From a bacterium (GTDB lineage: Bacteria > Patescibacteriota > Minisyncoccia > UBA6257 > GWB1-50-10), in contig JAKAID010000002.1 of NCBI GenBank assembly GCA_021814545.1, positions 7,009 to 71,008 on the forward strand: DNA of 64,000 nt. Reading direction: 5' to 3'. Positions 1-64,000 of the stretch are shown piece by piece. The number at the start of each line of letters is the position of its first letter. Within the stretch, counting starts at the first letter, position 1. Below the pieces are notes generated by a model. It did not search any database. It was not told the origin of the DNA and was given only the letters and a program-made list of their open reading frames with translations. The translations under genes and the position numbers were made by a program.

Positions 1-563
1 CCTACTGAACCGACCGCCTGCTCCCGCTGTATCTCGAACAGCTTTGCGCGCAAGATTTCCATCGCTTTTTCGCGATTCGCGTGCTGGGTGCGTTCCTCGC
101 GGCACGACACCATAATGCCGGTGGGCTTGTGGACGATGCGCACCGCGCTCTCTACCTTGTTCACGTTCTGCCCGCCGGGGCCGCCCGCACGGGAAAAAGT
201 TACCTCGAGGTCGCCTTCTTTAAGCTGCACCGCCTTCGCCTCCACGATAGGAAGCACCGCAACCGACGCGGTTGAGGTGTGCACCCTGCCCGAGCGCTCG
301 GTCGCCGGCACACGCTGCACGCGGTGCACGCCCGACTCCTGTTTCATCGAATCATAAATGCCCTGCCCCTTCATTTCTACGACAAGGGTTTTATAGCCGC
401 GCGCTCCCGATTCGCTTGCATCGAGCACAGCAAAACCCCAGCCGCGCAGCATGGCATAGCGCTGGTACATCTGTGCAAGGTCGTATGCAAAAAGCGAGGC
501 TTCATCGCCGCCGGCCCCCGCGCGAATTTCCAAAATTATCTTGTTGATACTCTGCGTCTCCAT
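1..563 (-). CDS. Class I peptide chain release factor, RF1-like, 3' end runs off the window. Starts directly at the GGQ-bearing domains and lacks the usual N-terminal domain 1.
   Basis: Reverse-strand translation from ATG at 561-563 gives [33 protein letters not shown]...[17 protein letters not shown]...[26 protein letters not shown]. The PAT (PxT) and GGQ motifs are typical of RF1. An in-frame stop lies 4 codons upstream of the ATG and the fba stop is only ~45 nt away, so there is no room for domain 1. Confidence 0.8.
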
Positions 564-607
564 TGAAAATGATTAAATACGAAAAACGCCGTTCTGGCAA
601 GAAAACG

Positions 608-1486
608 CTATAGCCGATTAAACAGCCTCAGACGGGCGAGCGCGATACGTTCTATCTCCGCGATAACTTCCGGCATAACCTTATAGGGCGCAACCTCGTT
701 CGGATGTTCCTTGAGGGACTCTTCTAATTCTTTGCGCCACGCAATGCGAAGTTCGGTCGAGATGTGGATAATGGAAACGCCCGCATCAATAGCGGCGAGA
801 AAATCCGCATCCGTATTCCCCGACCCGCCGTGGAGCACCATCGGAATTTGGATTGCCTCATGTATCGCCCTGATGCGCGCGATGTCGAGTGCGGGGTCGG
901 GCGCATTCGCGAACATGCCGTGGATATTCCCGACCGCGGGCGCCAACATATCAACGCCCGTTTCTGCAACGAACCGCCGCGCCTCTTCCGGTTTCGTAAG
1001 GTCTTCGGGCCGTATCGCCGCACCCGCAGGCAATTCTTTGCGCACTTCTGACGCGCTCCCGATATACCCAAGCTCGCCCTCCACCAGAATATTCGAGTTC
1101 GCGCCCTTCACAATGCGCATCGCTTCCTTGGTCTGTGCGATGTTCTCCTCGAGCGGAAGTTTCCCGCCGTCGAAAAGGACCGCATCAAATCCCGCCTCCG
1201 CGGCCTCCTTCACCTTATCGAGCGAATGGGTATGGTCCGCATTCAAATAGAATCGGAACCCATTCTCCTTCGCGTGCTCCGCGTTATAGCTTTTTATAAG
1301 GTCGGCAACATGATGCACGCCAAGATATCCGCGCTCGCCTTCGGACACGCCGATAATGACCGGCACGTCGAGCTTCATACCTGCATGCGCGATGGCCTTC
1401 AGCTGTTCGAGATTGCCGATATTGAAGTGCGCAACCGCTATTTTTTTCTTCGCCGCTTCAGCGAGCGTCTCTCGTAGTGTCTTCAT
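608..1486 (-). CDS. fba: Fructose-bisphosphate aldolase, class II
   Basis: 292-aa ORF. Class II aldolase (FbaA/tagatose-bisphosphate aldolase family) hallmarks: AVAHFNIGN, PVIIGVSEGE, VLHGGSG. Confidence 0.9.
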   Translation of the reverse strand: MKTLRETLAEAAKKKIAVAHFNIGNLEQLKAIAHAGMKLDVPVIIGVSEGERGYLGVHHVADLIKSYNAEHAKENGFRFYLNADHTHSLDKVKEAAEAGFDAVLFDGGKLPLEENIAQTKEAMRIVKGANSNILVEGELGYIGSASEVRKELPAGAAIRPEDLTKPEEARRFVAETGVDMLAPAVGNIHGMFANAPDPALDIARIRAIHEAIQIPMVLHGGSGNTDADFLAAIDAGVSIIHISTELRIAWRKELEESLKEHPNEVAPYKVMPEVIAEIERIALARLRLFNRL

Positions 1487-2736
1487 AGTTCAAAATAACC
1501 AGTAATAAGGAATTTTTTGCAATATTCTTCAAGCTGCGCCTCCCCGAAATATTCAATAAAGATGCGGTTCCAAAGCGCCTCCTGGTGGTGATAGAGGAAT
1601 TTCACCTGCTCGTGGCGCTTCACGAGCCCCATCACGGTGTCGACAAGATCAAAGCTTACCAGAATATCATTCCCCATCTCATCATGGAAAAAATCACCTA
1701 CCCAATCGAGGTCACGCCAAAAATTGAGCCCGCGCCCGAGCTCGCCGAACGAGCTTGCGGATGCTTCAAGGTCATCCTCGGCCTTATGCCAATGGAGCGC
1801 CTCAGGGTTGATGTGCGGCACGAAGAGACGCCAATCGTTCTCATCGTCTTTTGCGAGATACCGCTGGATAACGAGCCATTGTACCGAATCATTCTCCGGA
1901 AGGCGCTTGTCGAGCGTATCGCCGCGCAGGAGCGAAAGAAGATGCTCGACGAACGTTTTGGGATGCTCGGCAAGCGTTTTGATAATCTCGGAATAGAACG
2001 GTATCTCGTGCGAATAGTGGAAAATGAGACTCAACATACGGAGAAGCTCGCCCGAAATACCAAGCGAAGTCGGGATGACAAAGAGGATGCCGAATTCCTT
2101 CAAGTGGCTCACATTGTGCCACTTCTTCATCACGAATATCTTCGCGAATTTCGCCCATTTTTCGGAAAGCACGCGCACCTCGACCGCGCGGTCCTCAAAA
2201 TCCGCAGGAGTAAGGCTGTTATACTGCGGGAAAAACGACTTATTGAGCCACTCGTTTCCCTCAACGAAACGAAGCGCCGCAAGTATCTCCACGATATCCT
2301 CTTTCGCGAGCATCTCCTCGACCGTGCGGTAACCAAGATACGCGATGATTTTCGTAGGCGGTGTTTTCTTCAAAAGCTCTGCCGCCTTCTCCATCTTGAT
2401 GAAGTACCCCTTCGGTATCTTTAACACCTTTTTTGCGATAGCGATAGCGTTCAAAAAATCCTGGGGCACGCTGCACTTATTGCTTCCCGTCCGTTCGCAA
2501 AGCCACACATCATGGCTTTCCACTTTGCCGATGAGCGCGTCGTACACCTCTTTTGCGTGCGCATCTTCGGAAAGACCGAGTTTTTGAAGGCGGTCTTTGA
2601 TGCGCACCTCATTTTCATAAATAATGCGGTCGAATACGCCCTTCTTTCCCGTGAATTGCGAAAGCCGTTTTTCGACTGAATAGATATAATCCTTGTCGGT
2701 GCGCAGAATATGGGCGACTTTTTCTATCGAATCCAT
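1483..2736 (-). CDS. Hypothetical protein (417 aa), translationally coupled to fba by a 4-nt ATGA overlap
   Basis: Long clean ORF with no recognisable motif. Its stop overlaps the fba start. Confidence 0.5.
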   Translation of the reverse strand: MDSIEKVAHILRTDKDYIYSVEKRLSQFTGKKGVFDRIIYENEVRIKDRLQKLGLSEDAHAKEVYDALIGKVESHDVWLCERTGSNKCSVPQDFLNAIAIAKKVLKIPKGYFIKMEKAAELLKKTPPTKIIAYLGYRTVEEMLAKEDIVEILAALRFVEGNEWLNKSFFPQYNSLTPADFEDRAVEVRVLSEKWAKFAKIFVMKKWHNVSHLKEFGILFVIPTSLGISGELLRMLSLIFHYSHEIPFYSEIIKTLAEHPKTFVEHLLSLLRGDTLDKRLPENDSVQWLVIQRYLAKDDENDWRLFVPHINPEALHWHKAEDDLEASASSFGELGRGLNFWRDLDWVGDFFHDEMGNDILVSFDLVDTVMGLVKRHEQVKFLYHHQEALWNRIFIEYFGEAQLEEYCKKFLITGYFEL

Positions 2737-2746
2737 AAAAGAGACG

Positions 2747-3769
2747 TTAATAGAGCGGTTCTACGTCGAGATTCAGATACTTCCAGCGCTTGTTATCAAA
2801 ATCCTTTTTGGTGAGAATTCCCTCCTCGGCACCCACATGTTCAATGACCGCGGTCGAGTTTGCGGCAGCGAGGCGCAATGCATAACAGATATCGTTCGAG
2901 CGAATAAACCCCGCAACGAACCCGGAGCCAAAGGCATCTCCCGCGCCCGTGCGCGCCGCCACTTCTTTTTCCTTGAACGTGCCGCAGCGATAGACCGTCT
3001 TCCCATCGGACGCAAGGGCGCCCCGCGGGCCGTCGGTCATAATAGCAATTCCGTCGACGAGCGCATCGAATTTCTTGAAAAGCCGTTTCTCGTCGTTATA
3101 AGGAACATCGGTAAGCGCTGCTGCCTCTTCACGGTTCGCGATAACGATATCAGACTGCGCAATGAGCGCCTTAAGATCTTTCATCGCGTGCGCGATATAA
3201 TGCCCAGAAGGGTTAAGGGCGATACGGACGCCGTTCTTTTTAAGCGTCGCAAAAATATCGCGCATGAGCGCCACATCGATGTTCGCAGGTGCAATATACG
3301 CCCACCCCGCACGGAGCTTCGAAAGCAGCACGCTTTTTTTCTGAAGCGGAGTTCCGCGATGCACAAGGATGGTGCGTTCGCCATCGGGCGCAAGGAGAAT
3401 AGTCGCGTAGTCCGTCTCGCCCGCATGCACCGCATTGAGTACCGCGATACCCTCCGCATCGAGCTCTTTTACGATTTCCCGGCCCGCCTCGTCATCGCCC
3501 ATCTTCGCGACCATACCGGTCGAAAGTCCCTGCCGCGCGAACGTTACTGCCGCATTCGCGGCATCCCCGCCGGTAGAACGTACGAATGAATCCACAGTTA
3601 TTTTTGAGCCCAGAGCAAAACACTGTGCCTCTCCCGTGGGAAAGCCGATATGTTCAAGGTGTTTCGGATCGCGAAGTACCTTGAAAAGCTTGCTCTTCAA
3701 AAAGACGTCTCTCGTCGCTGAACCTATCGTGATTACATCGAACATGGGGTTTTTGTAATTATACCCCAT
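2747..3769 (-). CDS. PfkB-family carbohydrate kinase (ribokinase-like)
   Basis: 340 aa with N-terminal VITIGSATRD and the C-terminal TGAGDAFGSGF PfkB signature. Confidence 0.85.
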   Translation of the reverse strand: MGYNYKNPMFDVITIGSATRDVFLKSKLFKVLRDPKHLEHIGFPTGEAQCFALGSKITVDSFVRSTGGDAANAAVTFARQGLSTGMVAKMGDDEAGREIVKELDAEGIAVLNAVHAGETDYATILLAPDGERTILVHRGTPLQKKSVLLSKLRAGWAYIAPANIDVALMRDIFATLKKNGVRIALNPSGHYIAHAMKDLKALIAQSDIVIANREEAAALTDVPYNDEKRLFKKFDALVDGIAIMTDGPRGALASDGKTVYRCGTFKEKEVAARTGAGDAFGSGFVAGFIRSNDICYALRLAAANSTAVIEHVGAEEGILTKKDFDNKRWKYLNLDVEPLY

Positions 3770-3789
3770 TTCATGCCCATCATGAATTG

Positions 3790-4782
3790 CTATTTCTTCC
3801 GTTTTATTGCCTTATGCGCCGCGGCAACAATATCCTTCACCCCCATGCCGTACGCCTCGATAAGCTCGGCGGGCTTTCCCGATTCGCCAAACACGCCCTG
3901 CAAACCGACAAACTCCTGGGGCGTAGGGAGATGCTTTGCGAGAAACTCCGCTACCGCGCTCCCCATCCCTCCAGCAACTTGATGCTCTTCCACGGTCACA
4001 ACGGCACCCGTTTTCTTCGCGACTTCAAGTATCTTCTTCTCGTCCATGGGTTTCACAGTGTGATTATTGAGCACGATGGTTCCCACGCCCTCTTTGTCGA
4101 GCGCGCGTGCCGCAAGCAGCGCGGTATGCACGAGCGTGCCGCACGCGATAAGAGCGACCTCCGGGCGCTTCGACTCCCAAAATACTTCCGCCTTCCCTGG
4201 CGTAAATTTCGTGTCGCGGGTCGTGATAAGCGGCGTCGCTTCACGCGCGAACCGGATATAGACCGGCCCCCATAGTTTTGCCGCGGCAAGCGTTGCCTTA
4301 CGCGCCTCTTCCGCATCACAGGGAACGATAACCGTCATATTCGCCATCACCCGCATGGTCGCGATATCCTCGACCGCCTGATGCGTTGCGCCGTCCGGCC
4401 CCACCGAAATACCCGCATGGTGCCCCGCGATTTTCACGTTCGCATCATTGTACGAAATGGTGGTGCGTATCTGCTCCCAGTTCCTCCCGGGAGAGAACGT
4501 GGCGTATGAAGAAATGAAGGGGACCTTCCCCGAAACACCCAAACCCGCAGCGATGGTCGCCATGTTCTGTTCAGCGACACCAACCTCAAAATAACGCTCC
4601 GGAAAGGTGTTCGCGAACCCCTCAACGCGCGTTGACTCCTTAAGGTCCGCGCAGAGCACCACCACCTCCGGCGCGGTCTTCCCAAGCTCCATGAGCGCCT
4701 CGCCATACCCGTTCCGAATGGGCGCCTGCGCGGAGTCGGCTTCGAATATTTTTTTATTTAATTTTGCAGTGTCCTTCAACAT
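3790..4782 (-). CDS. Transketolase, C-terminal (pyrimidine-binding) subunit
   Basis: 330 aa with GYGEALMELG, FEVGVAEQNMATIAAGL and GHHAGISVGPDGATHQ. Part of a split tkt arrangement. Confidence 0.9.
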   Translation of the reverse strand: MLKDTAKLNKKIFEADSAQAPIRNGYGEALMELGKTAPEVVVLCADLKESTRVEGFANTFPERYFEVGVAEQNMATIAAGLGVSGKVPFISSYATFSPGRNWEQIRTTISYNDANVKIAGHHAGISVGPDGATHQAVEDIATMRVMANMTVIVPCDAEEARKATLAAAKLWGPVYIRFAREATPLITTRDTKFTPGKAEVFWESKRPEVALIACGTLVHTALLAARALDKEGVGTIVLNNHTVKPMDEKKILEVAKKTGAVVTVEEHQVAGGMGSAVAEFLAKHLPTPQEFVGLQGVFGESGKPAELIEAYGMGVKDIVAAAHKAIKRKK

Positions 4783-4785
4783 GCG

Positions 4786-5646
4786 CTATTCGTGTTCTGA
4801 CTTTATTTTCCTCCCTAACGTGCGAAGCTCCGCAAGCGCCTCTTTTGCCTGCGCCTTGTTCGGCGGTTTCCCGTGCCAAGCAAAATCGTTTTCCATAAAG
4901 CTCACCCCCCTCCCGGGAATCGTATGCGCGATGATAAGCGTCGGCTTTTCATGTATCGCCATCGCCTCATACACTGCATCGATGAACCGCTCGATACTGT
5001 GGCCGTCCACCTCTATCACATGCCAGCGGAATGCCTCGTACTTCGCTCGTATCGAATCAAGTGGCATCACCTGCTCGGTGAAACCATCTATCTGGATATT
5101 GTTCCTATCCATAATAGCGGTGAGATTCGAAAGACGGTTTTTTCCTGCGAACATCGCCGCTTCCCAGGTGTTCCCCTCCTGCTGCTCGCCATCAGACATC
5201 AAACAATACACGCGGTGCTTTTTCCCATCAAGGCGCGCCGCAAGCGCCATGCCGATGGCTTGCGAAAGCCCCGAGCCTAAAGGACCAGAGGTCGTCTCGA
5301 TGCCAGGAAGGCTCCCGCGGTGAGGGTGTCCCTGAAGCCGCGAATGAAGCTTGCGAAGCGTGTAAAGCTCCTCAAGCGGAAAATAGCCCGCGTACGCCAT
5401 CGTCGTGTAAAGAACGGGGCAGATATGCCCGTTCGAGAGCACAAGACGGTCACGGAGAGGCCAATCGGGCTTCTTCGGGTTGTGGTTCAAAATATGGAAA
5501 TACATGGCAGTGAAAATATCTGCCATGCCCAGGGGCCCCGCAGAGTGTCCGGACCCTGCCTCAAGAAGCACGTTTATAAGGCGTTCGCGAATGCGATTCG
5601 CCATCTCCTCGAGATGTTGTAATTTTTTTTCGTGCAGCGGTTCCAT
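4786..5646 (-). CDS. Transketolase, N-terminal (TPP-binding) subunit
   Basis: 286 aa with GHPHRGSLPGIETTSGPLGSGL and the TPP motif MSDGEQQEGNTWEA. Lies directly upstream of the C-terminal subunit gene. Confidence 0.9.
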   Translation of the reverse strand: MEPLHEKKLQHLEEMANRIRERLINVLLEAGSGHSAGPLGMADIFTAMYFHILNHNPKKPDWPLRDRLVLSNGHICPVLYTTMAYAGYFPLEELYTLRKLHSRLQGHPHRGSLPGIETTSGPLGSGLSQAIGMALAARLDGKKHRVYCLMSDGEQQEGNTWEAAMFAGKNRLSNLTAIMDRNNIQIDGFTEQVMPLDSIRAKYEAFRWHVIEVDGHSIERFIDAVYEAMAIHEKPTLIIAHTIPGRGVSFMENDFAWHGKPPNKAQAKEALAELRTLGRKIKSEHE

Positions 5647-5670
5647 TCCTTTCTTTAATTATATCATTCG

Positions 5671-6321
5671 CTACGCGCGTTCGAGCGTACGGAACGCCGC
5701 GGCGCGGTCCTCGCTCTCCCAAATATATGATGCCGCTGAAACAATATCGGCGCCCGCAGCGCGCACGCGCGCGGCAACCATAGGATTCACGCCCCCGTCT
5801 ATTTCTATCGCGGCGTAGGGCGCCTTGCTCCGCAATGTTTTTATTTTTGCGATAACCCGCTCGTCGAACGACTGTCCGGAGAGTCCGGGGGTGACCGCAA
5901 GGAGCTGGAACGCGCTCACGGTTTCAAGGTAAGGATACAACTCTTCTACGGCCGTATCGGGATTTTCCGAAAGCATGAACTCAACACCACGCGCGTTGCA
6001 TGCGCGCATAAGTTCAAAAAAAATATCTTGGCTTCTCCCCATGAGCGATTCAACATGCACAATGACGCGTGCAGCACCCGCGGCAAGCCACGCATCGAGT
6101 ATGTGTTCCGGACGCGCGACCATGAAATGGACCTCGAGTTTGAGCCCGGCGTTGCGGTATGCCGCAGTATCGTTCCAGGTCGGATTCGTCGAAAAAATAC
6201 CATCAGTAATATCGACATGAGCCCATGCCGCGCGGAGCGCACGCACCATCTCAAGCGTGCGGCGCACGCAGGCTTCTTCCGCGCAATTGATGGCGGGTAT
6301 CACGAGTAGCCTATCCTTCAT
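5671..6321 (-). CDS. rpe: Ribulose-phosphate 3-epimerase
   Basis: 216 aa with HVDITDGIFSTNPTW and a TIM-barrel Rpe pattern. Sits in the pentose-phosphate cluster. Confidence 0.85.
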   Translation of the reverse strand: MKDRLLVIPAINCAEEACVRRTLEMVRALRAAWAHVDITDGIFSTNPTWNDTAAYRNAGLKLEVHFMVARPEHILDAWLAAGAARVIVHVESLMGRSQDIFFELMRACNARGVEFMLSENPDTAVEELYPYLETVSAFQLLAVTPGLSGQSFDERVIAKIKTLRSKAPYAAIEIDGGVNPMVAARVRAAGADIVSAASYIWESEDRAAAFRTLERA

Positions 6322-6796
6322 TTTCTTCCCCGTGCACGGGTTTCACATATTTCATTTCGACCTGGGCGATCTTCTCAAGTCTCCGCCGGTGGCGCACCTC
6401 GTCCGAGAACGGCGTCTGGAGCCAGGTAAGCGCTATTTTCGTTGCCTGAGCCGCATCCATATAGTTCGAGCCAAGACAAAGCACATTCGTGTCATCGTCG
6501 GTCCTGCTGTCATACGCCTGGTCAGAGCTCGAAACAAGTGCCGCGCGCACGTTCAAAAACTTGTTCGCCGCCACGCACATTCCCACGCCGGAACCGCATA
6601 TCAAAATGCCGCGGTTGCGTTCATAATCCACGCTCACCCGCTCCGCCACGCGTACCGCATAATCCACGTAATCGTCATCCTCGTTCAAAACATCGTCGCC
6701 CGCGTCAACGACCGGATAGCCCTCATACTTCAGCTTCTCAAGAAGCGCTTTTTTTATCTCAAACCCTCTGTGGTCCGCACCAATGTAGATGACCAT
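6311..6796 (-). CDS. rpiB: Ribose-5-phosphate isomerase B
   Basis: 161 aa with MVIYIGADHRGFEIK...ILICGSGVGMCVAANK, the RpiB/LacAB family signature. Overlaps rpe by 11 nt. Confidence 0.9.
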   Translation of the reverse strand: MVIYIGADHRGFEIKKALLEKLKYEGYPVVDAGDDVLNEDDDYVDYAVRVAERVSVDYERNRGILICGSGVGMCVAANKFLNVRAALVSSSDQAYDSRTDDDTNVLCLGSNYMDAAQATKIALTWLQTPFSDEVRHRRRLEKIAQVEMKYVKPVHGEENEG

Positions 6797-6805
6797 GCTC
6801 TTTTA

Positions 6806-7843
6806 TTATAACGGAACAGAATACGGCTGAAAATTTTCATTTATTCTGATGGGCGCCAGGCGGACCGAATCTATTGCGTGCCGCCACACATTAACGTGAA
6901 GCATCGCACCACGGTTCGTTTCTTCCGAAAAAGTCTGATCAAACACGAAATTGCCGAGACTGTACGCTATCCACCCGCCGTGGTACTGCTGGAGCTCCTC
7001 AACAACGTGAGGATGGTGCCCCACGACGAGGTCCGCGCCCGCGTCTATGAGTTGTTCGCCGAACGCACGCTGCGCATCGGTAGCGCGCGTACGGTATTCC
7101 TGCCCCCAGTGGACCGTTACCACGACCACGTCCGCCTCCCTGTGCAAACGCCGCACGGCGGCAAGAAGCACTTCGGCATCGGAATTGCTCGTACCCGCCC
7201 TATCACCCTGTGCCTCATAGCTTTTGGGGTTAAGGTTCGTATATCCAACGAACGCAACGCGGGCCCCCGGGAGGTCCACGATGAGCGGCGCGTTCGCCTC
7301 TTCTTCATTTCTCCCCGCGCCAACCGTATGAATATCCGCGTTATGCAAAATGCCCACCGTATCGCGCAGCGCCTCGCGCCCCCAATCGAAAATATGATTA
7401 TTGGCGAGTGTAACTGCATCGAATCCCGCGAATAAAAGCCCCTCGACGAAGCGGGGGGCGGCCCGAAATGAGTACGGGTTGCCCATATCTTTTCCGCCCT
7501 CCGAAAGAGGGCCCTCGAGATTCCCGAGAAAGAACGATGCGGGCGCGGTCGTGCTCGCAATAAGCCTAAAAGGAAACGCGTAATCACCGCCGCGGCGCAC
7601 AACCTCGCCCGCAACACCCCGCGAGAGCATCACGTCGCCCGCAAAAAGAATGGTGCTCGATGCGCGCGCCTCCTGCACAGCATCCGCTGCAAGCGTCGCC
7701 TCAACCCGTGCTGCCACACCGCGCGCCTGCGTCGCGGCAAAAAGCGATGCTTGATACGCACCGCGCAGCTCATATGCGCGCATGAACACGGTACCCATCA
7801 AGAGGACGAGCGCCGCAAAAAGCAGTACGGATACAGCACGCAT
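6806..7843 (-). CDS. CapA/PGA_cap-family metallophosphoesterase (poly-gamma-glutamate capsule synthesis-like), N-terminal TM anchor
   Basis: Motifs GNLEGPLSEGG, FDAVTLANNHIFDWG and VVVTVHWGQEY. Start refined to the internal ATG at 7843, which has an AAGGAG SD. The ORF track extends to 7870. Confidence 0.8.
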   Translation of the reverse strand: MRAVSVLLFAALVLLMGTVFMRAYELRGAYQASLFAATQARGVAARVEATLAADAVQEARASSTILFAGDVMLSRGVAGEVVRRGGDYAFPFRLIASTTAPASFFLGNLEGPLSEGGKDMGNPYSFRAAPRFVEGLLFAGFDAVTLANNHIFDWGREALRDTVGILHNADIHTVGAGRNEEEANAPLIVDLPGARVAFVGYTNLNPKSYEAQGDRAGTSNSDAEVLLAAVRRLHREADVVVVTVHWGQEYRTRATDAQRAFGEQLIDAGADLVVGHHPHVVEELQQYHGGWIAYSLGNFVFDQTFSEETNRGAMLHVNVWRHAIDSVRLAPIRINENFQPYSVPL

Positions 7844-7853
7844 GAAATGCTCC

Positions 7854-8870
7854 TTAAAGGAGTGCCGCAACGCGCTTGGTGTGCTCTACAAGCGTTGCCA
7901 CATAGCCTGCCTCGTTGTCATACCAAGAAAGCACCTTCACCAGATTCCCCCCCACCACCTTGGTGAATCCGAGGTCCACGATGGCACCGTACGGCTCGCC
8001 TATCACATCGGTCGAAACGATCTGCTCGTCAGTAACCTTCAAAATATTCTTCCACTTCGGGTCCTTCGCCGCGTTCCTAAAAATCTCGTTCACCTCCTCA
8101 ACGGTCGTGTTGCGCTTCGCGATAAAGGTGATATCCGCGAGCGAGCCCGTCACCACGGGCACGCGTATCGCGATGCCGTCAAATTTTCCTTCAAGTGATT
8201 TGAATGCGCGAGTGACCGCGATCGCGGCGCCCGTTGTTGATGGAGAAATATTTTGCGCTGCCGCCCTGCCCAGTCGGTAATCTTTGCCCTTCGTGGGGCC
8301 GTCCACAACCGATTGCCGCGCGGTGTACGCGTGGACCGTATTTAAAATAGCCTTCTCAATCCCTGGATTCTCCGCCATCACCTGAATGACCGGCGAAGTC
8401 GCGTTCGTGGTGCACGAGGCGTTCGAGGTTATTGCAACCGTCTTCGCCTCCGCCTCGTTCACGCCGAGAAGCACCGTTTTCCCGAGCACGCCATCCGCGT
8501 CTTTCGCAGGAGCGGTAATAACGACGCGCTTCGCACCCGCATCAAGGTGTACCCTTGCCTTTTCATATGCCTCGAACACGCCGGAAGATTCAACGACGAT
8601 GTCGATATCCAGCTTCTTCCAGGGCAGCTTCGCGGGGTCCTTCTCCTGCAGAAAAATGATTTCCTTCCCGTCCACCACGAGCATCGAATCATGGAAGGTG
8701 ACCTCGCCCGGATAGCGCCCATACGCCGTATCGTATTTCAAAAGATACGCGAGGTTCCCCACGTCGCCGAGATCGTTGATTGCCACGACATTGAACTGCG
8801 GGTCCTTCAACGCATTCTTTAAAAAGAGCCTCCCTATCCTCCCGAACCCATTAATCGCGATATTTACCAT
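7854..8870 (-). CDS. gap: Glyceraldehyde-3-phosphate dehydrogenase
   Basis: Begins MVNIAINGFGRIGR with an SNASCTTN active-site region. The N-terminal 122 aa of ORF 7854..9236 is a spurious extension that overlaps the neighbouring MFS gene. Confidence 0.9.
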   Translation of the reverse strand: MVNIAINGFGRIGRLFLKNALKDPQFNVVAINDLGDVGNLAYLLKYDTAYGRYPGEVTFHDSMLVVDGKEIIFLQEKDPAKLPWKKLDIDIVVESSGVFEAYEKARVHLDAGAKRVVITAPAKDADGVLGKTVLLGVNEAEAKTVAITSNASCTTNATSPVIQVMAENPGIEKAILNTVHAYTARQSVVDGPTKGKDYRLGRAAAQNISPSTTGAAIAVTRAFKSLEGKFDGIAIRVPVVTGSLADITFIAKRNTTVEEVNEIFRNAAKDPKWKNILKVTDEQIVSTDVIGEPYGAIVDLGFTKVVGGNLVKVLSWYDNEAGYVATLVEHTKRVAALL

Positions 8871-8908
8871 ATGCTTATTATAAGAAATAATGTGCGCCAA
8901 GGCGAACC

Positions 8909-10108
8909 CTATTCCCTGAATCGCACGTTCATGAGCACGAGGAACATAACAAGCCCGGCAAATGACATGGAGGCCGCGTAGACGAGCGCCGCTTGTGCGC
9001 TGATATACGTCCACAGCACGCCGCCTATCGTACCCGCAAGGAGTGCGGAAATGCCCACGGCAGCATTCAAAAAGCCCTGCCCGGTCGCTCGTATCTGCGG
9101 GTCGACAAGGCGCGCTACCATCGCGCGCTGAATACCGTCGGTCGCCGCGTTGAAGACGCCGATGAGCACAAAGCTCGCGAAAAGCCCCCAGAAACTCTGC
9201 GCAACGATGAGCCAAAGGTATGCAACGAGCGCACACATGAATCCAATGCTCACGATCTTCCGTTTCCCGAACGTATCGGCGAATTTACCGAAGGGAATGG
9301 ACGCGGTCACGCGCGCAAAATTCGCCACGAGATAGAAGAGCGGTACGCTTGCAACGCCAAGCCCCACCTCAGGAGAGCGAAGCACGAGAAGGGAGAGCGG
9401 CAACGCGCCAAGACCGAATACGAACACGGAGATGAGGAACACAACGAACCGCCTGTTGTCGCGCAGCAGTTTAATATCGAATCGCGGCGCGGTGGCGCCG
9501 TCGGGCCGTTTCACCTCGCGGACGAAAAGAAACGTGAGGACGCCGCAAATGCCTACTACGAATGCGACAAGAAAAATAGTGTGATAGGAGTAATACACGA
9601 GCGGAAACAATATGAACGCAGCAAGCGGCCCCAGCGTTCCGCCTATCGCATCCATCGCCCGATGATAACCGAAAGAAAAGCTTACGGTCTGCGGCGTGGT
9701 CGATTCTGAAATGAGCGCGTCGCGGGGCGCGTCGCGCATCCCCTTACCTACCCGGTCTATCGCACGAAGAACGAATACATCTCCATAGCCGCGAGCGAAT
9801 ATTAAAAAGGGGCGCGTGCTCGTGGAGAGAAGGTAGCCGAATACCGCGAAGGATTTTCTGCGGTTCATGACGTCCGAAATCCAGCCGAAAAATATCTTCA
9901 GCGTGCTTGCGATGGCATCCGCAACCCCCTCTATCACGCCGACCACTACAATAGGGGCACCGAGTACGCTCGTTAAGAACACGGGCATAATAGCCTGCAC
10001 CATCTCGGAAGACAGGTCGTTGAACATGCTCACGAGTCCGAGCAAAAATACATTACGCTCAAGCCCGAAAATCATTTTTTGCTCGCGAACAGTGTCAGGA
10101 GTGGTCAT
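8909..10108 (-). CDS. MFS transporter
   Basis: 399 aa with ~12 predicted TM segments and an MFS motif-A-like FGWISDVMNRRKSF. Confidence 0.8.
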   Translation of the reverse strand: MTTPDTVREQKMIFGLERNVFLLGLVSMFNDLSSEMVQAIMPVFLTSVLGAPIVVVGVIEGVADAIASTLKIFFGWISDVMNRRKSFAVFGYLLSTSTRPFLIFARGYGDVFVLRAIDRVGKGMRDAPRDALISESTTPQTVSFSFGYHRAMDAIGGTLGPLAAFILFPLVYYSYHTIFLVAFVVGICGVLTFLFVREVKRPDGATAPRFDIKLLRDNRRFVVFLISVFVFGLGALPLSLLVLRSPEVGLGVASVPLFYLVANFARVTASIPFGKFADTFGKRKIVSIGFMCALVAYLWLIVAQSFWGLFASFVLIGVFNAATDGIQRAMVARLVDPQIRATGQGFLNAAVGISALLAGTIGGVLWTYISAQAALVYAASMSFAGLVMFLVLMNVRFRE

Positions 10109-10584
10109 AATGTGCTCGTTGCGATGGTAACAGTATCGCCTACTTCGATGCCATACGCCTTTACCCGTCCTGCGGGCAATTCAAGCACGTAATCATCAAA
10201 AGTGCTCGGGAAAAATGTTTTGAGGTCGGTGTCGTCAACATTGGGTTGCGGGAGCGCCCACTCTTTTATGCTTACTACCCCGCCATCAGCTATCCAGATG
10301 ATATCGATAGGGAATTTCATCCCTTTCATCCAAATGCCGTGAATGCCGGCGTTATCAAATACAAAAAGCATCCCGCGATTCACCCCAAGTTTTACGCGCC
10401 CGGCCAAACCGCGCTCCATGTCCGCTTCGGCGCTCGCCACATCAGCAGAAATAATATGACCGCGAATGGTCACATTCGTACGGGGCAGCTTTTTCTGACC
10501 CTCAAGCGCAACGAATGTCGTCGCAAGACCCGCGATGATAAGACCCGCATATACGGCACGCAACGTACGCTCTCTCATATGCAT
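10105..10584 (-). CDS. DUF192 (COG1430) domain protein, membrane-anchored
   Basis: MLFVFDNAGIHGIWMKGMKFPIDIIWI is typical of DUF192. Start placed at the MHMRER methionines; the ORF track start at 10662 would overlap the upstream gene. Confidence 0.7.
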   Translation of the reverse strand: MHMRERTLRAVYAGLIIAGLATTFVALEGQKKLPRTNVTIRGHIISADVASAEADMERGLAGRVKLGVNRGMLFVFDNAGIHGIWMKGMKFPIDIIWIADGGVVSIKEWALPQPNVDDTDLKTFFPSTFDDYVLELPAGRVKAYGIEVGDTVTIATSTL

Positions 10585-10594
10585 CTTGAGTATA

Positions 10595-11074
10595 TCAGTA
10601 CTGAATACCATAGGCGACCACGCCGAACGCCACGGACACATTGAGCGATTCTTTCCCTCCACGCATGGGTATTTCCACTATCTCATCGGCACGGGCGAGG
10701 ATGCGCTTCGGCAGTCCTTCGACCTCGTTCCCCATGACAAGTACGAACTTCCCCTTTTTCTTGCGCAACGCGGCGTACGGGCGCGCACGCGGCGCCTGCT
10801 CTACCGCCACAACAAAATACCCCTCTTTCTTTAATGCGCGAAGCGCGAGCGCGGTCGTTCGTTTATATTCCCACGGAACGAAATGCTCCGCGCCGAGGGC
10901 GACCTTCGCGAACTCAGGGCGCACGCGCCCGAATCTGTCGACCGGGACTGGGGTAATGCCGCAGAGTAATATCTTTTTTATACCCGCACCATCTGCGGTG
11001 CGGAATATCGAGCCGACATTATGCACGCTCCGCACATTGTGAAGCACGACCGCAATATCTTTCATGAGAGTCAT
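10595..11074 (-). CDS. SpoU/TrmH-family RNA 2'-O-methyltransferase
   Basis: VVLHNVRSVHNVGSIFRTADGAG, GNEVEGL and ESLNVSVAFGV, as in SPOUT methylases. Start taken at MTLMKD (ATG 11074). Confidence 0.8.
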   Translation of the reverse strand: MTLMKDIAVVLHNVRSVHNVGSIFRTADGAGIKKILLCGITPVPVDRFGRVRPEFAKVALGAEHFVPWEYKRTTALALRALKKEGYFVVAVEQAPRARPYAALRKKKGKFVLVMGNEVEGLPKRILARADEIVEIPMRGGKESLNVSVAFGVVAYGIQY

Positions 11075-11092
11075 TTTAATCCTTGATGCCGC

Positions 11093-11130
11093 AAAATAAA
11101 AACCCCCGTACGCAGGATTGCGGTCGGGGG
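11093..11130 (-). terminator. Rho-independent terminator closing the tRNA operon
   Basis: Hairpin CCCCCGtacgcaggattgcggtCGGGGG on the plus strand, followed on the minus strand by TTTTATTTT. Confidence 0.5.
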
Positions 11131-11132
11131 AA

Positions 11133-11280
11133 AGTGGCAAGGAGGGTTCGAACCCCCATCTCCTTCGCTTAACTTCAGGACGAACACGTTGGGCGGGAGA
11201 GCGGGAGCCGCACTCGTCGCATTATAGAAGCGTGTTCAAGAACCTGGCGCAAAGGGCTCTACCTATTGAGCTATTGCCGT
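11133..11280 (-). tRNA. tRNA-like gene with a ~75-nt insertion in the anticodon-arm region
   Basis: Minus strand: ACGGCAA-T-A-GCTC-AATAGGTA-GAGC D-arm and GGGGG-TTCGAAC-CCTCC T-arm. A 5-nt variable loop (GAGAT) and a candidate anticodon stem CTTTG/CGAAG enclose ~82 nt. The two acceptor-terminal pairs are mismatched in my reading. Confidence 0.4.
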
Positions 11281-11287
11281 ACAGGAA

Positions 11288-11374
11288 TTCGGGAGGGGGG
11301 AATTGAACCCCCAGCCTCGCCAGCTGCGGAAACTCACACAGGGGTGGCGCGCTCTGCCGTTGAGCTACTCCCGA
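11288..11374 (-). tRNA. tRNA gene (class I arms) with a 22-nt anticodon 'loop' (15-nt insertion)
   Basis: Minus strand: TCGGGAG-T-A-GCTC-AACGGCA-GAGC-G-CGCCA-[CCCCTGTGTGAGTTTCCGCAGC]-TGGCG-AGGCT-GGGGG-TTCAATT-CCCCC-CTCCCGA-A. The acceptor stem, D-arm and T-arm all pair perfectly. Confidence 0.55.
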
Positions 11375-11398
11375 GTAACCCTTGTAAGAACTGGGCAA

Positions 11399-11427
11399 AG
11401 AATAACCGAATATTCAAAAAATGTCAA
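11399..11427 (-). promoter_or_regulatory. Sigma70-like promoter for the tRNA operon
   Basis: Minus strand TTGACA-N17-TATTCT, about 24 nt upstream of the tRNA 5' end. Confidence 0.4.
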
Positions 11428-11463
11428 TAAAAACCCCCGTACACGTTTCGAAGCGCACGGGGG
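11427..11463 (-). terminator. Rho-independent terminator after the HNH gene
   Basis: Hairpin CCCCCGTacacgtttcgaagcgcACGGGGG, then TTTTTATT on the minus strand, 3 nt after the stop. Confidence 0.5.
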
Positions 11464-11466
11464 CGT

Positions 11467-11905
11467 CTAAAATGGTGGTTCTTCAGAGGGGGGTGCCTCC
11501 CCCTTCTCCTCGTTCCGATTCTCGCGAAGGAGCCTGGGCTTTGAAATACCGTACGGCCCCGAAATGAGCGAGGTGTAATCCATAATCGCCTTCCGCGGTA
11601 CACGAAGCGCGCCGTGGTCGACTCTCCGATGGTGCGAGTTGCACGTCCATACGACCACGAACGGACAGCCGTAGTCCACGTGATGCGCATCGCCGAGCGG
11701 GAGTCGGTCGATTGGCGCATGGGGCCCCTCTCTTCCAAGAAGTTCTCGCACGCAGAAGTAGCAAGGCTGCCGCTTGATGCGGCAAGAACGGCCGCGCCTG
11801 AAGTTCGCCGGCGTATCGACATGCGCCCGAAAAAGCCTGGTTGCGCGGTCTCGATCTGCTTTACTCCATCGCTTCCCCTCTTTTGTCTTCCACTTATCGT
11901 TCATG
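11467..11905 (-). CDS. HNH endonuclease
   Basis: CRIKRQPCYFC...HAPIDRLPLGDAHHVDYGCPFVVVWTCNSHH matches the C-x2-C...H...N...HH HNH layout. Start placed at MNDKWK; the upstream part of ORF 11467..12105 overlaps the next gene. Confidence 0.65.
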
Positions 11906-12638
11906 GGAAAAGCTCCTTCTGCACGAAGCGGAGAGAACCGCCGGCGCCCACACCGTGCGCATTCACGACGATACTTTTTGCGGGACGCTCCGTGCCGCAG
12001 CAAAGCCGGCACTTCACGCACTGCACGCCACACGTTTCGTAAGGGCAGCGTACCTCGCCAGGATGCACCGCGAAACTCGGAAGCTTCATCCGAAATGTGC
12101 GCCATCCCCTCCTACGCGCCTCGAGATACCCCTCGGTCGTCTCAACGCTCGCCATGAGAAGATGCCTGAAACGCTCATCGCAGGTGCGCCACGCGTGCGT
12201 ATACCCGGTCCAATTATCAACGCGCACGAGAAGCTCGTTCCACACATCGAACGGCACCGCCGCGGGGTCTCCGTACGAACCCACCCGCACCGGCTTTCCC
12301 GCAAGCGCGATACGCGCCTCGATGAGCGAAAGCGCACGATACCGTTCCATGTGCTGCCCGTGCAGCCACGCAAGATACGCCGCGTAGCAGACCCGCTTCG
12401 CGCCACGACCCGTAAGCGCGCAATCGCCGCACACATCGTGTTCGCGCGGAGTACCGAAATCAAGCGAAGGGTTCCTGCCCTGCGGGAGCACCGATATCTG
12501 GACCATCGGTCCCGTCTTCTCGTTCACCGACTTGAGGTCGATGCCGGTCATGACGACCTGCACAGGATTCCCCGTAAAAACGGAGGGTCCGCGCCAGACG
12601 ACAGCCGAGCGCCTGGTACTGATGCCTCTCTCACTCAT
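11901..12638 (-). CDS. Hypothetical Cys-rich protein, translationally coupled to the HNH gene
   Basis: 245 aa. C-terminal cluster CPYETCGVQCVKCRLCCG. No family recognised. Confidence 0.5.
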   Translation of the reverse strand: MSERGISTRRSAVVWRGPSVFTGNPVQVVMTGIDLKSVNEKTGPMVQISVLPQGRNPSLDFGTPREHDVCGDCALTGRGAKRVCYAAYLAWLHGQHMERYRALSLIEARIALAGKPVRVGSYGDPAAVPFDVWNELLVRVDNWTGYTHAWRTCDERFRHLLMASVETTEGYLEARRRGWRTFRMKLPSFAVHPGEVRCPYETCGVQCVKCRLCCGTERPAKSIVVNAHGVGAGGSLRFVQKELFP

Positions 12639-12708
12639 GCATGCTCCTTTTGTTAGTTGTCAAAGTACTCTCCCGTTATATCAGAGCGAACGATGAGAAG
12701 CAATTCTT

Positions 12709-12739
12709 AAAAATAAAAACCCCGTGGGTTACCACGGGG
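12709..12739 (-). terminator. Rho-independent terminator of paralog P1
   Basis: CCCCGTGGgttaCCACGGGG followed by a T-run on the minus strand. Confidence 0.5.
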
Positions 12740-12755
12740 TATGATGCACGGCCGT

Positions 12756-13475
12756 TCAGGCGGGCGCGTTGCACTTCCGCATCGACGTCATCCCGACGTT
12801 CCATGCGCGGCGGTTCCCCCAGTCGCTCATGACGCGAAGACCGAACGCGTCGAAATAGCCGACAAGGACGCGCTCGCCCCCCGCGGTGCTGTCCGCGCAG
12901 CGCGCGTAGAGCGGCTCGGCGAAAATGCGCTCGCCGGTAGCGAGGAAGTGGGTGATTGCGATGTAGATGGCGATACGTGCCGACGCGGAAACCTCGCCCG
13001 CGTCCAGCACATTGAGCTGCTCACTCACCACCTTCTCGGTAGACGAGGGCACAGACGCCTTGCGCACCAGACACCAGCGGGCAGACCCGCGCTCGTTCGC
13101 GAACGGCTCGTCCGCGAGGTGGAACGCCGGGAAGAACGCGCTTGGCTGCCCCTTGCGCATCTCGTTCACCGAGATTGCGGGGACGAGTGCAAGCACGTGC
13201 GTATCCTTACAGCGCTTCAGCACACGCGCCGAGAAGGGCACATCCTGGAGCCGCGCGCGCTCCGCGAAGGTGAGCTCGATGCCAAACCACTCGTACGCAT
13301 CGATGACATCGAGCATGTTCGGCCCCATGATCCTCTTCGCGCGAAGAAGCGAAATGAGACTGTCCGACGGTCCGAAGATGACCGGCTTCAGCACCGCGAA
13401 CAGAATGAAGAGGCTGGCCACCACAAGAACCGAAAAAACCGCGAGCAGCTTGAAGACCTCCTGATACTGCGCCAT
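12756..13475 (-). CDS. Paralog P1 of an uncharacterised membrane-anchored family (N-terminal TM helix; motifs IMGPNML, CKDTHVL, WCLVR, IAITHFL, YARCAD)
   Basis: 239 aa. Aligns to P2-P5 along its whole length. Confidence 0.7.
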   Translation of the reverse strand: MAQYQEVFKLLAVFSVLVVASLFILFAVLKPVIFGPSDSLISLLRAKRIMGPNMLDVIDAYEWFGIELTFAERARLQDVPFSARVLKRCKDTHVLALVPAISVNEMRKGQPSAFFPAFHLADEPFANERGSARWCLVRKASVPSSTEKVVSEQLNVLDAGEVSASARIAIYIAITHFLATGERIFAEPLYARCADSTAGGERVLVGYFDAFGLRVMSDWGNRRAWNVGMTSMRKCNAPA

Positions 13476-13518
13476 ATGAACCTCCGAACGCTTCGAGAAA
13501 CCTGCTGTAAAAGAACGT

Positions 13519-13551
13519 TTTTAGTACAGCATAAATAATTTATTCAGTCAA
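13519..13551 (-). promoter_or_regulatory. Promoter of P1
   Basis: Minus strand TTGACT-N17-TGTACTAAA with an AGGAGG-type SD before the ATG. Confidence 0.45.
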
Positions 13552-13587
13552 CAAAACCCCCCTCGCACGATTGGTGTGCAAGGGGGT
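13549..13587 (-). terminator. Terminator of paralog P2
   Basis: CCCCCTcGCACgattggtGTGCaAGGGGG hairpin plus a T-run. Confidence 0.45.
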
Positions 13588-13593
13588 GAATAA

Positions 13594-14280
13594 CTACCCT
13601 ACTTCGAGGTCGGGAACACGCTCGGACGCGAGTCCGAGGTCGCCGGAGAAATAACCCGCCCAGTACCTGCGGACCGAGAGTCCGCGGCCGTAACCGAACA
13701 TGCCGACCGCGAGGGTGTCCTGGCCAAGCGCGTCTCCGCAGCGGACGAACACCTGTTCGAAGAGCCGCTCGCCCACCTTGAGGTAGTGCGCGATCACGAG
13801 ATACGCGACCGTCCGCGCGAGCGGCACCTGCTCGCGCTCCGGAAGGTATGTGCGCTGCTCCGCCTCCGAAAGCCCCACCGTACCGCGCACGAACGCTCGC
13901 CGCACGAGGTGCCAGGAAGGCCGACCGAAAACGGCGGCGAAGTTCTCGTTCAGGAACCAGCTCGTGTTGTTGTCGAAGAGCTTGGGCTGAAAAGACCGGA
14001 GTGCGTTGATGGACAACGGAAGACACGCCACGAGGATGTGCGTGTCCTTGCAGGCTCTCAACGTCCGTGCCGAGAACGGCACGCGCGCGAGCGCCCCCGC
14101 CCACTCTTCCTTCGTCACAATGCTGAGCTCGACGAACGCGTGCTCGGGACCAAAGAAGTTGCGCCCCATGATCTTCTTTGCGCGTTGCACCGACCCCGGC
14201 CTGAAGTACTGCCAGAGCTGCGCGAGCGCGAGCGCGGCAAGCGCCGCCACGACGCAAACGACAATGAATCCCATGTGCAC
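13594..14280 (-). CDS. Paralog P2 of the same family
   Basis: 228 aa with IMGRNFFGP, CKDTHILVACLPLS, WHLVRR, YLVIAHYL, VFVRCGD and a C-terminal VPDLEVG. Confidence 0.7.
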   Translation of the reverse strand: MHMGFIVVCVVAALAALALAQLWQYFRPGSVQRAKKIMGRNFFGPEHAFVELSIVTKEEWAGALARVPFSARTLRACKDTHILVACLPLSINALRSFQPKLFDNNTSWFLNENFAAVFGRPSWHLVRRAFVRGTVGLSEAEQRTYLPEREQVPLARTVAYLVIAHYLKVGERLFEQVFVRCGDALGQDTLAVGMFGYGRGLSVRRYWAGYFSGDLGLASERVPDLEVG

Positions 14281-14321
14281 CTCCTAAAAAAGCGTGAACT
14301 TCATTTTGTTAATGAACAAAA

Positions 14322-14351
14322 ATAATCTACCATTAATATGATTTTTGTCAA
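14322..14351 (-). promoter_or_regulatory. Promoter of P2
   Basis: Minus strand TTGACA-N16-TAGATTAT, with an AGGAGG SD before the start. Confidence 0.4.
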
Positions 14352-14382
14352 TAAACACTCCCGCATGAATTTCATGCGGGAG
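14350..14382 (-). terminator. Terminator of paralog P3
   Basis: CTCCCGCATGaatttCATGCGGGAG hairpin. Confidence 0.4.
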
Positions 14383-14391
14383 CATTGCGAA

Positions 14392-15204
14392 CTACCCGTG
14401 CCGGCGAAGCAGAAGGTCCGGCTCCCGCTCAGTCGCAAGGCCGATGCGAGAATCCGCGACATCATCACGAACGCCGTAGAAGTGGACGGAACTGTGCGGG
14501 TCAAACTCGCCCACGCACACGCGCTCGCCCATGCGGTTGAAGGAGGAGCTCCGCACACAGTAGCCGCGGAACAGCCACTCGTCCGTGGCGAAAAAGTACC
14601 CCATGATGGCGTATGCGAGGATGCGCGCGGAAAGCATCCGCTCCCCCGCCTCGACGAACTTCCCCTGTTCGCGGAGCGTTCGCCCGCGCGAGGTGGCGAC
14701 CGGCTCCCGGCGAATGAGGTGCCACCCTATCTCCTCGCTTGCGCCGCGGTCCTTCAGAAAGGACTCGTGCAACCGCTCGGTGCGGTCGAGATCGAAGAAC
14801 GGTCCCGCCACGTAGAGGCTTCGATAGCTCGCCACGCGGTCCGCGACGAGCTCCTGTATATCCTTGAAGGAAACGGGAAGCACCGCGACGAGAACGTGCG
14901 TGTCCTTGCAGTCCTTCAGCGTGCCCCTTAAGAAGGGCACCCTCTTGAACACGCGCACGTAATCGTGGGAGAGCTTCTCTCCGAAAAAGCAGAACGCGGC
15001 GGGGACGCTGAAAAAATTCTGCCCCATAATTTTGCGCGCCTCGTTCCACGAAACTTCTCCCCTGCGGCGAAGCTGTATGAAGCGCGGCACGACATACCAC
15101 GCAAAAACGAACGCGGCGGGGAACAAGAGGAACACCGCAAAAACGAGCGCCTCCGCTCGAAGATACGCGGGGTTCGTGGTCGCCTGCCTTACCAGTGCAA
15201 ACAT
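14392..15204 (-). CDS. Paralog P3 of the same family
   Basis: IMGQNFFSV, CKDTHVLVAVLPVS, WHLIRR, YVRS and a C-terminal EREPDLL. Start refined to MHMFALV, which has AAGGAGG 6 nt upstream. The ORF track start at 15336 would run through P4's terminator. Confidence 0.65.
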   Translation of the reverse strand: MFALVRQATTNPAYLRAEALVFAVFLLFPAAFVFAWYVVPRFIQLRRRGEVSWNEARKIMGQNFFSVPAAFCFFGEKLSHDYVRVFKRVPFLRGTLKDCKDTHVLVAVLPVSFKDIQELVADRVASYRSLYVAGPFFDLDRTERLHESFLKDRGASEEIGWHLIRREPVATSRGRTLREQGKFVEAGERMLSARILAYAIMGYFFATDEWLFRGYCVRSSSFNRMGERVCVGEFDPHSSVHFYGVRDDVADSRIGLATEREPDLLLRRHG

Positions 15205-15290
15205 ATGCATCCTCCTTGGGTGGTGAAGTGGGCTGCGTGTAGTGTTAAGGTACGCCTTCAGAAAACCACTTTCTTGGCCACCCGTCAATA

Positions 15291-15323
15291 TAAAACAAAA
15301 CCCCGCGCAAATAGTACGCGGGG
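15291..15323 (-). terminator. Terminator of paralog P4
   Basis: CCCCGCGcaaatagtaCGCGGGG hairpin followed by a T-run. Confidence 0.5.
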
Positions 15324-15339
15324 CAATAGGCAACACCGT

Positions 15340-16101
15340 TCACGGAAGCTCGGGGGGCTGCGCGAGTGCAACACCGAGGAGCAGATACTGCCCGTTATCA
15401 TCGAAGCCGCAGCGGATGCTGAACCCCCGTTCGCGCTCGAAGAGACCGAGGCAAACCCGCCCGTTCCCGGACCCCACGTCCGCGGTGCGCACGTAGCAGT
15501 CCTGGAACAAACGCCCGCCCCCCTTCAGAAAGTGGGCGATGACGACGTACGCGAGCACGCGCACGCAGGGCACGTACTCCTGTGGCGCAAGCGCGCGCTG
15601 GATGTCCCAGGGCTTGCCGCGCAACTCGTACGCGGACTCCTTCCGGATGAGATACCACCCCGGCCTCCCCCGCACGTGCGCGAACGGCTCCTTCCTGAAC
15701 CACTCCTCGTTGTAACCGTTGAAGCACTTGTTGATGAGGGGCACATAGAGGACCTCGGTCAGCAGCTCCGTAAGCGAAAGCGGGAGAACTGCCACGAGAA
15801 CGTGCGTGTCCTTGCACGCCTCAAGCGTACTCTTCTTGAAGGGAATGCACCGCAATGCTTCGCGCCACGACCGCGCGACCTTCTGCGGGATGAGGTCGTG
15901 GTGGAAGTAGCGGAACGCATCCCCTACTCCGAAAAAATTCTGCCCCATCACCATACTCGCTTCCTTGTGCGAAACGCGATTGCGGAGGCGACGGATGATG
16001 CCACCCGCAACGTCGCGCATGTCGGCGAGGCTGAAATACATGACGAACAAGAACGCGAAGAAGAAGATGAGCACGATGACTTCGATGAATCCTCTCTCCA
16101 T
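15340..16101 (-). CDS. Paralog P4 of the same family
   Basis: VMGQNFFGV, CKDTHVLVAVLPLS, WYLIRK, YVVIAHFL, YVRTAD and a C-terminal PPELP. Start refined to MERGFIEVIV, which has a TM helix and an AAGGAG SD. Confidence 0.7.
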   Translation of the reverse strand: MERGFIEVIVLIFFFAFLFVMYFSLADMRDVAGGIIRRLRNRVSHKEASMVMGQNFFGVGDAFRYFHHDLIPQKVARSWREALRCIPFKKSTLEACKDTHVLVAVLPLSLTELLTEVLYVPLINKCFNGYNEEWFRKEPFAHVRGRPGWYLIRKESAYELRGKPWDIQRALAPQEYVPCVRVLAYVVIAHFLKGGGRLFQDCYVRTADVGSGNGRVCLGLFERERGFSIRCGFDDNGQYLLLGVALAQPPELP

Positions 16102-16149
16102 AACGCACTCCTTTCGGGAATAAGCGCATTGGTAGTTGTTAACGTACGC

Positions 16150-16182
16150 CATCAGTACACCACCGATGCGCTTTGATGTCAA
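16150..16182 (-). promoter_or_regulatory. Promoter of P4
   Basis: Minus strand TTGACA-N17-TGTACTGAT. Confidence 0.45.
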
Positions 16183-16214
16183 TAAAAAGCCCCCGTCGCA
16201 CAGATGCGCAGGGG
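16181..16214 (-). terminator. Terminator of paralog P5
   Basis: GC-rich hairpin GCCCCcgtcgcacagatgcgcaGGGGC with a T-run. Confidence 0.4.
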
Positions 16215-16225
16215 CGGGATATGGG

Positions 16226-17035
16226 TTAGGCGAACCGCAAGTCCGGAAGCTGTTCGGCAGTGATGGAGGCAATCATGAGGCGGCTCTCATTGGGGTCGCC
16301 GGACGCAACCATGAGCCTGCTCACACCGAGGCCGGTCTTCTCGCCGAAACATCCGACCGCGACGTGCACGCCGCGCGAATCGGTGTCCGCACAGCGCACA
16401 TAGTCGTCCTTGAAGAGGCGTGCGCCGTCCGCATGCCGCGTGCGCAAGTAATGCGCAATGATGACGTAGACCATCACCCGCGCGCTAACCGGCACCTCGT
16501 CATCTTTGAGAAGTGCGAGCTGCGAAGACCACTTCTTGAACTCGGAATCCCTGATGGGCGCCGAGCGCACGAGGTGCCACCCGGCCACGCCCTTGTCGAG
16601 CGCGAACGGCTCGTGCTCGTACCACATGCCATCGCAGTCGTCACCATGCGTGTACGAAAAGAGCGAACGCGCCACCCCGCGCCGGATGTCGACGATCGAC
16701 ATCGCCGGCACCGCGAAGAGCATGTGCGTCTTCCTACAACGCTTCAGCGTCTCTTCGCTCCACGGGACTTCACCCATTGCGGAGAACACGTCGCCGTCCT
16801 CGTGATTCGGGTGTAGCCACAACCGTGTATCCGAAGGCCCGAAGTAGCGCGCGCCCATGATGGCGCGAGCGCGTTCGAGCGTGGCGCCCCTCTTCTTGCG
16901 CGGGCGGCGCGGGCTCGCATCGAGCGCGAGGAGTGCTGCGCAGCGGCTCGCAAAGCTCATAATCGCAAACGCGATAACCGCGACCACGAACGCAATACCG
17001 ATGCTCGCGCCAAGCGCGAGAAGCCGGTTTCCCAT
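16226..17035 (-). CDS. Paralog P5 of the same family
   Basis: 269 aa with IMGARYFGP, CRKTHMLFAVPAMS, WHLVRS, YVIIAHYL, YVRCADTD and a C-terminal LPDLRFA. N-terminal TM helix. Confidence 0.7.
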   Translation of the reverse strand: MGNRLLALGASIGIAFVVAVIAFAIMSFASRCAALLALDASPRRPRKKRGATLERARAIMGARYFGPSDTRLWLHPNHEDGDVFSAMGEVPWSEETLKRCRKTHMLFAVPAMSIVDIRRGVARSLFSYTHGDDCDGMWYEHEPFALDKGVAGWHLVRSAPIRDSEFKKWSSQLALLKDDEVPVSARVMVYVIIAHYLRTRHADGARLFKDDYVRCADTDSRGVHVAVGCFGEKTGLGVSRLMVASGDPNESRLMIASITAEQLPDLRFA

Positions 17036-17084
17036 GCATACCTCCGATGTAAGGGCTGTCCTGCCTTGTTTTCAACGAGCGTGT

Positions 17085-17116
17085 ATCAGTACACCAAAAA
17101 TAAGCGCCGCCGTCAA
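17085..17116 (-). promoter_or_regulatory. Promoter of P5
   Basis: Minus strand TTGACG-N17-TGTACTGAT, the same architecture as the P1 and P4 promoters. Confidence 0.45.
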
Positions 17117-17151
17117 TAACAACGCCGCCCGAAGCACATTCGAGCGGCGTA

Positions 17152-17373
17152 TTAATACACGAAAATAAGTTCTCTGTTCGGCCCGTACACGGCGATATCC
17201 ATCTTGAGCATCTGCCCCCATTGCCGTATCGCGATATCGGCGTTGTCTGCGTCAAAGCCATACCCCGCGAGCAAGCGTCTCGCCTCTTCTTCGGTACACG
17301 CGATATCCGCAATTGCCCTTACGATCGCGGTTGCCTCTTGTAGAGTGAGCAGCGAAAACAGATCGAACTTCAT
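17152..17373 (-). CDS. Small hypothetical protein (73 aa)
   Basis: MKFDLFSLLTLQEATAIVRAIADIA... ORF. The upstream Arg-rich part of the ORF-track call is a spurious extension. Confidence 0.45.
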   Translation of the reverse strand: MKFDLFSLLTLQEATAIVRAIADIACTEEEARRLLAGYGFDADNADIAIRQWGQMLKMDIAVYGPNRELIFVY

Positions 17374-17445
17374 AGTTCGCCCCATTCTTTTATGAACAGT
17401 ATAAAAAACTATTGTTACTATACCACAAATAAGAAAACCCCCGGC

Positions 17446-17480
17446 ACAAGATACGTGCCAGGGGTTTGTGAAACGATGCC
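17446..17480 (-). terminator. Rho-independent terminator
   Basis: CCCCCGGCACaagatacGTGCCaGGGG flanked by A and T runs. Confidence 0.45.
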
Positions 17481-17483
17481 CCG

Positions 17484-17702
17484 CTACCAGGAGCTCGGGG
17501 GGCGAGCCTCGATGCGCCGCGCCTCCGCCTCGCTGAACTCCTCGGCGACGAAAACGGCGCCGTCGGCGTACCACGCGCGCATGAGCGTCGTGGCCGTCGT
17601 GCCGGGCAGCGGACTCGCGGAGTCCGGCTCCTCGCCGAGCACCACCACGTTCTCGACGCCGAGGATCTTCCTCGCGTCGTTCAACGTCGTGACTCGCTTC
17701 AT
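17484..17702 (-). CDS. Small hypothetical protein (72 aa)
   Basis: MKRVTTLNDARKILGVENVVVLGEEPD.... Start taken at the internal ATG. Confidence 0.45.
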   Translation of the reverse strand: MKRVTTLNDARKILGVENVVVLGEEPDSASPLPGTTATTLMRAWYADGAVFVAEEFSEAEARRIEARPPSSW

Positions 17703-17824
17703 TTCCTTCTCCTTTTTGTAGTGCCGCCATCGGCACCGTGAACTGCTTACAGTAAAGCATAATTCTCTCGTAAAGTCAAGAGATGCGCAAAACAAAAGCC
17801 CCAGTATTACTGGGGGGTACTCTG

Positions 17825-18694
17825 CTACTTCGAGGGTGGGAATTGCTTCATACAGCCCCTCTGGATCTTCTCCGCCTCGTCGTCGGAAAGAGGCGCAGTC
17901 ACATCAAGCTTCAACTGCTCCCTACGCTTCATGTTGGCAACCCTCATACATCGGTAAAACGGTTCGCGATGCTGGACGTCCGAACACGCATAGAGCCCCA
18001 TAACGGGTCCGAAACGGCGCATCGTGGCCGCATCCTTGAGCCTGATGTTGGAGTGGTCGCTATAGATGAACTTCCGGAGTTGAACCTCATCGATTGCAGA
18101 AGTGTTCGGCGGGCAGTTCTTTCCAAATTTCTTCACCGCCCGCTCGACCGCGGCCGTGAGCTCCTCGGCCTTCACTTCCCACTCCGGACGCATCATGACC
18201 TTGTTCTCTGGGTCGGCAGCCTGCGCACGCGACACGAGGCACTGACAACGATCCTGCTCAGCTTTGGTCGTGTCTTTGACGCAGGTGAAGTAGAAGTTCT
18301 TCTGCTCCACCCAATCTCCCGGGACGGGCTTGCCTCGCCCATTGCAGCTCGTCATGAAGTCGCGAAGCGTTTGGCTCGGCCCAAACTGCGCGGACTGCGT
18401 GCTCCCGCCGTCGGCGCACGCCCCCGAGACCGCCACGAGGCGCTGCTTCATCTCGGCCTCGGACTGCGGAGGGCGAGGGTTCTTCTGCTCCGCCTTCTCG
18501 ACGAGGCACGCGCAGAGCTTCAGAGCCTGCTGGTTCGCGGCCTCTGTCTTGAGAGGCCCGAGCTTCATGATGAACTCGGAGGTCTTCTCGAGCTCGCAGG
18601 ACACGAGCGCCCCGCGGTGGGTATCCGCCGGCCAGGCGGCGTATGCCGGAACCGACACGACGAAAGAAGCGAGCAGCATGAAGATGAACCTCAT
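17825..18694 (-). CDS. Secreted Cys-rich hypothetical protein (signal peptide; two CxC-containing repeats)
   Basis: 289 aa. N-terminal MRFIFMLLASFVVSVPAYA, and two copies of a ...LKLCACLV... / ...DRCQCLV... motif. Confidence 0.55.
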   Translation of the reverse strand: MRFIFMLLASFVVSVPAYAAWPADTHRGALVSCELEKTSEFIMKLGPLKTEAANQQALKLCACLVEKAEQKNPRPPQSEAEMKQRLVAVSGACADGGSTQSAQFGPSQTLRDFMTSCNGRGKPVPGDWVEQKNFYFTCVKDTTKAEQDRCQCLVSRAQAADPENKVMMRPEWEVKAEELTAAVERAVKKFGKNCPPNTSAIDEVQLRKFIYSDHSNIRLKDAATMRRFGPVMGLYACSDVQHREPFYRCMRVANMKRREQLKLDVTAPLSDDEAEKIQRGCMKQFPPSK

Positions 18695-18818
18695 AGCCGT
18701 CTCCTTTTCGAATTAAGTACTGCGCGGAACAACTGAAACAGGTTTTAAACGAGCACAGGTTATTGTGCGAAAAACAAGCATCATTGTCAACAATACGGGG
18801 ACAACATCGCAAAACAAA

Positions 18819-18842
18819 AAACCCCGCGCAAAACGGGGGTTG
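18819..18842 (-). terminator. Rho-independent terminator
   Basis: CCCCGcgcaaaaCGGGGG hairpin with a T-run. Confidence 0.4.
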
Positions 18843-19031
18843 TTATATGCGCGGGTGAAAGCGCCGCGCAAGCGCGAGGGTGCCGCCGATGGTTTCGACA
18901 ACGGCCCCACGCGCAAGAAGGAGCGCAAACACACCAAGAAGAACTGCTGATGTTGCGATGCCAATGGCCGAATCGACTACCCTATCGACACGCGATCGCA
19001 TTTGCTCGCCCTCCTTTCCGTGCAATTTCAA
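18843..19031 (-). CDS. Small membrane protein (62 aa)
   Basis: One predicted hydrophobic helix. The gene is followed by a terminator. Confidence 0.35.
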   Translation of the reverse strand: MKLHGKEGEQMRSRVDRVVDSAIGIATSAVLLGVFALLLARGAVVETIGGTLALARRFHPRI

Positions 19032-19078
19032 AGGACACCCTAACTATCACGCGCTCGCCACCCGTGGTCAATGCGCCG

Positions 19079-22000
19079 CTATTCCTGAAATCCTATTCGC
19101 ATATACCAGTCTGCACTCCCCACCCGATTCCATCCGCCCACGCGGCATTCGTTCGTGCATTGAACATTCGCGCCCTGCCCATACCCCTGGCCCGCATACC
19201 CGTCCGCGTATGCGTCGCCAAGCTTAATCGCGTTCGCCCACATGTTCCGCGTGTAAACAATATTATTTCCATTTGCGATGACATCGAGGGCAAACCAATA
19301 TTGCGTGCTGCTCGCCACATGGACGGGCGTATCGAACGAAAATACCCGCTCCTGCTCTCTGTCAGGATTGAAAAGTGCGGCCGTTGTCGTCTGACCGAGC
19401 AAGTTTGAAAAATCAGGCTTCCCGTTGATGTCAGGATAAACAGAAAGTCTCGCCATCGCGGGGTCGTCTGCCCTCGTCTGGGACAACTTCAAACCGACAA
19501 CATTAAACTGGAAATCCTCTTTTGGCGTGAACGACTGGAAGCTGGCGGTATCAGAACCGTCGTTACTCCAAACATTCGGCCAAAATCCGAAATTGTCGCT
19601 CCATGAGTCCGCCTCGGTTTGTGCGATAAATACGGTTGACGAGGCTGGGCGCCATTCTGCGGTACCGATAACCGAAGTATTTCCGAAATCGTCTTTCGCA
19701 CGCACGCCAATTGAGTATGCGTCATCGATGCCAACGGTCCGGGTGTAGGAAGTGCCGGAAGGAGCCCACCGTGTTTCGTTGATACCACCGAGAGGAGAAA
19801 AATTGATGTCGTAGGTGAGATTTTTATCAAGCGTATCCCGGTCAGTCGCCGCCTGCCAGCTTATTGCGAGCGCCGAGCTTTGCTTATTGAACGCAACAGT
19901 CACCGCCCCGGGCAGAACCGGCTTTGTGCGCGCCGGCCCCTCGCCGAACGAATAGTGCTTCGCATCGGTCGCCACCAAAACATATGGCGTCGGCCCGAAC
20001 AATCCTCCGGTTAATGAAGTATCATAAAACGCAACAGTCACATAATCATTCGGCGAGAGCGAGAGATCATTCGTCGAAGAAGCGAGCGGGAACATAAGGT
20101 GCTTATCCTCAAGTTCCGAATACGCAAGGTCACCGCTGCACGGCCCATAGCCAGGACACGAGTCTCCATCAGGCAAAACCACACCCTTGGCAGCACTCAT
20201 GCTCCCATAGCTCGTACGATACGCGACCGTGAGCGCACCAGGCATGTCACTGAAATTGTCAGCATTCGAACCAAGTATGTCGGTCTTATGCGCAGGCTCC
20301 GCATTCAGATAGAACACAATGAGCCGCGCAGTGGCGATGTCTCCATGCGTAGACGGCACAAATGGATATTGGTCGTAGTAAACATCAAGGAGATATGCGG
20401 AAGAACTTGCTCGCGTATCACGCGAGAAATACACATTCGAAAAATAACTCGGTGCGTCAATTTCTGCGGTGCTCGTTGCGGAGCAAAGTCCCTCTGCATC
20501 GCAGGCACGAAGACCGAATGAATACGTGCGGCCAACCTGCGGGATTCTCATTGAATAACGCGGAGTCGAAGACGAATAACGCAACGTCGACGATGCGCCA
20601 TCCGTTTCGTTCAGCTCATAGAGCACGGTTGATGTCGCCCCCTGAAAATCATTTGACGGCTGCCATTCGAATGAAAGCGAAATCGCATTCGCCAGATAGC
20701 GGGCGATACCATCGGAATTTACTGCGGCCGGAACACCCGGTGCGGACCTTGGCTCGGGGTAGTTCTTTGCATTCTGCGGATTCGCCGCAGTGCGAACCTC
20801 AAAATCGCTGCCCGCATCGGAATCGCAGCCGTGTCCCGCAAATTCGCCGTCCGTGCCGAGAAGAGCGCTTGCGCACGCCCCAGATACCCACGCCTTGCGC
20901 TCAATGCTCGCGCCCCGTTCGGGAATCTGGGCGCCGTAATCGACCGCATCAATAATCGCCGGGTCATGCGCGTCGGTTATCTTTTCCCTGCCCCCCACAA
21001 GAAATACCCTCCCTCCGCTCTCGGCCGCCGACAGCGAAAATGTTCTCTGTATCATGTCCGCCTCCCTTGCCCCGCGATATCCGTCCTCGCCATTCTTGTC
21101 CGTGCCGCGGGCGATAAGAAAGAATCCGCGTGCGGGGATTACGCTGCCATCACCCATGTTTTTCTTGGCGACGGTCGAAGTTGAAACAGATTCAGTGCCA
21201 CTCACGTATTGGATGGACCAAGAAGAAATATCGAGGAGTGAATCGGTTGGGTTATAGAGCTCAATAAATTCATCTCCCGCATCCGTTCCCTGGACCTGAA
21301 GTTCGCTAATAACCGCATGGCGCACGCCCCGCGAACCCTTTGGCGTAATAGCCACAGAAAACTCCCTCGATGAGGTTGCGCCCTCATTATCGGTCGCAAC
21401 AAGCCGCGCAGAATAAGTTGATGCGGCCGCGTACGCATGGTCTGTGATTGCCTCGGTTGAACTTGCATACGTGCCATCGCCGAAATCCCACGCGTATGAA
21501 ATAAGTGCTCCGTCTTCGTCAGTGGATGAAGCGGCGTTAAACCGCACGAGCTCCTCGATTTGCGCGTCGAAGGGCGCGTACGTCAGCACGATTGCAGGGG
21601 GAATATTTTCGCGGGATGCCTCGCCCGGCATTGGGCGCGCGGCGCGCCATGCGTCCCCGACCCACTGGAGCGAATTCCCGTTGCCCCGCGCGCCGGAACT
21701 TGAGGCATACGATACCGCACTCAGTATGTTCTCTCCGCCCGTTATAGAAAGCGCTTCGCCATCGTTCGAGAGCGAAAATGCGCTACGGAACAGCGGTCCC
21801 TTATATTGTGGCCAATCTTTTGAAAATTGCGCCGCATCCTGCGCAACAACGGCATACGCCCCCGGCGTAAGTAGGCCATCGGTTCCGCTCGCGGAAATAA
21901 GATGACTTGTTCCGCCCTCCACCAGCCTCATTTTCCCGACCGGTACTGGACTCGTTCCATCGTTACGAATTTCTACCCACTCGTGCGCATCATCCGCTCC

Positions 22001-23518
22001 CAATGGGTCATACATGAGCTCGGTGATACCTATACGCGCCCCATCCCACGAAGCATCTCTTACCGGCATAGGGGGAGACAGCACGCTTGTTCCTCCAGAG
22101 TTCGGTACTGGAAACGCGGGCGCCCCCTCCTCAACCGCAACTAATTTTGCATGTGGCGCGGGAGCCATTGGCGCGTCCGAAGTGGCAGCTACGGTAATTA
22201 TCGGAGACTCTTCTTCGTCAATAACAACGATCGCACTTTCAGTCTCTTCTTTCGGTTCTATCGACAATGCCATCGGCCGTTCTTTTGCTGGCGGATGAGG
22301 AACATCGACTTCGTTCTCCGCCATCCTCTCAGGCGATTCGGTGGGGCGCGCGAACAAATTCAACACATACCTTCCCTTTGCTGCAACATTATCGAACATT
22401 TGCGAAGCTCCCGCCTGCAATTTGAAAAGCTCGCCGTAGAGTGAAAAAACAGGCAGTCTCCCCCACGAACGGTCCGCGCCAAGGACATGCGTTGGAAATT
22501 CCTGGGCAATTTTCGCATCCTCCGATTGTTTGTAAAAAAGGTCGATGATTCCCGCGCCATGCAACACCACCTGCCGCGACAAACGAGAAAAATAAGCACT
22601 TAGAATTGGGCGGGATTCTTCCTTGTTTTTCAAAATAGGGCGCCACAAAAGCGTATTTTGATCGCCCTGTATTGCAACATCGATATAAACAAGGGGGAAT
22701 TTAACTCCTGTTTCGTCTAATCCAAAACCATACCTGCCGCTTTCGTTTACTATTTTGGGATATTCAAACTTTGAATTACTAATTGTGTCCTTCGAGAAAA
22801 AATAACGATTTGAATAATTGGCTAATGCGGTAAGATGAGCCTCGATAGTCGGCTCCGATAGCGCAGTTTTCTTCTCCGCCAAAAGCCTTCCCGTGATATT
22901 TAACTTCTTAATGCTGTCCTCGTCGTATCTTGCCGCATAAGCCTCATACGGAGACCCCTCATCGCCGACAACATCTTTCAGCGGCGCATGAGTATCGTTG
23001 CGCGTATGGTCGGGAACCGACATGTCTTCTGCGAGGTGTAATACGTGTCCAAGCGCAATAAAAGCCGCCTTTCTATCACCTTTTGCGTATGCATTCGTAG
23101 CCTTCTTCCATGTTTCGTCTCCCCCATAATAAGAATACTGACCCTGCTCAAGGTCAGCATTTGCCCAACGAACTGCGGTGAGAGGTGCTTTCTGTGACAA
23201 TCCAAACCGCGCAAAAAGCATTACCGCATAAGGAGAAACACTCCCCTCGTTCTCCCCGCTCCATGCCACGCCATGCACAGGGTCAAAAAAGTGATTAATC
23301 CACCGCGGGGGCGTATCCTCGAGCCGACTCCCCTCGACAAGCCAGCTTCGCTCCTCATCACTCAAAGAAAAGCCGGGGTGGGTCGCGTTATAGAACGAAA
23401 CAACTTCAGACGTGAGGCCGGGATGAGTGGTGGCGTCATCATAGGCAAACACAACACCGAAATTCAGGAAAAGACCTACGAGCGCGAATGTTGAAACAAT
23501 GAAAGTTTTGCGCTCCAT
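19079..23518 (-). CDS. Giant secreted/surface protein (1479 aa) with an N-terminal zinc-dependent phospholipase C-like domain, two lamin-tail domains (LTD), a PKD domain and Fn3-like regions
   Basis: Signal peptide. PRWINHFFDP...ALGHVLHLAEDMSVPDHTRND resembles B. cereus PLC (HFYDP / LHYLGD..QPMH). The LTDs are EWVEIRNDG and EFIELYNPT, and the PKD region is YAWDFGDGT. Confidence 0.8.
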   Translation of the reverse strand: MERKTFIVSTFALVGLFLNFGVVFAYDDATTHPGLTSEVVSFYNATHPGFSLSDEERSWLVEGSRLEDTPPRWINHFFDPVHGVAWSGENEGSVSPYAVMLFARFGLSQKAPLTAVRWANADLEQGQYSYYGGDETWKKATNAYAKGDRKAAFIALGHVLHLAEDMSVPDHTRNDTHAPLKDVVGDEGSPYEAYAARYDEDSIKKLNITGRLLAEKKTALSEPTIEAHLTALANYSNRYFFSKDTISNSKFEYPKIVNESGRYGFGLDETGVKFPLVYIDVAIQGDQNTLLWRPILKNKEESRPILSAYFSRLSRQVVLHGAGIIDLFYKQSEDAKIAQEFPTHVLGADRSWGRLPVFSLYGELFKLQAGASQMFDNVAAKGRYVLNLFARPTESPERMAENEVDVPHPPAKERPMALSIEPKEETESAIVVIDEEESPIITVAATSDAPMAPAPHAKLVAVEEGAPAFPVPNSGGTSVLSPPMPVRDASWDGARIGITELMYDPLGADDAHEWVEIRNDGTSPVPVGKMRLVEGGTSHLISASGTDGLLTPGAYAVVAQDAAQFSKDWPQYKGPLFRSAFSLSNDGEALSITGGENILSAVSYASSSGARGNGNSLQWVGDAWRAARPMPGEASRENIPPAIVLTYAPFDAQIEELVRFNAASSTDEDGALISYAWDFGDGTYASSTEAITDHAYAAASTYSARLVATDNEGATSSREFSVAITPKGSRGVRHAVISELQVQGTDAGDEFIELYNPTDSLLDISSWSIQYVSGTESVSTSTVAKKNMGDGSVIPARGFFLIARGTDKNGEDGYRGAREADMIQRTFSLSAAESGGRVFLVGGREKITDAHDPAIIDAVDYGAQIPERGASIERKAWVSGACASALLGTDGEFAGHGCDSDAGSDFEVRTAANPQNAKNYPEPRSAPGVPAAVNSDGIARYLANAISLSFEWQPSNDFQGATSTVLYELNETDGASSTLRYSSSTPRYSMRIPQVGRTYSFGLRACDAEGLCSATSTAEIDAPSYFSNVYFSRDTRASSSAYLLDVYYDQYPFVPSTHGDIATARLIVFYLNAEPAHKTDILGSNADNFSDMPGALTVAYRTSYGSMSAAKGVVLPDGDSCPGYGPCSGDLAYSELEDKHLMFPLASSTNDLSLSPNDYVTVAFYDTSLTGGLFGPTPYVLVATDAKHYSFGEGPARTKPVLPGAVTVAFNKQSSALAISWQAATDRDTLDKNLTYDINFSPLGGINETRWAPSGTSYTRTVGIDDAYSIGVRAKDDFGNTSVIGTAEWRPASSTVFIAQTEADSWSDNFGFWPNVWSNDGSDTASFQSFTPKEDFQFNVVGLKLSQTRADDPAMARLSVYPDINGKPDFSNLLGQTTTAALFNPDREQERVFSFDTPVHVASSTQYWFALDVIANGNNIVYTRNMWANAIKLGDAYADGYAGQGYGQGANVQCTNECRVGGWNRVGSADWYMRIGFQE

Positions 23519-23530
23519 AAGACCAAATAA

Positions 23531-24046
23531 CTATAGGTCAGTTAATTTCCACACCCCGTTTGGATACAATTTCGTGTCGACATAAACAGGGTCATGAATG
23601 GCACATTCTGTTTTCTGGCCATCGCAATCCAAGTCCTTCGAGGAATTCAGCGCTTGCTTGAGAAGTAAAATTACTTCGCCGACTCTCGCATCGGTGGTTT
23701 TATCAAATCGATGCAATTCTTTCTCCTGTTTTCCACCTATAAAATACTTCGCGGCGAGTGCGTAATCACGCTTTTCGAGCGCAGCAATATAGAGCTGCAG
23801 CGTCTCTTTTGGTGTTTTCCCGCCATAAGTATCCGCCATTGCCGCCGCATAGTCTTCTTTCTCGTACTGCTTCATCGCGGCGACTATATCATCAAGCTGC
23901 GACTGGCCCACATAGCGTTCATATCGCGCAAGGCCCCAGAGGAGCGCGAAAGAAAGAACAACGATAGCAAGGAACCACGTAACGAACTTCCAATAGTGCG
24001 TGCGGCTCTTCTCTGCGGGCTCTGCTTTTATTTCTTCAGGATTCAT
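23531..24046 (-). CDS. Hypothetical membrane-anchored protein
   Basis: 171 aa with a single TM helix near the N-terminus. Confidence 0.5.
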   Translation of the reverse strand: MNPEEIKAEPAEKSRTHYWKFVTWFLAIVVLSFALLWGLARYERYVGQSQLDDIVAAMKQYEKEDYAAAMADTYGGKTPKETLQLYIAALEKRDYALAAKYFIGGKQEKELHRFDKTTDARVGEVILLLKQALNSSKDLDCDGQKTECAIHDPVYVDTKLYPNGVWKLTDL

Positions 24047-24207
24047 ATATAAAAAGCGCCCTTATGGCGCCTGACTTTCGACAGTTATCGAGCGTTCTGC
24101 TTCATGGCTTTCAAAATCGAGATTCCGTTCCCTCACCGAACGGAATCCGATTTGCTCTAATCATAGCAAACCCCTCTCCCGCAAAACAAGACGCCCTGTG
24201 GATACCG

Positions 24208-25071
24208 CTATTCAGCGATAGAAAAGCCCTTCCTCCCTTTTACGATGAATTTTTCTGCGCACAATTCTTCGAGTACGCTCTCCACTCGCTCGCGCGGCTC
24301 TTGAAGTACGTGCGCGAGCGCGGCTCCGTTCATCGCTCCCTCTTTGAGGAGCGATTTGAGAATTGCCCCGCGCAATGCACGGCGAGAACCCTTGAATGCG
24401 GGCTGCTTCCGATAGCGCGCACTCTTCCGATTCGGATTTTTAGGAGCGATGCGTGCAAGGTGCGTGCCATAATCCATAAGCGCGTAATACCACTCGCGCG
24501 GATTCTCCGTATCGAGCGTTTTTCGCACGAGCGCCATGATTGTTTCGTCTCTTACCTTCTTCGCGCGCGGAAAAAAGAAGTGGATAAATACGCGGCGGAT
24601 ATTCGTTTCAATGAACGGGATAGGCGCGTTGAACGCGAACGCGGCAATGGACCCTGCGGTCGCCGCCCCGATGCCGGGGAGCGCGTAAAGAAGTGCGGGG
24701 TCGCGCGGGAGTGCGCCGCGATATTCGCGTACCACGACCTCTGCGGCACGCTTCAGATTAAGCGCACGCCGGTTATACCCCATTCCCTGCCAGGCGCGAA
24801 GCACCTCGGACGTCCGCGCCCGGGCGAGCGCGCGAAATGTTGGGAATTGCTTGATAAATTGAGGGTATTTTACCTCTACCCTCGAAACCTGCGTCTGCTG
24901 GAGCATGACCTCGGACACAAAAATACGGTAGGGGTCATGCACGTGCGCGGGCTTGCGCCATAAAAGCGCGTGCCGCCCATGTGTGCGATAGTGGCTCCAG
25001 ATACTACGCTTAAATTCGTTAATGCTCATTCCGCCGTTCATAGAACAAACGCCTATCGGACAAATCCGCAA
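24208..25071 (-). CDS. HhH-GPD superfamily DNA glycosylase (MutY/EndoIII-like) with a C-terminal winged-helix-like tail
   Basis: VSEVMLQQTQV and LPGIGAATAGSIAAFAF helix-hairpin-helix. No obvious 4Cys Fe-S cluster. Confidence 0.65.
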   Translation of the reverse strand: MRICPIGVCSMNGGMSINEFKRSIWSHYRTHGRHALLWRKPAHVHDPYRIFVSEVMLQQTQVSRVEVKYPQFIKQFPTFRALARARTSEVLRAWQGMGYNRRALNLKRAAEVVVREYRGALPRDPALLYALPGIGAATAGSIAAFAFNAPIPFIETNIRRVFIHFFFPRAKKVRDETIMALVRKTLDTENPREWYYALMDYGTHLARIAPKNPNRKSARYRKQPAFKGSRRALRGAILKSLLKEGAMNGAALAHVLQEPRERVESVLEELCAEKFIVKGRKGFSIAE

Positions 25072-25140
25072 GCTGGCGGAAGCGAGCCAAGAGTGTCGGA
25101 CGAGCCTCGCGCTTCAATTGAGAAGCGGTGCGGCATTCGC

Positions 25141-25662
25141 CTACTGAGCTGCAGGAGTAACGGTCGTAAGGAATTGCGCCATAATGGGCTCTCCCGCATC
25201 ATCCACCATCACCACGTTCACCTTCGGGTCGAAAATCCTTCCCTCGTTGGGCGAATCATCCGTATGAAGCACCGCAAAATACGTGCCCGCGTCCACGGTC
25301 GGCCTCAAGAGCGCCACCGTGCCCGTACTCTCGCCCGCGGGAAACCACTGTGCGCCAAGCACCCTTCCCGGCTGGCCGTCCGCCACCTCATGGATGGCAA
25401 CCCACCCCGCCTTCCTCAATTTCACATCTTTCACCACGACCGAGTTCCCTGGGAGCTGGTCATCAACGGTCACCGAGTTCTCTCCGGTGAGTACAAGCGG
25501 AGTCTTCGAAACGACATTGTTATCCGCGGCCTTTTCCGCAGGGACAGGCGCGAACAAGAGCCATCCGAGACCGATGCCCGCGACGAACGTGACGCACGCG
25601 ATACCGATCGCCTTTTTCCTGCTGAATGATGCCACAGACGACGTTTTCGTTTCTTGGTTCAT
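25141..25662 (-). CDS. Hypothetical membrane-anchored protein
   Basis: 173 aa with an N-terminal TM helix. Confidence 0.45.
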   Translation of the reverse strand: MNQETKTSSVASFSRKKAIGIACVTFVAGIGLGWLLFAPVPAEKAADNNVVSKTPLVLTGENSVTVDDQLPGNSVVVKDVKLRKAGWVAIHEVADGQPGRVLGAQWFPAGESTGTVALLRPTVDAGTYFAVLHTDDSPNEGRIFDPKVNVVMVDDAGEPIMAQFLTTVTPAAQ

Positions 25663-25714
25663 ATTGGGGCAATTCTACCAATACAGGATGCCGCTGGCAA
25701 TTTGACGAATGCCT

Positions 25715-25966
25715 CTATTTCTTTTCCCGCACGTGCCGCCGCTCGCTGAAAACGAAGTAGTACAATATCTCAAGTACGCTGAGCAAATTGACGAGGAAAA
25801 GCACGATAAACCACACAAGGTCGTTCTTCCGCGCTGCTTTCCAGAGCGCAAGCCCCTTCCAGGCAAAAAGCCAGGTAAGCATCGCGAAGCCGAGGAACGG
25901 ATGCTGGCTTATCCACCCATTCACATCCTGCATATTCGCCGCCATCGACGTTAAGAATGTTTGCAT
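25715..25966 (-). CDS. Small two-TM membrane protein
   Basis: MQTFLTS...FAMLTWLFAWKGLALWKAARKNDLVWFIVLFLVNLL. Start taken at the internal ATG. Confidence 0.4.
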   Translation of the reverse strand: MQTFLTSMAANMQDVNGWISQHPFLGFAMLTWLFAWKGLALWKAARKNDLVWFIVLFLVNLLSVLEILYYFVFSERRHVREKK

Positions 25967-25973
25967 GAGTTCA

Positions 25974-26726
25974 TTATACCTCACTGTGGGCCGCTGCGCG
26001 CCGATACATGCAATACTCGCATGCGTCATCCGGCGCAGGAAGTTTTTCCTGCATAAGGCACTTCCGGATCTTTACAAGAGTACCTGGAAGCCACGCATCG
26101 CTCCCTTTGTACGGGATGAGCGTTACTGTAAATTCAAGTTTTTTGTCGAACGCCTTCGCATCTGCCCGGCCATTACAATACACGAAGTACCCCGTATCGC
26201 TCACCGCAAAGCCGTTCATCCTGAAAAGCCACTGGTATATTTCCATCTGCCGCTTGTAGCTCATCTCCCAGCCCGAACCCTCAAGCACTACCTCGCCCGC
26301 CTTTGAAGTGGCCTTGTAATCAACAACGATAAGCTCGCCCTTCGGATTCACCCACAGGTCATCGATGCCCCCAGTCACAAGAAGATTCGCCGGCTCGAAT
26401 ACGTGCTGAATACCGCGGCGAATCGCATCGCGCCATTCCTCCATTTTTTCATGCTTGAACGGGACCGCATCCACGCCGTAGGCATCCATGAGCGGGTGGG
26501 CGGTGCGCGCAACGCGGTGCACATCGAATTCCTTCTTGAGGAGCGCATCAACCGCGTTATTGAGCGTGAACGAAGGCGTGGGGGGGCGGTCGATGCCGAG
26601 GCGGCGGTCAAGATAGAAACAGCGCGGACAACGGATGAAATTCTCTATCTTCGACCGGCTAAGTTTGAACGGTGTTTTGCTTGCAGGGTTAAAACGATTC
26701 TGTGCGCGAGGGGCCGAATACGCCAT
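25974..26726 (-). CDS. PD-(D/E)xK nuclease, Cas4/RecB-like with Cys cluster
   Basis: N-terminal CPRCFYL, a core ...GGIDDL...VVDYKAT... (D...D/ExK), and C-terminal CEYC. Confidence 0.65.
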   Translation of the reverse strand: MAYSAPRAQNRFNPASKTPFKLSRSKIENFIRCPRCFYLDRRLGIDRPPTPSFTLNNAVDALLKKEFDVHRVARTAHPLMDAYGVDAVPFKHEKMEEWRDAIRRGIQHVFEPANLLVTGGIDDLWVNPKGELIVVDYKATSKAGEVVLEGSGWEMSYKRQMEIYQWLFRMNGFAVSDTGYFVYCNGRADAKAFDKKLEFTVTLIPYKGSDAWLPGTLVKIRKCLMQEKLPAPDDACEYCMYRRAAAHSEV

Positions 26727-26805
26727 GCGTTCATTGTATCACGAAAACAAAAGCCGCCCCTTAAATAAATAGGGGGCGGCCTTTGCTTTATTTATTCAGG
26801 GAGAC

Positions 26806-27099
26806 TTAAAAATCCCTCCTGCCTCCAAAACCACCGCGTGCGGGGCGGGACTCCATCGGACGCGCCTCATTTACCGTGAGGAGACGACCTCCGAAATCCT
26901 TGCCATTCCACACCTCGACGGCCTTCTGGACATCCGCATCATTCTCCATCTCGACGAAACCGAAACCGCGCGAGCGGCCCGTCATCTTGTCGATGATGAT
27001 AGATGCAGACGTTACCGGACCCACCTTCTCGAACGCGGTTTTCAATTCCGCATCGGTCGTGGCGTACGGCAAACCTCCAACATATAATCTCTTTGCCAT
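26806..27099 (-). CDS. RNA-binding protein (RRM domain) with Gly/Arg-rich tail
   Basis: LYVGGLPY (RNP2) and RGFGFVEM (RNP1), plus a RGGFGGRRDF tail. Confidence 0.8.
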   Translation of the reverse strand: MAKRLYVGGLPYATTDAELKTAFEKVGPVTSASIIIDKMTGRSRGFGFVEMENDADVQKAVEVWNGKDFGGRLLTVNEARPMESRPARGGFGGRRDF

Positions 27100-27245
27100 G
27101 TAACTGTGTTTTGCTTTGTAGGGCGACCACTCACTTGGATCCTCACACATTACGTGCAAAAGGGATTACCCCAATTGAGAAACCTACTTGCGATTAGAAT
27201 AGTACCACATGAACAGGAAATACGCAACCTGTGCATATACCCACG

Positions 27246-27449
27246 CTACCCTTCCACCTCCTTTTTGATTATTTTGAATTCATTCTCCACTGCGGCGAGG
27301 CGCTCCTTACTTGCCTTAATAAGCTTCCCCGCCTCCCTCACCTTTTGCAATGCCTCCTCGACATCCAGCTCCTCCTGCGAATCGAACCATTCCAATATCG
27401 CCGCGATTTCCTTAAGGTGCTCCCTAAATGTCTTTGTTTCTTTTGCCAT
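27246..27449 (-). CDS. xseB: Exodeoxyribonuclease VII small subunit
   Basis: 67 aa: FREHLKEIAAILEWFDSQEELDVEEALQKVREAGKL. Adjacent to xseA. Confidence 0.8.
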   Translation of the reverse strand: MAKETKTFREHLKEIAAILEWFDSQEELDVEEALQKVREAGKLIKASKERLAAVENEFKIIKKEVEG

Positions 27450-27460
27450 AAAAATGTTTG

Positions 27461-28633
27461 TTATTCGAGAGCAATAATTGTTGACTCCGCAACACCATCG
27501 CTGAACTGGAGGGAAAGCGCGCCGCCGACCTTCAGCCCCCTTACGCTTTTTACCACCTTACCACGTTCGCGCACGATAGAATACCCCAGCTTCAACTGAC
27601 GCGCAGGGTCATTCACCCGCATCACCCGTTCCGCGTTCGTGAGCCGCTCCTGTGCGCGGCGAAGCGCGTCCGCGGTGCGCTCAATTACAGAGCGCAGCGC
27701 GAAGTCGATATCAACCTTTGCGCGGCGCAGCGCGTCCTCAACCCTGCCCACGATGGCCGCAAACTGGCGCACCTTCGCGTACGCTTCCTCCCATGACCGA
27801 TTGAGCAAATTCGCGGCGGCGGTGGGGGTCGAGGTCATGAAGTCAGCCGCGAGCGCCGCGAGTGGCACATCCTGGTCGTGGCCGATGCCCGCAATGACCG
27901 GCACGGGAAACGTAACAAGTTCCCGCACGAGCATCTCGTTATTGAACGCCTGGAGCGATTCGAGCGAACCTCCGCCGCGTATCACCACAAGCACCTCGAT
28001 ATCTTTCCCGCGCAACGTGCGTATGGCGTCAACGAGCGGGCTGACCGCCTGCTGCCCCTCGACGCGTGAATCGACAAGCATCACCTCGTACCCGAATTTC
28101 CCTAAATTATTAATAAAGTCGTGAATGACCGCGCCCTCTTTTGAAGTAACGACGCCTATCTTCCGCGCCAATTCCGGCAGCGGGCGCTTCCGTTCGGGCG
28201 CGAAAACACCCTCGGCGGCAAGCTTCTTCTTCAACTCATCGTATGCCTTTTTGAGCGCTCCTTCGCCCTTGAATTCGATGGTACGAGCAACGAACGAGAA
28301 TCTGCCTGTGGGCGCATAGACCTGCGGGTTACCGGTTAAAATAAGTTCCATGCCGACCTGCATATCGATGCCGCACTGCTGATAATTGAATTTCCATATC
28401 ACGCAGTTCATCACCGCGTCCTCCTTCGCATCTTTCACAGTAAAATATACATGCCCGGACGCTGCGCGCTGCACCTGCGAAACCTCCCCTGTGATGCGCA
28501 CCTCCTGCTTCAGTCCCACGTTCAAAACCTCGATAAACTCGGCAACAGAAAACACGCGCTCTTCTTTTTTCTTCTTGGGGGCCGGCCCCTCGGGCTCTGC
28601 GAAAAGATTAAGATTGTTATTTTTGATTGCCAT
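27461..28633 (-). CDS. xseA: Exodeoxyribonuclease VII large subunit
   Basis: 390 aa with an OB-fold N-terminus and the catalytic-region motifs VIRGGGSLESL and AGIGHDQD. Confidence 0.85.
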   Translation of the reverse strand: MAIKNNNLNLFAEPEGPAPKKKKEERVFSVAEFIEVLNVGLKQEVRITGEVSQVQRAASGHVYFTVKDAKEDAVMNCVIWKFNYQQCGIDMQVGMELILTGNPQVYAPTGRFSFVARTIEFKGEGALKKAYDELKKKLAAEGVFAPERKRPLPELARKIGVVTSKEGAVIHDFINNLGKFGYEVMLVDSRVEGQQAVSPLVDAIRTLRGKDIEVLVVIRGGGSLESLQAFNNEMLVRELVTFPVPVIAGIGHDQDVPLAALAADFMTSTPTAAANLLNRSWEEAYAKVRQFAAIVGRVEDALRRAKVDIDFALRSVIERTADALRRAQERLTNAERVMRVNDPARQLKLGYSIVRERGKVVKSVRGLKVGGALSLQFSDGVAESTIIALE

Positions 28634-28638
28634 TATGA

Positions 28639-29835
28639 TCAGGATTTTTTTGCGGCAAGCGAACTTACATGGAACCTATTCGCAGCAAGGAAAAGGAGTA
28701 CCACGAGCGACGTGAAGCCGAATGTGACGGAGAAAAACACGTTTTGACCCAACACATTCGCAAGAACGATGAGCACGACAAGGAACGCGGCGCGGGCGAT
28801 TTGGTAGAGCACTTGTTGGCTCAAAATAAAGTGGCTTGAGTCGGGAATCGCGCGCGTAATTTTATAGAACTCGCTCGTCCATGCAACCATGAGCGCCGCG
28901 TACGCGACGCCACCCGCTACATGGCTCGCAACAACAAGCGCGGGACGAACAAGCGCGATGCGGGTAGCATAGACGAATGCATAGAGTACCGTCGACCACG
29001 CAAGAATGCTGCGCCGCCTCCCCGCGTCAGAGAGAAAGCCGACAAATATGGTGACGATAGCCGCCGCGAACAACCCCGCTGAAATAACACCGCCAAGGTC
29101 GCGCACCGAACCGACCGCAAGATAGACGAACAAGGGCCAGAGCACGCCGCCGACCGCAGCCTCCATCGCATAACCGATGCCGGATACATTGAAATATTGG
29201 AGCGCGGGGCGGCCCATATACTTGACTATCTCAAGCCGCGTCGAATGCGATTCGAGCGTGCGGCGCGGGAATGCAAAAAGCGGCAGCACCGAAAGCACTA
29301 AAATAATCGCGACAATGAAAAATGTGTATTGGAACCCAACGGTGGAAATGAGCAATCCCCCAAAGAGCGGCGCAACGAACTGGACGAGCGAGGTAAGCGC
29401 ATCGCGCGTGCCTATCTCTCGCCCTATCTTCCCGTCTTCCGAAGAGCGCGAAAATGCGAGGTTGTAACCGACATTAAACAGCAAAGTGCTTACCGCAAGA
29501 AGGACTGGCAACGCAAAGAAAAGCGCAGGAGAATCGGCTACATATTTTAATCCCAAAAAATAGAACACGAGCGGCGGCACGCTCAAAAACATCATCATCT
29601 TATCGCTCAAGCGCTCAATAAGAGGCAAGAAAAGAAAAGTGAGCGCAACGAATGCGAGCGAGCTCAAGAGATAGAAAAAGAGAATGCTTGCGAGAGAAAA
29701 ACCAGACCTCCAGAAAAGAACGGGGACGAACACGCTCACCAGTCCTCCAGCAAAATATTGGAGCGCGAGGGTTATCGAGAGCGCACCTATTTCCCGGGGC
29801 GGCGCGATATGAAAATGTATGCGGTCAAGAAGCAC
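28639..29835 (-). CDS. Multi-pass membrane transporter (MFS-like, putative)
   Basis: ~12 hydrophobic segments. The start is uncertain: the ORF track goes to 30024 but would overlap tig, so a GTG at ~29835 is proposed. Confidence 0.5.
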   Translation of the reverse strand: MLLDRIHFHIAPPREIGALSITLALQYFAGGLVSVFVPVLFWRSGFSLASILFFYLLSSLAFVALTFLFLPLIERLSDKMMMFLSVPPLVFYFLGLKYVADSPALFFALPVLLAVSTLLFNVGYNLAFSRSSEDGKIGREIGTRDALTSLVQFVAPLFGGLLISTVGFQYTFFIVAIILVLSVLPLFAFPRRTLESHSTRLEIVKYMGRPALQYFNVSGIGYAMEAAVGGVLWPLFVYLAVGSVRDLGGVISAGLFAAAIVTIFVGFLSDAGRRRSILAWSTVLYAFVYATRIALVRPALVVASHVAGGVAYAALMVAWTSEFYKITRAIPDSSHFILSQQVLYQIARAAFLVVLIVLANVLGQNVFFSVTFGFTSLVVLLFLAANRFHVSSLAAKKS

Positions 29836-29892
29836 GTGTCCATCATTATAACACTTGCCCCGGCCCCTGCCGTATAGTAAGGTAGAGGCACC

Positions 29893-30912
29893 ATGGAACC
29901 AGCAAAACTCTACACGAACCTGAAGGTCGGCAAGCCCGTCGACGCCACGATCGAAATTACAGGCGAGGTGCCCGCCCCCATTCTCGAGGTGCACCGCAAA
30001 GAAGTTTTGGAAAAGGTGAAGCACGGACTCGAAGTTCCCGGCTTCCGCAAGGGTAACGTTCCCGAAGCGGTCGTGTTAAAGCACGTGAATATGAACCATG
30101 TGCTCGAAGATGCGGCTGAGGAGGCGCTGAACACTGCCTACCCCGCGATTATCGATGAGTACAAGCTCGCACCGCAGAGCGCGCCGCGCATTACGCTCGT
30201 AAAACTTGCACTCGGAAGCCCCTTGGAGTTCAAGATGAGTATCGCAGTGGAACCGGAAGTGACGCCCCCCAACTACAAAAAGATAGCAGCTGCGGTGAAA
30301 GCAAAAGCAAAGCCCGTCGAGGTCACCGAAAGGGATGTCGACGAAGTTTTGGGGCAACTCCTCACGATGCGTTCGTCCGAAGGGGCAAAAACGGAGCTTA
30401 CGGACGAATTCGTAAAAACACTTGGTAAATTCGAGAACGTTGCTGACTTTAAGGCAAAGCTCAAAGAGAACATCAAAACCGAAAAAGAAGATGAAGCGCG
30501 CCGCCTCCGTTATGAGGAGCTCGCACAAGAGCTCGCCGCGGGAGCGAAGTTCGCCCTCTCCCCGCTCCTCATCGAAGATGAGGTATACGCGGCACACGGC
30601 CGTCTCCACCGCGAACTTGAGAAGCGGAAGATGAGCGCCGAAGAATACTTCAAGATCATCAAAAAAACCGAAGAAGAATACATGAAGGAGAAGAAGGAGG
30701 CCATCACCCGCCAGCTGAAGACCAAGTTCATCTTGAAAGCCATCGCCGCGAAAGAGAACATCAAACCCGACGAGAAAGAAGTGGAAACCGAGCTCCAGCA
30801 CGCTGCCCGACACTATCCGAACGCGAACCCTGAAGCATTTCGCGCCTACATTGAAGAGATGATGGCGAACGAAAAAACGCTGAAATTCCTTGAAGAGGCG
30901 AACTGGAAATAA
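29893..30912 (+). CDS. tig: Trigger factor, short form lacking the PPIase domain
   Basis: N-terminal LEVPGFRKGNVP ribosome-binding signature and a C-terminal chaperone arm. Only 339 aa. Confidence 0.8.
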   Translation: MEPAKLYTNLKVGKPVDATIEITGEVPAPILEVHRKEVLEKVKHGLEVPGFRKGNVPEAVVLKHVNMNHVLEDAAEEALNTAYPAIIDEYKLAPQSAPRITLVKLALGSPLEFKMSIAVEPEVTPPNYKKIAAAVKAKAKPVEVTERDVDEVLGQLLTMRSSEGAKTELTDEFVKTLGKFENVADFKAKLKENIKTEKEDEARRLRYEELAQELAAGAKFALSPLLIEDEVYAAHGRLHRELEKRKMSAEEYFKIIKKTEEEYMKEKKEAITRQLKTKFILKAIAAKENIKPDEKEVETELQHAARHYPNANPEAFRAYIEEMMANEKTLKFLEEANWK

Positions 30913-30959
30913 GCGCACAAAAACCCGCGTACAACGCGGGTTTTTCTTTCCGGCGAATA

Positions 30960-31382
30960 CTAAGAGAACGAGATAAGCATCGCGCCAAAGGTCATGAGGA
31001 GCGCACCAAGCGCTGACTTCCATCCAAACGTCTCCCCCAGAAACAATGCCGCGAAGATAACCACGAACACGATACTCGTGCGGTCGATAGCCGCAACGCG
31101 CGAAGCACCGCCTATCTTCAATGCAAAAAAGTAAAAAAGCCACGAGAGTGCACCCGCGATGCCGGAGAGCGCTATCATAAGCCAGTCGCGCCCGCCGAAT
31201 GACTGGAGCGAAAACCCATCAAATTTGCGGAGCGCGAGCGAAGTAAGCACAAGGACGCCCGCCATAATAATAGAGCGAATGGTCGTCGCAAGCGTGGTAT
31301 CAACGTCTTTGAGCCCGATTTTCCCGAATATCGCGACGAGCGCGGCGGTAATAGATGAGAGAAGTGCGTAAATCGCCCACAT
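30960..31382 (-). CDS. EamA/DMT-family small membrane transporter (half-size)
   Basis: Four to five TM segments. ...LFLGETFGW... is typical of EamA. Confidence 0.6.
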   Translation of the reverse strand: MWAIYALLSSITAALVAIFGKIGLKDVDTTLATTIRSIIMAGVLVLTSLALRKFDGFSLQSFGGRDWLMIALSGIAGALSWLFYFFALKIGGASRVAAIDRTSIVFVVIFAALFLGETFGWKSALGALLMTFGAMLISFS

Positions 31383-31386
31383 AAAA

Positions 31387-32283
31387 TTAGAGTTGTTTGA
31401 GAAGCGAGTCGAATACCTCGCGCGCACTCTCGCCTTTTATTGCAACGCGATGGACCGCAGAAAGCAGCTTGAACTGTCCCTGCTCGCGCTTCGGCAGAAG
31501 CTTCATAAGGGGGGTGAGCGAAACCAGTCCCTCGCTGGGCGGCGTCTTCCGCTTCTTGATAAGCATCGCCCCCACCTCCACATTTTTCGAGAACGGACTA
31601 TAGCCGGTAGCGACAAGGTCAACCGCTCCTGAATTCCCGTATGTTGTCTGCCGCTTTCCGCCAAAGATGGGGAGCAGACGTTCCATCTCATGAACCGCGG
31701 AAATGGCAAACTTCGCCCGCGCATTCCCCCCCCACTTCAAACCGTGCGCAATACCAAGCCCGAGAGCATACACATTTTTGAGAACGCCCGCGAACGATAC
31801 GCCTCGCACATCATTCGAACCCTCAAGATGGACATGGGAACGTTTGAAAAGGTCGAGTATTCTCGCACGAACCTCCGCGCGTGTTGACGCAGCAACGCCG
31901 AAGCCTGGTAGTCCGCCCAAGAGCTCCTCGGCGAGCATCGCGCCGCTCACGAGCGCAATGGGTTGCCGCTCGTGGAGCGTACGCGCAAGCAGGTCATACG
32001 CCGTCTCCCCCGTCTCCTGCTGAAGCCCCTTTGAGACGGTTATGACTACGGTGTTTTTGTGGATGAATGGCGTTGTCGAAGTAAGCGCCGCGGGCATGCA
32101 CCACGAGGGCACGCAAAAGAAAAGATAGTCCGCACGTGGGACTATCTCGAACAACGATTTTTGACCGCTTACTTTCCCTGGGCAAATATCCCAGGCGCTT
32201 ATATCCGCGTGTGCCGCCTTGAGCACGGCCGAGAGCGCCTGTCCTATCTCTCCCATGCCCACCATCACGATGCGCGGCTTCAT
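31387..32283 (-). CDS. gpsA: NAD(P)H-dependent glycerol-3-phosphate dehydrogenase
   Basis: IVMVGMGEIGQALS Rossmann motif, plus GVLKNVYALGLG and a KxxxxNVEVG C-terminal domain. Confidence 0.85.
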   Translation of the reverse strand: MKPRIVMVGMGEIGQALSAVLKAAHADISAWDICPGKVSGQKSLFEIVPRADYLFFCVPSWCMPAALTSTTPFIHKNTVVITVSKGLQQETGETAYDLLARTLHERQPIALVSGAMLAEELLGGLPGFGVAASTRAEVRARILDLFKRSHVHLEGSNDVRGVSFAGVLKNVYALGLGIAHGLKWGGNARAKFAISAVHEMERLLPIFGGKRQTTYGNSGAVDLVATGYSPFSKNVEVGAMLIKKRKTPPSEGLVSLTPLMKLLPKREQGQFKLLSAVHRVAIKGESAREVFDSLLKQL

Positions 32284-32290
32284 GTGTTCA

Positions 32291-32941
32291 TTATACCTTT
32301 AATTTCGAAACGGGACACTGCGCGTGGTCATGTGCTTTTGCGGGGCAATACTCGCGCCCGTAGGCGATAATGCGAAGAGAAAGCCCTCGCCACGCTTTGC
32401 GCGGCACAAGGACCATAAGGTCCTGCTCGATTTTCTCTGGATCGTTCTCGTACGTGAGTCCCCAGAGGCGGGCAAGGCGCCGTACATGAGTATCAACTGC
32501 GATACCTTCCACAATGCCGTAGGCACTTTCCAAAATAATGTTCGCGGTTTTCCTCCCGACACCGGGAATAGCCACCAATGCTTCCATCGTCTGCGGTACT
32601 TCCCCGTGGAACGTCTTTGCGACCATGCGTGCCGCCGCAAGGATATTCTTTGCCTTGTTTTTATAAAAACCGGTGGGCCGTATCTCACGCTCAAGGTCCG
32701 CAGGGCGCGCGCGAAGATAACTCTCGAACGTCTTGTATTTTTTGAAGAGTGTTGCAGTAACCTCGTTTACTTTTTTGTCGGTGCACTGTGCAGAAAGTAC
32801 GACCGCGACAAGAAGCTCCCAGGGAGTGCGCGCATTGAGCGAAACGTGCGCTTCGGGATAGAGCTTGTGGAGCAGTGCGATTATCTTTGCCGCGCGCTTC
32901 TTCCGCTCTTCCATTGTTGCCGCATCGATCGTGTACTTCAT
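32291..32941 (-). CDS. nth: Endonuclease III
   Basis: VVLSAQCTDKKVNEVT, LVAIPGVGRKTANIIL and a C-terminal CxxxxxxCP Fe-S region. Confidence 0.85.
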   Translation of the reverse strand: MKYTIDAATMEERKKRAAKIIALLHKLYPEAHVSLNARTPWELLVAVVLSAQCTDKKVNEVTATLFKKYKTFESYLRARPADLEREIRPTGFYKNKAKNILAAARMVAKTFHGEVPQTMEALVAIPGVGRKTANIILESAYGIVEGIAVDTHVRRLARLWGLTYENDPEKIEQDLMVLVPRKAWRGLSLRIIAYGREYCPAKAHDHAQCPVSKLKV

Positions 32942-33028
32942 TAGCGATGGAATCCGAACGCTGAATACCCGAGATATGCGAACACGAGTCCCGCGATGAT
33001 AAATATCCAAAATTCGAGATGCTTCATA

Positions 33029-34273
33029 TTATTCGTAACGCAACGCCTCAATGGGACTTTTCTTCGCCGCCTGCCGTGCGGGATAGAGCCCAAATACAAG
33101 CCCGGTGAGCGTGGAGACTCCTGCCGCAAGCCCTATCGCCGAAACAGGGAGGGAGAATACCCAATTCGTCTTCACGATGTCCACCAGAATAAAGTAAATG
33201 CCTACCGTGAGCAATCCGCCCACCATAATGCCGACGAGCCCACCAACGAACGTGAGAATAACGGACTCCCATAAGAACTGCTGTAAAATATCGCCGTTCG
33301 TTGCACCCACTGCTTTGCGAAGACCTATCTCGCGCGTGCGCTCAATGACCGACACGAGCATGATGTTCATAATGCCGATGCCGCCCACAACAAGCGAGAT
33401 AAATGCGATAGAGGTGAGGAAAAGCGTGAGAATGGAGGTGATGTTTCCGAGAAGCGAAAGCGCGTCTTCCTGCGTGCGGATGTCAAAGTCATCCTTGTCC
33501 GGGTTCGTAATGTGGTGACTCTCGCGGATGATGGAAAAAACGCGCTGCTTCACGAACTCCGACGTGTAAGAATCGCTTGCCTGGAGCGTAATGAGGTTAT
33601 AATAATCAATACCCAAAAGCTGTTTCTGCGCCACCGTGATGGGAATTATAACAGCATTGTCCTGGTCGATGCCGCCGGGGCCGACACCCTTCGGCTCTAA
33701 CACGCCCACCACGCGGAATGCCACGTCCTTCAGTCGTATCATTTTCCCGAGCGGGTCATAACCGCCAAAAAGCGTCTTTGCTATCTCCGAACCCAAAACC
33801 GCAACACGCTCGTATGAATTGACCTCTCCATCGGTGAATGTGCGGCCCTCAGCGACCACAAAATCCCTCACGCTAAAATAGGGCCCCGTGACACCAATGA
33901 ATGTGGCGGTGGTATCATTGCTCCCATACACGATTTTTGCCTGACCACGCACCTCGGGCGCCACCGCGACGATAGACGCCTCGCGTGAGAGCGCATCCGC
34001 ATCCTCCTTTACGAGCGTCTTAATGATGATGCCCTGCGATGCGGCGGGGGAAGAAAATTTACTGCTCTTCGAGGCGCCGGGGAGCACGAAGACGAGATTG
34101 GAACCTATTCCCTTAACCTGATTTATGATGACCGCCTGCGCGGAATTCCCAATAGACATAAGAAGAATAACGGACGCGATGCCGATAACGATACCGAGCA
34201 TCGTAAGGAACGACCGCATTTTTGCGTGCCGCACGCCCGCCACCGCCATCCTAATAGAATCGTATGCGCGCAT
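33029..34273 (-). CDS. ABC transporter permease (MacB/FtsX-like)
   Basis: 414 aa with an N-terminal TM helix, a large periplasmic domain and a C-terminal 3-TM FtsX domain. Confidence 0.8.
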   Translation of the reverse strand: MRAYDSIRMAVAGVRHAKMRSFLTMLGIVIGIASVILLMSIGNSAQAVIINQVKGIGSNLVFVLPGASKSSKFSSPAASQGIIIKTLVKEDADALSREASIVAVAPEVRGQAKIVYGSNDTTATFIGVTGPYFSVRDFVVAEGRTFTDGEVNSYERVAVLGSEIAKTLFGGYDPLGKMIRLKDVAFRVVGVLEPKGVGPGGIDQDNAVIIPITVAQKQLLGIDYYNLITLQASDSYTSEFVKQRVFSIIRESHHITNPDKDDFDIRTQEDALSLLGNITSILTLFLTSIAFISLVVGGIGIMNIMLVSVIERTREIGLRKAVGATNGDILQQFLWESVILTFVGGLVGIMVGGLLTVGIYFILVDIVKTNWVFSLPVSAIGLAAGVSTLTGLVFGLYPARQAAKKSPIEALRYE

Positions 34274-34274
34274 G

Positions 34275-34988
34275 TTATTTGAAAAATTCCGCTTTTGAAT
34301 GCCGCGCCTTCACGATGGGCCTATCAGAGTCAAGCCGCCCATCCTTAATATGAATGAGGCGGTTCGCGAATTCCGCCGTATACGTTTCGTGCGTCACAAG
34401 AATAATGGTATGCCCTTTCTCGTGGAGGTCGTGCAAAATGGACATGACCTGCGCCCCCGACTTTGAGTCGAGGTTGCCGGTAGGTTCATCGGCAAAGATA
34501 ACACCGGGATTGCCGATGAGCGCCCGTGCAATCGCAACACGTTGTTTCTGGCCGCCAGAGAGCTTCCCCGCCTCCATATATAATTTCTCTTCGAGCCCCA
34601 CGCTCGCCACGGCGCGTTCCACAAGATGCTTCCGCCGCTCGATGGGTACGTCATGCGAATACATAAGCGGCATTGCCACATTCTCGAAAACTGTATGGCG
34701 CGAGAGGAGGTTGAATGACTGGAAAATGAACCCCATTTCGCTGTTGCGGATATGCGCCATATCAAGGTCAGTGAGATCATTCACATTATGCCCGTTGAAA
34801 AAATACTCGCCGCTGGTCGGCCGATCCAAGAAACTCAAAATATGGAGCAACGTAGACTTGCCGGAACCAGAAGGCCCCATAATGGCAACGAACTCCCCCT
34901 TTTTTATTTCGAAGGAAACCCCCGCAAGCGCGAGCGTAGATTCGCCTTCGTCCTCATAACGTTTTTCGATACCGACCAGCTTTATCAT
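34275..34988 (-). CDS. ABC transporter ATP-binding protein (MacB/LolD-type)
   Basis: Walker [10 protein letters not shown], the signature LSGGQKQR, and Walker [12 protein letters not shown]. Confidence 0.9.
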
Positions 34989-36553
34989 TATTTCGTCGCA
35001 TTCGCCCTCAATCCCACGTTCACCACGTCCTGGTTCTCATATACGCCGCTCACCACCTCCACAAAGCCATTGTTGCGAATGCCGAGGGTCACCTGGGTGT
35101 CGATGGTGGTCCCGTCGAGCTGTACCGTACGCACAAAAGCGCCCTTATCATTCTCAATGACCGCGGATTCCGGCAACACAAGCACGCCCGCCTTCTTCAC
35201 ACTCTCTATCTCAAGATTCGCGGTAAGGCCGCTCCTGAACTTCGCGTTTGCCTCACTGAACCGGATGGTAACCTTAAAATTCACCACGCCATCAATGACC
35301 GTTTCCGCCGGGTCAATGTAAGAGACTGTTCCGGAGAATTTCTCTCCAGGGAACGCATCGAGCGTAATGGCGACTGACTTTCCGATCGCAATGCGACCAA
35401 CATCGACTTCGGGTACATTCGCTTCTATCTCAAGATTTTGCTCCCCCATAATGGTGATAAGTACCGCATTCGGTGCCGCTATCTCGCCCGCCTTCGCATC
35501 CTGCTTCGTCACAATGCCTGCGATGGGCGCGTAGAGCGTCCCTTTCGCGATCTGTGCCTGGATGGAAACGACGTTCGCCTGCGCCTGCTTCACCTGTGCA
35601 TCCTGCGCTGCGATACTCTCTGCGGTGGAACCCGCCTGGAGCAGCGCGAGTTCATTCCGCACCCGCTCGACGATAACTCGTTGTGCCGCAATGGCCTGCT
35701 GCTGCGCGCTCACGGCGGAAACTGCTGTACTTACATTCGCACGCCCAAGTCCGATATTTGCCTTATAGGTAGCCGCATCAGCGGGCGCCACGCCGGAAGA
35801 CTTGTTAACCGCATCAAGTGCATGGCTCAAATAATCACGGACTACATACATATGCTGATTACCGCTCTGGAGCAGCAAATCAAGGTCGGCTTGCGAGGAG
35901 GTTGCAGAGACAGAAGAGAGTTCCTTGCGCCACGCACGAAGCTCCACGCCGGATGCCTTGCGTGAATTCACCACGTCTATCTGGACCTGCGTATCGGTAA
36001 CCGCGAACACGAGCTGTGGCGAATCGGAATCGCCGTTCCAGAATATTGTGTCAGCCTTGGTGCGGACCGCATCATCCGCCTTCGTATATGCATCATTCAG
36101 CACGTCGAGCACGCTTGCATAATTATTCGTAAGGTCCTGCTCGGCCTTCTTGAGCTCTGCGATCTTTACCTGTATCTCTTCGGGGCGCGTCCCCTGTTTC
36201 AGCTCGTCGAGCTTTGCCGCTTGCGCCTCAACATTTGCTTGTGCCTGAAGCAAGTTGGCGGCAAGCTCGCTCGTGTCGAGATACGCGAGCGACTGGCCCG
36301 CCGTCACCTTGTCACCTATTTTTACGAACACATCCTTTATTTTCCCTCCTTTTTCGAATGCAAGGTCGACGCTGTCGGCCGGTTTAATACGCCCGGTCAC
36401 GGTAACGATTGAAGAAATGTCGCTCTTGGTCACTGCGGTAAGCTGGTAAACCGGAGGGCGAGTGATGCGATAATACCAAAACCCTCCGCCTCCCAACGCA
36501 AGAATGGCAAGAATGACAGGGAACCAATAACTCCTCCGTTTAGTTCGTTTCAT
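34988..36553 (-). CDS. HlyD/MacA-type periplasmic adaptor (membrane fusion protein) with long coiled coil
   Basis: N-terminal TM helix, an extended Ala/Gln-rich coiled coil, and a beta-barrel C-terminus. Overlaps the ATPase gene by 1 nt. Confidence 0.75.
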   Translation of the reverse strand: MKRTKRRSYWFPVILAILALGGGGFWYYRITRPPVYQLTAVTKSDISSIVTVTGRIKPADSVDLAFEKGGKIKDVFVKIGDKVTAGQSLAYLDTSELAANLLQAQANVEAQAAKLDELKQGTRPEEIQVKIAELKKAEQDLTNNYASVLDVLNDAYTKADDAVRTKADTIFWNGDSDSPQLVFAVTDTQVQIDVVNSRKASGVELRAWRKELSSVSATSSQADLDLLLQSGNQHMYVVRDYLSHALDAVNKSSGVAPADAATYKANIGLGRANVSTAVSAVSAQQQAIAAQRVIVERVRNELALLQAGSTAESIAAQDAQVKQAQANVVSIQAQIAKGTLYAPIAGIVTKQDAKAGEIAAPNAVLITIMGEQNLEIEANVPEVDVGRIAIGKSVAITLDAFPGEKFSGTVSYIDPAETVIDGVVNFKVTIRFSEANAKFRSGLTANLEIESVKKAGVLVLPESAVIENDKGAFVRTVQLDGTTIDTQVTLGIRNNGFVEVVSGVYENQDVVNVGLRANATK

Positions 36554-36586
36554 GCGGTGGTCTCATCCTATCACAAACAGATGATG

Positions 36587-36937
36587 CTACTCCATCCTGC
36601 GCTTTTTTCGGCGAACGTCCTTTTCGAGGGACCGCTCTTTATATTTACGCAATTCGAGCTTCAAGAGGTCTTTTATCTCGTCTATCGCTGCGCGCGCATC
36701 CGAGTGCTCTGCGTCCACGCATATTGTTTTCCCCGGCAACCCGAGGGTCACCTCCGCATAGAACACATTGCCGTGAGTGTGGTGCTTGCTCGTGCGCGCA
36801 AGCTCGCAAAATGCGGTTACCTCATCGTTCTCCTCGAACCGTGAAACAATGTCGGCGCACGCCCCTATCTTCTCCTCGATGTACTCCTTGATTGCGGGAG
36901 TAAGCTCAAGTTTGCTGCCCATAATATTTATCTTCAT
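36587..36937 (-). CDS. hpf: Ribosome hibernation promoting factor / RaiA
   Basis: MKINIMGSKLELTPAIKEYIEEK...HHTHGNVFYAEV. Confidence 0.8.
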   Translation of the reverse strand: MKINIMGSKLELTPAIKEYIEEKIGACADIVSRFEENDEVTAFCELARTSKHHTHGNVFYAEVTLGLPGKTICVDAEHSDARAAIDEIKDLLKLELRKYKERSLEKDVRRKKRRME

Positions 36938-36989
36938 GTGGATAATTATACGCTATAAAAACACGGGCGCGGAGCCCGTGTTTTTCTGT

Positions 36990-38708
36990 TCAGAATGTTG
37001 GCGGCGTAGGAAGAGGTGCAGCGGGCGCGAATCCTCCACCCGTACCCGGCATCGTGGCGCCTGGCGCGCCTCCGGGAACAGCCGGCGCAAATTGCTGCAT
37101 CATGCACTGCCGTACCCTGTCTTGAAAGTCCGCGGGGGGCGTCACTTCGCCGCTTTTCATCCTGTCGAAGAAATCCTCTCCATAGGCAGTTTTGAGGCAG
37201 CCCTCTGCCTGTGAGGGAAGCTGCGGCATTGGCGCAGCGCGCGGCATCATGGGGATTGCGGGCACCGGAATACCACCGGGGAGCCCGGGCGTTCCCGTTC
37301 CGGCGGTCGGCCCTCCTTGCGCCGCGCTCCCCGGAATGCGCGGTCCGAATTCTTGCGCACAACCCTGAATAACCTCCTGAAGGTTCGCGGGGGGCTCCTG
37401 CACACTCGAAAGGTCGCCAAGCTTTTCTTTGACGCATGCCTGCATCGCGCGCGGCATTTGCTGCATGCGCTCCTGCGTCACGCCCTGCACCCGCTCGCCC
37501 TCGCGCGCCATGCTCTCAAAACACGCGCGCAATGCGTCGCCTTTTTCTGGCGAGGGCGCGTCGCCTGCGCGTATCTTCTGAAGGTCTATCGTCCCCACAT
37601 TCTTTTCGATACAGTCCATGACCGCAGGCGGTGCCATCTTAAGCCCCTGTTCAAGCTTGTCCTTTACCTTTGCCATCTGGCTTTCAAAGCATGATTGTAC
37701 CGCCTCACCCACCCGTTCCGCGGGCGTAAGCGTTCCGCTTTGTATCTTTCCGATAATATCCTCACCCAAACTCGCGCGGAGGCACGCCTTCACCTCTTCC
37801 GGCGCCTGTGCAACACCCACGCGCAAACGGCCCATGCCGTCCTTAATTTCCTGCACCTTATCCTGCGAAAGAATGCCGTGTTCCTCTGCGAATGCTAAAC
37901 ACTCATCCGCATGTTCTGATGCATTGCAATATGCGTCACACGCTTCTTTTGATGAACATCCTCCCGGTCCCCTGCCTCCCGTCTTCTTCGCTATCGCAAG
38001 GTCCTCGGGCGAAATAAGCTTCGCCTTCTCGGCGAACGCGATACATTCATCGAAATGGTCGGGGCTCGCGCAATACGCCTCGCAAGAATCCTTTGAGGTG
38101 CATCTGCCGGGCGTCTCGCCGCTCTGCACGAACGCGGTCATCTGCCTTGCCCGTGCGAGCTCCTCGGGAGACAACGTCCCCGCGCGCTCCGCAAATGCCA
38201 AGCACTCATCCGCATGCCCTCCGCCGCTGCAGTATGCCTCGCACTGGTCTTTTGTCTTGCATCCGCCCGGCATCGTTGCGCCCGCCTTGAGCGCGGCGTT
38301 CACGCGGCGCATTTCCGAAAGGTCCGCGTCCGAAACAATGCCATGTGATTCCGCGAATGCGATGCACGCATCAAGGTGCGTCACATCCGCACAATACGCA
38401 CGGCAAGAAGCCTCATCCTTGCACCCGCCAGGACCCGCACCGCGGAGTACGTCCGCGAATTTCCTTGCACGAGTCGCCTCCTCTTTCGATATCAAATTAT
38501 GCGCCTCGCCGAAATCAGTACATGCCGCAATGTGCGCGCTATCCGCGCAGTATACCTTACAATCAGCTTGGTCCTTACAATTGCCAAGCTCAGGGATAGG
38601 GAACGTGAGTGGCGCCGTCTGTGCGTGCGCCGCGATGCCCGCACCAAATACGACACCAAGCGCAATAATAAAGAATGGAAGAGCGTTCTTGAATGAAAAA
38701 GTGTTCAT
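36990..38708 (-). CDS. Secreted repeat protein: five ~40-aa Cys-rich repeats, two helical repeats, and a Pro/Gly-rich tail
   Basis: Signal peptide MNTFSFKNALPFFIIALGVVFGAGIAAHA. Repeat unit GGCKDxxxCxAYCxxxxHxDECxAFAExHGIxS, five copies. Start taken at the internal ATG. Confidence 0.6.
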   Translation of the reverse strand: MNTFSFKNALPFFIIALGVVFGAGIAAHAQTAPLTFPIPELGNCKDQADCKVYCADSAHIAACTDFGEAHNLISKEEATRARKFADVLRGAGPGGCKDEASCRAYCADVTHLDACIAFAESHGIVSDADLSEMRRVNAALKAGATMPGGCKTKDQCEAYCSGGGHADECLAFAERAGTLSPEELARARQMTAFVQSGETPGRCTSKDSCEAYCASPDHFDECIAFAEKAKLISPEDLAIAKKTGGRGPGGCSSKEACDAYCNASEHADECLAFAEEHGILSQDKVQEIKDGMGRLRVGVAQAPEEVKACLRASLGEDIIGKIQSGTLTPAERVGEAVQSCFESQMAKVKDKLEQGLKMAPPAVMDCIEKNVGTIDLQKIRAGDAPSPEKGDALRACFESMAREGERVQGVTQERMQQMPRAMQACVKEKLGDLSSVQEPPANLQEVIQGCAQEFGPRIPGSAAQGGPTAGTGTPGLPGGIPVPAIPMMPRAAPMPQLPSQAEGCLKTAYGEDFFDRMKSGEVTPPADFQDRVRQCMMQQFAPAVPGGAPGATMPGTGGGFAPAAPLPTPPTF

Positions 38709-38715
38709 AAGAAAA

Positions 38716-38982
38716 TTACTGTCCAAAAGGATTTTGGTACGCGCCCTCGTAGGGGTTCGTGCCGGCCTTGAGCGGATTCGTGCTCGGAAGATTGCTCGCG
38801 GGGTTCGGCTGCGCCTGCTCGAATATTGTTCCGCCCAAGCCCGCATCGCTCGGCTGCTCTATTTTCTGTGGAACCGCGGAAGCCGCGGGGGCACCGGGTG
38901 CGAACGGCTGAGAAAGATACCACCACGCCCCCATCACGACCACTATGGCGGCGACGATCGCGTACAGTAACCACTTGCTCAT
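38716..38982 (-). CDS. Small membrane-anchored Pro/Ala-rich protein
   Basis: 88 aa with an N-terminal TM helix. Confidence 0.4.
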   Translation of the reverse strand: MSKWLLYAIVAAIVVVMGAWWYLSQPFAPGAPAASAVPQKIEQPSDAGLGGTIFEQAQPNPASNLPSTNPLKAGTNPYEGAYQNPFGQ

Positions 38983-39063
38983 ACTTGCATTATAGCATCA
39001 GCAGTTTCTCACATTTGAAAGTCCGCGCACAGGGGTGCGGGTTACTGCGGGGGTGCATAGAAA

Positions 39064-39684
39064 CTACCGTACGGGAGACTCGCACACGGTAAGGAGCGAA
39101 GCGTTCTCAAATTTATAGTATGTCGTGCTCAATCCCCGCTTTTCCTCGGGGGTAAGACCGGAGGACATCTGCGCGGGTGGGTTTATTATCATAAGCGCAC
39201 TGTCCTTTTGAAAGCGCACTCCGTATATCGAGTTGACGTCGTAGACGATGATGCGCCCGGTTTTTGCATCGAGGATGACATCGCACTTCGCGCCACAGCC
39301 GTTCTCCACGACCGTGTAGCGCCCCGCAAAATTAGGTCCCGTTTTTGCGCCCTCTATGAGCGTTTGCCGATATTCTGCGGGCACATCGTAGGTCGAAAAA
39401 TCCACTGCGGCGGGGATACCGGTCCATGGGGCCTCCTGGAGCTTGAACTGCTCGAAGGTAATGCCCGAGCATTCGTTCGGTATCTGCTCAACAATGGCGA
39501 GACCCTTTCGTATCTCACAACGGCGCGGCGTAGTATTGAGCACCTTGTATCCCGCATTCACGCACTCCTGAAAGTTCGTGACGAGTGGCCGGTCCTTCGG
39601 GAAAAAGTACACAACGAACGCGATGCCAAGTATGGCAACGGTAAGCGTAGCGATCGCAACAAGAAAGCGCATGCGACGAGACAT
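39064..39684 (-). CDS. Hypothetical membrane-anchored protein
   Basis: 206 aa with an N-terminal TM helix and several Cys residues. Confidence 0.5.
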   Translation of the reverse strand: MSRRMRFLVAIATLTVAILGIAFVVYFFPKDRPLVTNFQECVNAGYKVLNTTPRRCEIRKGLAIVEQIPNECSGITFEQFKLQEAPWTGIPAAVDFSTYDVPAEYRQTLIEGAKTGPNFAGRYTVVENGCGAKCDVILDAKTGRIIVYDVNSIYGVRFQKDSALMIINPPAQMSSGLTPEEKRGLSTTYYKFENASLLTVCESPVR

Positions 39685-39729
39685 GGCTCTATTATACCAC
39701 TACGCCGCGCAATGCGCGGCGTAGTTCAT

Positions 39730-41565
39730 TTACTTCGTTCCCTTTGCATCCCGCTCTGCCTTCTTGCGGTCGCTCTCCTTCAAGTATGTTTTCCTGATGC
39801 GGATATTTTTCGGCGTCACCTCCACAAGCTCATCGTCGCCGATATAATCAAGTGCGTCCTCGAGTCCCATCTCGCGGGGCACATCAAGCGTTTCCTGAAT
39901 ACCGAAGTTCTTCGTGCGGAAGTTCGTAAGCTCCTTCGTGCGGCAGATGTTCACGAGAATATCGTCAGCCTTCGCATTCTGCCCGATAACCATGCCCTCG
40001 TATACCTCAACCGCGGGACCGATGAACAGGGGGCCGCGGCCCTGTGCCGTAATAAGTCCGTAGCTGTTCGAAACACCCGACTCAGAACTAACAAGCGAAC
40101 CGTGGGGCTCCGCCGGCAAATCACCCTTGTACTGCTCATACCCAAGGAAAAGGCTGTTCATAATTCCCTTGCCCTTCGTGCTCGTAAGGAACGCATTGCG
40201 GATACCGATAAGACCGCGCGTGGGAACAGTAAAATCCATGTGCGTCGTACCGCGGTCCACCCGCATATCTTTCATGGCGCCGAGCCTGCGGCCCATCATC
40301 TCAATGATGGTTCCGCCAAACTCTTCGGGAACTTCGAACGAAACAAGTTCAATAGGTTCCGTTTTCTTGCCCTCGTGTTCGCGAAAAATAACCTGCGGTT
40401 TTGAAACTTCAAGTTCGTATCCCTCGCGACGCATCTTCTCAATAATAATGGAAAGGTGGAGCTCTCCGCGGCCCGCGACAGTCCATTTATCAGGAGAATC
40501 GGTAGGCGTAACCGAGAGCGCTACATCCGTTTCAAGCTCGTGCTGAAGCCGCTCACGCAAATTGCGTGAGGTCGAGTATTGGCCCTCTTTTCCGGTGAAA
40601 GGTGAGGTATTCACACCGAACACCATTTTGATGGTCGGCTCATCGATGGTGATGGGCGGCAACGGCATCGGATTCTCAATGTCGGTGATGGTCTCGCCGA
40701 TCGAAACATCATCGATACCCGCGATACCCACAATGTCTCCCGCGCCGACCGACTCCACGTCAACGCGCTTCATGCCCTCGAAACCGAGCACGGATGAAAT
40801 CTGCATCTTCTTCATCTCGCCCTTGCGGTTCACGTGCATCACCTGCGCGCCCTTTTTGAGCGTCCCCGCATAGAGTCGGCCGACAGCAATCTTTCCCTTA
40901 TAGTTATCGTAAAACAAGCTGACCGTGAGCATCTGAAGCGGATTCGTCTCGGAAATCTTGGGACCGGGAATATATTTCACGATTGCATCGAAAAGCGGCA
41001 CGACATCCGTCATCGTCGAAAGGTCCGCGGTAAGTCCCGCCTTGCCCTGTGCGCCCGCCGCGTAAATCACTGGGAAATTCGACTGCTCATCCGACGCGCC
41101 AAGCTCGATAAAAAGGTCGAACGTCTGGTCAAGCGCCCACATCGGACGCGCATCGGGCTTGTCGATTTTGTTCACCACCACAATAACCTTGTGGCCTGCC
41201 TGAATTGCCTTGCGCAATACGAACTTCGTCTGCGGCATCGGGCCTTCTTTTGCATCAACGAGGAGCAGCACGCCGTCCACCATGCGCATGATGCGCTCCA
41301 CCTCGCCGCCGAAATCGGCGTGCCCCGGGGTATCAACGATATTTATCTTCAATCCCTTGTAATGGATAGAGGCGTTCTTTGAAAAAATAGTAATGCCGCG
41401 CTCGCGCTCGAGCTCGTTCGAATCCATCATAAGGTCGCCCGTCTCATCTGCTTTAAGGCGGAAGTTCTCTGACTGCTTCAAAAGCGCATCAACGAGGGTC
41501 GTTTTCCCGTGGTCGACGTGCGCGATGATGGCGATATTTCTGATGTCGTCTCTCGTTTTTTCCAT
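39730..41565 (-). CDS. typA: Translational GTPase TypA/BipA
   Basis: [28 protein letters not shown], and an EF-G-like domain layout. Confidence 0.9.
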
Positions 41566-41642
41566 TGTGGAGAAATAAATATGCCTCGCACGAGGCTACG
41601 TACGATATAGTACGCATATTTTGCGCTCCTGTCAAAGCGAAG

Positions 41643-42398
41643 TTACCCCTTCACCGCCTCCATATAAAAGAAGAGAGGTATCTCTTTGCGTATCTTGTTT
41701 TCCGCGACCGCGCGTGCGCCGGGCTCGCTCGTTTTATGTGAGAGCCACTCTTCCACGCTGCGGACGAGGAGACCGCTCTTCCGTAAAAATTTGAAATACA
41801 CCTGGAGCGGTCGGTGGAACGAGAGGGTGACCTCCTCTGGCCTATCCCCCGGGTGCATCTGAATTTTCACCGTACTCTCCGACATATACCCATCGATGCG
41901 GCGATACTGCGCTTTTTGTTCCTCATCCCAGCCCCAGCTCGAGCGCTTCGGAACGCGGAACGCCGGATGATTCATTACAATATGGAGCGAACCCTTCGGT
42001 TTCAGGGCACGCGCGCATTCAGCAAGCGCCTTCTGGGCATCCTCAATATTTTGAATAGCAAGCACGAGCACTATCTTATCGACACTCCCATCAGGGATGA
42101 AATCGAGCTTCGTCGCGGGTGCCACGTGATAGGTGATGTTGAGTGAGGGCTGTTTTTTCGCGAGCGCGATAAGGTCTTTCGCCACATCAACGGCAATGAC
42201 TTTCGCGCCCGCTTCCGCGAACACGCGCGAGAAAAATCCCGAGCCGCACGCGAGATCCAAAATAACGTCCCCCGCCTTGGGCGCTACCGCGCGCCGCAAA
42301 TTCGGGAGCACTACCTCCTTCTGATAACTCCCCTCTTTCTCTACGAGTTCGCCGTACCACTCGGCAACATTTCCCCATGAGGTCCGTTTTTGTGCCAT
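41643..42398 (-). CDS. Class I SAM-dependent methyltransferase
   Basis: VILDLACGSGFFS motif I. Start taken at MAQKRTSW. Confidence 0.75.
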   Translation of the reverse strand: MAQKRTSWGNVAEWYGELVEKEGSYQKEVVLPNLRRAVAPKAGDVILDLACGSGFFSRVFAEAGAKVIAVDVAKDLIALAKKQPSLNITYHVAPATKLDFIPDGSVDKIVLVLAIQNIEDAQKALAECARALKPKGSLHIVMNHPAFRVPKRSSWGWDEEQKAQYRRIDGYMSESTVKIQMHPGDRPEEVTLSFHRPLQVYFKFLRKSGLLVRSVEEWLSHKTSEPGARAVAENKIRKEIPLFFYMEAVKG

Positions 42399-42493
42399 AT
42401 TGCTTGCCTCAACTATAGATTGGCGCAAGGCTTGCGTCAAAGCAAACAAGGGGATTAGTATGGGCAATAGCACCTGCAAAAAGGAGGCAGCAC

Positions 42494-42760
42494 ATGCTGG
42501 ACAACGACTTGGACCCGAAGGGCCGAATGGTGCGCCAGAACTTTCGCGCGCGCACGATGAAGCTGCGCGAGGACATCGAGAAGGTGCCTCTCTCCGCTTT
42601 CCACTTCGGCGACCTCGAGGCGCTCCTCACGCTCGCGGGTGCCTTCCCCGATCGCCAGCTTCGGGAGGTGCACCTCATGCAGCTCGAGACGCGCATCCGC
42701 GAATACCGCACGCGGGTAGATGAAGAGTTCCACGAGCGCATGCGGCGGGGACCGTTCTAA
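42494..42760 (+). CDS. Small hypothetical protein (88 aa)
   Basis: AAGGAGG SD 7 nt upstream. A terminator follows the gene. Confidence 0.45.
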   Translation: MLDNDLDPKGRMVRQNFRARTMKLREDIEKVPLSAFHFGDLEALLTLAGAFPDRQLREVHLMQLETRIREYRTRVDEEFHERMRRGPF

Positions 42761-42761
42761 C

Positions 42762-42806
42762 CCCCACCGCTCACCCCCGCACTACGCGGGGGTTTTTGTT
42801 TAGACC
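42762..42806. terminator. Bidirectional rho-independent terminator
   Basis: CCCCCGCactaCGCGGGGG followed by TTTTTGTTT, lying between convergent genes. Confidence 0.5.
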
Positions 42807-45800
42807 TTGCCCTGTATAAGGTCATCCTCGAACGTAAGAACCCCCTTATAAGTTCGCTCATAGTTTGTTATATCGGGAAAATCGAGCGAGATAATCCTGT
42901 GGTAGACCGCGTTCACAAGTTTGACGAGCCGTGCCTCGTCCTCCGCGGTCGGTACGTATTCCAGCAGAACCCGTTCACCCTCATCGGCAACTCCCTCAAC
43001 GAATTCAAGCGCAAGCGCGGCAACCGGCATCCGCTTCCGAGAGGAACGATCGAGCAGCAACTTATAAAAGACGAGCTGCTGCTTATAATTATGTAATTTG
43101 ATTTTGTCCGTATCCGAGGTCGCGTTCCACGACCGGCATACTTTCCCCGTCTTAAAATCAATCACGCGGAACGCACCGTCATCGACACGGAGAAGGTCCA
43201 GGCGGCCGCCAACGGGCGCATCACCGATTACAACCCCATCGTTCCCGAGGTCAACCTGTGCCTCGTCATCACTTCTAAATTCATCGCGCAGCGCATAATA
43301 GCGCGTGAGAACCTTCTCCCCTCGCTCGCGCTGGCGCCTCGCTTCAACGTCCGGCAACCGGCCTCGCGCAAGCTTCCGCTCGAACACGCCAAGCATATGG
43401 GATAACTCGCACGCGACCCCGTGATACTTCGGATAATTGATGAGCTCGGTTAAGGCCGCATCGATTGCAGAGCCAAACACGCCCGGTGCGCTCATCGGCT
43501 GCGGGAAACGCAACAAGTCCTGCTCAACGAAATACAGAGGCCCCCCTTTGGCCACATTCACAAAATTGTTGAGATGCGTCACTGAAAGTTTGTATCCCTC
43601 GGTCACCCGCGCAAGCACTGCGCGCTCATCCTCGCGGTAGGGTGGCGTTACCAGCGCGAGCGCATTCTCGTGCGCGCGCACCACGCCCTCGTCTACCTCA
43701 GCAGACTCGGAAGATTCTCTCTCCTCGTTCGCGCCGGGAAGATAGCGAAGCAGTGTATCGTGGCCGGAAATATGGAGGGTGTGTTTTGCACGCGTGACCG
43801 CCACGTACAAAAGACGGATAAAATCATCTTCTTCATCGCCCGCGGGCGAAATAACGGGCGCGATGGGTGCAGGCAGGGTCACCTTATTTTTCTTTCTGCT
43901 GCTCGTCCACACATCGTCGTGGGCGCCAATAATGAACACGGAACCGAATTCCAATCCCTTTGCTCCATGCGCGGTCATCAAAAGCACAGAACGCTCGGAC
44001 CGGATGACGGGCGACTCGCATACGAGCGACACCTGCGCTGCGCGATGCAACTCAACGAACACGCCGACATCGCGGACAAAAAGCGGTTTTCCTTCGTGCC
44101 ATTCACGAAGCGCGCCGATGAAGGTGCGGAGCGAAGCAAGAAAACTCACATACGACACGGGCCGCTCATGAATGGAAGCGCGGCTGAAATAATGGTCGCG
44201 AAAGCCGGAACGCTGCATGTATTCATCCAAAAGATGCTCGAGCGGCACCGAGTCCGCGCGCACGCCAAGGTCGCCTAAAAGGTCCATCGCCTTGGCGACG
44301 TTCGGGTCGCCGCAATCACGCGCGACACTCGGCCATGAACGGTGTGTGTCTTTTGCCTTAATCGCAATATCAAAAAGCACCGCGCGAGAAATATTAAAAT
44401 ACGGGAACGACAAGAGTGTCGGGAGAAGGTCGTCGCGGCGCCCCCCTTTTGCGTTCACGGACGCCACGAATTCGCACATAGTAACAAGTTCGCTAATGTG
44501 CGGCTCGTCGAACACGTTCGCTCTTCGCATATACTCGTACCGCACTCCCTCGTGATCAAGATACGGCAGTATCTGCTGTAATATTTTATGCTCGCGTGCG
44601 ATTATCGCTATCTCACGCGGGTCGCCTCCCGCGTCAATGAGCTGATGAATCTTCCGTGCAATGTTCGAATATTCTTCCGAATCGGAAGCGAATCGCGTTA
44701 CCTCCACATTCCCTGCGGACAACGACGTATTCCCCTGCGAAAGCACCTTAGGGAGCGCGGGCGAAGCGGAAGATTCAAGACGGTTCTTCCCTTGCAGCAC
44801 AATGCTGCGCGCATAATCCAAAATAGTCTGATGCGAGCGATAATTCACATCAAGCACGATCGTTCTCACGCCGCGGTACGTGCGTTCATGGAAATCAATG
44901 ATATTTGAAAGCTCTGCGCCCTGGAATTTATAAATTGCCTGGTCGTCGTCACCCACTACCATCACGTTCGGCCTCCCTTCATGCACCGGGTTTGAGGTAA
45001 TAGCACGCACCAGGTTCATCTGCGCCTCGTTGGTGTCCTGGAACTCGTCTATCAAGACGTGCTGATATTTTTCTTCAAGTTCATTGCGAATCGCGTGCGC
45101 GCGCTTCAGGGCGTGCACGACCTCAATAATCATGTCGTCGTAGTCGTACAACCCACGGGCGTGCAATGCATCTTCATACTCGCGATAGAACTCCGCGACC
45201 GCGCGCACCATCGCCACGCGCGCGGTGTCCTTCAATATGAACGCGTCGCCCTCTTTCTCAAAAAATTTCTTTTTCCACTCCCCGATTGCCTCGGTTTTCC
45301 CGTCGGATTCTGCGAACTTCACCGCATCGTTCAACGTTCGTGCAAGATACGCTCCGTAGGTGCTCCGCAGCCCCATAAGCGCATCATGGACTGTGTGGAC
45401 CACATCAAGCTTTTTAATCGAAAGGCGCGCGGGCCAATCGCTCATCGCCTTGTTCACCGCAGCATGCTCGCTGATGAGCCGTTCGACTAAATCCGCATAT
45501 TCTTCCGGCGTGTAACCGCCACCCTTAATATGCTTGATGCGCTCAACGATATCGCGGCGGTACGCGTACCCAAGCTCCGAATGGCGACTCGCAAGTGGAT
45601 GACCATGAGGAAGTTTCGCGAATAATTCATCGATGATCTCCGCACGCTCAAGGTCTCCCGCAAGTGAATAAGAAGCAGCGCTGTAGAAGCTTTCCGGATA
45701 GCGCGAGATGATAGAATTGCAGAACGCGTGGAACGTGTAGATACCCACGCGATACGCATCCTGCCCAATAAATGCGCGAAGACGCTCGCGCATAGCGAAG

Positions 45801-46009
45801 GCTCCCGCCTCGGTAAAGGTTAAACAAAGAATGTTGCCAGGCGCCGCGTCGGTCTTCCGAAGAATATTGACTACGCGCAATGCAAGCACCTGCGTTTTCC
45901 CCGTGCCGGGGCCAGCGACCACCATCACCGGGCCCTCAATAGCGTCAACCGCCTCGCGTTGGGCGGCGTTCAATTTTTTATAGCGTGCATCAAATGCGGC
46001 GGTATCCAT
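42800..46009 (-). CDS. UvrD/PcrA-type helicase fused to a C-terminal PD-(D/E)xK (RecB-like) nuclease, AddA-like
   Basis: N-terminal AGPGTGKTQVL Walker A, helicase motifs, and a C-terminal ...VIDFKTGK...YKQQL nuclease motif. Start taken at MDTAAFD. Confidence 0.85.
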   Translation of the reverse strand: MDTAAFDARYKKLNAAQREAVDAIEGPVMVVAGPGTGKTQVLALRVVNILRKTDAAPGNILCLTFTEAGAFAMRERLRAFIGQDAYRVGIYTFHAFCNSIISRYPESFYSAASYSLAGDLERAEIIDELFAKLPHGHPLASRHSELGYAYRRDIVERIKHIKGGGYTPEEYADLVERLISEHAAVNKAMSDWPARLSIKKLDVVHTVHDALMGLRSTYGAYLARTLNDAVKFAESDGKTEAIGEWKKKFFEKEGDAFILKDTARVAMVRAVAEFYREYEDALHARGLYDYDDMIIEVVHALKRAHAIRNELEEKYQHVLIDEFQDTNEAQMNLVRAITSNPVHEGRPNVMVVGDDDQAIYKFQGAELSNIIDFHERTYRGVRTIVLDVNYRSHQTILDYARSIVLQGKNRLESSASPALPKVLSQGNTSLSAGNVEVTRFASDSEEYSNIARKIHQLIDAGGDPREIAIIAREHKILQQILPYLDHEGVRYEYMRRANVFDEPHISELVTMCEFVASVNAKGGRRDDLLPTLLSFPYFNISRAVLFDIAIKAKDTHRSWPSVARDCGDPNVAKAMDLLGDLGVRADSVPLEHLLDEYMQRSGFRDHYFSRASIHERPVSYVSFLASLRTFIGALREWHEGKPLFVRDVGVFVELHRAAQVSLVCESPVIRSERSVLLMTAHGAKGLEFGSVFIIGAHDDVWTSSRKKNKVTLPAPIAPVISPAGDEEDDFIRLLYVAVTRAKHTLHISGHDTLLRYLPGANEERESSESAEVDEGVVRAHENALALVTPPYREDERAVLARVTEGYKLSVTHLNNFVNVAKGGPLYFVEQDLLRFPQPMSAPGVFGSAIDAALTELINYPKYHGVACELSHMLGVFERKLARGRLPDVEARRQRERGEKVLTRYYALRDEFRSDDEAQVDLGNDGVVIGDAPVGGRLDLLRVDDGAFRVIDFKTGKVCRSWNATSDTDKIKLHNYKQQLVFYKLLLDRSSRKRMPVAALALEFVEGVADEGERVLLEYVPTAEDEARLVKLVNAVYHRIISLDFPDITNYERTYKGVLTFEDDLIQGKV

Positions 46010-46037
46010 CCGCTCTATACTACCACCAGAGCGCGCT

Positions 46038-46346
46038 CTATCGGAAGAGAAGGAGGAGCGCCGCGCCGCCGAACATGACATGCGGCGGCGCTACTCTGCC
46101 CACCGGATGCATTTCGTGGTCAAAGACATGCCCGTCGGAATGCACCTCGCCCACCGGATGCATTTCGTGGTCAAAGACATGCCCGTCGTCCTTAACTTCC
46201 CCAAGGGGACGGTCATTCACATCGAACACGTGGCCGTCGTTCGTGATATGCCCGATAGGCCGGTCATCGATATTAAAAACATGCGCCTCGCTATTGACGC
46301 CTCCGACCGGATGGCCGTTCATCAACTCAATATTCATCTGGGACAT
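46038..46346 (-). CDS. Small repeat protein with five 'DGHVFD-(x)n-RP[IL]G' units
   Basis: MSQMNIELMNGHPVGG...HVFNIDDRPIG / DGHVFDVNDRPLG / DGHVFDHEMHPVG, twice. Encoded by DNA direct repeats. Confidence 0.5.
   Translation of the reverse strand: MSQMNIELMNGHPVGGVNSEAHVFNIDDRPIGHITNDGHVFDVNDRPLGEVKDDGHVFDHEMHPVGEVHSDGHVFDHEMHPVGRVAPPHVMFGGAALLLLFR
46099..46188. repeat. Perfect 39-bp direct repeat, two copies at 51-bp spacing, inside the repeat-protein gene
   Basis: cccaccggatgcatttcgtggtcaaagacatgcccgtcg occurs at 46099-46137 and again at 46150-46188. Confidence 0.7.
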
Positions 46347-46386
46347 ATGCCCATAGTATAGCGTCTCTGCCGAGCTGAGAACAATA

Positions 46387-47295
46387 TCAAGCAAAAGGCT
46401 CTCCCGTGAGCACGTCCGCAATGACACCGGCGACCGAAGCGACGATAACTTTTGCAGGTGCGCCGCGTGAGAACGGTATGGTGTCCGCAACGATAACCCG
46501 TTTTACTTCGCGCGCGCGGAGAAGCCTCTTGAAACCTTGGCCCGTCTGCACCGCGTGCGCGACTGCCACATACACATCCCTTGCCCCCTCTTTGCGGAGC
46601 GCTTTCATTGCCTTCATAAGCGTATCGCCCGATTGGACCATGTCGTCCACAAGCACCACGTTTTTCCCCCGCACCTCACCCGTGATGCGCGCCACGCGCA
46701 CCTCGCGCGGTGACTTCCTGATCTTCGCGACCGTAATAATATCCGGAGCGCCGATCGCCGCTGCGAATTCCTTGGCGCGATGAACGCCGCCCTCGTCAGG
46801 AGAAACGACCGCGCAATTCCGCACATGGAGCGCCTTGAACGCTTCTGCAAGTATGGGCATCGCCGAAACCTCAACGAGCGGAATGTGAAATACGTCCGCA
46901 TCGTAGGCGCTGTGGAGCCCCACCGCGACCACGCGCGAGGCGCCCGCAGCGGCAAGGAGGTCCGCCATTGCTCCGGCAGATACGGAACTCCCCGGCAAAT
47001 CGATACGGTCGGATTTCGCGTACGCAAAATAGGGAATGACAACGTTTATGGAACGCGCGCCGTGGAGCCGTGCGGTATCGATAAGAATGAAAAGCGCGAG
47101 CGCGTGTTCTGCGGGCGGGAACGTGGAGCCGACCACGAACACATCCTTGCCTTCGACCGGTTCACCAATGCGAACAGAAACCTCCTTGTCGGGATAGCTT
47201 CCCACGGCACAGGGAGCGAACCGAATACCCGTCTTCCGTGATATCGTCCGCGCGAGCGCCGCGTTCGTGTTGGTCGAAAGCAATATTTTCGTCAT
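46387..47295 (-). CDS. prs: Ribose-phosphate pyrophosphokinase
   Basis: NVVIPYFAYAKSDR, and a PRPP-binding motif VLVDDMVQSGDT. Confidence 0.9.
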   Translation of the reverse strand: MTKILLSTNTNAALARTISRKTGIRFAPCAVGSYPDKEVSVRIGEPVEGKDVFVVGSTFPPAEHALALFILIDTARLHGARSINVVIPYFAYAKSDRIDLPGSSVSAGAMADLLAAAGASRVVAVGLHSAYDADVFHIPLVEVSAMPILAEAFKALHVRNCAVVSPDEGGVHRAKEFAAAIGAPDIITVAKIRKSPREVRVARITGEVRGKNVVLVDDMVQSGDTLMKAMKALRKEGARDVYVAVAHAVQTGQGFKRLLRAREVKRVIVADTIPFSRGAPAKVIVASVAGVIADVLTGEPFA

Positions 47296-47942
47296 GTCCT
47301 TCCTGCGGCATCTTTGAGCATCACGAGCACTTCCTCGTCCTCAACCTGAGGGAACGCATCGTAGAATTGGCCAACTGCAGGGAAAAAGTCGACTGTGTTC
47401 GGACAGGCCGCCTCATCTGCCTCGCCGCGCACGGCGGCAAAACTATCACGCGGCGCAACCGGAACCGCGACTACTACCTTTGCCGCACCCCGCGTCCGCG
47501 CAGCGCGTATAGCGGCACGCATCGTAGACCCCGTAGCAATGCCGTCATCAACGACAATGGCAGCCTTGCCGCGAAGGTTGCGCAAGGGCAGGACCGCGCG
47601 ATACCGCGCCGCACGCGCACGCACTTCTTTTTGTTTTTCATCAATGCGCGCCTGAAATGTGTCCTTGGGTCCGCATGATTCCTCGTTCAGCGTCCAATCA
47701 TAAAACGAATCGCCGTCTTCGGTTACCGCACCGACTGCGAATTCATCATTATAGAGCGGAGTCACTTTTTTGACGACGATAACATCAAGCGGCAGGGAAA
47801 GTGCCTTCGCGACCGCGGACGCAACTACCACGCCCCCGCGGGGAAGTCCGAGCACCACCGCATTGCTGCGTTCATGCCGCTTGAGAAGCGGGGTGAGTGC
47901 TTGTGCGGCCTCGCTTCGGTCCGCGAACATTTTTTTCCCCAT
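47292..47942 (-). CDS. Phosphoribosyltransferase-domain protein
   Basis: AAIVVDDGIATGSTM PRTase motif. Start taken at MGKKMF. Confidence 0.7.
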   Translation of the reverse strand: MGKKMFADRSEAAQALTPLLKRHERSNAVVLGLPRGGVVVASAVAKALSLPLDVIVVKKVTPLYNDEFAVGAVTEDGDSFYDWTLNEESCGPKDTFQARIDEKQKEVRARAARYRAVLPLRNLRGKAAIVVDDGIATGSTMRAAIRAARTRGAAKVVVAVPVAPRDSFAAVRGEADEAACPNTVDFFPAVGQFYDAFPQVEDEEVLVMLKDAAGRT

Positions 47943-48041
47943 ATAGCTCTCTTTACAGTATACTCCCTTCAAATATTCAAATCTGTGCATAAATATCCTT
48001 GACGCGCATAAGAAAACACCCCTACGGGGCGTTTTCTTATG

Positions 48042-48734
48042 CTACTGAAGGCGGTAGATTACATCCTTACGTTCCACGACAACGCGCCACCCGGCCCGCT
48101 TCGCATGTGCGTATAGAATACTGTTCGGATTGAAGCATACCGGCGTATCGACAAGCTTAAGGAACGGAATGTCCGCTTCCGAATCCCCCACACCCACCGA
48201 GCCCGTGAGCGAAAGGCTATTGTCTTCAACGATGCGCATAAGGAGTTTTGCTTTATCCCGCGCAAGCTCAAGGTGCATAATTTCGTTCTTCAGCCGCCCG
48301 TGCTCATCCACCTTATAGATGCGCCCGTACGAGCGATCGAACCCAAGCGTCTTGCAAAACTCATCAACGAGCTCCTTGGGAGAATTCGAGATGGCAATAA
48401 TGAAATAATTCTTTTTGCGAAGCTCGTGCACGAGGTCGCGCGTGTAGCGATACACGCGGTTGCGATGAAACTTGACCACCCGCCGCGCCACGCGCAAAAA
48501 ATCATCGCGATGGAGTCCTTCGATATACGTATCGAACGCCACAATAACGCCATGGATGTATTTGTCATATGAATCTTTCCGATCGAGCCAGTCCCGATAC
48601 GCATCGTGGTACATGCGCTCGGCCTTCGCGGGGAAAAGGCCGTCTTGAATGAGCGCCTCGGTTATTTCAATGAGAAGGCTGGAGCGAAATATGGTACCGT
48701 CAATATCAAAAATGGCAATCTTCTTCATCGCCAT
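48042..48734 (-). CDS. HAD-superfamily hydrolase
   Basis: N-terminal IAIFDIDGTI motif I, and VGVGDSEADIP motif IV. Confidence 0.75.
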   Translation of the reverse strand: MAMKKIAIFDIDGTIFRSSLLIEITEALIQDGLFPAKAERMYHDAYRDWLDRKDSYDKYIHGVIVAFDTYIEGLHRDDFLRVARRVVKFHRNRVYRYTRDLVHELRKKNYFIIAISNSPKELVDEFCKTLGFDRSYGRIYKVDEHGRLKNEIMHLELARDKAKLLMRIVEDNSLSLTGSVGVGDSEADIPFLKLVDTPVCFNPNSILYAHAKRAGWRVVVERKDVIYRLQ

Positions 48735-48761
48735 TATTGTACCACTCCCCGTCCTTATGCA

Positions 48762-49532
48762 TTAGAGGTCGAGTACAAGCGGAAGATGGTCAGATACCGC
48801 AACATCGGGAACCTCGAACGCTCGCACGGGGACATTGGCCGTCACGAACAAATAATCAGAAATGGCATCAACCTCGGGGCCTCGCCCGAAAGCCTCGTAA
48901 TGCAGTTCGCTCCGCGTTGTCTGCACACCGCTCTCCTTCACAAGGTCACGCATGCGGTTCTGGAGCATGGCGATACTCTGGGAGTTCGGATCGAGATTGA
49001 AATCGCCGCACACGATACAGGGGTTACTTTCTCGAGCGACAAAATCGAGAATACGCGCGGATTGTTCAAGGCGCGCGGGCGAATCAAGCTTGGGCCAAAG
49101 CGCAATGCCGTGTACATTGCAAACCGTAAGCGGTTTCCCGTCATGCATGACTCGTACGTAATTTACGAACCCGACTTCCTGGGGCTTCAGATACTTATAT
49201 TCATACATCTTTCCGAACGCAAAAAAATCTCCCTGCGCGGCGAGAGGAATGCGCTTCCTCACGAATATCGCATTCCCCGAGGTTGTGCCGAACCCGCCGG
49301 AGAGCGCAGCCGCGGAAAGCATAGGGGAATACACCGGGTGAAAATCAGCGAGAAGCGCGGAGAGCTGCGCCAAAAGATCGAACTGATACTCGCCGTTTTT
49401 GGACGTCTCATGTGCCGAGGAAAATATTTCCTGGAAACAAAAAATGTCCGTATGCGGGGCGAGTTCCCTCACATACTTCGCAAGAGGCTTGAACTGCTTC
49501 CCACCCCACGCATTAAGGCATACTACGCGCAT
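48762..49532 (-). CDS. Endonuclease/exonuclease/phosphatase (EEP) family protein
   Basis: VVCLNAWGG, IFCFQEI and a C-terminal VSDHLPL. Confidence 0.75.
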   Translation of the reverse strand: MRVVCLNAWGGKQFKPLAKYVRELAPHTDIFCFQEIFSSAHETSKNGEYQFDLLAQLSALLADFHPVYSPMLSAAALSGGFGTTSGNAIFVRKRIPLAAQGDFFAFGKMYEYKYLKPQEVGFVNYVRVMHDGKPLTVCNVHGIALWPKLDSPARLEQSARILDFVARESNPCIVCGDFNLDPNSQSIAMLQNRMRDLVKESGVQTTRSELHYEAFGRGPEVDAISDYLFVTANVPVRAFEVPDVAVSDHLPLVLDL

Positions 49533-49593
49533 ACAAGTTCAATTTATAGTTGAAAAATCCTCGCCGCATTCACGCGGCGAGGACCGGCGAATC

Positions 49594-50199
49594 TTAAATC
49601 TTCCCCACAAGGTCGATACCCGGCGTGAGTGTATCTCCCCCCGGCGTCCAGCTCGCGGGGCACACCTGGCCCGCATGAGTTGACACGTACTGAGCTGCCT
49701 GGAGCTTGCGAAGCGTCTCCTTCGCAGAGCGGCCGATGCTGTTATCGTTCACCTCCGCGCCCTTAATAATGCCTTCGGGGTTCACAATGAACGTTCCACG
49801 AAGGGAAAGCCCCTCCTCCTCGATGTAGATACCGAGTGCGCGTGAAAGCGCACCATTGTGGTCCGCCGCCATCGGATACGTTACCTTCCCTATCGCCGGC
49901 GAGCTATCATGCCACGCTTTGTGCGTGAACGCGGTGTCCGTGCTCACGCTCACCACTTCCGCATTAAGCTTCTGGAAGCTCGGGTAGAGCGCCGCGAGTT
50001 CTTCAAGTTCGGTCGGACACACGAATGTGAAATCCGCAGGGTAGAACACGAGCACCGCCCACTTGCCATTAAGCGAAGAGAGCTTCAGCTTTCCGAGTTT
50101 CTCCTTGTGGAATACGTCAAGCTCCATATCCGGCAATACGCTCCCCACAAGCGGACCCGCATATCCCGTCTCACCGCAACCGCAATCGTTATGACACAT
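49594..50199 (-). CDS. Peroxiredoxin (AhpC/TSA family) with N-terminal Cys-rich extension
   Basis: FYPADFTFVCPTE peroxidatic-Cys motif, preceded by MCHNDCGCGETGYAG. Confidence 0.85.
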   Translation of the reverse strand: MCHNDCGCGETGYAGPLVGSVLPDMELDVFHKEKLGKLKLSSLNGKWAVLVFYPADFTFVCPTELEELAALYPSFQKLNAEVVSVSTDTAFTHKAWHDSSPAIGKVTYPMAADHNGALSRALGIYIEEEGLSLRGTFIVNPEGIIKGAEVNDNSIGRSAKETLRKLQAAQYVSTHAGQVCPASWTPGGDTLTPGIDLVGKI

Positions 50200-50287
50200 A
50201 CATAAAAAAATAATTGGTTAGTACCCGACGCCATCAGTATAGAACATAAATAAAAGGCCCGCCAAATCATCTGGCGGGCATATGGCG

Positions 50288-50632
50288 TCACGGGCAACAG
50301 GTCGTGGCTCCCGTGCAGCCGGCACCGAGCATCGCGCTGTACGAGGAATAGCACGTTCCCCTACAGCCGTACCATCCGCGCGGGCAGCAGTAGCCGTTCG
50401 AGTTGCAGAGCGTACCGCATCCGCAGCTCCCGCCTCCTCCGCCTCCGCCGCCGTGGCACATGTTGTCGGCGCCGCAGTAGGACCCGCTGTCGCAGTAACC
50501 GCTGCCGTTCGGGCAGCAGGAGGCGCCGGTCGGCATGCAGCCGCTGCCGCACTCCGCCTTGCCGGGACACTTGTCCGTAGGACCACACGCGGCAAGGAAC
50601 AGCGCCGCGCACATCGTGATGAACATCCTCAT
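50288..50632 (-). CDS. Small secreted Cys/Gly-rich protein (lipoprotein-type signal, 22 Cys in 114 aa)
   Basis: MRMFITMCAALFLAACG lipobox-like signal, a poly-Gly stretch of 8, and many CxxC spacings. Other overlapping GC-rich ORFs were rejected. Confidence 0.45.
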   Translation of the reverse strand: MRMFITMCAALFLAACGPTDKCPGKAECGSGCMPTGASCCPNGSGYCDSGSYCGADNMCHGGGGGGGGSCGCGTLCNSNGYCCPRGWYGCRGTCYSSYSAMLGAGCTGATTCCP

Positions 50633-50760
50633 TGCACTTCCTCCTCGTGTGAACTGCGTGGATGCCTCACTGCTTGTATTTCAATTTGCGTATGCATTAT
50701 ACAACGAAATGCGCTTTTTATCAAATTAAAGCCCCGGCGGTTGTGCCGGGGCATGTTGCT

Positions 50761-51387
50761 TCAAAAGGAGTTTGCCCGCGCGATGATGCCTTCAATCTCT
50801 TTCTCGCGGTCGAGGAGTGGGCGCATCTTTGCCGTAAGCTCGGCCATGCGCTCTGCATTTTTTTCCCGCTCCCCATTGATGGACGCCTCTTTTTTGAGAA
50901 TGGTATCCGTGGCCTCGCTGGCCATAGCAAGGAGCAGCTTCGCGGCACCCGCAAAACGCTTCCGCTCCTTGATCTTCTCATTCCCCTCATCGGTCAGAAT
51001 GTCGCACGCATCGCTCCGCGGTCCGTCATCGAACTCCCGATAACAGCGCGCGCCATGCGCCTCGGCATCCTTTTTGAGTTCCGAGAACAACAAGGAAAGT
51101 TTCTCGATTTGGTCCTTGGCGTGCGCCGCCACATCGAAGAAGACCGCGCGAACAAGCTCGAGGCGCGCGATGCTCTCCGTGCTCTCCTCGCTCTCCTCCT
51201 TGAGCTTCTGGTGCTCTTCGGTGAGGAGCTCGAGCTTCGCTTCGATTGCCGCTTTCTCCATCAGGAGCGCGGCAACGTTCGGACGCTCTACGCTGTCCGC
51301 CACGGCATTCATGTGCGGACGGAACTCGCGGACGTCGTCGATGGAAGAGAACGAAACGAGACCCAGCGCAAACACGACTGCGATCAT
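50761..51387 (-). CDS. Membrane-anchored coiled-coil hypothetical protein
   Basis: Start taken at MIAVVFALGLV, which overlaps the upstream gene by ATGA. Glu/Lys-rich helical body. Confidence 0.4.
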   Translation of the reverse strand: MIAVVFALGLVSFSSIDDVREFRPHMNAVADSVERPNVAALLMEKAAIEAKLELLTEEHQKLKEESEESTESIARLELVRAVFFDVAAHAKDQIEKLSLLFSELKKDAEAHGARCYREFDDGPRSDACDILTDEGNEKIKERKRFAGAAKLLLAMASEATDTILKKEASINGEREKNAERMAELTAKMRPLLDREKEIEGIIARANSF

Positions 51388-51755
51388 GGCCGTTCCTTTC
51401 GCTCGGGGGGCTTCGGGGAACCGAAGTAGCGCGCGTAACACTTGGCGACCCACACCGCCGCCCGCGCCATGTCCTTCTGCGTAGGCTCCTTGGGAGCTCC
51501 GCGCGGGTAAACGCTCTCCATCTCGCGTACGAAGCAGCGGCAATAGCGCTGCTTGCGGTACCGGTCGGCCGCTCCAGGCTTCACCAACTCGAGCTGCGCG
51601 AGACACTGCCGCATGGACTCCTCCCACACCTTCTTCGTCATGCGGGTCTCGAATTTCTCGTACGGCGGCGGGGGCACCATGGGAACCCCCTTCGGCTCCG
51701 TAGCGTACACAACCGATGCGAAAACGAACGCAACGAACATGAGCACGGCCTTCAT
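51384..51755 (-). CDS. Small secreted hypothetical protein
   Basis: Signal peptide MKAVLMFVAFVFASVVYA. 123 aa. Confidence 0.45.
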   Translation of the reverse strand: MKAVLMFVAFVFASVVYATEPKGVPMVPPPPYEKFETRMTKKVWEESMRQCLAQLELVKPGAADRYRKQRYCRCFVREMESVYPRGAPKEPTQKDMARAAVWVAKCYARYFGSPKPPERKERP

Positions 51756-51868
51756 GTGGCTACTCCTTTCTTCGGTTGGAAAAGTACTGATACTTCAGTA
51801 ATAGCACCCGTTCGTGCGCTTGTCGAATAAATGGAAAGCCCTCGACATTGCTGTCGAGGGCTGATGTA

Positions 51869-52453
51869 TCACCGCTCCGCGAGGACCGCGGGCGGCGTCC
51901 GAAGCTTCGGGAAGCAGGCCGTGAGGCCCCCTTTCTTCGAGGGGTGCTTCTCGATGAACGAGATGAACTGCCTGATGTCGGCCATGAGGCGCCGGTTCGC
52001 CTGCCGCATGGCAGCGAACTTCCACGCCTCGTGCTCGGCGACGCGCTCGCCGCTTTCGATCGCTGCGCGCGAACGCGTGATGCGGTCGTGCTCGAGGTCG
52101 AGCTGGCTCTCCCGCTGCTCGAGCGCCCGGCTCTGCTTCTTGCACCTCCCCGGGTTGCAGGGGAAGACCACGCGGCACTCGGCGCTGTAGGCGCTGTAGG
52201 CGGCCTCGTACTTCACGCGGCGCGCATCGTACTTCGCCTGCCGCTCCCTGAGCGCGGCGCGCATCTGCGCGAGCTTCTCCACGTCCCAGGCGAGCATCGC
52301 CTGCTTGTGGGCGAGGCGGGCCTCGTCCCTCCAGAGCCCGCGGTACTCCTGGTGGAGCGCCACGACCTCGTCGGTGAGCGACTGCTGCTTCTCGCGGGCC
52401 TCCGCGAATGGAACGGCGAAGATGAACACGGCAACGGCGATCACGAACCTCAT
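51869..52453 (-). CDS. Secreted coiled-coil hypothetical protein
   Basis: Signal peptide MRFVIAVAVFIFAVPFAEA. Start taken at the internal ATG. Confidence 0.45.
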   Translation of the reverse strand: MRFVIAVAVFIFAVPFAEAREKQQSLTDEVVALHQEYRGLWRDEARLAHKQAMLAWDVEKLAQMRAALRERQAKYDARRVKYEAAYSAYSAECRVVFPCNPGRCKKQSRALEQRESQLDLEHDRITRSRAAIESGERVAEHEAWKFAAMRQANRRLMADIRQFISFIEKHPSKKGGLTACFPKLRTPPAVLAER

Positions 52454-52540
52454 GGTGTGTTCCTCCCGATTTTTGGGCTGCACAAGATGCGCATTCCCTT
52501 CAATGAACCAAGAAAACTTTATCACAATATTGCAAAAAAG

Positions 52541-53341
52541 TCAATAGTACTGGACCACCTTTGGCTTTGCTCCGGGCCCAAACCAGCGCCGTGCAAGCGC
52601 CGCAAAGGTAGGAGTAAGGTCGGTCACCAAAAGCGCTACCTTCCCTCGCCGCGAGAGCGTCCGCTCTATTTCTGGGTGGCGCGCAAGATAGCGGAATAAC
52701 TTCCCCCCGATGAGGTCCGTCTGTGCCACCACGCGCACGTTTGGTCCCACGAGTTTTCTGATGCGGCGCGCAACGAGTGGATAGTGCGTACACCCGAGAA
52801 TGAGCGTGTCGATGTGTTTCGCAAGAAGCGGCGAAAGATAGCGCGCGAGCACTGCATCGACATGAGCAAGCTCATCGAGCTCTATCATCGGCACGAGGAG
52901 AGGCGCGGCGCGCTCCCAAACCTTAGCCGCGGGGGCAGCTTTTTTAAGCTCACGGGTGAACGCGCCCGTTGCGACCGTCCCCGCAGTCGCAAGCACGCCG
53001 ACGCGGTGGGCACCCGACGCTACAACCGCCTCCACGGTAGGCACAAGCACGCCAAGCACACGGCGCGCGGGGTGGTGGCGCGGCAAATATTCGCGCTGGA
53101 TGCGCCGGAGCGCCTGCGCCGACGCGGTGTTGCACGCCACAATGACAAGTGCGCAATCTTTTGAGAAGAGGAATTCGACGGCCTCCTGAAGAAACGCATA
53201 CACCACCTGCGGTGACCGGTTGCCGTAGGGCGCCCGTTCGGTATCGCCGAGATAGATGAAGTCATATGCGGGTAGTGCCCGCACGATGTGCTTCGCTATC
53301 ATAAGCCCCCCGAGCCCCGAATCAAAAATGCCTATCTTCAT
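52541..53341 (-). CDS. murI: Glutamate racemase
   Basis: IGIFDSGLGGL, VIVACNTAS and GCTHYP. Confidence 0.85.
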   Translation of the reverse strand: MKIGIFDSGLGGLMIAKHIVRALPAYDFIYLGDTERAPYGNRSPQVVYAFLQEAVEFLFSKDCALVIVACNTASAQALRRIQREYLPRHHPARRVLGVLVPTVEAVVASGAHRVGVLATAGTVATGAFTRELKKAAPAAKVWERAAPLLVPMIELDELAHVDAVLARYLSPLLAKHIDTLILGCTHYPLVARRIRKLVGPNVRVVAQTDLIGGKLFRYLARHPEIERTLSRRGKVALLVTDLTPTFAALARRWFGPGAKPKVVQYY

Positions 53342-53497
53342 ACGCTTCAATTATACAGAAAAAATCGCATAGTATTTCGCCAACGGGGACGGGTGTAAGT
53401 ATCCGCCGTTTTGCTCGTCTTATTGGCATGGGGCGAGGACAAAGCAAGAAAGGTCGACATGTGAAGAAAATCGCCTCGCGGAAAACAAAAAACAATT

Positions 53498-54463
53498 TTG
53501 ATTATGAAACACTACAACAAAATAGCATTGGCGCTGCTTATGATCGCCGCCATCGCGGCAAGCACGGCGGGCGTCGCACGCGCAGACAACGACAAGGAAG
53601 AGAGCGAACATGACCGCGGCAATGGCCGCTTTAAAGTCGAGGAGCGGATAAATGAACAAGCGAAGAAAGCTATGGAGATGGGGCGCGAGCTTCTAAAAAA
53701 GACCGCCGAAGCCGCAGCAACGCCGTGGGCGCCCATCGAAGCGCAGCCCGATTCGCTCATGATAAACCCGAACGGAGAGATGCGGCTCACGGGCGCGGAT
53801 GTGGTAACCGCACCGGGAGCAGCGTCCTCGACCTCGCTTACCGCGCGGGTGTGGGGCGTAACGTTCACGCTCACACTCGATAATGGGAGCCAGCTTTCGG
53901 CGCGCGGCGGCGCAATAAGCGCCTCGCAGATACAGGTTGGCGACACGGTAACCGTCACGGGCACCATGAATGCTGCCTCCCCGCTCACTGTCCAAGTGCG
54001 GCAGTTGAAAGACCACACGTTAAATGCGGGTGTTGGTTCCTCAGATGAGGTCACGCGCCTGCGCGCGCAGATTCAGGCGCTGATGGATAAACTGAGCGCG
54101 CTCCTCGCGCGCACGGGCGGCAGCACCGCTACGTCGACCACAACGAGCACGCCGGTCGCAGTGATACCGACGCTCGCGAGCATCTCGCCCGCATCGAGCA
54201 CGGCAGGCGCCGCGAATCTCACGCTCTCGGTCGCCGGAACGAACTTCACGACAAGTTCGGTCATATATTGGGCATCGACCGCGCTCGCCACGATGTTCAA
54301 TTCAACGACCCAGCTCTCGGCTATTGTTCCTGCAGCGAACCTTGTCGCAACGGGCACCACGCCCATCACGGTAACTAATCCGGGAACGTTGGGGGGCACT
54401 TCGAATGCGGTCACCTTCACGGTGAACTCGGCATCGACCTCGACCGCCACAAGCACGCAGTAA
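53498..54463 (+). CDS. Secreted protein with C-terminal IPT/TIG-like domain and Ser/Thr-rich linker
   Basis: Signal peptide MIMKHYNKIALALLMIAAIAAS. C-terminal ISPASSTAGAANLTLSVAGTNFT...ITVTNPGTLGGTSNAVTFTV. Confidence 0.6.
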   Translation: MIMKHYNKIALALLMIAAIAASTAGVARADNDKEESEHDRGNGRFKVEERINEQAKKAMEMGRELLKKTAEAAATPWAPIEAQPDSLMINPNGEMRLTGADVVTAPGAASSTSLTARVWGVTFTLTLDNGSQLSARGGAISASQIQVGDTVTVTGTMNAASPLTVQVRQLKDHTLNAGVGSSDEVTRLRAQIQALMDKLSALLARTGGSTATSTTTSTPVAVIPTLASISPASSTAGAANLTLSVAGTNFTTSSVIYWASTALATMFNSTTQLSAIVPAANLVATGTTPITVTNPGTLGGTSNAVTFTVNSASTSTATSTQ

Positions 54464-54471
54464 GTCGCCGA

Positions 54472-54502
54472 TACAAAAAGCCGCGCATCATGCGCGGTTT
54501 TT
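54472..54502. terminator. Bidirectional rho-independent terminator
   Basis: AAAAAGCCGCGCATcatGCGCGGTTTTTTTGTT. Confidence 0.55.
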
Positions 54503-54509
54503 TTGTTGT

Positions 54510-54914
54510 CTATCTGAACTGCATCGTTACCCCATACATTCCCATGCCGCAAAGCCCCTGGAGCTCGCTCCCCGCCGGTTGCGAGGGAATGGTAAATTCA
54601 GTAACGCCCGAGGGCGGTAACATCTTTCGAATGCCGAGCGCGGGAATAACGAATGCGGCGGAGCAATCGAACGTGCTCTGCGTCCGCATGCGAAGCACCG
54701 TGGGTACGCCCGCCTTCGCAATAATAACGTCGGGGCGGTATCCCCCCTTCGCGACAACCTCAACAACCTGCGTGTTCCCTTCCATGTGCACCGCAGATGA
54801 ATTCCCCGCGCGCACACCCGTGCCACCGCCACCCGCGCCCGCAAAAATAAGCGCGCCGAGAACGAGACCCGCCGCAATGATAAGGGATGCAATAAGCGTA
54901 GTATTTTTGTTCAT
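54510..54914 (-). CDS. Cupredoxin-like domain protein (copper-cluster associated)
   Basis: N-terminal TM anchor followed by an EVVAKGGYRPDVIIAKAGVPTVL...TIPSQPAGSELQGLCGMGMYG fold typical of small Cupredoxin_1 proteins near copA. Start taken at MNKNTT. Confidence 0.55.
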   Translation of the reverse strand: MNKNTTLIASLIIAAGLVLGALIFAGAGGGGTGVRAGNSSAVHMEGNTQVVEVVAKGGYRPDVIIAKAGVPTVLRMRTQSTFDCSAAFVIPALGIRKMLPPSGVTEFTIPSQPAGSELQGLCGMGMYGVTMQFR

Positions 54915-54919
54915 AGCAA

Positions 54920-55948
54920 TTAGAAGCCGAATACGGGCCGAATAATGCCCGCCGCCGCAAGGCTGTTCACGATATTCATGATGCCGAACGCGATGACGAG
55001 CAACCCCGCAGTTTTGAAGAATACACCGGACCACTTCCCTCGTCCAAGCTCGACCGAAGTAACACTAATGAGTGCGAGCACAGGCAGGGTACCGAGCGCG
55101 AATGCGGTCATAGTGAACGCTCCCGCAATAAAAGAACCGGTCGAGAGGCTGAATACCTGCATTGATTGCGTGAAGCCACACGGGAGGAAGAAGGTGCTCG
55201 CGCCGATAAGGAACGGCACGAGGCCGTGTTCGAACGCGACAACACGCGTGCGGGCGCGGGTGAAGAATGCCGGCATACGCGGTTGGAGCTGCTTCGCCCA
55301 TGGGAAAACATCAAGGAGATTCAACCCGAGCGAGAGCATCACGAGCCCCACAAGCGTGCCAAGTGCGAGTGTCGTAAACGCGCCCAGGGTGAACGCCGAC
55401 CCGATAAGTCCGATAACGCCGCCCAAAATGAAGAATGAGATAAGACGCCCCGCATGAAAAAGAACCAGCGGCGTACGTTCCCCCTCCTTCGCGTACTCGG
55501 CAGAAACAGAAAGAAGAAGTCCGCCCACGACCGCGAGGCATGAAGAGACCGAAGCGACGAGACCGATGCCGAACGCGGCAGGGAGGTTAATCTTGTCCGC
55601 GGTAATGAGGTTCACGAGCCCCACCTTCTGCAACGCGTAAAAGAGGGACACAAAGAGAAGTGCGATGGGCGCTGCAACACGAAACTCTCCCCACTTCGGC
55701 ACAAACTTCGCGCGTTCGACCGAAAGCGAGTATCCGTCCTTTGCAATAAGCGCGCCAAGTTCCCGGGCGAGCGCCTCAGGAGGCTCCTCGCGCGCAGCGA
55801 CCACGGCTACGGTGTTATGTTTCTCGTCCACCGTTACCCGCTCCACGCCGGGCGCCCCCGCAAGTTTTTCCGATACAAGAATGCCGCATGCCTTGCAGTG
55901 CATTCCTTGTACGTGGAACAAATAATTCGTTCGTGACGTTGTGGCCAT
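54920..55948 (-). CDS. Heavy-metal-associated (HMA) domain fused to a TauE/SafE-like multi-pass membrane protein
   Basis: N-terminal MHCKACG metal-binding motif and ~8 TM segments. Confidence 0.65.
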   Translation of the reverse strand: MATTSRTNYLFHVQGMHCKACGILVSEKLAGAPGVERVTVDEKHNTVAVVAAREEPPEALARELGALIAKDGYSLSVERAKFVPKWGEFRVAAPIALLFVSLFYALQKVGLVNLITADKINLPAAFGIGLVASVSSCLAVVGGLLLSVSAEYAKEGERTPLVLFHAGRLISFFILGGVIGLIGSAFTLGAFTTLALGTLVGLVMLSLGLNLLDVFPWAKQLQPRMPAFFTRARTRVVAFEHGLVPFLIGASTFFLPCGFTQSMQVFSLSTGSFIAGAFTMTAFALGTLPVLALISVTSVELGRGKWSGVFFKTAGLLVIAFGIMNIVNSLAAAGIIRPVFGF

Positions 55949-58239
55949 TAAGAAAGTTTTGCTGTTTTAAGCCGTAACGAATTGCCAACGACCGTCACGC
56001 TGCTCCCCGCCATGGCGAGTCCTGCGAACACGGGGCTCAAAAAGATGCCCCAGAGCGGATAGAGCGCTCCTGCCGCAACGGGAATGCCGACAACGTTGTA
56101 GAAGAATGCCCAAAAAAGATTCTGCCTGATGGTCCGCATCGTGCGCCGCGCAAGTACGTATGCCTGCACTGCCTTCTGAATATCCCCCTTAAGAAGGGTG
56201 ATGCCTGCCGCCTCCATCGCAATGTCCGTGCCCGTTGCCATCGCTATTCCCACATTCGCCTGCGTGAGCGCGGGGGCATCGTTAATGCCGTCTCCCACCA
56301 TTGCCACGATGCGTCCTTCCCCCTGGAGCATGCGAACCTTCTCCGCTTTTTCGCGCGGCAGCACCTCGGCGAACACTTCATCAATGCCTGCCTGCGCCGC
56401 AATGTAGCGCGCGGCTTTTTCGTGGTCGCCCGTGAGCATTGCGGTCTTTATCCCGCGCTTGTGGAGCTCTGCGATCGCCTCCCGCGCACCCACCTTGATG
56501 GTGTCGCTCAGCGCCAAAAATCCTGCTACGGCAGCTCCCTTTACTATCACCACGACCGTTTTCCCCTCGTCGAGGAGCGCGCCGAGTTCCGATGTCATAT
56601 CTTCCGCGACGGGCTTGCGTACCACGACTTCCTGTCCCGCAAGCACCCCCTTCACGCCCACCCCCTCCATCGTTTCAAAATCATGCGGCTCAAGAAGCGT
56701 GAGTCCTCGTTTCTTCGCTTCCTCGACTATCGCGAGGCCGAGCGGATGGTTGGAGTGGCGCTCAACACTTGCCGCAAGCGTGAGAAGCTCGCCCTCGCTC
56801 AATCCTGCGCGCGGCACGATAGTTACGATGCGCGGCGCACCCTCGGTAATGGTGCCGGTTTTATCGAACACGAATGTGTTAACGCGTGAAAGCTCTTCAA
56901 GCGCCTCGGCGCCCTTAATAAGTATCCCGTTTTCTGCGCCCTTGCCGACGCCCACGATAATGGCGGTCGGCGTTGCAAGACCAAGCGCGCACGGGCAGGC
57001 AATAACGAGCACGCCAACGAACGCGAGGAGCGCATACGAGAATGCAGCGGTCGTGCCAAGCTGCCACCCGCCTACTACTAACCAGAGTACAAATGAAAGC
57101 GCGGCAATGCCGAGCACTATCGGCACGAATATACCCGATATTCTATCGGCAAGCGCCTGAATGGGCGCCTTCGAGCCCTGTGCTTCCGCGACCATCTTCA
57201 CTATCTGCGCAAGCATGGTATCTGCCCCCACGCGCGTCGCGCGGCATTTCAATACGCCCTGCTTATTGATGGTGGCGCCCACGACCACATCTCCCGCCTT
57301 CTTGTCCACGGGCACCGGTTCTCCCGTTATCATCGACTCGTCAACCGCCGACTTCCCCTCAGCAACCACGCCATCAACAGGAACTTTCGCCCCTGGCCGC
57401 ACCACAAAAATATCGCCCATCGCCACCTCCGCAATAGGGACCTCCACTTCTTTCCCGTTGCGTACCACAATCGCGGTTTTCGCCTGGAGGCCGAGTAGCT
57501 TTTCTATCGCTTCACCGGTGCGGAGCCGCGAACGCGCCTCGAGATACTTCCCCAGAAGCACGAACCCGATAACCACGATGACCACATCAAAATATGCGTA
57601 CTCGGGAAGATTAAAATATTCTCGCACGCGTGGGAAAAGGACGAGTATGGCACTGTAGGTATACGCCGCAAGCGTCCCTATGCCAATGAGCGAATCCATG
57701 TTCGCCACACGGTAGCGGACGAACCTTACGAATCCGGCAATGAACGTGGCGCCCGCCCAAAAGAGCACCACGCTTGAAAGCACGAGGAGAGTCGCGTTTT
57801 GAATCTCAGGCGAAATAGGAATTTTCGGCATCCTCAAGAGATAGGTTGCCGCGATGTCCCAGAGCATTGCCGCAAAGACCACAAGCGCCACGGGGAATGT
57901 GAACGCGACCTTCCGCCCGAGCGCCGCAAGCTCCGCAAGCTTCTCCTCCTTACGCCGCATGTCGGGCCCATGCATATGCTCATGCCCGCTCATGTCCATA
58001 CCGGGCGTGTGCACGTGGCCGCCCTGCGGGTCTTCGAGCGAGTAGCCGAGCATGCCTATCGTCTCGTTCATCTTTTGAAGCGTCGTTTCGGGTGACGAGG
58101 TTTCCACCTTCGCCGTTTCAGTGCCGAAATTAATATCCGCCTTTGTAACACCGGGAAGTGCCGCGAGCCGCTTGGTAATAATGGCGGCACAGCTTGCACA
58201 ATGCATACCCTTCACGGCGTACGTTCGTGTTGAAGTCAT
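55948..58239 (-). CDS. copA: Copper-translocating P1B-type ATPase
   Basis: N-terminal [11 protein letters not shown], the CPC motif in TM6, DKTGTIT phosphorylation site, and the GDGINDAP hinge. Confidence 0.9.
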
Positions 58240-58257
58240 GGTAATGCGCGGGCGCGA

Positions 58258-58491
58258 TTATTCCTCTATGTCCTTTTTCTTCGCCTCGTACTCCTTCTTA
58301 TCTATTTCTCCCCTTGCATACCGTTCGTTCAAAAGGTCGAGCGCGCGCGAGCGTGAATGCCGCCCGCGTGACGCCTCACCTACCAACCACACCACGAACG
58401 CTATCCCCAATACCCAGAAAAGCACCATGCCCGCCATCATAAGCCATCCCGACACGCCCCAATCAAACATTCCGCCATAGTAATTCCACAT
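58258..58491 (-). CDS. SHOCT-domain small membrane protein
   Basis: TM helix plus LLNERYARGEIDKKEYEAKKKDI, a SHOCT motif. Start taken at MWNYYGG. Confidence 0.55.
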   Translation of the reverse strand: MWNYYGGMFDWGVSGWLMMAGMVLFWVLGIAFVVWLVGEASRGRHSRSRALDLLNERYARGEIDKKEYEAKKKDIEE

Positions 58492-58725
58492 ATGTTTATT
58501 ATACTCTTGATTGATATTTGCACCTTTAGAGGACGCTGCACGCGCCTCCGTTCCCCGCATCAACTTCCGCTGAGCCGTTCCGCGGCGCAGGGCGCGGAAC
58601 AGCCTCCTGCCGCTCCGCCCCAGCCCCCACCGAGTAGACCCAGGCGAGCCCCACGATAAGAAACGCAAGAAAAACGCTTATCACCACCATGCGATTGCTA
58701 ATGCCAAGATCCATGGAGATAAGTA

Positions 58726-59628
58726 TTACGCGCCGCAGCCATTTCCCTTCGCACCGCCCGCGGTCGGTATCACAAGCGACCGCACTCGCTGAAACCCTTG
58801 TATGCTCGAATAGTCGGCGCCAAGCAATACCTTGGGGTCAGCGGTGCCCCACGATTGCCCGTTCGCCGCGAGGTACTTCCCGATGGTGAGATAGGTTTCC
58901 GGAAACCAGTATGCGTTGACCTGCAACGCCGCTCTATACATATCTGGCTCCGAAACACCCTGCGAGGCCATAAGCTCGAGAAGACCGAGCATCGCCATGC
59001 CGTGGTTACAATCCGGAAAATGCGTCGAGTTGCCGCAGCAAGGCCTGAATATGTTCCTCGAAACGCGATCTACGAGTTGCTGCTCGTCGCTCGTAAGACG
59101 TATGAGTGCGTGCCGGCTGTAGTGGTCCATTGCGTTGCCGCGCGCGAGCGTCCATCCGCCCGTCGACGCGAACTGCTGCGGTCCTCCATAGCGCGGGTCC
59201 GCCATTTCCCCCGCATCAAGAATTGGATTTTTGTTGGCGAGCCCGAGCGCCCACAGAAGATTCAATACATAGCCTTCATTTTCATCCGTTATTCTCAATT
59301 TCCCGTTATCGCTGCCAAGAAGAAATTTCCTGTTCTCGTCCGTAAATCCCCCGCGCGCCTCATAGAGCGCTTGATACTTTTGCGGGTCGATGGCACCAAG
59401 CGCAACGAGCCGCTTACCGAGGTCTCCCCACACGATAGGAAGCTCGACTCCCTCTTTGGGGATGACCGCCGCCTCGATCTGCGCCTCAAGGTCTGTGCCG
59501 GGCGCGGAAACGGGAGCGGACTCTCGCGCCTTGTTCTGTTCCGCGCGATACACAAGCGCGCCCGCAAGCATGAGCGCAGAGAGAAGCACGCTCGCGGGGA
59601 TTAGATTTTTTTTATCAAGTAATACCAT
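58726..59628 (-). CDS. Hypothetical membrane-anchored protein with CCGNSTHFPDCNHG motif
   Basis: 300 aa with an N-terminal TM helix. Lies within the copper/redox cluster. Confidence 0.5.
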   Translation of the reverse strand: MVLLDKKNLIPASVLLSALMLAGALVYRAEQNKARESAPVSAPGTDLEAQIEAAVIPKEGVELPIVWGDLGKRLVALGAIDPQKYQALYEARGGFTDENRKFLLGSDNGKLRITDENEGYVLNLLWALGLANKNPILDAGEMADPRYGGPQQFASTGGWTLARGNAMDHYSRHALIRLTSDEQQLVDRVSRNIFRPCCGNSTHFPDCNHGMAMLGLLELMASQGVSEPDMYRAALQVNAYWFPETYLTIGKYLAANGQSWGTADPKVLLGADYSSIQGFQRVRSLVIPTAGGAKGNGCGA

Positions 59629-59643
59629 GGTAATGAATGTGGT

Positions 59644-60423
59644 TTAGATGAAGAGCACCCCGATACCAAGAAGGACCATCGCAAGACCGGCCCACAGGTG
59701 GAACGTCCGCACATGCGCCCGCTTCCACTCTTGCATCTTGCCGAGAAGCGCGGTGTCCGAAGCGATGCGCAGCACAGCAACAAGCGGTGCGATAAGAAGC
59801 GCGTTGTAGAGAAAGAGATAACCGACGCCGCTTATGTACGTAACGTTATCCCGCAAAAGTCCGATAACCATAAGGTACGGCCCGCCCATGCAGGGAAACT
59901 GGCAGATACCCACCAGGAGCCCGAGCCCGAATGCGGCCGGCATTGATGCGCGCTCCATGAGCCGCGCCATCGCGCTATGCGCGGACGAGGGCAGCGAGAG
60001 CCGAATGGGAAACTTTGGGAACAGAGCTCCCGCTATATTCAATACGCCGAACAGGACAAGAAGTGTTGCGCCGAGCTTGCCCATGAAATGTGGCGTATTG
60101 AAAAGATGAAGTACGTTCAGAACGCCAAGCCCTATGAGGAGATACGCCGTGAAAATCCCCGCGATGTAGACACCTCCGACTGCCAGAATCTTACGCCGTG
60201 TCATCTGCATACCAAAGAGAAACGCGATGGTAATGAGCAATATTGAGAACGAGCACGGATGCACGCTGTCGAGAAGCGCCGAAACAAGCACAAGCGGCAG
60301 GAGCCACGCACCGTTGTTGCTTATACTCCAAAGGAATGTCGAAAGCCCCGCGTTTTGCTTCAATGCAACAACAAGAACGAAGGCAAGCACGACAAGGCTT
60401 GTGATAATAATGAACCGTTTCAT
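59644..60423 (-). CDS. CcdA/DsbD-family transmembrane thiol-disulfide electron transporter
   Basis: Six TM segments with the paired Cys sites ...DSVHPCSFS... and ...GICQFPCMGG.... Confidence 0.75.
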   Translation of the reverse strand: MKRFIIITSLVVLAFVLVVALKQNAGLSTFLWSISNNGAWLLPLVLVSALLDSVHPCSFSILLITIAFLFGMQMTRRKILAVGGVYIAGIFTAYLLIGLGVLNVLHLFNTPHFMGKLGATLLVLFGVLNIAGALFPKFPIRLSLPSSAHSAMARLMERASMPAAFGLGLLVGICQFPCMGGPYLMVIGLLRDNVTYISGVGYLFLYNALLIAPLVAVLRIASDTALLGKMQEWKRAHVRTFHLWAGLAMVLLGIGVLFI

Positions 60424-60426
60424 GCC

Positions 60427-60930
60427 TCAGGGCGTTACGATCGCTTTTATTTCGAAACGAAGCGCACCCCCGTTCGAATCGGTGAGATACACGAACCGGT
60501 CGATCGGCCCCACGCCCGCGGGCCCATGAGCTGCGGGGTCATATACGACCTTTACTGTAAATGCACCTCCCGCCCTCACCACTTCGTTTGCCGGCGGCAC
60601 AAAACCCATCCCCGGCATCCCGAAAGGCCCCCTCTCCGCGCCACTGTTCTCGATGTACGCGCTCGTACACATACAAGAGGTGGTGAGCGTAACGAGCGTA
60701 ACATCCTCCTTGGTCGAATTCGTGATACCGAATTCCTTGCTCACCTTTCCGTTCGCCATTGATATCGTTCCGAAATCATAGAAGGTGGAGGTGGCAACAA
60801 ATACGCTTGCCTTCTCCCCCTGCCCGGAGGCGCTTGTCGCCGTCGGCGCCGGTCGCGCAAACCAAAGAAGACCGAGAAGTCCGATAACTGCTAACAAAAA
60901 AACAATGATTGTATTATTACTATATTTCAT
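60427..60930 (-). CDS. DUF1573-domain protein (membrane-anchored)
   Basis: LTTSCMCTS CxC motif within a beta-rich domain typical of DUF1573. Confidence 0.6.
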   Translation of the reverse strand: MKYSNNTIIVFLLAVIGLLGLLWFARPAPTATSASGQGEKASVFVATSTFYDFGTISMANGKVSKEFGITNSTKEDVTLVTLTTSCMCTSAYIENSGAERGPFGMPGMGFVPPANEVVRAGGAFTVKVVYDPAAHGPAGVGPIDRFVYLTDSNGGALRFEIKAIVTP

Positions 60931-61016
60931 ACGTGATAGAATTAGTTGAACAAAAACATTCCCTTAAGAAGGAATTGTGCAAGCACGACAACACTGCGGC
61001 GTTTGCCGTGCCTGGG

Positions 61017-61397
61017 TTACGCCGCGGGACTTAATTCAAAAAGCGCGAGCCAAGAACGCAGTTCTTTGAGAACGAGTAGTGAGCGCGTACGCGTGTACGC
61101 AAAATGAAACGCCTTGTCCGGGGGCGAGGAAGGCGAAGTGTTCGCGAAAAAAACAAGAAAAAGAATGGCGAGCGCCAATACGAACACGGACACAAGCGGA
61201 ATGGTCACCTGAAAAAGATCTCCATACGCAACGATGTGGTGGAGCATGAAGCTCATAGCGCCAAGCGGGCACTCAATCCCGCCCATCATGGATGCGGCAC
61301 AATCAGGAGCGCGATGGTCCATACGATGATTAAAAAGCACGAACCCGAACGCGGTCATTCCAATAAGGCTTATAAGCAGCACAGTCGCAAGTCGCAT
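61017..61397 (-). CDS. Hypothetical multi-pass membrane protein
   Basis: 126 aa with ~3 TM segments. Confidence 0.4.
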   Translation of the reverse strand: MRLATVLLISLIGMTAFGFVLFNHRMDHRAPDCAASMMGGIECPLGAMSFMLHHIVAYGDLFQVTIPLVSVFVLALAILFLVFFANTSPSSPPDKAFHFAYTRTRSLLVLKELRSWLALFELSPAA

Positions 61398-61433
61398 ATT
61401 GTAACTAATTATAATGCTCCGCGCCTCTTCGGG

Positions 61434-61934
61434 TCAACGTGTTGGGCGCACGACAAGCGCCGCCGTCGCGCACGCCTTTTCGAGCGTGGTGCAAAGCGGC
61501 ACGCGCGGACAATCCTGCGTGAAGCGCCTCCTAATATAGCGCGCATTTGTGAACCCATCCTCAATACCCACCACAAGGCGCACGCCATCGCGTTCATGCC
61601 GCACCTTCCATTCTGCAAGTTCGAAGCGCGTAGTCTGCGCATAGGCGCGGTCACAAAAATGCTCCGCCTCTTTCGCGAGCCAGAACAGTATCACCCCGTC
61701 TTTTGCCGCCCGGCGCAAGTACTTCGTTTCCCAATCAACCTGCCGTTCGTAATTGAAATCGTTATGGAGATATTCCCGCCGCGGTGAAGCAATGTGGAGT
61801 GAAGGCGCATGCGCGCGCAAATATGCAATGGCGCGCGTCTGCCAATCGGGTGCTCCCTGAATTGGTCCCGCAAGAAAAACAATAGGTCCTGAAACCTCAA
61901 TATACTCAGGCACCACGATTACCTTACCGCCCAT
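61434..61934 (-). CDS. Nucleoside 2-deoxyribosyltransferase-like (Rcl/DNPH1-like) protein
   Basis: IVFLAGPIQGAPDW near the N-terminus, as in the NDT/Rcl Rossmann-like fold. Confidence 0.4.
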   Translation of the reverse strand: MGGKVIVVPEYIEVSGPIVFLAGPIQGAPDWQTRAIAYLRAHAPSLHIASPRREYLHNDFNYERQVDWETKYLRRAAKDGVILFWLAKEAEHFCDRAYAQTTRFELAEWKVRHERDGVRLVVGIEDGFTNARYIRRRFTQDCPRVPLCTTLEKACATAALVVRPTR

Positions 61935-62022
61935 AGATTAATGGTATCACGCCGCCGAGTTTTATCCGTGCAATTTCCGATATACTGAATATATGGATAC
62001 GTCCGCGGGGGCCCGGCGGACA

Positions 62023-62056
62023 AATAAAAAATCCGCTCGTAATGAGCGGATTTTTT
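62023..62056. terminator. Bidirectional rho-independent terminator
   Basis: AAAAAATCCGCTCgtaatGAGCGGATTTTTTCTT. Confidence 0.5.
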
Positions 62057-62057
62057 C

Positions 62058-62240
62058 TTAACGGCGCCGCTTTGCGGCCTTCTTCCTTTTCTTCGGTGCA
62101 ACCTTCTTTCTCTTTGCGGGAGCGTGTTTCTTTGCTTTTTTCTTCATAAATGAACGAGTACAAAATTTTTTTCGACCTTTGCTGCCTGCGCAGCTCTCTC
62201 TTGTCATTATTGTAGCACGCAGATTTTTTGAAATTTGCAT
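62058..62240 (-). CDS. Small Lys/Arg-rich basic protein
   Basis: C-terminal MKKKAKKHAPAKRKKVAPKKRKKAAKRRR. Flanked by terminators on both sides. Start uncertain. Confidence 0.35.
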   Translation of the reverse strand: MQISKNLRATIMTRESCAGSKGRKKFCTRSFMKKKAKKHAPAKRKKVAPKKRKKAAKRRR

Positions 62241-62312
62241 TTTCTTGAATATTGCTGTGCATAACTTCTGAAAAATTAAAAGCCCCGCGATGCACGGGGC
62301 TAAAATTTTTTT

Positions 62313-62540
62313 CTACTTTCGCCGGTCGACCCACGAGTGTCCACAATCCGGACAAAAGTGCGTGAGAACGCCATCGTCGACCACGCTGTCCTGGTCCGGA
62401 TGCGTACAGTCCTTCTGAAGCTCGTCGAGCTCGAACGAAAGCTCGTCGAGAATGCGCTCGAGTGCGGCGATCGCGGAGTCGAGCGCGTGCCGATTCGCGC
62501 GAACATCGATCTGCGTGAGCGTACGCTTGGGTTTCGCCAT
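62313..62540 (-). CDS. Small protein with C-terminal zinc-ribbon-like motif
   Basis: MAKPKRTLTQ... CTHPDQ...CPDCGH. GGGG-type SD upstream, and a terminator (GCCCCGcgatgCACGGGGC + T-run) downstream. Confidence 0.45.
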   Translation of the reverse strand: MAKPKRTLTQIDVRANRHALDSAIAALERILDELSFELDELQKDCTHPDQDSVVDDGVLTHFCPDCGHSWVDRRK

Positions 62541-62553
62541 TGGGTCGCCCCTT

Positions 62554-62997
62554 TCAGGCACGTGCGGCGCGAAGCAGGTCGGTCGCGTGCGCGACCGCGC
62601 GCGCGAATTCATCGAACCCGATGCGCGCGTAAACCTTGGGCATCGCGCGCTTGTCGGGCGTGTAAAGCAATGCCGGACGCGTGTAGGACGTGGGGTGGTC
62701 ATGCATGAGAATGGGGCCGCCCGCCATCCCCACGGGGTAGGGGTCAATCAGCCCGTAGTCCTGCGTGACGAGCCAGGAGTGCTCGAATCTCTTGAAAAAA
62801 TAGCCGTCAACGCACTCAAGCTCGGAGAAAAGCGCCGCGAACGCGCGCGCGAAGATGTGGCATGAAAGCTCGATAGGCCTCCCCCGTTTGTCATTCCAGA
62901 GCACAACGTTCTGGGGAAACTTGTCGACCATCGCCTCGACGACCGCAAACAGCGCCTTATCCCTCTCCGCCACGAACTGCCACATATATGGCTTCAT
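62554..62997 (-). CDS. Hypothetical protein (147 aa)
   Basis: Clean ORF immediately upstream of the zinc-ribbon mini-gene. Confidence 0.45.
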   Translation of the reverse strand: MKPYMWQFVAERDKALFAVVEAMVDKFPQNVVLWNDKRGRPIELSCHIFARAFAALFSELECVDGYFFKRFEHSWLVTQDYGLIDPYPVGMAGGPILMHDHPTSYTRPALLYTPDKRAMPKVYARIGFDEFARAVAHATDLLRAARA

Positions 62998-63093
62998 TGC
63001 CTCCTCCCAAAGACGAGAATTAATGTGAATAAATTACTACGCGCACGATACCATGTGAATGCCCGCAGCGCAATTACTACATATTCCCGCAGA

Positions 63094-63303
63094 CTAATCG
63101 AATGTATTGCCGCCTATCCTCATCTTTATTTCCTCCCGCAACATCTCCGCGTGCTTCTTCTCGTCCTCAAGTATTTTTTTGAGTGCCGGCTCGCTGTGGC
63201 ACTTCACCGCCGAAGCATCCTTAATGTAGTGGTTCTCAAGGCGCCAAATGGTATCGAGTGTCGTATGAAGCAGTTTTACGAGGTCGTAATTTATGTTCTT
63301 CAT
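63094..63303 (-). CDS. Small hypothetical protein (69 aa)
   Basis: Lys/Glu-rich helical ORF. Confidence 0.3.
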   Translation of the reverse strand: MKNINYDLVKLLHTTLDTIWRLENHYIKDASAVKCHSEPALKKILEDEKKHAEMLREEIKMRIGGNTFD

Positions 63304-63471
63304 GGTAATCTGTCGCTATGGTTCGAACATCGACCTTTGTGTGTGTTATGAACCAGAAAGTCGCCATGCCGAAAAGCTAAGGTAGCCCGCGAACGCAACG
63401 ATGCCAAAAAATCAGACCTATCGGCTACCTTCATATATTCAGTATATCAGACAATGCGCCCTCACCGCAGG

Positions 63472-64000
63472 TCACCAAAGTTCCGCCAATTTCCCGTATT
63501 TCGTCGTCTTTAATAGTTCGAACCACATGAGACTCGCTATCATCGCGAGCCCTATCAGAATAAGGTCGTTGAACCGAAGAGGCGCGAGATGAAAGAGCCC
63601 CGCAAGGAATGGCACATAGAGCACGGCGAGAAGGCAAAGTACCGCACCCGCAATAACCCCGAGCAATACCCTATTCGCCGAACGGAGTACGCGATAGATA
63701 CTTTTCCTCCAGGAAAGATTGATGACAATAAGCAAAAGATTACCCAAGACAAGGGAAACGAACGCAAAGGAACGCGCTTCAAGCTCGCCCCGGCCGGTCT
63801 TCATAACAAAAAGATACAGTGCAAAAGAAACGATGAGGATACCCATACCTTGGAGCAGGCTCAATCCAACCGTCCTGTGGGAGAACAAGGGCTGCGCAAG
63901 ATTCCGCGGGGGACGCTCCATGATATCGTCGGCCTCCTTTTCCGATTCGAATACCACCGAACATGCCGGGTCAATGATAAATTCCAGGAATGCGATGTGC
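63472..64000 (-). CDS. Cation-transporting P-type ATPase, C-terminal TM region. Partial; the gene continues beyond the window.
   Basis: IMERPPRNLAQPLFS followed by 3-4 TM helices, typical of P2-type ATPase TM7-10. Confidence 0.6.
   Translation of the reverse strand, partial: HIAFLEFIIDPACSVVFESEKEADDIMERPPRNLAQPLFSHRTVGLSLLQGMGILIVSFALYLFVMKTGRGELEARSFAFVSLVLGNLLLIVINLSWRKSIYRVLRSANRVLLGVIAGAVLCLLAVLYVPFLAGLFHLAPLRFNDLILIGLAMIASLMWFELLKTTKYGKLAELW

What the first reader, a model, noticed from the sequence alone, without database searches (positions are those of the whole stretch)
11093..11463. Two-gene tRNA operon whose tRNAs carry expanded anticodon-arm regions
A promoter (TTGACA-N17-TATTCT) and a terminator bracket two minus-strand tRNA-like genes. 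The 87-nt one has perfectly paired acceptor, D and T arms and a 5-bp anticodon stem (CGCCA/TGGCG), but a 22-nt 'loop' instead of 7 nt. The 148-nt one has canonical D and T arms and a candidate anticodon stem (CTTTG/CGAAG) enclosing ~82 nt. These inserts are too short for group I introns and look more like archaeal-type intervening sequences or degenerate elements, which would be unusual in bacteria.
Basis: seen in the sequence. Interest (0 to 1): 0.55.

Follow-up and report, generated by a model that had tools for sequence, protein, structure and literature searches.

The report
Conserved pair of anticodon-less tRNA-like RNAs
Two adjacent tRNA-shaped genes in this uncultured (CPR/Patescibacteria) bacterium are not intron-split tRNAs: relatives carry the same pair, and no copy has a usable anticodon loop, so they look like conserved tRNA mimics whose "anticodon arm" varies freely in length.

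Summary
On the minus strand, a TTGACA-17-TATTCT promoter and a terminator bracket two tRNA-like genes. The first is e1, 11374..11288 (87 nt, 22-nt "loop"). The second is e2, 11280..11133 (148 nt, 82 nt enclosed).

The intron reading is not supported. The inserts match no group I or other Rfam family and contain no bulge-helix-bulge motif. No excision point gives a canonical loop.

Three related Patescibacteria loci (L241, L239, L237) decide the matter. They share the upstream genes and hold the same promoter-e1-e2 cassette, and their copies carry no inserts. They still lack an anticodon loop. Their e1 has a 7-bp stem with a 5-6-nt apical loop whose sequence differs between lineages. Their e2 has an 8-10-bp hairpin with a 4-7-nt apical loop.

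The e1 cloverleaf is kept by compensatory changes in 11 of 21 pairs. The 5-bp acceptor helix and T arm of e2 are nearly invariant.

The cassette is therefore a conserved operon of non-decoding, tRNA-shaped RNAs, and the window copy has lineage-specific arm expansions. It sits beside phage-derived genes (DUF7227/phrog_2554 and an HNH-like protein), and equally close relatives that lack those genes also lack the cassette. I infer that it acts as a tRNA mimic; no data show its function. It is a new variant of a known kind and moderately interesting.

The parts
11433..11464 (-). Intrinsic terminator of the upstream (HNH-like) gene, immediately before the cassette promoter. Its 3' arm and T-run (GTACGGGGGTTTTTATT) recur in the downstream terminator.
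   Evidence: 12-bp stem, 8 GC pairs, T-run; 17-mer at 11426-11442 and 11095-11111. Similar terminator-plus-TTGACA junctions at 12710-12723 and 16176-16193 show this is the genome's usual terminator style, not a target-site duplication.
11399..11427 (-). Sigma-70-type promoter TTGACA-17-TATTCT of the cassette.
   Evidence: 10 of 12 matches; the only site in 2 kb. TTGACA and the spacer motif TTCGGTTA are conserved in L241, L239 and L237, where the -10 element is TACTAT.
11288..11374 (-). e1: tRNA-like RNA 1 (87 nt). It has a 7-bp acceptor, canonical D arm with GG, a 5-nt variable loop, a T arm and discriminator A. There is no encoded CCA and no 7-nt anticodon loop.
   Evidence: Rfam tRNA 54.5 bits. 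Orthologues are L241 1542-1617, L239 5344-5419 and L237 5561-5638 (46-50 bits). 11 of 21 pairs have compensatory changes and 98.8% of cells are paired.
11323..11344 (-). Expanded apical part of the e1 anticodon-type arm (22 nt). It folds as a 3/1-nt internal loop plus the helix CUGUG/CGCAG plus a small apical loop.
   Evidence: Relatives have a 7-bp stem with a 5-6-nt loop here instead (UCUUG, CGUGU, UUGGUU).
11281..11287 (-). 7-nt spacer between e1 and e2 (TTCCTGT); 5 nt in relatives.
11133..11280 (-). e2: tRNA-like RNA 2. The core is 11278..11136 and discriminator A is at 11135. It has a 5-bp acceptor GGCAA/TTGCC, a D arm, a long hairpin in place of the anticodon arm, a 5-nt linker and the T arm GGGGG-TTCGAAC-CCTCC.
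   Evidence: Orthologues are L241 1623-1698, L239 5425-5498 and L237 5644-5717, each 74-76 nt with clean minimum-free-energy (MFE) cloverleaves. The acceptor and T arm are invariant or nearly so.
11168..11249 (-). Expanded distal part of the e2 arm (82 nt between CTTTG and CGAAG). It is a long irregular hairpin that includes the 8-bp helix UGAACACG/CGUGUUCG.
   Evidence: Relatives have only an 8-10-bp helix with a 4-7-nt loop. No second copy exists in the window, there is no Rfam hit, and there is no similarity to the 3' hairpins of relatives.
11095..11130 (-). Intrinsic terminator of the cassette (CCCCCG...CGGGGG followed by TTTTTATT).
11470..11904 (-). Context gene kept in synteny with the cassette: a 145-aa protein with an HNH-like motif (CxxC...AHHVDY...C.SHHRRVDHG).
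   Evidence: (weak PHROG endonuclease hit). Homologues lie directly upstream of the cassette in L241, L239 and L237, and next to the DUF7227 homologue in the phage-like contig L243.
11904..12638 (-). Context gene kept in synteny with the cassette: a 245-aa protein of the DUF7227 / phrog_2554 family, a phage family of unknown function.
   Evidence: phrog_2554, E = 1.4e-60; 151 phage records; DUF7227 in homologue P0125; homologues P0121, P0123, P0124 led to the orthologous cassettes. The AF2 model has pLDDT 90 and no PDB fold match.

Best explanation
The locus is a stand-alone transcription unit (own promoter and terminator) that encodes two tRNA-shaped RNAs that cannot decode. At least four lineages of one Patescibacteria subclade carry it.

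Shown:
- Both RNAs keep the parts of a tRNA that form the acceptor/T-arm helix and the D/T-loop elbow.
- In every lineage a plain hairpin stands where the anticodon stem-loop should be. Its length and apical sequence vary freely: 7-10 bp with a 3-8-nt loop in e1, and 8-10 bp in e2 of relatives.
- The window's unusually large regions (22 nt and 82 nt) are lineage-specific extensions of this unconstrained arm. They are not introns.

Inferred:
- The primary transcript is cut by RNase P and 3'-end enzymes like a tRNA precursor, and CCA is added, giving two stable L-shaped RNAs.
- Their function lies in the tRNA upper body. They would be bound by proteins that recognise the tRNA elbow and acceptor end.
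- For e2, the binding protein would read the invariant 5-bp acceptor helix GGCAA/TTGCC.
- They would therefore act as tRNA mimics, either as a decoy or competitor for a tRNA-binding enzyme or nuclease, or as a carrier used through its 3' end.
- The cassette probably came in with phage-derived DNA, because it is found only where the DUF7227 and HNH-like genes are present.
For: (1) Orthologous cassettes with the same promoter, order and spacing lie upstream of TrmH in L241, L239 and L237.

(2) None of the four e1 copies has a canonical anticodon loop. The loops are UCUUG, CGUGU and UUGGUU on 7-bp stems, and 22 nt in the window. No e2 copy has one either; the e2 hairpins end in loops of 4-7 nt.

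(3) The e1 cloverleaf is under selection. 98.8% of cells are paired, 11 of 21 pairs changed on both sides, 0 of 500 shuffles reach this, and slid controls give 49-61% paired.

(4) e2 is 88-92% identical among relatives whose flanking coding DNA is 74-78% identical. Its acceptor, D and T stems are invariant among the three relatives. Every substitution but one in its arm keeps pairing (2 compensatory, 4 one-sided).

(5) The body of e1 in relatives is tRNA-Pro-like (best E. coli match is tRNA-Pro, 78.5%), which points to descent from a real tRNA.

(6) Relatives with equally similar TrmH that lack the upstream island have RecG next to TrmH and no tRNA-like gene.

(7) The inserts match nothing in Rfam. 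The 64 kb encode no tRNA splicing endonuclease, RtcB or Ro60/TROVE protein.

(8) Comparable irregular tRNA-like genes exist in phage contigs (L089, L105, L138) and in a metagenome contig with a phage-like neighbouring gene (L160).
Against: - Only four lineages were recovered. The e2 covariation is not significant on its own (111 of 500 shuffles).
- There are no expression, end-mapping or aminoacylation data, so processing and function are inferred.
- The window's e2 fold is not more stable than shuffled sequence (z = -1.65).
- The cassette is absent from equally close relatives, so it is dispensable. It sits beside phage-derived genes, which is also what a slowly decaying prophage remnant would look like.
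- The window copy differs strongly from its closest relative L241 (e1 acceptor and anticodon stems, e2 D arm) although the neighbouring protein is 90% identical. This means either rapid evolution or allele replacement.
- No partner protein has been identified.
Confidence: 0.6

Rival explanations
1. The genes are decaying tRNA genes, pseudogenes of a prophage or mobile-element remnant. Insertions and mutations destroyed the anticodon loops and the RNAs have no function.
For: - The cassette lies next to phage-family genes (phrog_2554, HNH-like).
- It is absent from equally close relatives.
- Irregular tRNA-like genes are common in phage contigs.
- The window's e2 is only borderline by Rfam (29.2 bits against 29) and is not unusually stable.
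Against: - Stems are maintained by compensatory changes (11 of 21 pairs in e1, 98.8% paired).
- e2 is more conserved than the neighbouring coding DNA.
- Promoter, spacing and terminator are conserved over a divergence at which TrmH is only 65-68% identical.
- The replaced arm is always a well-formed helix rather than random sequence.
Confidence: 0.15
2. The tRNA-like bodies are only processing and stabilising scaffolds. The functional parts are the hairpins they carry or flank: the expanded e2 arm in the window, and the extra hairpins 3' of e2 in relatives. RNase P and RNase Z would release or protect these, much as in engineered tRNA scaffolds.
For: - The variable element is always a hairpin placed where engineered tRNA scaffolds carry cargo.
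- Relatives L239 and L241 have an extra ~90-nt hairpin, plus a conserved small hairpin (also present in L237), after e2. The window lacks both while its e2 arm is about 60 nt longer.
Against: - Arm sequences are not conserved and change by compensatory substitution, while the tRNA-like body, and above all the e2 acceptor, is the invariant part.
- The window insert shows no similarity to the relatives' 3' hairpins.
Confidence: 0.12
3. The genes are intron-containing tRNA genes. The extra nucleotides would be removed by an archaeal-type endonuclease plus ligase, by self-splicing or by an unknown route, giving normal decoding tRNAs.
For: - ARAGORN in intron mode can model both as tRNAs with 15-nt and 77-nt introns.
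- Unexplained short tRNA introns have been reported in Lak megaphages (PMC6784885).
Against: - ARAGORN's solutions are non-canonical: C33 in 'Arg(CCU)', and 'Leu(UAA)' without a long variable arm and with an intron at position 31/32.
- There is no bulge-helix-bulge motif.
- There is no group I or ribozyme hit.
- Insert-free orthologues still lack an anticodon loop, and their apical sequences differ.
- The 64 kb encode no splicing endonuclease or RtcB.
Confidence: 0.04
4. The genes are unusual but decoding tRNAs. e1 would have a 6-bp anticodon stem and a 7-nt loop whose anticodon differs between lineages (L241 GU-CUU-GC, L239 GC-GUG-UC), like allo-tRNAs that are charged independently of the anticodon and recode codons.
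For: - ARAGORN calls L241 e1 Lys(CUU) and L239 e1 His(GUG) without introns.
- L241's loop has U33 and G37.
- Allo-tRNAs have long anticodon stems and very diverse anticodons (PMC7609411).
Against: - Positions 32 and 38 are G and C in both L241 and L239, so the loop closes to 5 nt.
- L239 has C33 and U37, L237 has an 8-nt loop, and the window has 22 nt.
- e2 has only a small apical loop on a long helix.
- e1 is a 7/5 tRNA with a short variable loop, not 8/4 or 9/3.
Confidence: 0.05

Closest known systems
Canonical bacterial tRNA (Rfam RF00005)
   Same: Cloverleaf with a D arm containing GG, a T arm (TTCRANT) and a discriminator base. e1 scores 54.5 bits and its relatives 46-50 bits. The e1 body in relatives is most like tRNA-Pro.
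   Different: No lineage has a 5-bp stem with a 7-nt U33/R37 anticodon loop, and the apical sequence is not conserved. e2 has a 5-bp acceptor stem. The arm varies from 7 bp to about 40 bp.
Intron-containing tRNA genes: bacterial group I introns, archaeal bulge-helix-bulge introns, and the 'enigmatic' introns of Lak megaphage tRNAs (PMC6784885; bioRxiv 10.1101/2020.01.27.920355)
   Same: Extra sequence sits inside the anticodon arm of an otherwise tRNA-like gene, and ARAGORN's intron mode reports it.
   Different: The inserts are 15-82 nt with no group I core and no bulge-helix-bulge motif. Insert-free orthologues are still not decodable, so excision would not produce a tRNA.
Irregular tRNA and allo-tRNA-like polycistrons from soil metagenomes and metatranscriptomes (Mukai et al. 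2017, as reviewed in PMC7609411)
   Same: Co-transcribed, non-standard tRNA-like genes of unknown function that may be tied to mobile elements and were not chargeable by E. coli synthetases.
   Different: Those have 8/4 or 9/3 acceptor/T geometry, long variable arms and real, if diverse, anticodon loops. Here the geometry is 7/5 (e1) and 5/5 (e2), the variable regions are short, and there is no anticodon loop.
YrlA / bacterial Y RNA tRNA-like domain (Rfam RF02553)
   Same: A bacterial non-coding RNA that mimics the tRNA D/T elbow and acceptor without decoding. A weak cmscan hit spans the e1 T arm and the e2 D arm.
   Different: The score is 18.6 bits against a gathering score of 69. YrlA has a permuted topology, with its ends in the long stem, and is encoded beside rsr (Ro60). 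No TROVE gene is in the 64 kb.
tmRNA tRNA-like domain, and the stable 'species 1/2' RNAs in the phage T4 tRNA cluster (T4 recalled from memory, not checked here)
   Same: tRNA-end mimicry without an anticodon arm, with processing by tRNA enzymes. In T4 the RNAs are co-located with tRNA genes in a phage and their function is unknown.
   Different: ARAGORN makes no tmRNA call and there is no tag reading frame. No sequence relationship was tested for the T4 RNAs.

Membership tests
Canonical decoding tRNA | Cloverleaf with a 7-bp acceptor stem, a D arm with G18G19 and a T arm with the T-psi-C loop | tested here: met
   Met for e1. e2 meets the D-arm and T-arm criteria but has only a 5-bp acceptor stem.
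Canonical decoding tRNA | 5-bp anticodon stem closed by a 7-nt loop with U33 and a purine at position 37 | tested here: not met
   The window has a 22-nt region in e1 and an 82-nt region in e2. Relatives have 5-6-nt loops on 7-bp stems (e1) and 4-7-nt loops on 8-10-bp stems (e2).
Canonical decoding tRNA | Anticodon conserved among orthologues | tested here: not met
   The apical sequences UCUUG, CGUGU, UUGGUU and UGAGUUUC differ although the stems are conserved or covary.
tRNA with group I intron | Intron of about 200 nt or more with the group I catalytic core (Rfam Intron_gpI) | tested here: not met
   The inserts are 15-82 nt. cmscan at E <= 10 over 10900-11700 gives no intron or ribozyme family.
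tRNA with archaeal-type (bulge-helix-bulge) intron | Two 3-nt bulges on opposite strands separated by a 4-bp helix at the exon-intron junctions | tested here: not met
   In e1 a 3-nt bulge and a 1-nt bulge are separated by 5 bp. The e2 arm is an irregular hairpin without the motif (MFE folds; read by eye).
tRNA with archaeal-type (bulge-helix-bulge) intron | Splicing endonuclease (EndA) and RNA ligase (RtcB) encoded by the organism | tested here: inconclusive
   None appear among the Pfam-scanned ORFs of the 64-kb window. The rest of the genome is not available.
Intron-containing tRNA (any type) | Intron-less orthologues or paralogues show the uninterrupted, canonical tRNA | tested here: not met
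   The insert-free orthologues in L241, L239 and L237 are still non-canonical.
YrlA / Y RNA-like (RF02553) | Covariance-model score at or above the gathering score, and a neighbouring rsr (TROVE) gene | tested here: not met
   The score is 18.6 bits against 69. No TROVE domain was found in the window.
tRNA-Sec / allo-tRNA | 8/5, 9/4, 8/4 or 9/3 acceptor/T geometry, a long variable arm and an anticodon loop | tested here: not met
   L237 e2 scores 29.1 bits against RF01852, whose gathering score is 47; only the 5-bp D stem with a 4-nt loop resembles tRNA-Sec. The geometry is 7/5 (e1) and 5/5 (e2), with 5-6-nt variable regions.
tmRNA | tRNA-like domain plus a tag-peptide reading frame | tested here: not met
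   ARAGORN and Rfam find no tmRNA in the window.
tRNA pseudogene | Stem-disrupting substitutions accumulate, and expression signals are lost | tested here: not met
   98.8% (e1) and 98.7% (e2) of cells are paired, and 11 e1 pairs are compensated. Promoter and terminator are conserved.
Conserved structured non-coding RNA (generic) | Orthologues in several lineages with covariation above background | tested here: met
   There are four lineages. For e1, 0 of 500 shuffles reach the observed covariation. e2 rests on sequence conservation rather than significant covariation.
Conserved structured non-coding RNA (generic) | A stable, processed transcript exists | not testable with these tools
   No transcriptome data were accessible.

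The most novel reading that the evidence does not exclude
e1 and e2 would be founding members of an undescribed class of tRNA mimics that lack an anticodon loop, carried by CPR bacteria and phages. In this class the tRNA upper body (elbow plus acceptor end, with a sequence-specific 5-bp acceptor helix in e2) is the active part, and the former anticodon arm is a free-evolving spacer. Such RNAs could be decoys that neutralise tRNA-targeting nucleases or other tRNA-binding factors during phage-host conflict, or non-ribosomal carriers used through their CCA end.
Probability: 0.3. Interest if true: 0.75.

Novelty: new variant of a known kind. Interest (0 to 1): 0.55.

Why it matters
If the RNAs are made and stable, this is a natural case in which a bacterium with a tiny genome keeps two tRNA-shaped molecules that cannot read codons. 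That points to a job for the tRNA shape itself, such as decoy, scaffold or carrier.

It gives a concrete, testable system in CPR bacteria and their phages. It is also a warning for annotation: gene finders label such genes as tRNAs with introns or with arbitrary anticodons, which distorts tRNA inventories and inferences about the genetic code in metagenome-assembled genomes.

Tried and rejected
- **Introns.** cmscan at E <= 10 found no intron or ribozyme family. ARAGORN's intron solutions are non-canonical. No bulge-helix-bulge motif is present.
- **Y RNA.** The weak YrlA hit (18.6 bits) reflects the shared D-arm and T-arm consensus. The CUGGCG/CGCCAG complementarity between e1 and e2 is a 6-mer, which is expected by chance, and there is no TROVE gene.
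- **Mobile repeat (MITE) inserted in the loops.** No second copy of either insert exists in the 64 kb.
- **The 17-nt direct repeat as a target-site duplication.** Rejected, because the same terminator/-35 junction style recurs at 12.7 kb and 16.2 kb.
- **Orthologues through TrmH synteny.**
  - 80 genome loci and the closest TrmH relatives gave no cassette.
  - The closest relatives have RecG beside TrmH. More distant Patescibacteria have a normal tRNA-Lys(UUU) there.
  - The cassette was found only through the upstream DUF7227 protein.
- **DNA-pattern scans.**
  - The metagenome scan with the e1 D arm and T arm returned mostly ordinary tRNA-Lys and tRNA-Thr, plus one irregular gene, L160.
  - Viral scans with e2 motifs returned nothing.
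  - One viral scan returned only pairs of adjacent normal tRNAs.
  - blastn of the cassettes against phage genomes gave nothing specific.
- **Homology between the e2 insert and the extra 3' hairpins of relatives.** None above shuffled controls.
- **Literature.** No paper describing such RNAs in CPR bacteria was found.
Full report
**What is in the window**

On the minus strand, an intrinsic terminator (11464..11433) ends the upstream gene. A sigma-70-type promoter follows (TTGACA 11427-11422, 17-nt spacer, TATTCT 11404-11399). It is the only promoter-like site in 10.5-12.5 kb.

About 25 nt further on lies e1 (11374..11288, 87 nt). After a 7-nt spacer comes e2 (11280..11133, 148 nt), followed by a second terminator (11130..11095).

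- e1 is found by ARAGORN and by the Rfam tRNA model: 54.5 bits, E = 5.7e-09 over the whole 64 kb.
- e2 reaches the tRNA gathering score only narrowly (29.2 against 29) and only in a local search. ARAGORN sees it only when introns are allowed.
CGCCA/TGGCG encloses 22 nt in e1, and CTTTG/CGAAG encloses exactly 82 nt in e2.
- One detail was missed: e2 has only a 5-bp acceptor stem, GGCAA/TTGCC.
- The sequence is identical in independent assemblies, so it is not an assembly artefact.
- It is the only tRNA-type gene in the 64 kb.

**Organism and surroundings**

The window is ordinary chromosome of a Patescibacteria (CPR) bacterium.

- The best genome matches of the downstream TrmH/SpoU methyltransferase are Patescibacteria MAGs, including Liptonbacteria, at 56-64% identity. 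Metagenome proteins named Jorgensenbacteria or Wolfebacteria reach up to 72%.
- Downstream of the cassette lie TrmH, DUF192, an MFS transporter, GAPDH, PGA_cap and pentose-phosphate genes.
- Upstream lie a 145-aa HNH-like protein, a 245-aa protein of the phage family phrog_2554/DUF7227, five tandem paralogues of a membrane-protein family with no database hits, and further hypothetical genes up to about 27 kb.
- The 64 kb encode no splicing endonuclease, RtcB, Ro60/TROVE protein or integrase.

**Are the inserts introns?**

- A permissive Rfam scan (E <= 10) of 10900-11700 gives only the two tRNA hits and noise. There is no group I intron and no small ribozyme.
- The e1 insert folds as an extension of the stem: a 3/1-nt internal loop, the helix CUGUG/CGCAG and a small apical loop. 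The e2 insert folds as one long irregular hairpin. Neither has two 3-nt bulges separated by 4 bp.
- ARAGORN's solutions are geometric fits. "Arg(CCU)" has C33. "Leu(UAA)" lacks the long variable arm and has an intron at position 31/32.
- No second copy of either insert exists in the window.

**Finding orthologues**

TrmH synteny led nowhere.

- Eighty genome loci and the four closest TrmH relatives hold no such genes.
- In the closest relatives RecG lies divergently about 80 nt from TrmH. Synteny with the window breaks exactly at the cassette.
- More distant Patescibacteria have an ordinary tRNA-Lys(UUU) near TrmH.

The upstream DUF7227 protein gave the answer. Its nearest homologues are P0121 (90% identity), P0123 (54%) and P0124 (53%). 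They lie on contigs with the same gene order: membrane-protein paralogues, DUF7227, HNH-like protein, a 400-600-nt gap, then TrmH. The gap contains a homologous cassette with a terminator, TTGACA-17-TACTAT, e1, a 5-nt spacer and e2.

**What the orthologues show**

Their e1 copies (L241 1542-1617, L239 5344-5419, L237 5561-5638) score 46-50 bits as tRNA and have no insert. Even so, the anticodon arm is a 7-bp stem closed by 5-6 nt: UCUUG, CGUGU and UUGGUU. Positions 32 and 38 are a G-C pair in L241 and L239, and L239 has C33 and U37. The apical sequences differ between lineages although the stem is the same or covaries.

Their e2 copies are 74-76 nt long and fold by minimum free energy alone into a clean cloverleaf:
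- a 5-bp acceptor GGCAA/TTGCC;
- a 5-bp D stem with a 4-5-nt GG loop;
- an 8-10-bp hairpin with an apical loop of 4-7 nt;
- a 6-nt linker;
- the T arm GGAGG-TTCGAAT-CCTCC.

So no copy in any of the four lineages can present an anticodon. The window's 22-nt and 82-nt regions are extensions of an arm that is a plain hairpin everywhere.

**Selection on the fold**

For e1, using the four sequences with the apical part removed so that the columns align:
- 98.8% of cells form standard pairs.
- 11 of 21 pairs changed on both sides: 5 in the acceptor stem, 4 in the anticodon-type stem and 2 in the T stem.
- 0 of 500 column shuffles reach these values, and sliding the partners by 1-3 columns drops pairing to 49-61%.

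For e2 in the three relatives:
- 98.7% of cells are paired.
- The acceptor and D stems are invariant. The T stem has a single G·U/A-U change.
- Every substitution but one in the 10-bp arm keeps pairing (2 compensatory, 4 one-sided).
- With three sequences this is not significant (111 of 500 shuffles).

The window's e2 shares the acceptor, the T stem and the base of the arm. The fifth pair of the arm is G-C in the window and in L237 and A-U in the other two relatives. e2 is 88-92% identical among relatives whose flanking coding DNA is 74-78% identical.

This pattern fits purifying selection on the tRNA-like body with a free-evolving arm. It does not fit pseudogene decay.

**Origin**

- The e1 body of relatives is tRNA-Pro-like. 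It has C1-G72, A73, the D loop AGCCUGGUA and the T arm GGAGGUUCAAAUCCUCU, and its best E. coli match is tRNA-Pro at 78.5%.
- The window's e1 has a D arm and T arm typical of Lys/Thr-type tRNAs and no E. coli match.
- The window copy differs strongly from L241 although the neighbouring protein is 90% identical. This implies rapid change or allele replacement.
- The DUF7227 family is a phage family, with 151 phage records including cluster M mycobacteriophages. Its CPR-like homologues also sit in phage-like gene contexts (SNF2, VapE-like, methyltransferase, many small genes). In one of these (L243) it lies beside the HNH-like protein, but no tRNA-like gene is there.
- The cassette is present only in genomes that have this island. 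Linkage to the phage genes themselves is not obligatory.

**Comparable genes elsewhere**

While searching, I met other tRNA-like genes with aberrant anticodon regions.
- Phage contig L089 has four of them in an array.
- Two phage contigs have a 4-bp stem and a 3-4-nt loop in place of the arm (L105, L138).
- An AT-rich metagenome contig (L160), next to a YqaJ-like exonuclease ORF (identified by reading the translated sequence, not by a domain search), has a 5-bp acceptor UGCAA/UUGCA and a hairpin instead of an anticodon arm. Its 3' half resembles the window's e2.

The literature held in the library describes three related things: unexplained introns in Lak megaphage tRNAs (PMC6784885), group I introns as the known bacterial type (10.1101/2020.01.27.920355), and polycistrons of irregular or allo-tRNA-like genes in soil data (PMC7609411). 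It does not describe this pair.

**Interpretation**

*Shown:* a conserved, independently transcribed pair of tRNA-shaped genes without anticodon loops. The window copies have a lineage-specific enlargement of the unconstrained arm.

*Inferred:* tRNA-type end processing and CCA addition, and a function that lies in the elbow and acceptor end. The invariant e2 acceptor helix, set against the freely covarying e1 acceptor, suggests that a protein reads the e2 helix sequence. I favour a tRNA-mimic role (decoy, or use of the 3' end) over three alternatives:
- a scaffold for hairpin cargo, because the arms are the least conserved part;
- decay, because the stems are compensated;
- splicing, because no decodable product is possible.

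*Uncertainty:* there are only four lineages, no expression data and no identified partner. The cassette is dispensable among close relatives.

**Verdict**

The intron interpretation is not supported. The locus is best described as a new variant of bacterial and phage tRNA-like non-coding RNAs, and it is of moderate interest.

Noticed in passing
window 12759-17035 (minus strand): Five tandem paralogues (228-314 aa) of a protein family. Each has an N-terminal membrane helix and the shared motifs KIMGxNFFG, CKDTHxL, GWxLxR and ERLF...VRC.D. None has a Pfam, PHROG, PADLOC or NCBIfam hit. Two or three genes of similar size occupy the same position in L237 and L239; their homology was not checked.
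   Followed up: partly
window 11904-12638 (minus strand): The DUF7227/phrog_2554 protein has 151 phage homologues, including cluster M mycobacteriophages and Klebsiella, Gordonia and Microcystis phages. Its AlphaFold model is confident (pLDDT 90), with conserved Cys clusters, but Foldseek finds no PDB match better than E = 0.07. It may be a fold without a solved structure.
   Followed up: partly
L239 5499-5660; L241 1699-1860; L237 5718-5810: In relatives, the transcript continues after e2. L239 and L241 have a ~90-nt long hairpin supported by compensatory changes. All three have a conserved small hairpin (CUCCGG-CCGCC-UGU-GGCG-CCCGGAG) before the terminator. Both elements are absent from the window.
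   Followed up: partly
L089 528-1411 (IMGVR_UViG_3300021399_000204): This phage contig has four tRNA-like genes spaced about 150-250 nt apart. Their acceptor stems are related (CGGAACG, CGGAGCG, CGGATCG) and their D and T arms are canonical. All have aberrant anticodon regions: a 15-nt loop, a 5-nt loop, a ~70-nt insert, and a 7-bp stem with a 3-nt loop.
   Followed up: partly
L160 965-1044 (OIYY01021806.1); L105 4028-4100; L138 11583-11631: Further tRNA-like genes without an anticodon loop. L160 is on an AT-rich metagenome contig next to an ORF that reads as a YqaJ-like exonuclease (by eye, no domain search). It has a 5-bp acceptor UGCAA/UUGCA, and its 3' half resembles the window's e2. L105 and L138 (IMG/VR contigs) have a 4-bp stem and a 3-4-nt loop in place of the anticodon arm.
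   Followed up: partly
L005, L006, L008, L009, L012-L018 (Patescibacteria TrmH loci): A canonical tRNA-Lys(UUU) lies within about 1.5 kb upstream of TrmH in 11 of the 17 more distant Patescibacteria loci scanned, on either strand. The stretch AAGGAGATGG in the window's e2 resembles the tRNA-Lys 3' anticodon-stem and variable region. Descent of e2 from this syntenic tRNA is possible but was not tested.
   Followed up: no
window 19082-23518 (minus strand): A 1479-aa protein with Lamin-tail and PKD domains, probably a surface protein, lies inside the block of hypothetical genes upstream of the cassette.
   Followed up: no
window 11426-11442, 11095-11111, 12710-12723, 16176-16193: Terminators in this region share a near-identical 3' arm and T-run (ACGGGGGTTTTTATT). 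They often run directly into a TTGACA -35 box, so the terminator and the next promoter overlap.
   Followed up: yes
window 3793-5646 (minus strand): Transketolase is encoded as two separate ORFs (N-terminal and pyrimidine/C-terminal halves). They sit in a compact sugar-phosphate cluster with aldolase, PfkB, RPE and RpiB.
   Followed up: no

What the first reader, a model, noticed from the sequence alone, without database searches (positions are those of the whole stretch)
12709..17116. Tandem array of five divergent paralogs of an unrecognised membrane-anchored protein family, each with its own promoter and terminator
P1-P5 (228-270 aa) all carry an N-terminal TM helix and a ~200-aa domain. 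Shared motifs are IMGxNFFG, PFxxxTLxxC[KR]DTH[VIM]L, WxLxR, VxIAHYL, LFxxxYVRCxD, VGxF and a C-terminal EPDL. Pairwise identity is low apart from these anchors, so the copies are diversified rather than recent duplicates. The duplicated unit includes the promoter (near-identical in P1, P4 and P5) and a GC-rich hairpin terminator (all five). I recognise no family and none of the usual enzyme signatures I checked (NTase, Fic, HEPN-like spacing). A hyper-variable tandem array of single-pass proteins inside an accessory island fits a diversifying function such as poly-immunity, phage-defence or receptor-masking, or surface variation. This is the strongest candidate for an undescribed system in the window.
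Basis: seen in the sequence. Interest (0 to 1): 0.85.

Follow-up and report, generated by a model that had tools for sequence, protein, structure and literature searches.

The report
Retroelement-less array of DGR-target lectin-fold proteins
The five tandem genes are real, membrane-anchored paralogs of an uncurated but large protein family with a C-type-lectin fold. In many candidate-phyla-radiation bacteria this family is the target of diversity-generating retroelements (DGRs), but here no retroelement is present, so the five copies form a fixed set rather than a new kind of system.

Summary
Five minus-strand paralogs of 226-270 aa, 28-35% identical, each have an N-terminal hydrophobic helix, a hairpin/T-run terminator and a TTGAC promoter-like site.

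No Pfam, NCBIfam, PHROG, PADLOC or PDB sequence match exists. The family is nonetheless large: 3,727 clusters at 50% identity, almost all in Patescibacteria.

In 26 of 59 related genome loci, the last ~120 nt of the gene is a variable repeat (VR). It is paired with a template repeat (TR) ~350-500 nt downstream, and the mismatches fall almost only at TR adenines. bAvd and a reverse transcriptase (RT) follow. This is a canonical diversity-generating retroelement.

The window differs from these loci:
- It has no RT, Avd, TR or post-VR element, and neither do ~10 kb beyond each end.
- The copies have diverged along their whole length.
- The 8.2-kb region is identical in two assemblies and over the 7.6 kb held by a third.

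In a neighbour-joining tree the five form one long-branched clade, sister to DGR-less relatives.

Verdict: a DGR-independent, membrane-tethered tandem expansion of a known kind of protein. The ligand and the membrane orientation are unknown.

The parts
16226..17035 (-). P1, 269 aa. N-terminal hydrophobic helix plus a CLec-fold domain of the CPR DGR-target family. The VR-equivalent segment carries insertions.
   Evidence: HMM E 1e-73
15340..16101 (-). P2, 253 aa (= P0001). Same architecture as P1.
   Evidence: E 2e-74
14392..15204 (-). P3, 270 aa. Same architecture; the most divergent copy.
13594..14280 (-). P4, 226 aa from the ATG at 14274 (228 aa from the GTG at 14280). Same architecture.
12756..13475 (-). 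P5, 239 aa (= P0002). This copy was modelled: pLDDT 90.5, C-type-lectin/FGE fold.
12756..12905 (-). Example of a VR-equivalent segment: the last ~48 codons of P5. The homologous segments are the 3' ~150 nt of P1-P4. It aligns to the DGR variable repeat of relatives but has no cognate template repeat.
12719..12740 (-). Hairpin plus T-run terminator after P5.
13558..13586 (-). Hairpin plus T-run terminator after P4, directly followed by a TTGACT -35-like hexamer for P5.
14322..14385 (-). Hairpin after P3 (seen in the sequence), followed by the TTGACA...TAGATT promoter-like site for P4.
15300..15324 (-). Hairpin plus T-run terminator after P2, followed by a TTGACG -35-like hexamer for P3.
16177..16217 (-). 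Hairpin plus T-run after P1 (seen in the sequence), followed by a TTGACA -35-like hexamer for P2.
17036..17150 (-). Region upstream of P1: terminator of the preceding 73-aa gene, TTGACG, TGGTGTACTGA, then the ribosome-binding site.

Best explanation
The array is a lineage-specific tandem expansion of a C-type-lectin-fold protein family. In many Patescibacteria (CPR) genomes this family is the variable (target) protein of a diversity-generating retroelement.

Shown:
- In relatives, the C-terminal ~40 residues of the family are rewritten by adenine-specific mutagenic retrohoming from a template repeat placed between the gene and avd/RT.
- The fold is CLec/FGE-like.
- In this window the five copies have no RT, Avd, TR or post-VR element in cis. 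They have diverged along their whole length and are invariant between assemblies.
- Each copy has gained an N-terminal hydrophobic anchor, and each has its own terminator and promoter-like site.

Inferred:
- The five proteins are ligand-binding modules tethered to the cytoplasmic membrane. Their binding surface is the former VR region, where residues at the positions that DGRs mutate are essentially random between copies.
- The cell therefore carries five hard-wired specificities, made by duplication and ordinary divergence, instead of one gene diversified by a retroelement.
- Charge distribution puts K/R-rich flanks after the helix in at least three copies. This favours an N-out/C-in orientation, with the lectin domain on the cytoplasmic face, but it is not settled.
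- The ligand is unknown.
For: Homology:
- The profile of P1-P5 finds ~250-aa proteins at E 1e-50 to 1e-64.
- An exhaustive search gives 3,727 cluster representatives at E<=1e-3 and 810 at E<=1e-30.
- The family occurs at 59 loci in GTDB species representatives, nearly all Patescibacteria.

DGR linkage in relatives:
- bAvd and RVT_1 lie next to the homolog in L001, L008 and L009, and Avd or RT in 25 fetched loci overall.
- 29 VR/TR pairs in 26 fetched loci have at least 80% of mismatches at TR adenines; for example, all 13 mismatches inside the L001 repeat are at TR adenines.
- The VR is always the last 111-126 nt of the gene where the contig holds it whole.
- TRs are rich in AAC codons.

Fold:
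- AF2 gives pLDDT 90.5 and pTM 0.81.

Absence of a DGR here:
- tblastn and profile HMMs for RT and Avd give only noise in the window and in ~10 kb beyond each end.
- No A-biased repeat exists in the window.
- The CTTGA...YTTGAGSSYT element that follows the gene in 23 fetched loci is absent from the window.
- The 3' ends of the five genes are not alignable as one VR.
- The region is identical in three assemblies.

History:
- The five copies are monophyletic with long branches, and their sister loci L057 and L059 are DGR-less.
- At the 11 TR-Asn/Lys columns the copies are 9% identical pairwise. At scaffold columns of the same segment they are 29% identical, against 66% in DGR-linked homologs. 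This fits a former VR that is no longer refreshed from a TR.

Anchor: hydropathy and flanking charges.
Against: - Only about 84 kb of one contig was examined. An RT/TR elsewhere in the genome, acting on a remote target, cannot be excluded.
- Identity between assemblies is consensus-level and says nothing about minority variants in the reads.
- Variable residues at binding-site positions would also arise without any DGR ancestry.
- A few family members carry Sec signal peptides or a lipobox. This argues that the domain can work outside the cell and weakens the C-in reading.
- No ligand, expression or localisation data exist.
Confidence: 0.72

Rival explanations
1. The five genes are live DGR targets, diversified in trans by a retroelement encoded elsewhere in the genome (remote targets).
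For: About half of the family's loci in other genomes also lack an adjacent RT. Roux 2021 (PMC8144416) notes that remote targets exist and that standard searches miss them. The residues at DGR-variable positions differ completely between the five copies.
Against: - The five VR-equivalents differ from each other by indels and by scaffold substitutions, so one TR could match at most one of them.
- The post-VR element conserved in 23 fetched loci is missing.
- No TR-like A-biased repeat lies in 64 kb.
- The consensus sequence is identical in three assemblies, and exact copies of P5 are on 14 contigs.
- Core and VR-equivalent segments are about equally diverged.
Confidence: 0.1
2. The proteins are FGE/EgtB-like enzymes, or another catalytic use of the fold, anchored to the membrane rather than binding modules. 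The near-invariant CKDTH motif and the Cys of YVRC would be catalytic or metal-binding residues.
Confidence: 0.08
3. A poly-immunity, anti-toxin or phage-defence gene array. A related version is a prophage-borne superinfection-exclusion or receptor-masking set.
For: The genes form a tandem divergent array. The neighbour at 11901-12638 matches phage family phrog_2554 (E 1.4e-60), and an HNH-like ORF and a tRNA lie next to it.
Against: There is no toxin, integrase or other phage gene nearby. There are no PADLOC hits. No relative of the family was found in 2.9 million viral contigs. The family's recurrent partner is a DGR, not a toxin.
Confidence: 0.05

Closest known systems
Target (variable) proteins of CPR/Patescibacteria DGRs: clade 2 of Roux et al. 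2021 (PMC8144416); 'CPR set', architecture B3, of Wu et al. 2018 (PMC5758913)
   Same: Direct homologs at 36-46% identity, with the same ~200-aa domain and the same C-terminal scaffold xRVxVGxF...GL.V...G[VL]. Relatives have the target-TR-avd(-)-RT(+) layout with A-specific VR/TR mismatches.
   Different: The window copies have no RT, Avd, TR or post-VR element. They carry an N-terminal hydrophobic anchor where most relatives have a ~60-aa soluble leader. They end in ...E[RQ]xP[DE]L instead of ...SARK. There are five copies, diverged along their whole length. I did not match the family to a named target cluster or UVR class of these papers.
Treponema denticola TvpA (2Y3C), Bordetella phage Mtd (1YU0) and Thermus TaqVP (5VF4): structurally solved DGR variable proteins
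   Different: No detectable sequence similarity. The domain context differs: TvpA is a lipoprotein and Mtd is a trimeric phage tail-fibre tip. Here no retroelement accompanies the genes.
FGE-sulfatase / EgtB C-terminal domain / DUF1566 (Lcl C-terminal domain) superfamily
   Different: No Pfam match to PF03781 or DUF1566 even at E<=1. Foldseek is not significant. Catalytic residues were not assessed.
Multi-target DGR loci and tandem family arrays in other genomes (L014, L017, L032, L011, L051)
   Same: Two to four tandem copies of the same family.
   Different: In L014 and L017 both copies match one TR, and in L017 they stay 79% identical. The L011 and L051 copies are 58-81% identical, with variation concentrated in the VR segment. 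The window copies are ~35% identical everywhere.

Membership tests
Protein family targeted by CPR DGRs (homology) | Significant full-length sequence similarity to proteins whose 3' end is a verified VR | tested here: met
   The family HMM scores P1-P5 at E 1e-73 to 7e-80. They are 36-46% identical to DGR-linked homologs. VR/TR pairs are verified in 26 fetched loci.
Protein family targeted by CPR DGRs (homology) | C-type-lectin fold that holds the variable residues | tested here: met
Active diversity-generating retroelement (system) | DGR-type reverse transcriptase (RVT_1), usually with bAvd, near the target | tested here: not met
   tblastn and RT/Avd profile HMMs with --max give only noise over the 64-kb window and over ~10 kb beyond each end. 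The rest of the genome could not be searched.
Active diversity-generating retroelement (system) | TR/VR repeat pair with mismatches at TR adenines | tested here: not met
   The same script that found 29 pairs in 26 fetched loci found none in the window. The repeat finder shows only protein-level paralogy.
Active diversity-generating retroelement (system) | Conserved element or hairpin immediately 3' of the VR (a candidate target-recognition element in this clade) | tested here: not met
   CTTGA N2-12 YTTGAGSSYT occurs just after the gene in 23 fetched loci (one has a hit elsewhere instead) and has 0 matches in the window. The window has ordinary terminator hairpins only. That this element works in target recognition is my inference.
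Active diversity-generating retroelement (system) | Population-level hypervariation confined to the VR | tested here: inconclusive
   The consensus of three assemblies is 100% identical over 7.6-8.2 kb, and P5 is present as an exact copy on 14 contigs.
FGE-sulfatase (PF03781) / DUF1566 | Match to the Pfam model at the gathering threshold | tested here: not met
   There are no such hits even at E<=1.
Single-pass membrane protein | One N-terminal hydrophobic helix of about 19 or more residues | tested here: met
   Mean Kyte-Doolittle hydropathy over 19 residues is 2.4-3.0 in all five. AF2 models residues 2-34 of P5 as a single helix.
Single-pass membrane protein | Orientation (in or out) of the lectin-fold domain | not testable with these tools
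   Charge counts give 4 K/R in the 15 residues after the helix in P2-P4, against 0-2 before it. This favours N-out/C-in. Signal-peptide and lipobox members of the family exist. No topology predictor or experiment was available.
Toxin-immunity or anti-phage defence array | Adjacent toxin or effector, or a match to known defence families | tested here: not met
   There are no PADLOC hits. Neighbours carry no toxin domains.

The most novel reading that the evidence does not exclude
The array records an evolutionary switch from retroelement-driven, somatic-like diversification of one lectin-fold receptor to a germline multigene repertoire of five fixed specificities. Gain of a membrane anchor went with the switch.

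If the charge-predicted N-out/C-in topology is right, these would be lectin-fold sensors tethered to the cytoplasmic face of the membrane. That would bear on a question Roux et al. 2021 left open: whether CPR DGR targets are membrane-bound and on which side they act.
Probability: 0.3. Interest if true: 0.55.

Novelty: new variant of a known kind. Interest (0 to 1): 0.4.

Why it matters
CPR DGR targets are among the most abundant hypermutated proteins in groundwater and other aquatic microbiomes. Yet they have no recognised domain, no known localisation and no known ligand (Roux 2021, PMC8144416; Wu 2018, PMC5758913).

This analysis contributes three things:
- It assigns one large, unnamed family of them (3,727 clusters at 50% identity) to the CLec/FGE fold.
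- It defines the family's VR scaffold and a conserved element after the VR.
- It shows that the family also exists as DGR-less, membrane-anchored tandem paralogs.

Fixed, anchored copies like these are easier to express and to screen for ligands than a hypervariable gene. They also give a natural comparison of what happens to a VR once no template refreshes it. For the genome scan itself, the candidate drops from 'undescribed system' to a variant of a known kind.

Tried and rejected
- Pfam, NCBIfam, PHROGs and PADLOC scans of the five proteins, and a PDB sequence search with their alignment profile, gave no meaningful hit.
- A scan of viral contigs (IMG/VR) for the family found no relatives, so a phage origin was rejected.
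- Foldseek against the PDB was not significant. The afdb50 library was unavailable.
- RT/Avd searches of the window by tblastn and by profile HMM gave only noise.
- A search for a shared TR among the five 3' ends failed; they do not align as one repeat.
- The idea that the VR-equivalent segment alone is hyper-diverged was rejected: 31.0% identity there against 35.7% in the core.
- The idea that the array lies in an island integrated at tRNA-Gly was rejected. The array is on the 5' side of the tRNA, and I saw no integrase gene or att-like repeat.
- Paul et al. 2017 (Nat Microbiol) could not be retrieved.
- A first neighbour-joining tree on full-length sequences split P3 from the others through midpoint rooting on its long branch. 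The domain-only tree recovers monophyly. Neither tree has bootstrap support.
- dN/dS between copies was not attempted, because ~30% identity is saturated and no orthologs above 50% identity exist.
Full report
**1. Observation**

The minus strand between 12,756 and 17,035 carries five head-to-tail ORFs:
- P1: 16226-17035
- P2: 15340-16101
- P3: 14392-15204
- P4: 13594-14274/14280
- P5: 12756-13475

Start codons were chosen by ribosome-binding-site spacing. For P2-P4 the lengths differ from the longest ORFs, and they agree with the gene calls of two independent assemblies.

The five proteins align over their whole length at 28-35% identity with 26 invariant columns. The C-terminal [EP]P[DE]L motif is present in four of the five.

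An HMM of the family finds exactly these five copies, and no fragments, in the six-frame translation of the window (E 1e-73 to 7e-80).

Each protein starts with a 19-residue segment of mean Kyte-Doolittle hydropathy 2.4-3.0.

The consensus scan finds hairpin plus T-run terminators after P2, P4 and P5. Those after P1 and P3 are plain in the sequence.

The intergenic regions align as hairpin, T-run, TTATTGAC, about 17 nt, TGGTGTACTGA, GTaCnTTaACAAC, AGGAG. The terminator/TTGAC junction also occurs at unrelated neighbouring genes, so part of this is genome style.

GC is about 0.60 in the array against about 0.55 around it.

**2. What the family is**

Pfam, NCBIfam, PHROGs, PADLOC and a PDB sequence search give nothing.

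A word-indexed search with the alignment found 25 unnamed proteins of about 250 aa. The exhaustive profile search shows the family is in fact large: 3,727 cluster representatives at E<=1e-3 and 810 at E<=1e-30.

A scan of GTDB species representatives gave 59 loci. Nearly all are Patescibacteria (Paceibacterota, Saccharibacteria, Peribacteria and others), with a few in Planctomycetota, Verrucomicrobiota and other phyla. None was found in IMG/VR viral contigs.

**3. The decisive context**

In the first long contig examined (L001), the homolog is followed by a bAvd gene on the opposite strand and an RVT_1 reverse transcriptase. The same holds in L008 and L009.

The last 123 nt of the L001 gene are repeated 490 nt downstream, in the spacer before avd, at 89% identity. 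All 13 mismatches inside the repeat lie at adenines of the downstream copy. This is the signature of a diversity-generating retroelement, with a variable repeat (VR) in the gene and a template repeat (TR) next to the RT.

A script applied to all fetched loci found 29 such pairs in 26 loci, each with at least 80% of mismatches at TR adenines. The VR is always the last 111-126 nt of the family gene where the contig holds it whole. Avd or RT is present in 25 fetched loci. Three loci have two family genes served by one TR (L014, L017, L032).

Translated TRs read LDSDGNRVNVGNFDAKGLNVNNNWDDNRNDNIGVSSARQ, with 11-13 AAC (Asn) codons.

This gene order (target-TR-avd(-)-RT(+)) appears to match architecture B3, which Wu et al. 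2018 report for 90% of their CPR set (PMC5758913). The Patescibacteria restriction matches 'DGR clade 2' of Roux et al. 2021 (PMC8144416). Roux et al. note that these targets lack any recognisable transmembrane or other conserved domain, and leave open whether they are membrane-bound. I did not match the family to a named target cluster or VR class in either paper.

**4. Fold**

AlphaFold2 on P5 with a 28-sequence family alignment gave mean pLDDT 90.5 and pTM 0.81.

- the DGR variable proteins TvpA (7.8), Mtd (6.6) and TaqVP (5.6)

**5. What is, and is not, in this window**

- No RT or Avd is detectable by tblastn or by profile HMMs built from 15 RTs and 13 Avds of the related loci, run without filters. 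The same holds for about 10 kb beyond each end of the window, fetched from the same genome.
- No adenine-biased repeat exists in the window. The repeats found in the array are only those expected from protein paralogy.
- The 3' ends of the five genes cannot be aligned as copies of one VR. They differ by indels and by many non-adenine positions.
- In related loci the gene is followed by a conserved element of CTTGA repeats with a small hairpin and then a strong terminator hairpin. A pattern for it matches just after the gene in 23 fetched loci and nowhere in the window. That this element serves target recognition is my inference.
- The 8.2-kb region is 100.000% identical in an NCBI and an ENA assembly, and over the 7.6 kb held by a Logan assembly of another run. 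P5 occurs as an exact copy on 14 contigs.

**6. History of the copies**

Each window paralog is its own 50%-identity cluster. Each is closer to DGR-linked homologs of other genomes (36-46% identity) than to its neighbours in the array. This is the pattern expected for long branches.

In a neighbour-joining tree of the domain, the five form one clade with long branches. Their sister group is L057 plus L059, both without a DGR within 6 kb. There is no bootstrap support; an earlier full-length tree was distorted by rooting.

Divergence is spread evenly, with 35.7% identity in the core and 31.0% in the VR-equivalent segment. Other tandem sets of the family remain 58-81% identical in the core and differ more in the VR segment.

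Within the VR-equivalent segment, the 11 columns that are Asn/Lys in TRs are 9% identical between the window copies. Scaffold columns are 29% identical, against 66% in DGR-linked homologs.

I read this as follows. The binding-site positions are as scrambled as in live DGR targets, but the scaffold, no longer re-copied from a template, has drifted. About 25 of the 59 genome loci also lack RT/TR despite flanks of at least 5 kb, so DGR-less members are common.

**7. The anchor**

Most family members have a soluble leader of about 60 aa.

Among 173 sequences retrieved by the two searches, 15 have an N-terminal window of hydropathy >=1.8, and five of those are the window paralogs. Of the rest:
- three look like Sec signal peptides (P0055, P0062, P0114)
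- one has a lipobox (P0104)
- three look like anchors (P0102, P0132, P0146)
- three score inside the domain rather than at the N-terminus (P0083, P0126, P0167)

One verified DGR target, the second copy in L014, has a signal peptide. P0146, another anchored member, has no RT on its 7.5-kb contig.

In the window copies the flank before the helix is nearly uncharged. The 15 residues after it carry 4 K/R in P2-P4, and P1 has RRPRKKR a little further on. By the positive-inside rule this favours N-out/C-in, with the lectin domain on the cytoplasmic face. I hold this loosely, at about 55:45. Part of that charge belongs to the conserved ARxIMG helix of the domain, and exported members exist.

**8. Mechanism proposed**

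Shown:
- homology to DGR targets
- the CLec fold
- absence of DGR parts in cis
- individual transcription signals
- the anchor

Inferred: five membrane-tethered binding modules with five fixed specificities, generated by duplication and ordinary divergence from a DGR-type ancestor. The ligand is unknown. The literature proposes cell-cell, cell-phage or sensor roles for such targets (PMC8144416, PMC10907252).

Rivals:
- Trans-acting DGR, confidence 0.10. It is disfavoured by the mutual dissimilarity of the five 3' ends, the missing post-VR element and the invariance between assemblies.
- Catalytic FGE-like function, confidence 0.08. The near-invariant CKDTH motif is unexplained.
- Immunity or defence array, confidence 0.05. 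There is no toxin, no PADLOC hit, and the family's recurrent partner is a DGR.

**9. Comparison and novelty**

The proteins work like, and are homologs of, DGR variable proteins. They are not part of a DGR system as far as about 84 kb shows.

Three things are new relative to the literature I could read:
- an explicit CLec/FGE fold assignment for this domain-less CPR target family
- anchored, DGR-less tandem paralogs of it
- the decay pattern of a VR without its template

This is a new variant of a known kind, not a categorically new system. Interest is 0.4.

**10. Limits**

- The organism is known only as MAG GCA_021843285.1. Its placement in Patescibacteria is inferred from the family's distribution and from gene content.
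- The rest of the genome, read-level variation, topology and ligand could not be tested.

Noticed in passing
L001:9580-12812: The complete DGR cassette (target, TR, avd, RT) is bracketed by a 56-nt direct repeat at 9580-9635 and 12695-12750. The right copy overlaps the 3' end of tRNA-Ser(GGA) at 12728-12812. A serine recombinase gene lies just upstream, at 6819-8141. This looks like a ~3.1-kb DGR cassette inserted as a mobile unit at a tRNA gene.
   Followed up: partly
L001:10737-10754 and the equivalent position just after the gene in 22 other fetched loci (e.g. L012:6588-6605, L017:6588-6630): A conserved element lies immediately 3' of the VR: CTTGA repeats, a small GAGGGCTTGnCCCTC hairpin, then a strong terminator hairpin. 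It may be the target-recognition or cruciform element of this DGR clade. It is absent from the window.
   Followed up: partly
L051:3271-6582 (Pirellulales MAG JASGKB010000024.1): Four tandem copies of the same family in a non-CPR genome. They have no hydrophobic N-terminus and no RT within 6 kb. Identity is 58% in the core against 44% in the VR-equivalent segment. The ...GLASSVLPDKS tails resemble the window's ...GLASERVPDL.
   Followed up: partly
L014:4713-5579: This family member has a Sec-type signal peptide (MTKLFRVFLVSLMFLGIIVAPVLAEQ) and is a verified DGR target: 14 of 16 mismatches lie at TR adenines. At least some members are therefore exported.
   Followed up: no
window:11467-12638 (-): A 245-aa Cys-rich protein at 11901-12638 (CPYETCGVQCVKCRLCCG) matches the C-terminal half of phage family phrog_2554 at E 1.4e-60. 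An overlapping 145-aa ORF at 11467-11904 has a weak HNH-endonuclease-like match. The pair sits between the array and the tRNA. No other phage genes are nearby.
   Followed up: partly
window:11129-11374 (-): tRNA-Gly(CCC) at 11288-11374 is 87 nt long, which is unusually long for this tRNA type. About 155 nt downstream, at 11129-11158, a 30-nt segment is 70% identical to its 3' part. Neither ARAGORN nor Rfam calls this second segment a tRNA.
   Followed up: no
window:17484-17702 (-): A 72-aa ORF two genes upstream of P1 begins MKRVTTLNDARKILGVENVVVLG. This recalls the family motif ARKIMGxNFFG, but the family HMM does not detect it.
   Followed up: partly
window:19079-23518 (-) and 17825-18694 (-): A 1,479-aa protein with LTD and PKD domains and an N-terminal hydrophobic segment, and a 289-aa Cys-rich protein with an N-terminal hydrophobic stretch, lie just upstream of the array. 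They would be cell-surface neighbours if the array's domains face outward.
   Followed up: no
window:13476-17160 intergenic regions: Besides the -35/-10-like boxes, a conserved GTaCnTTaACAAC block lies between the promoter-like site and the ribosome-binding site of P1, P2, P3 and P5, with a looser form before P4. It also precedes the phrog_2554-like gene. It may be a shared 5'-UTR or operator element.
   Followed up: no
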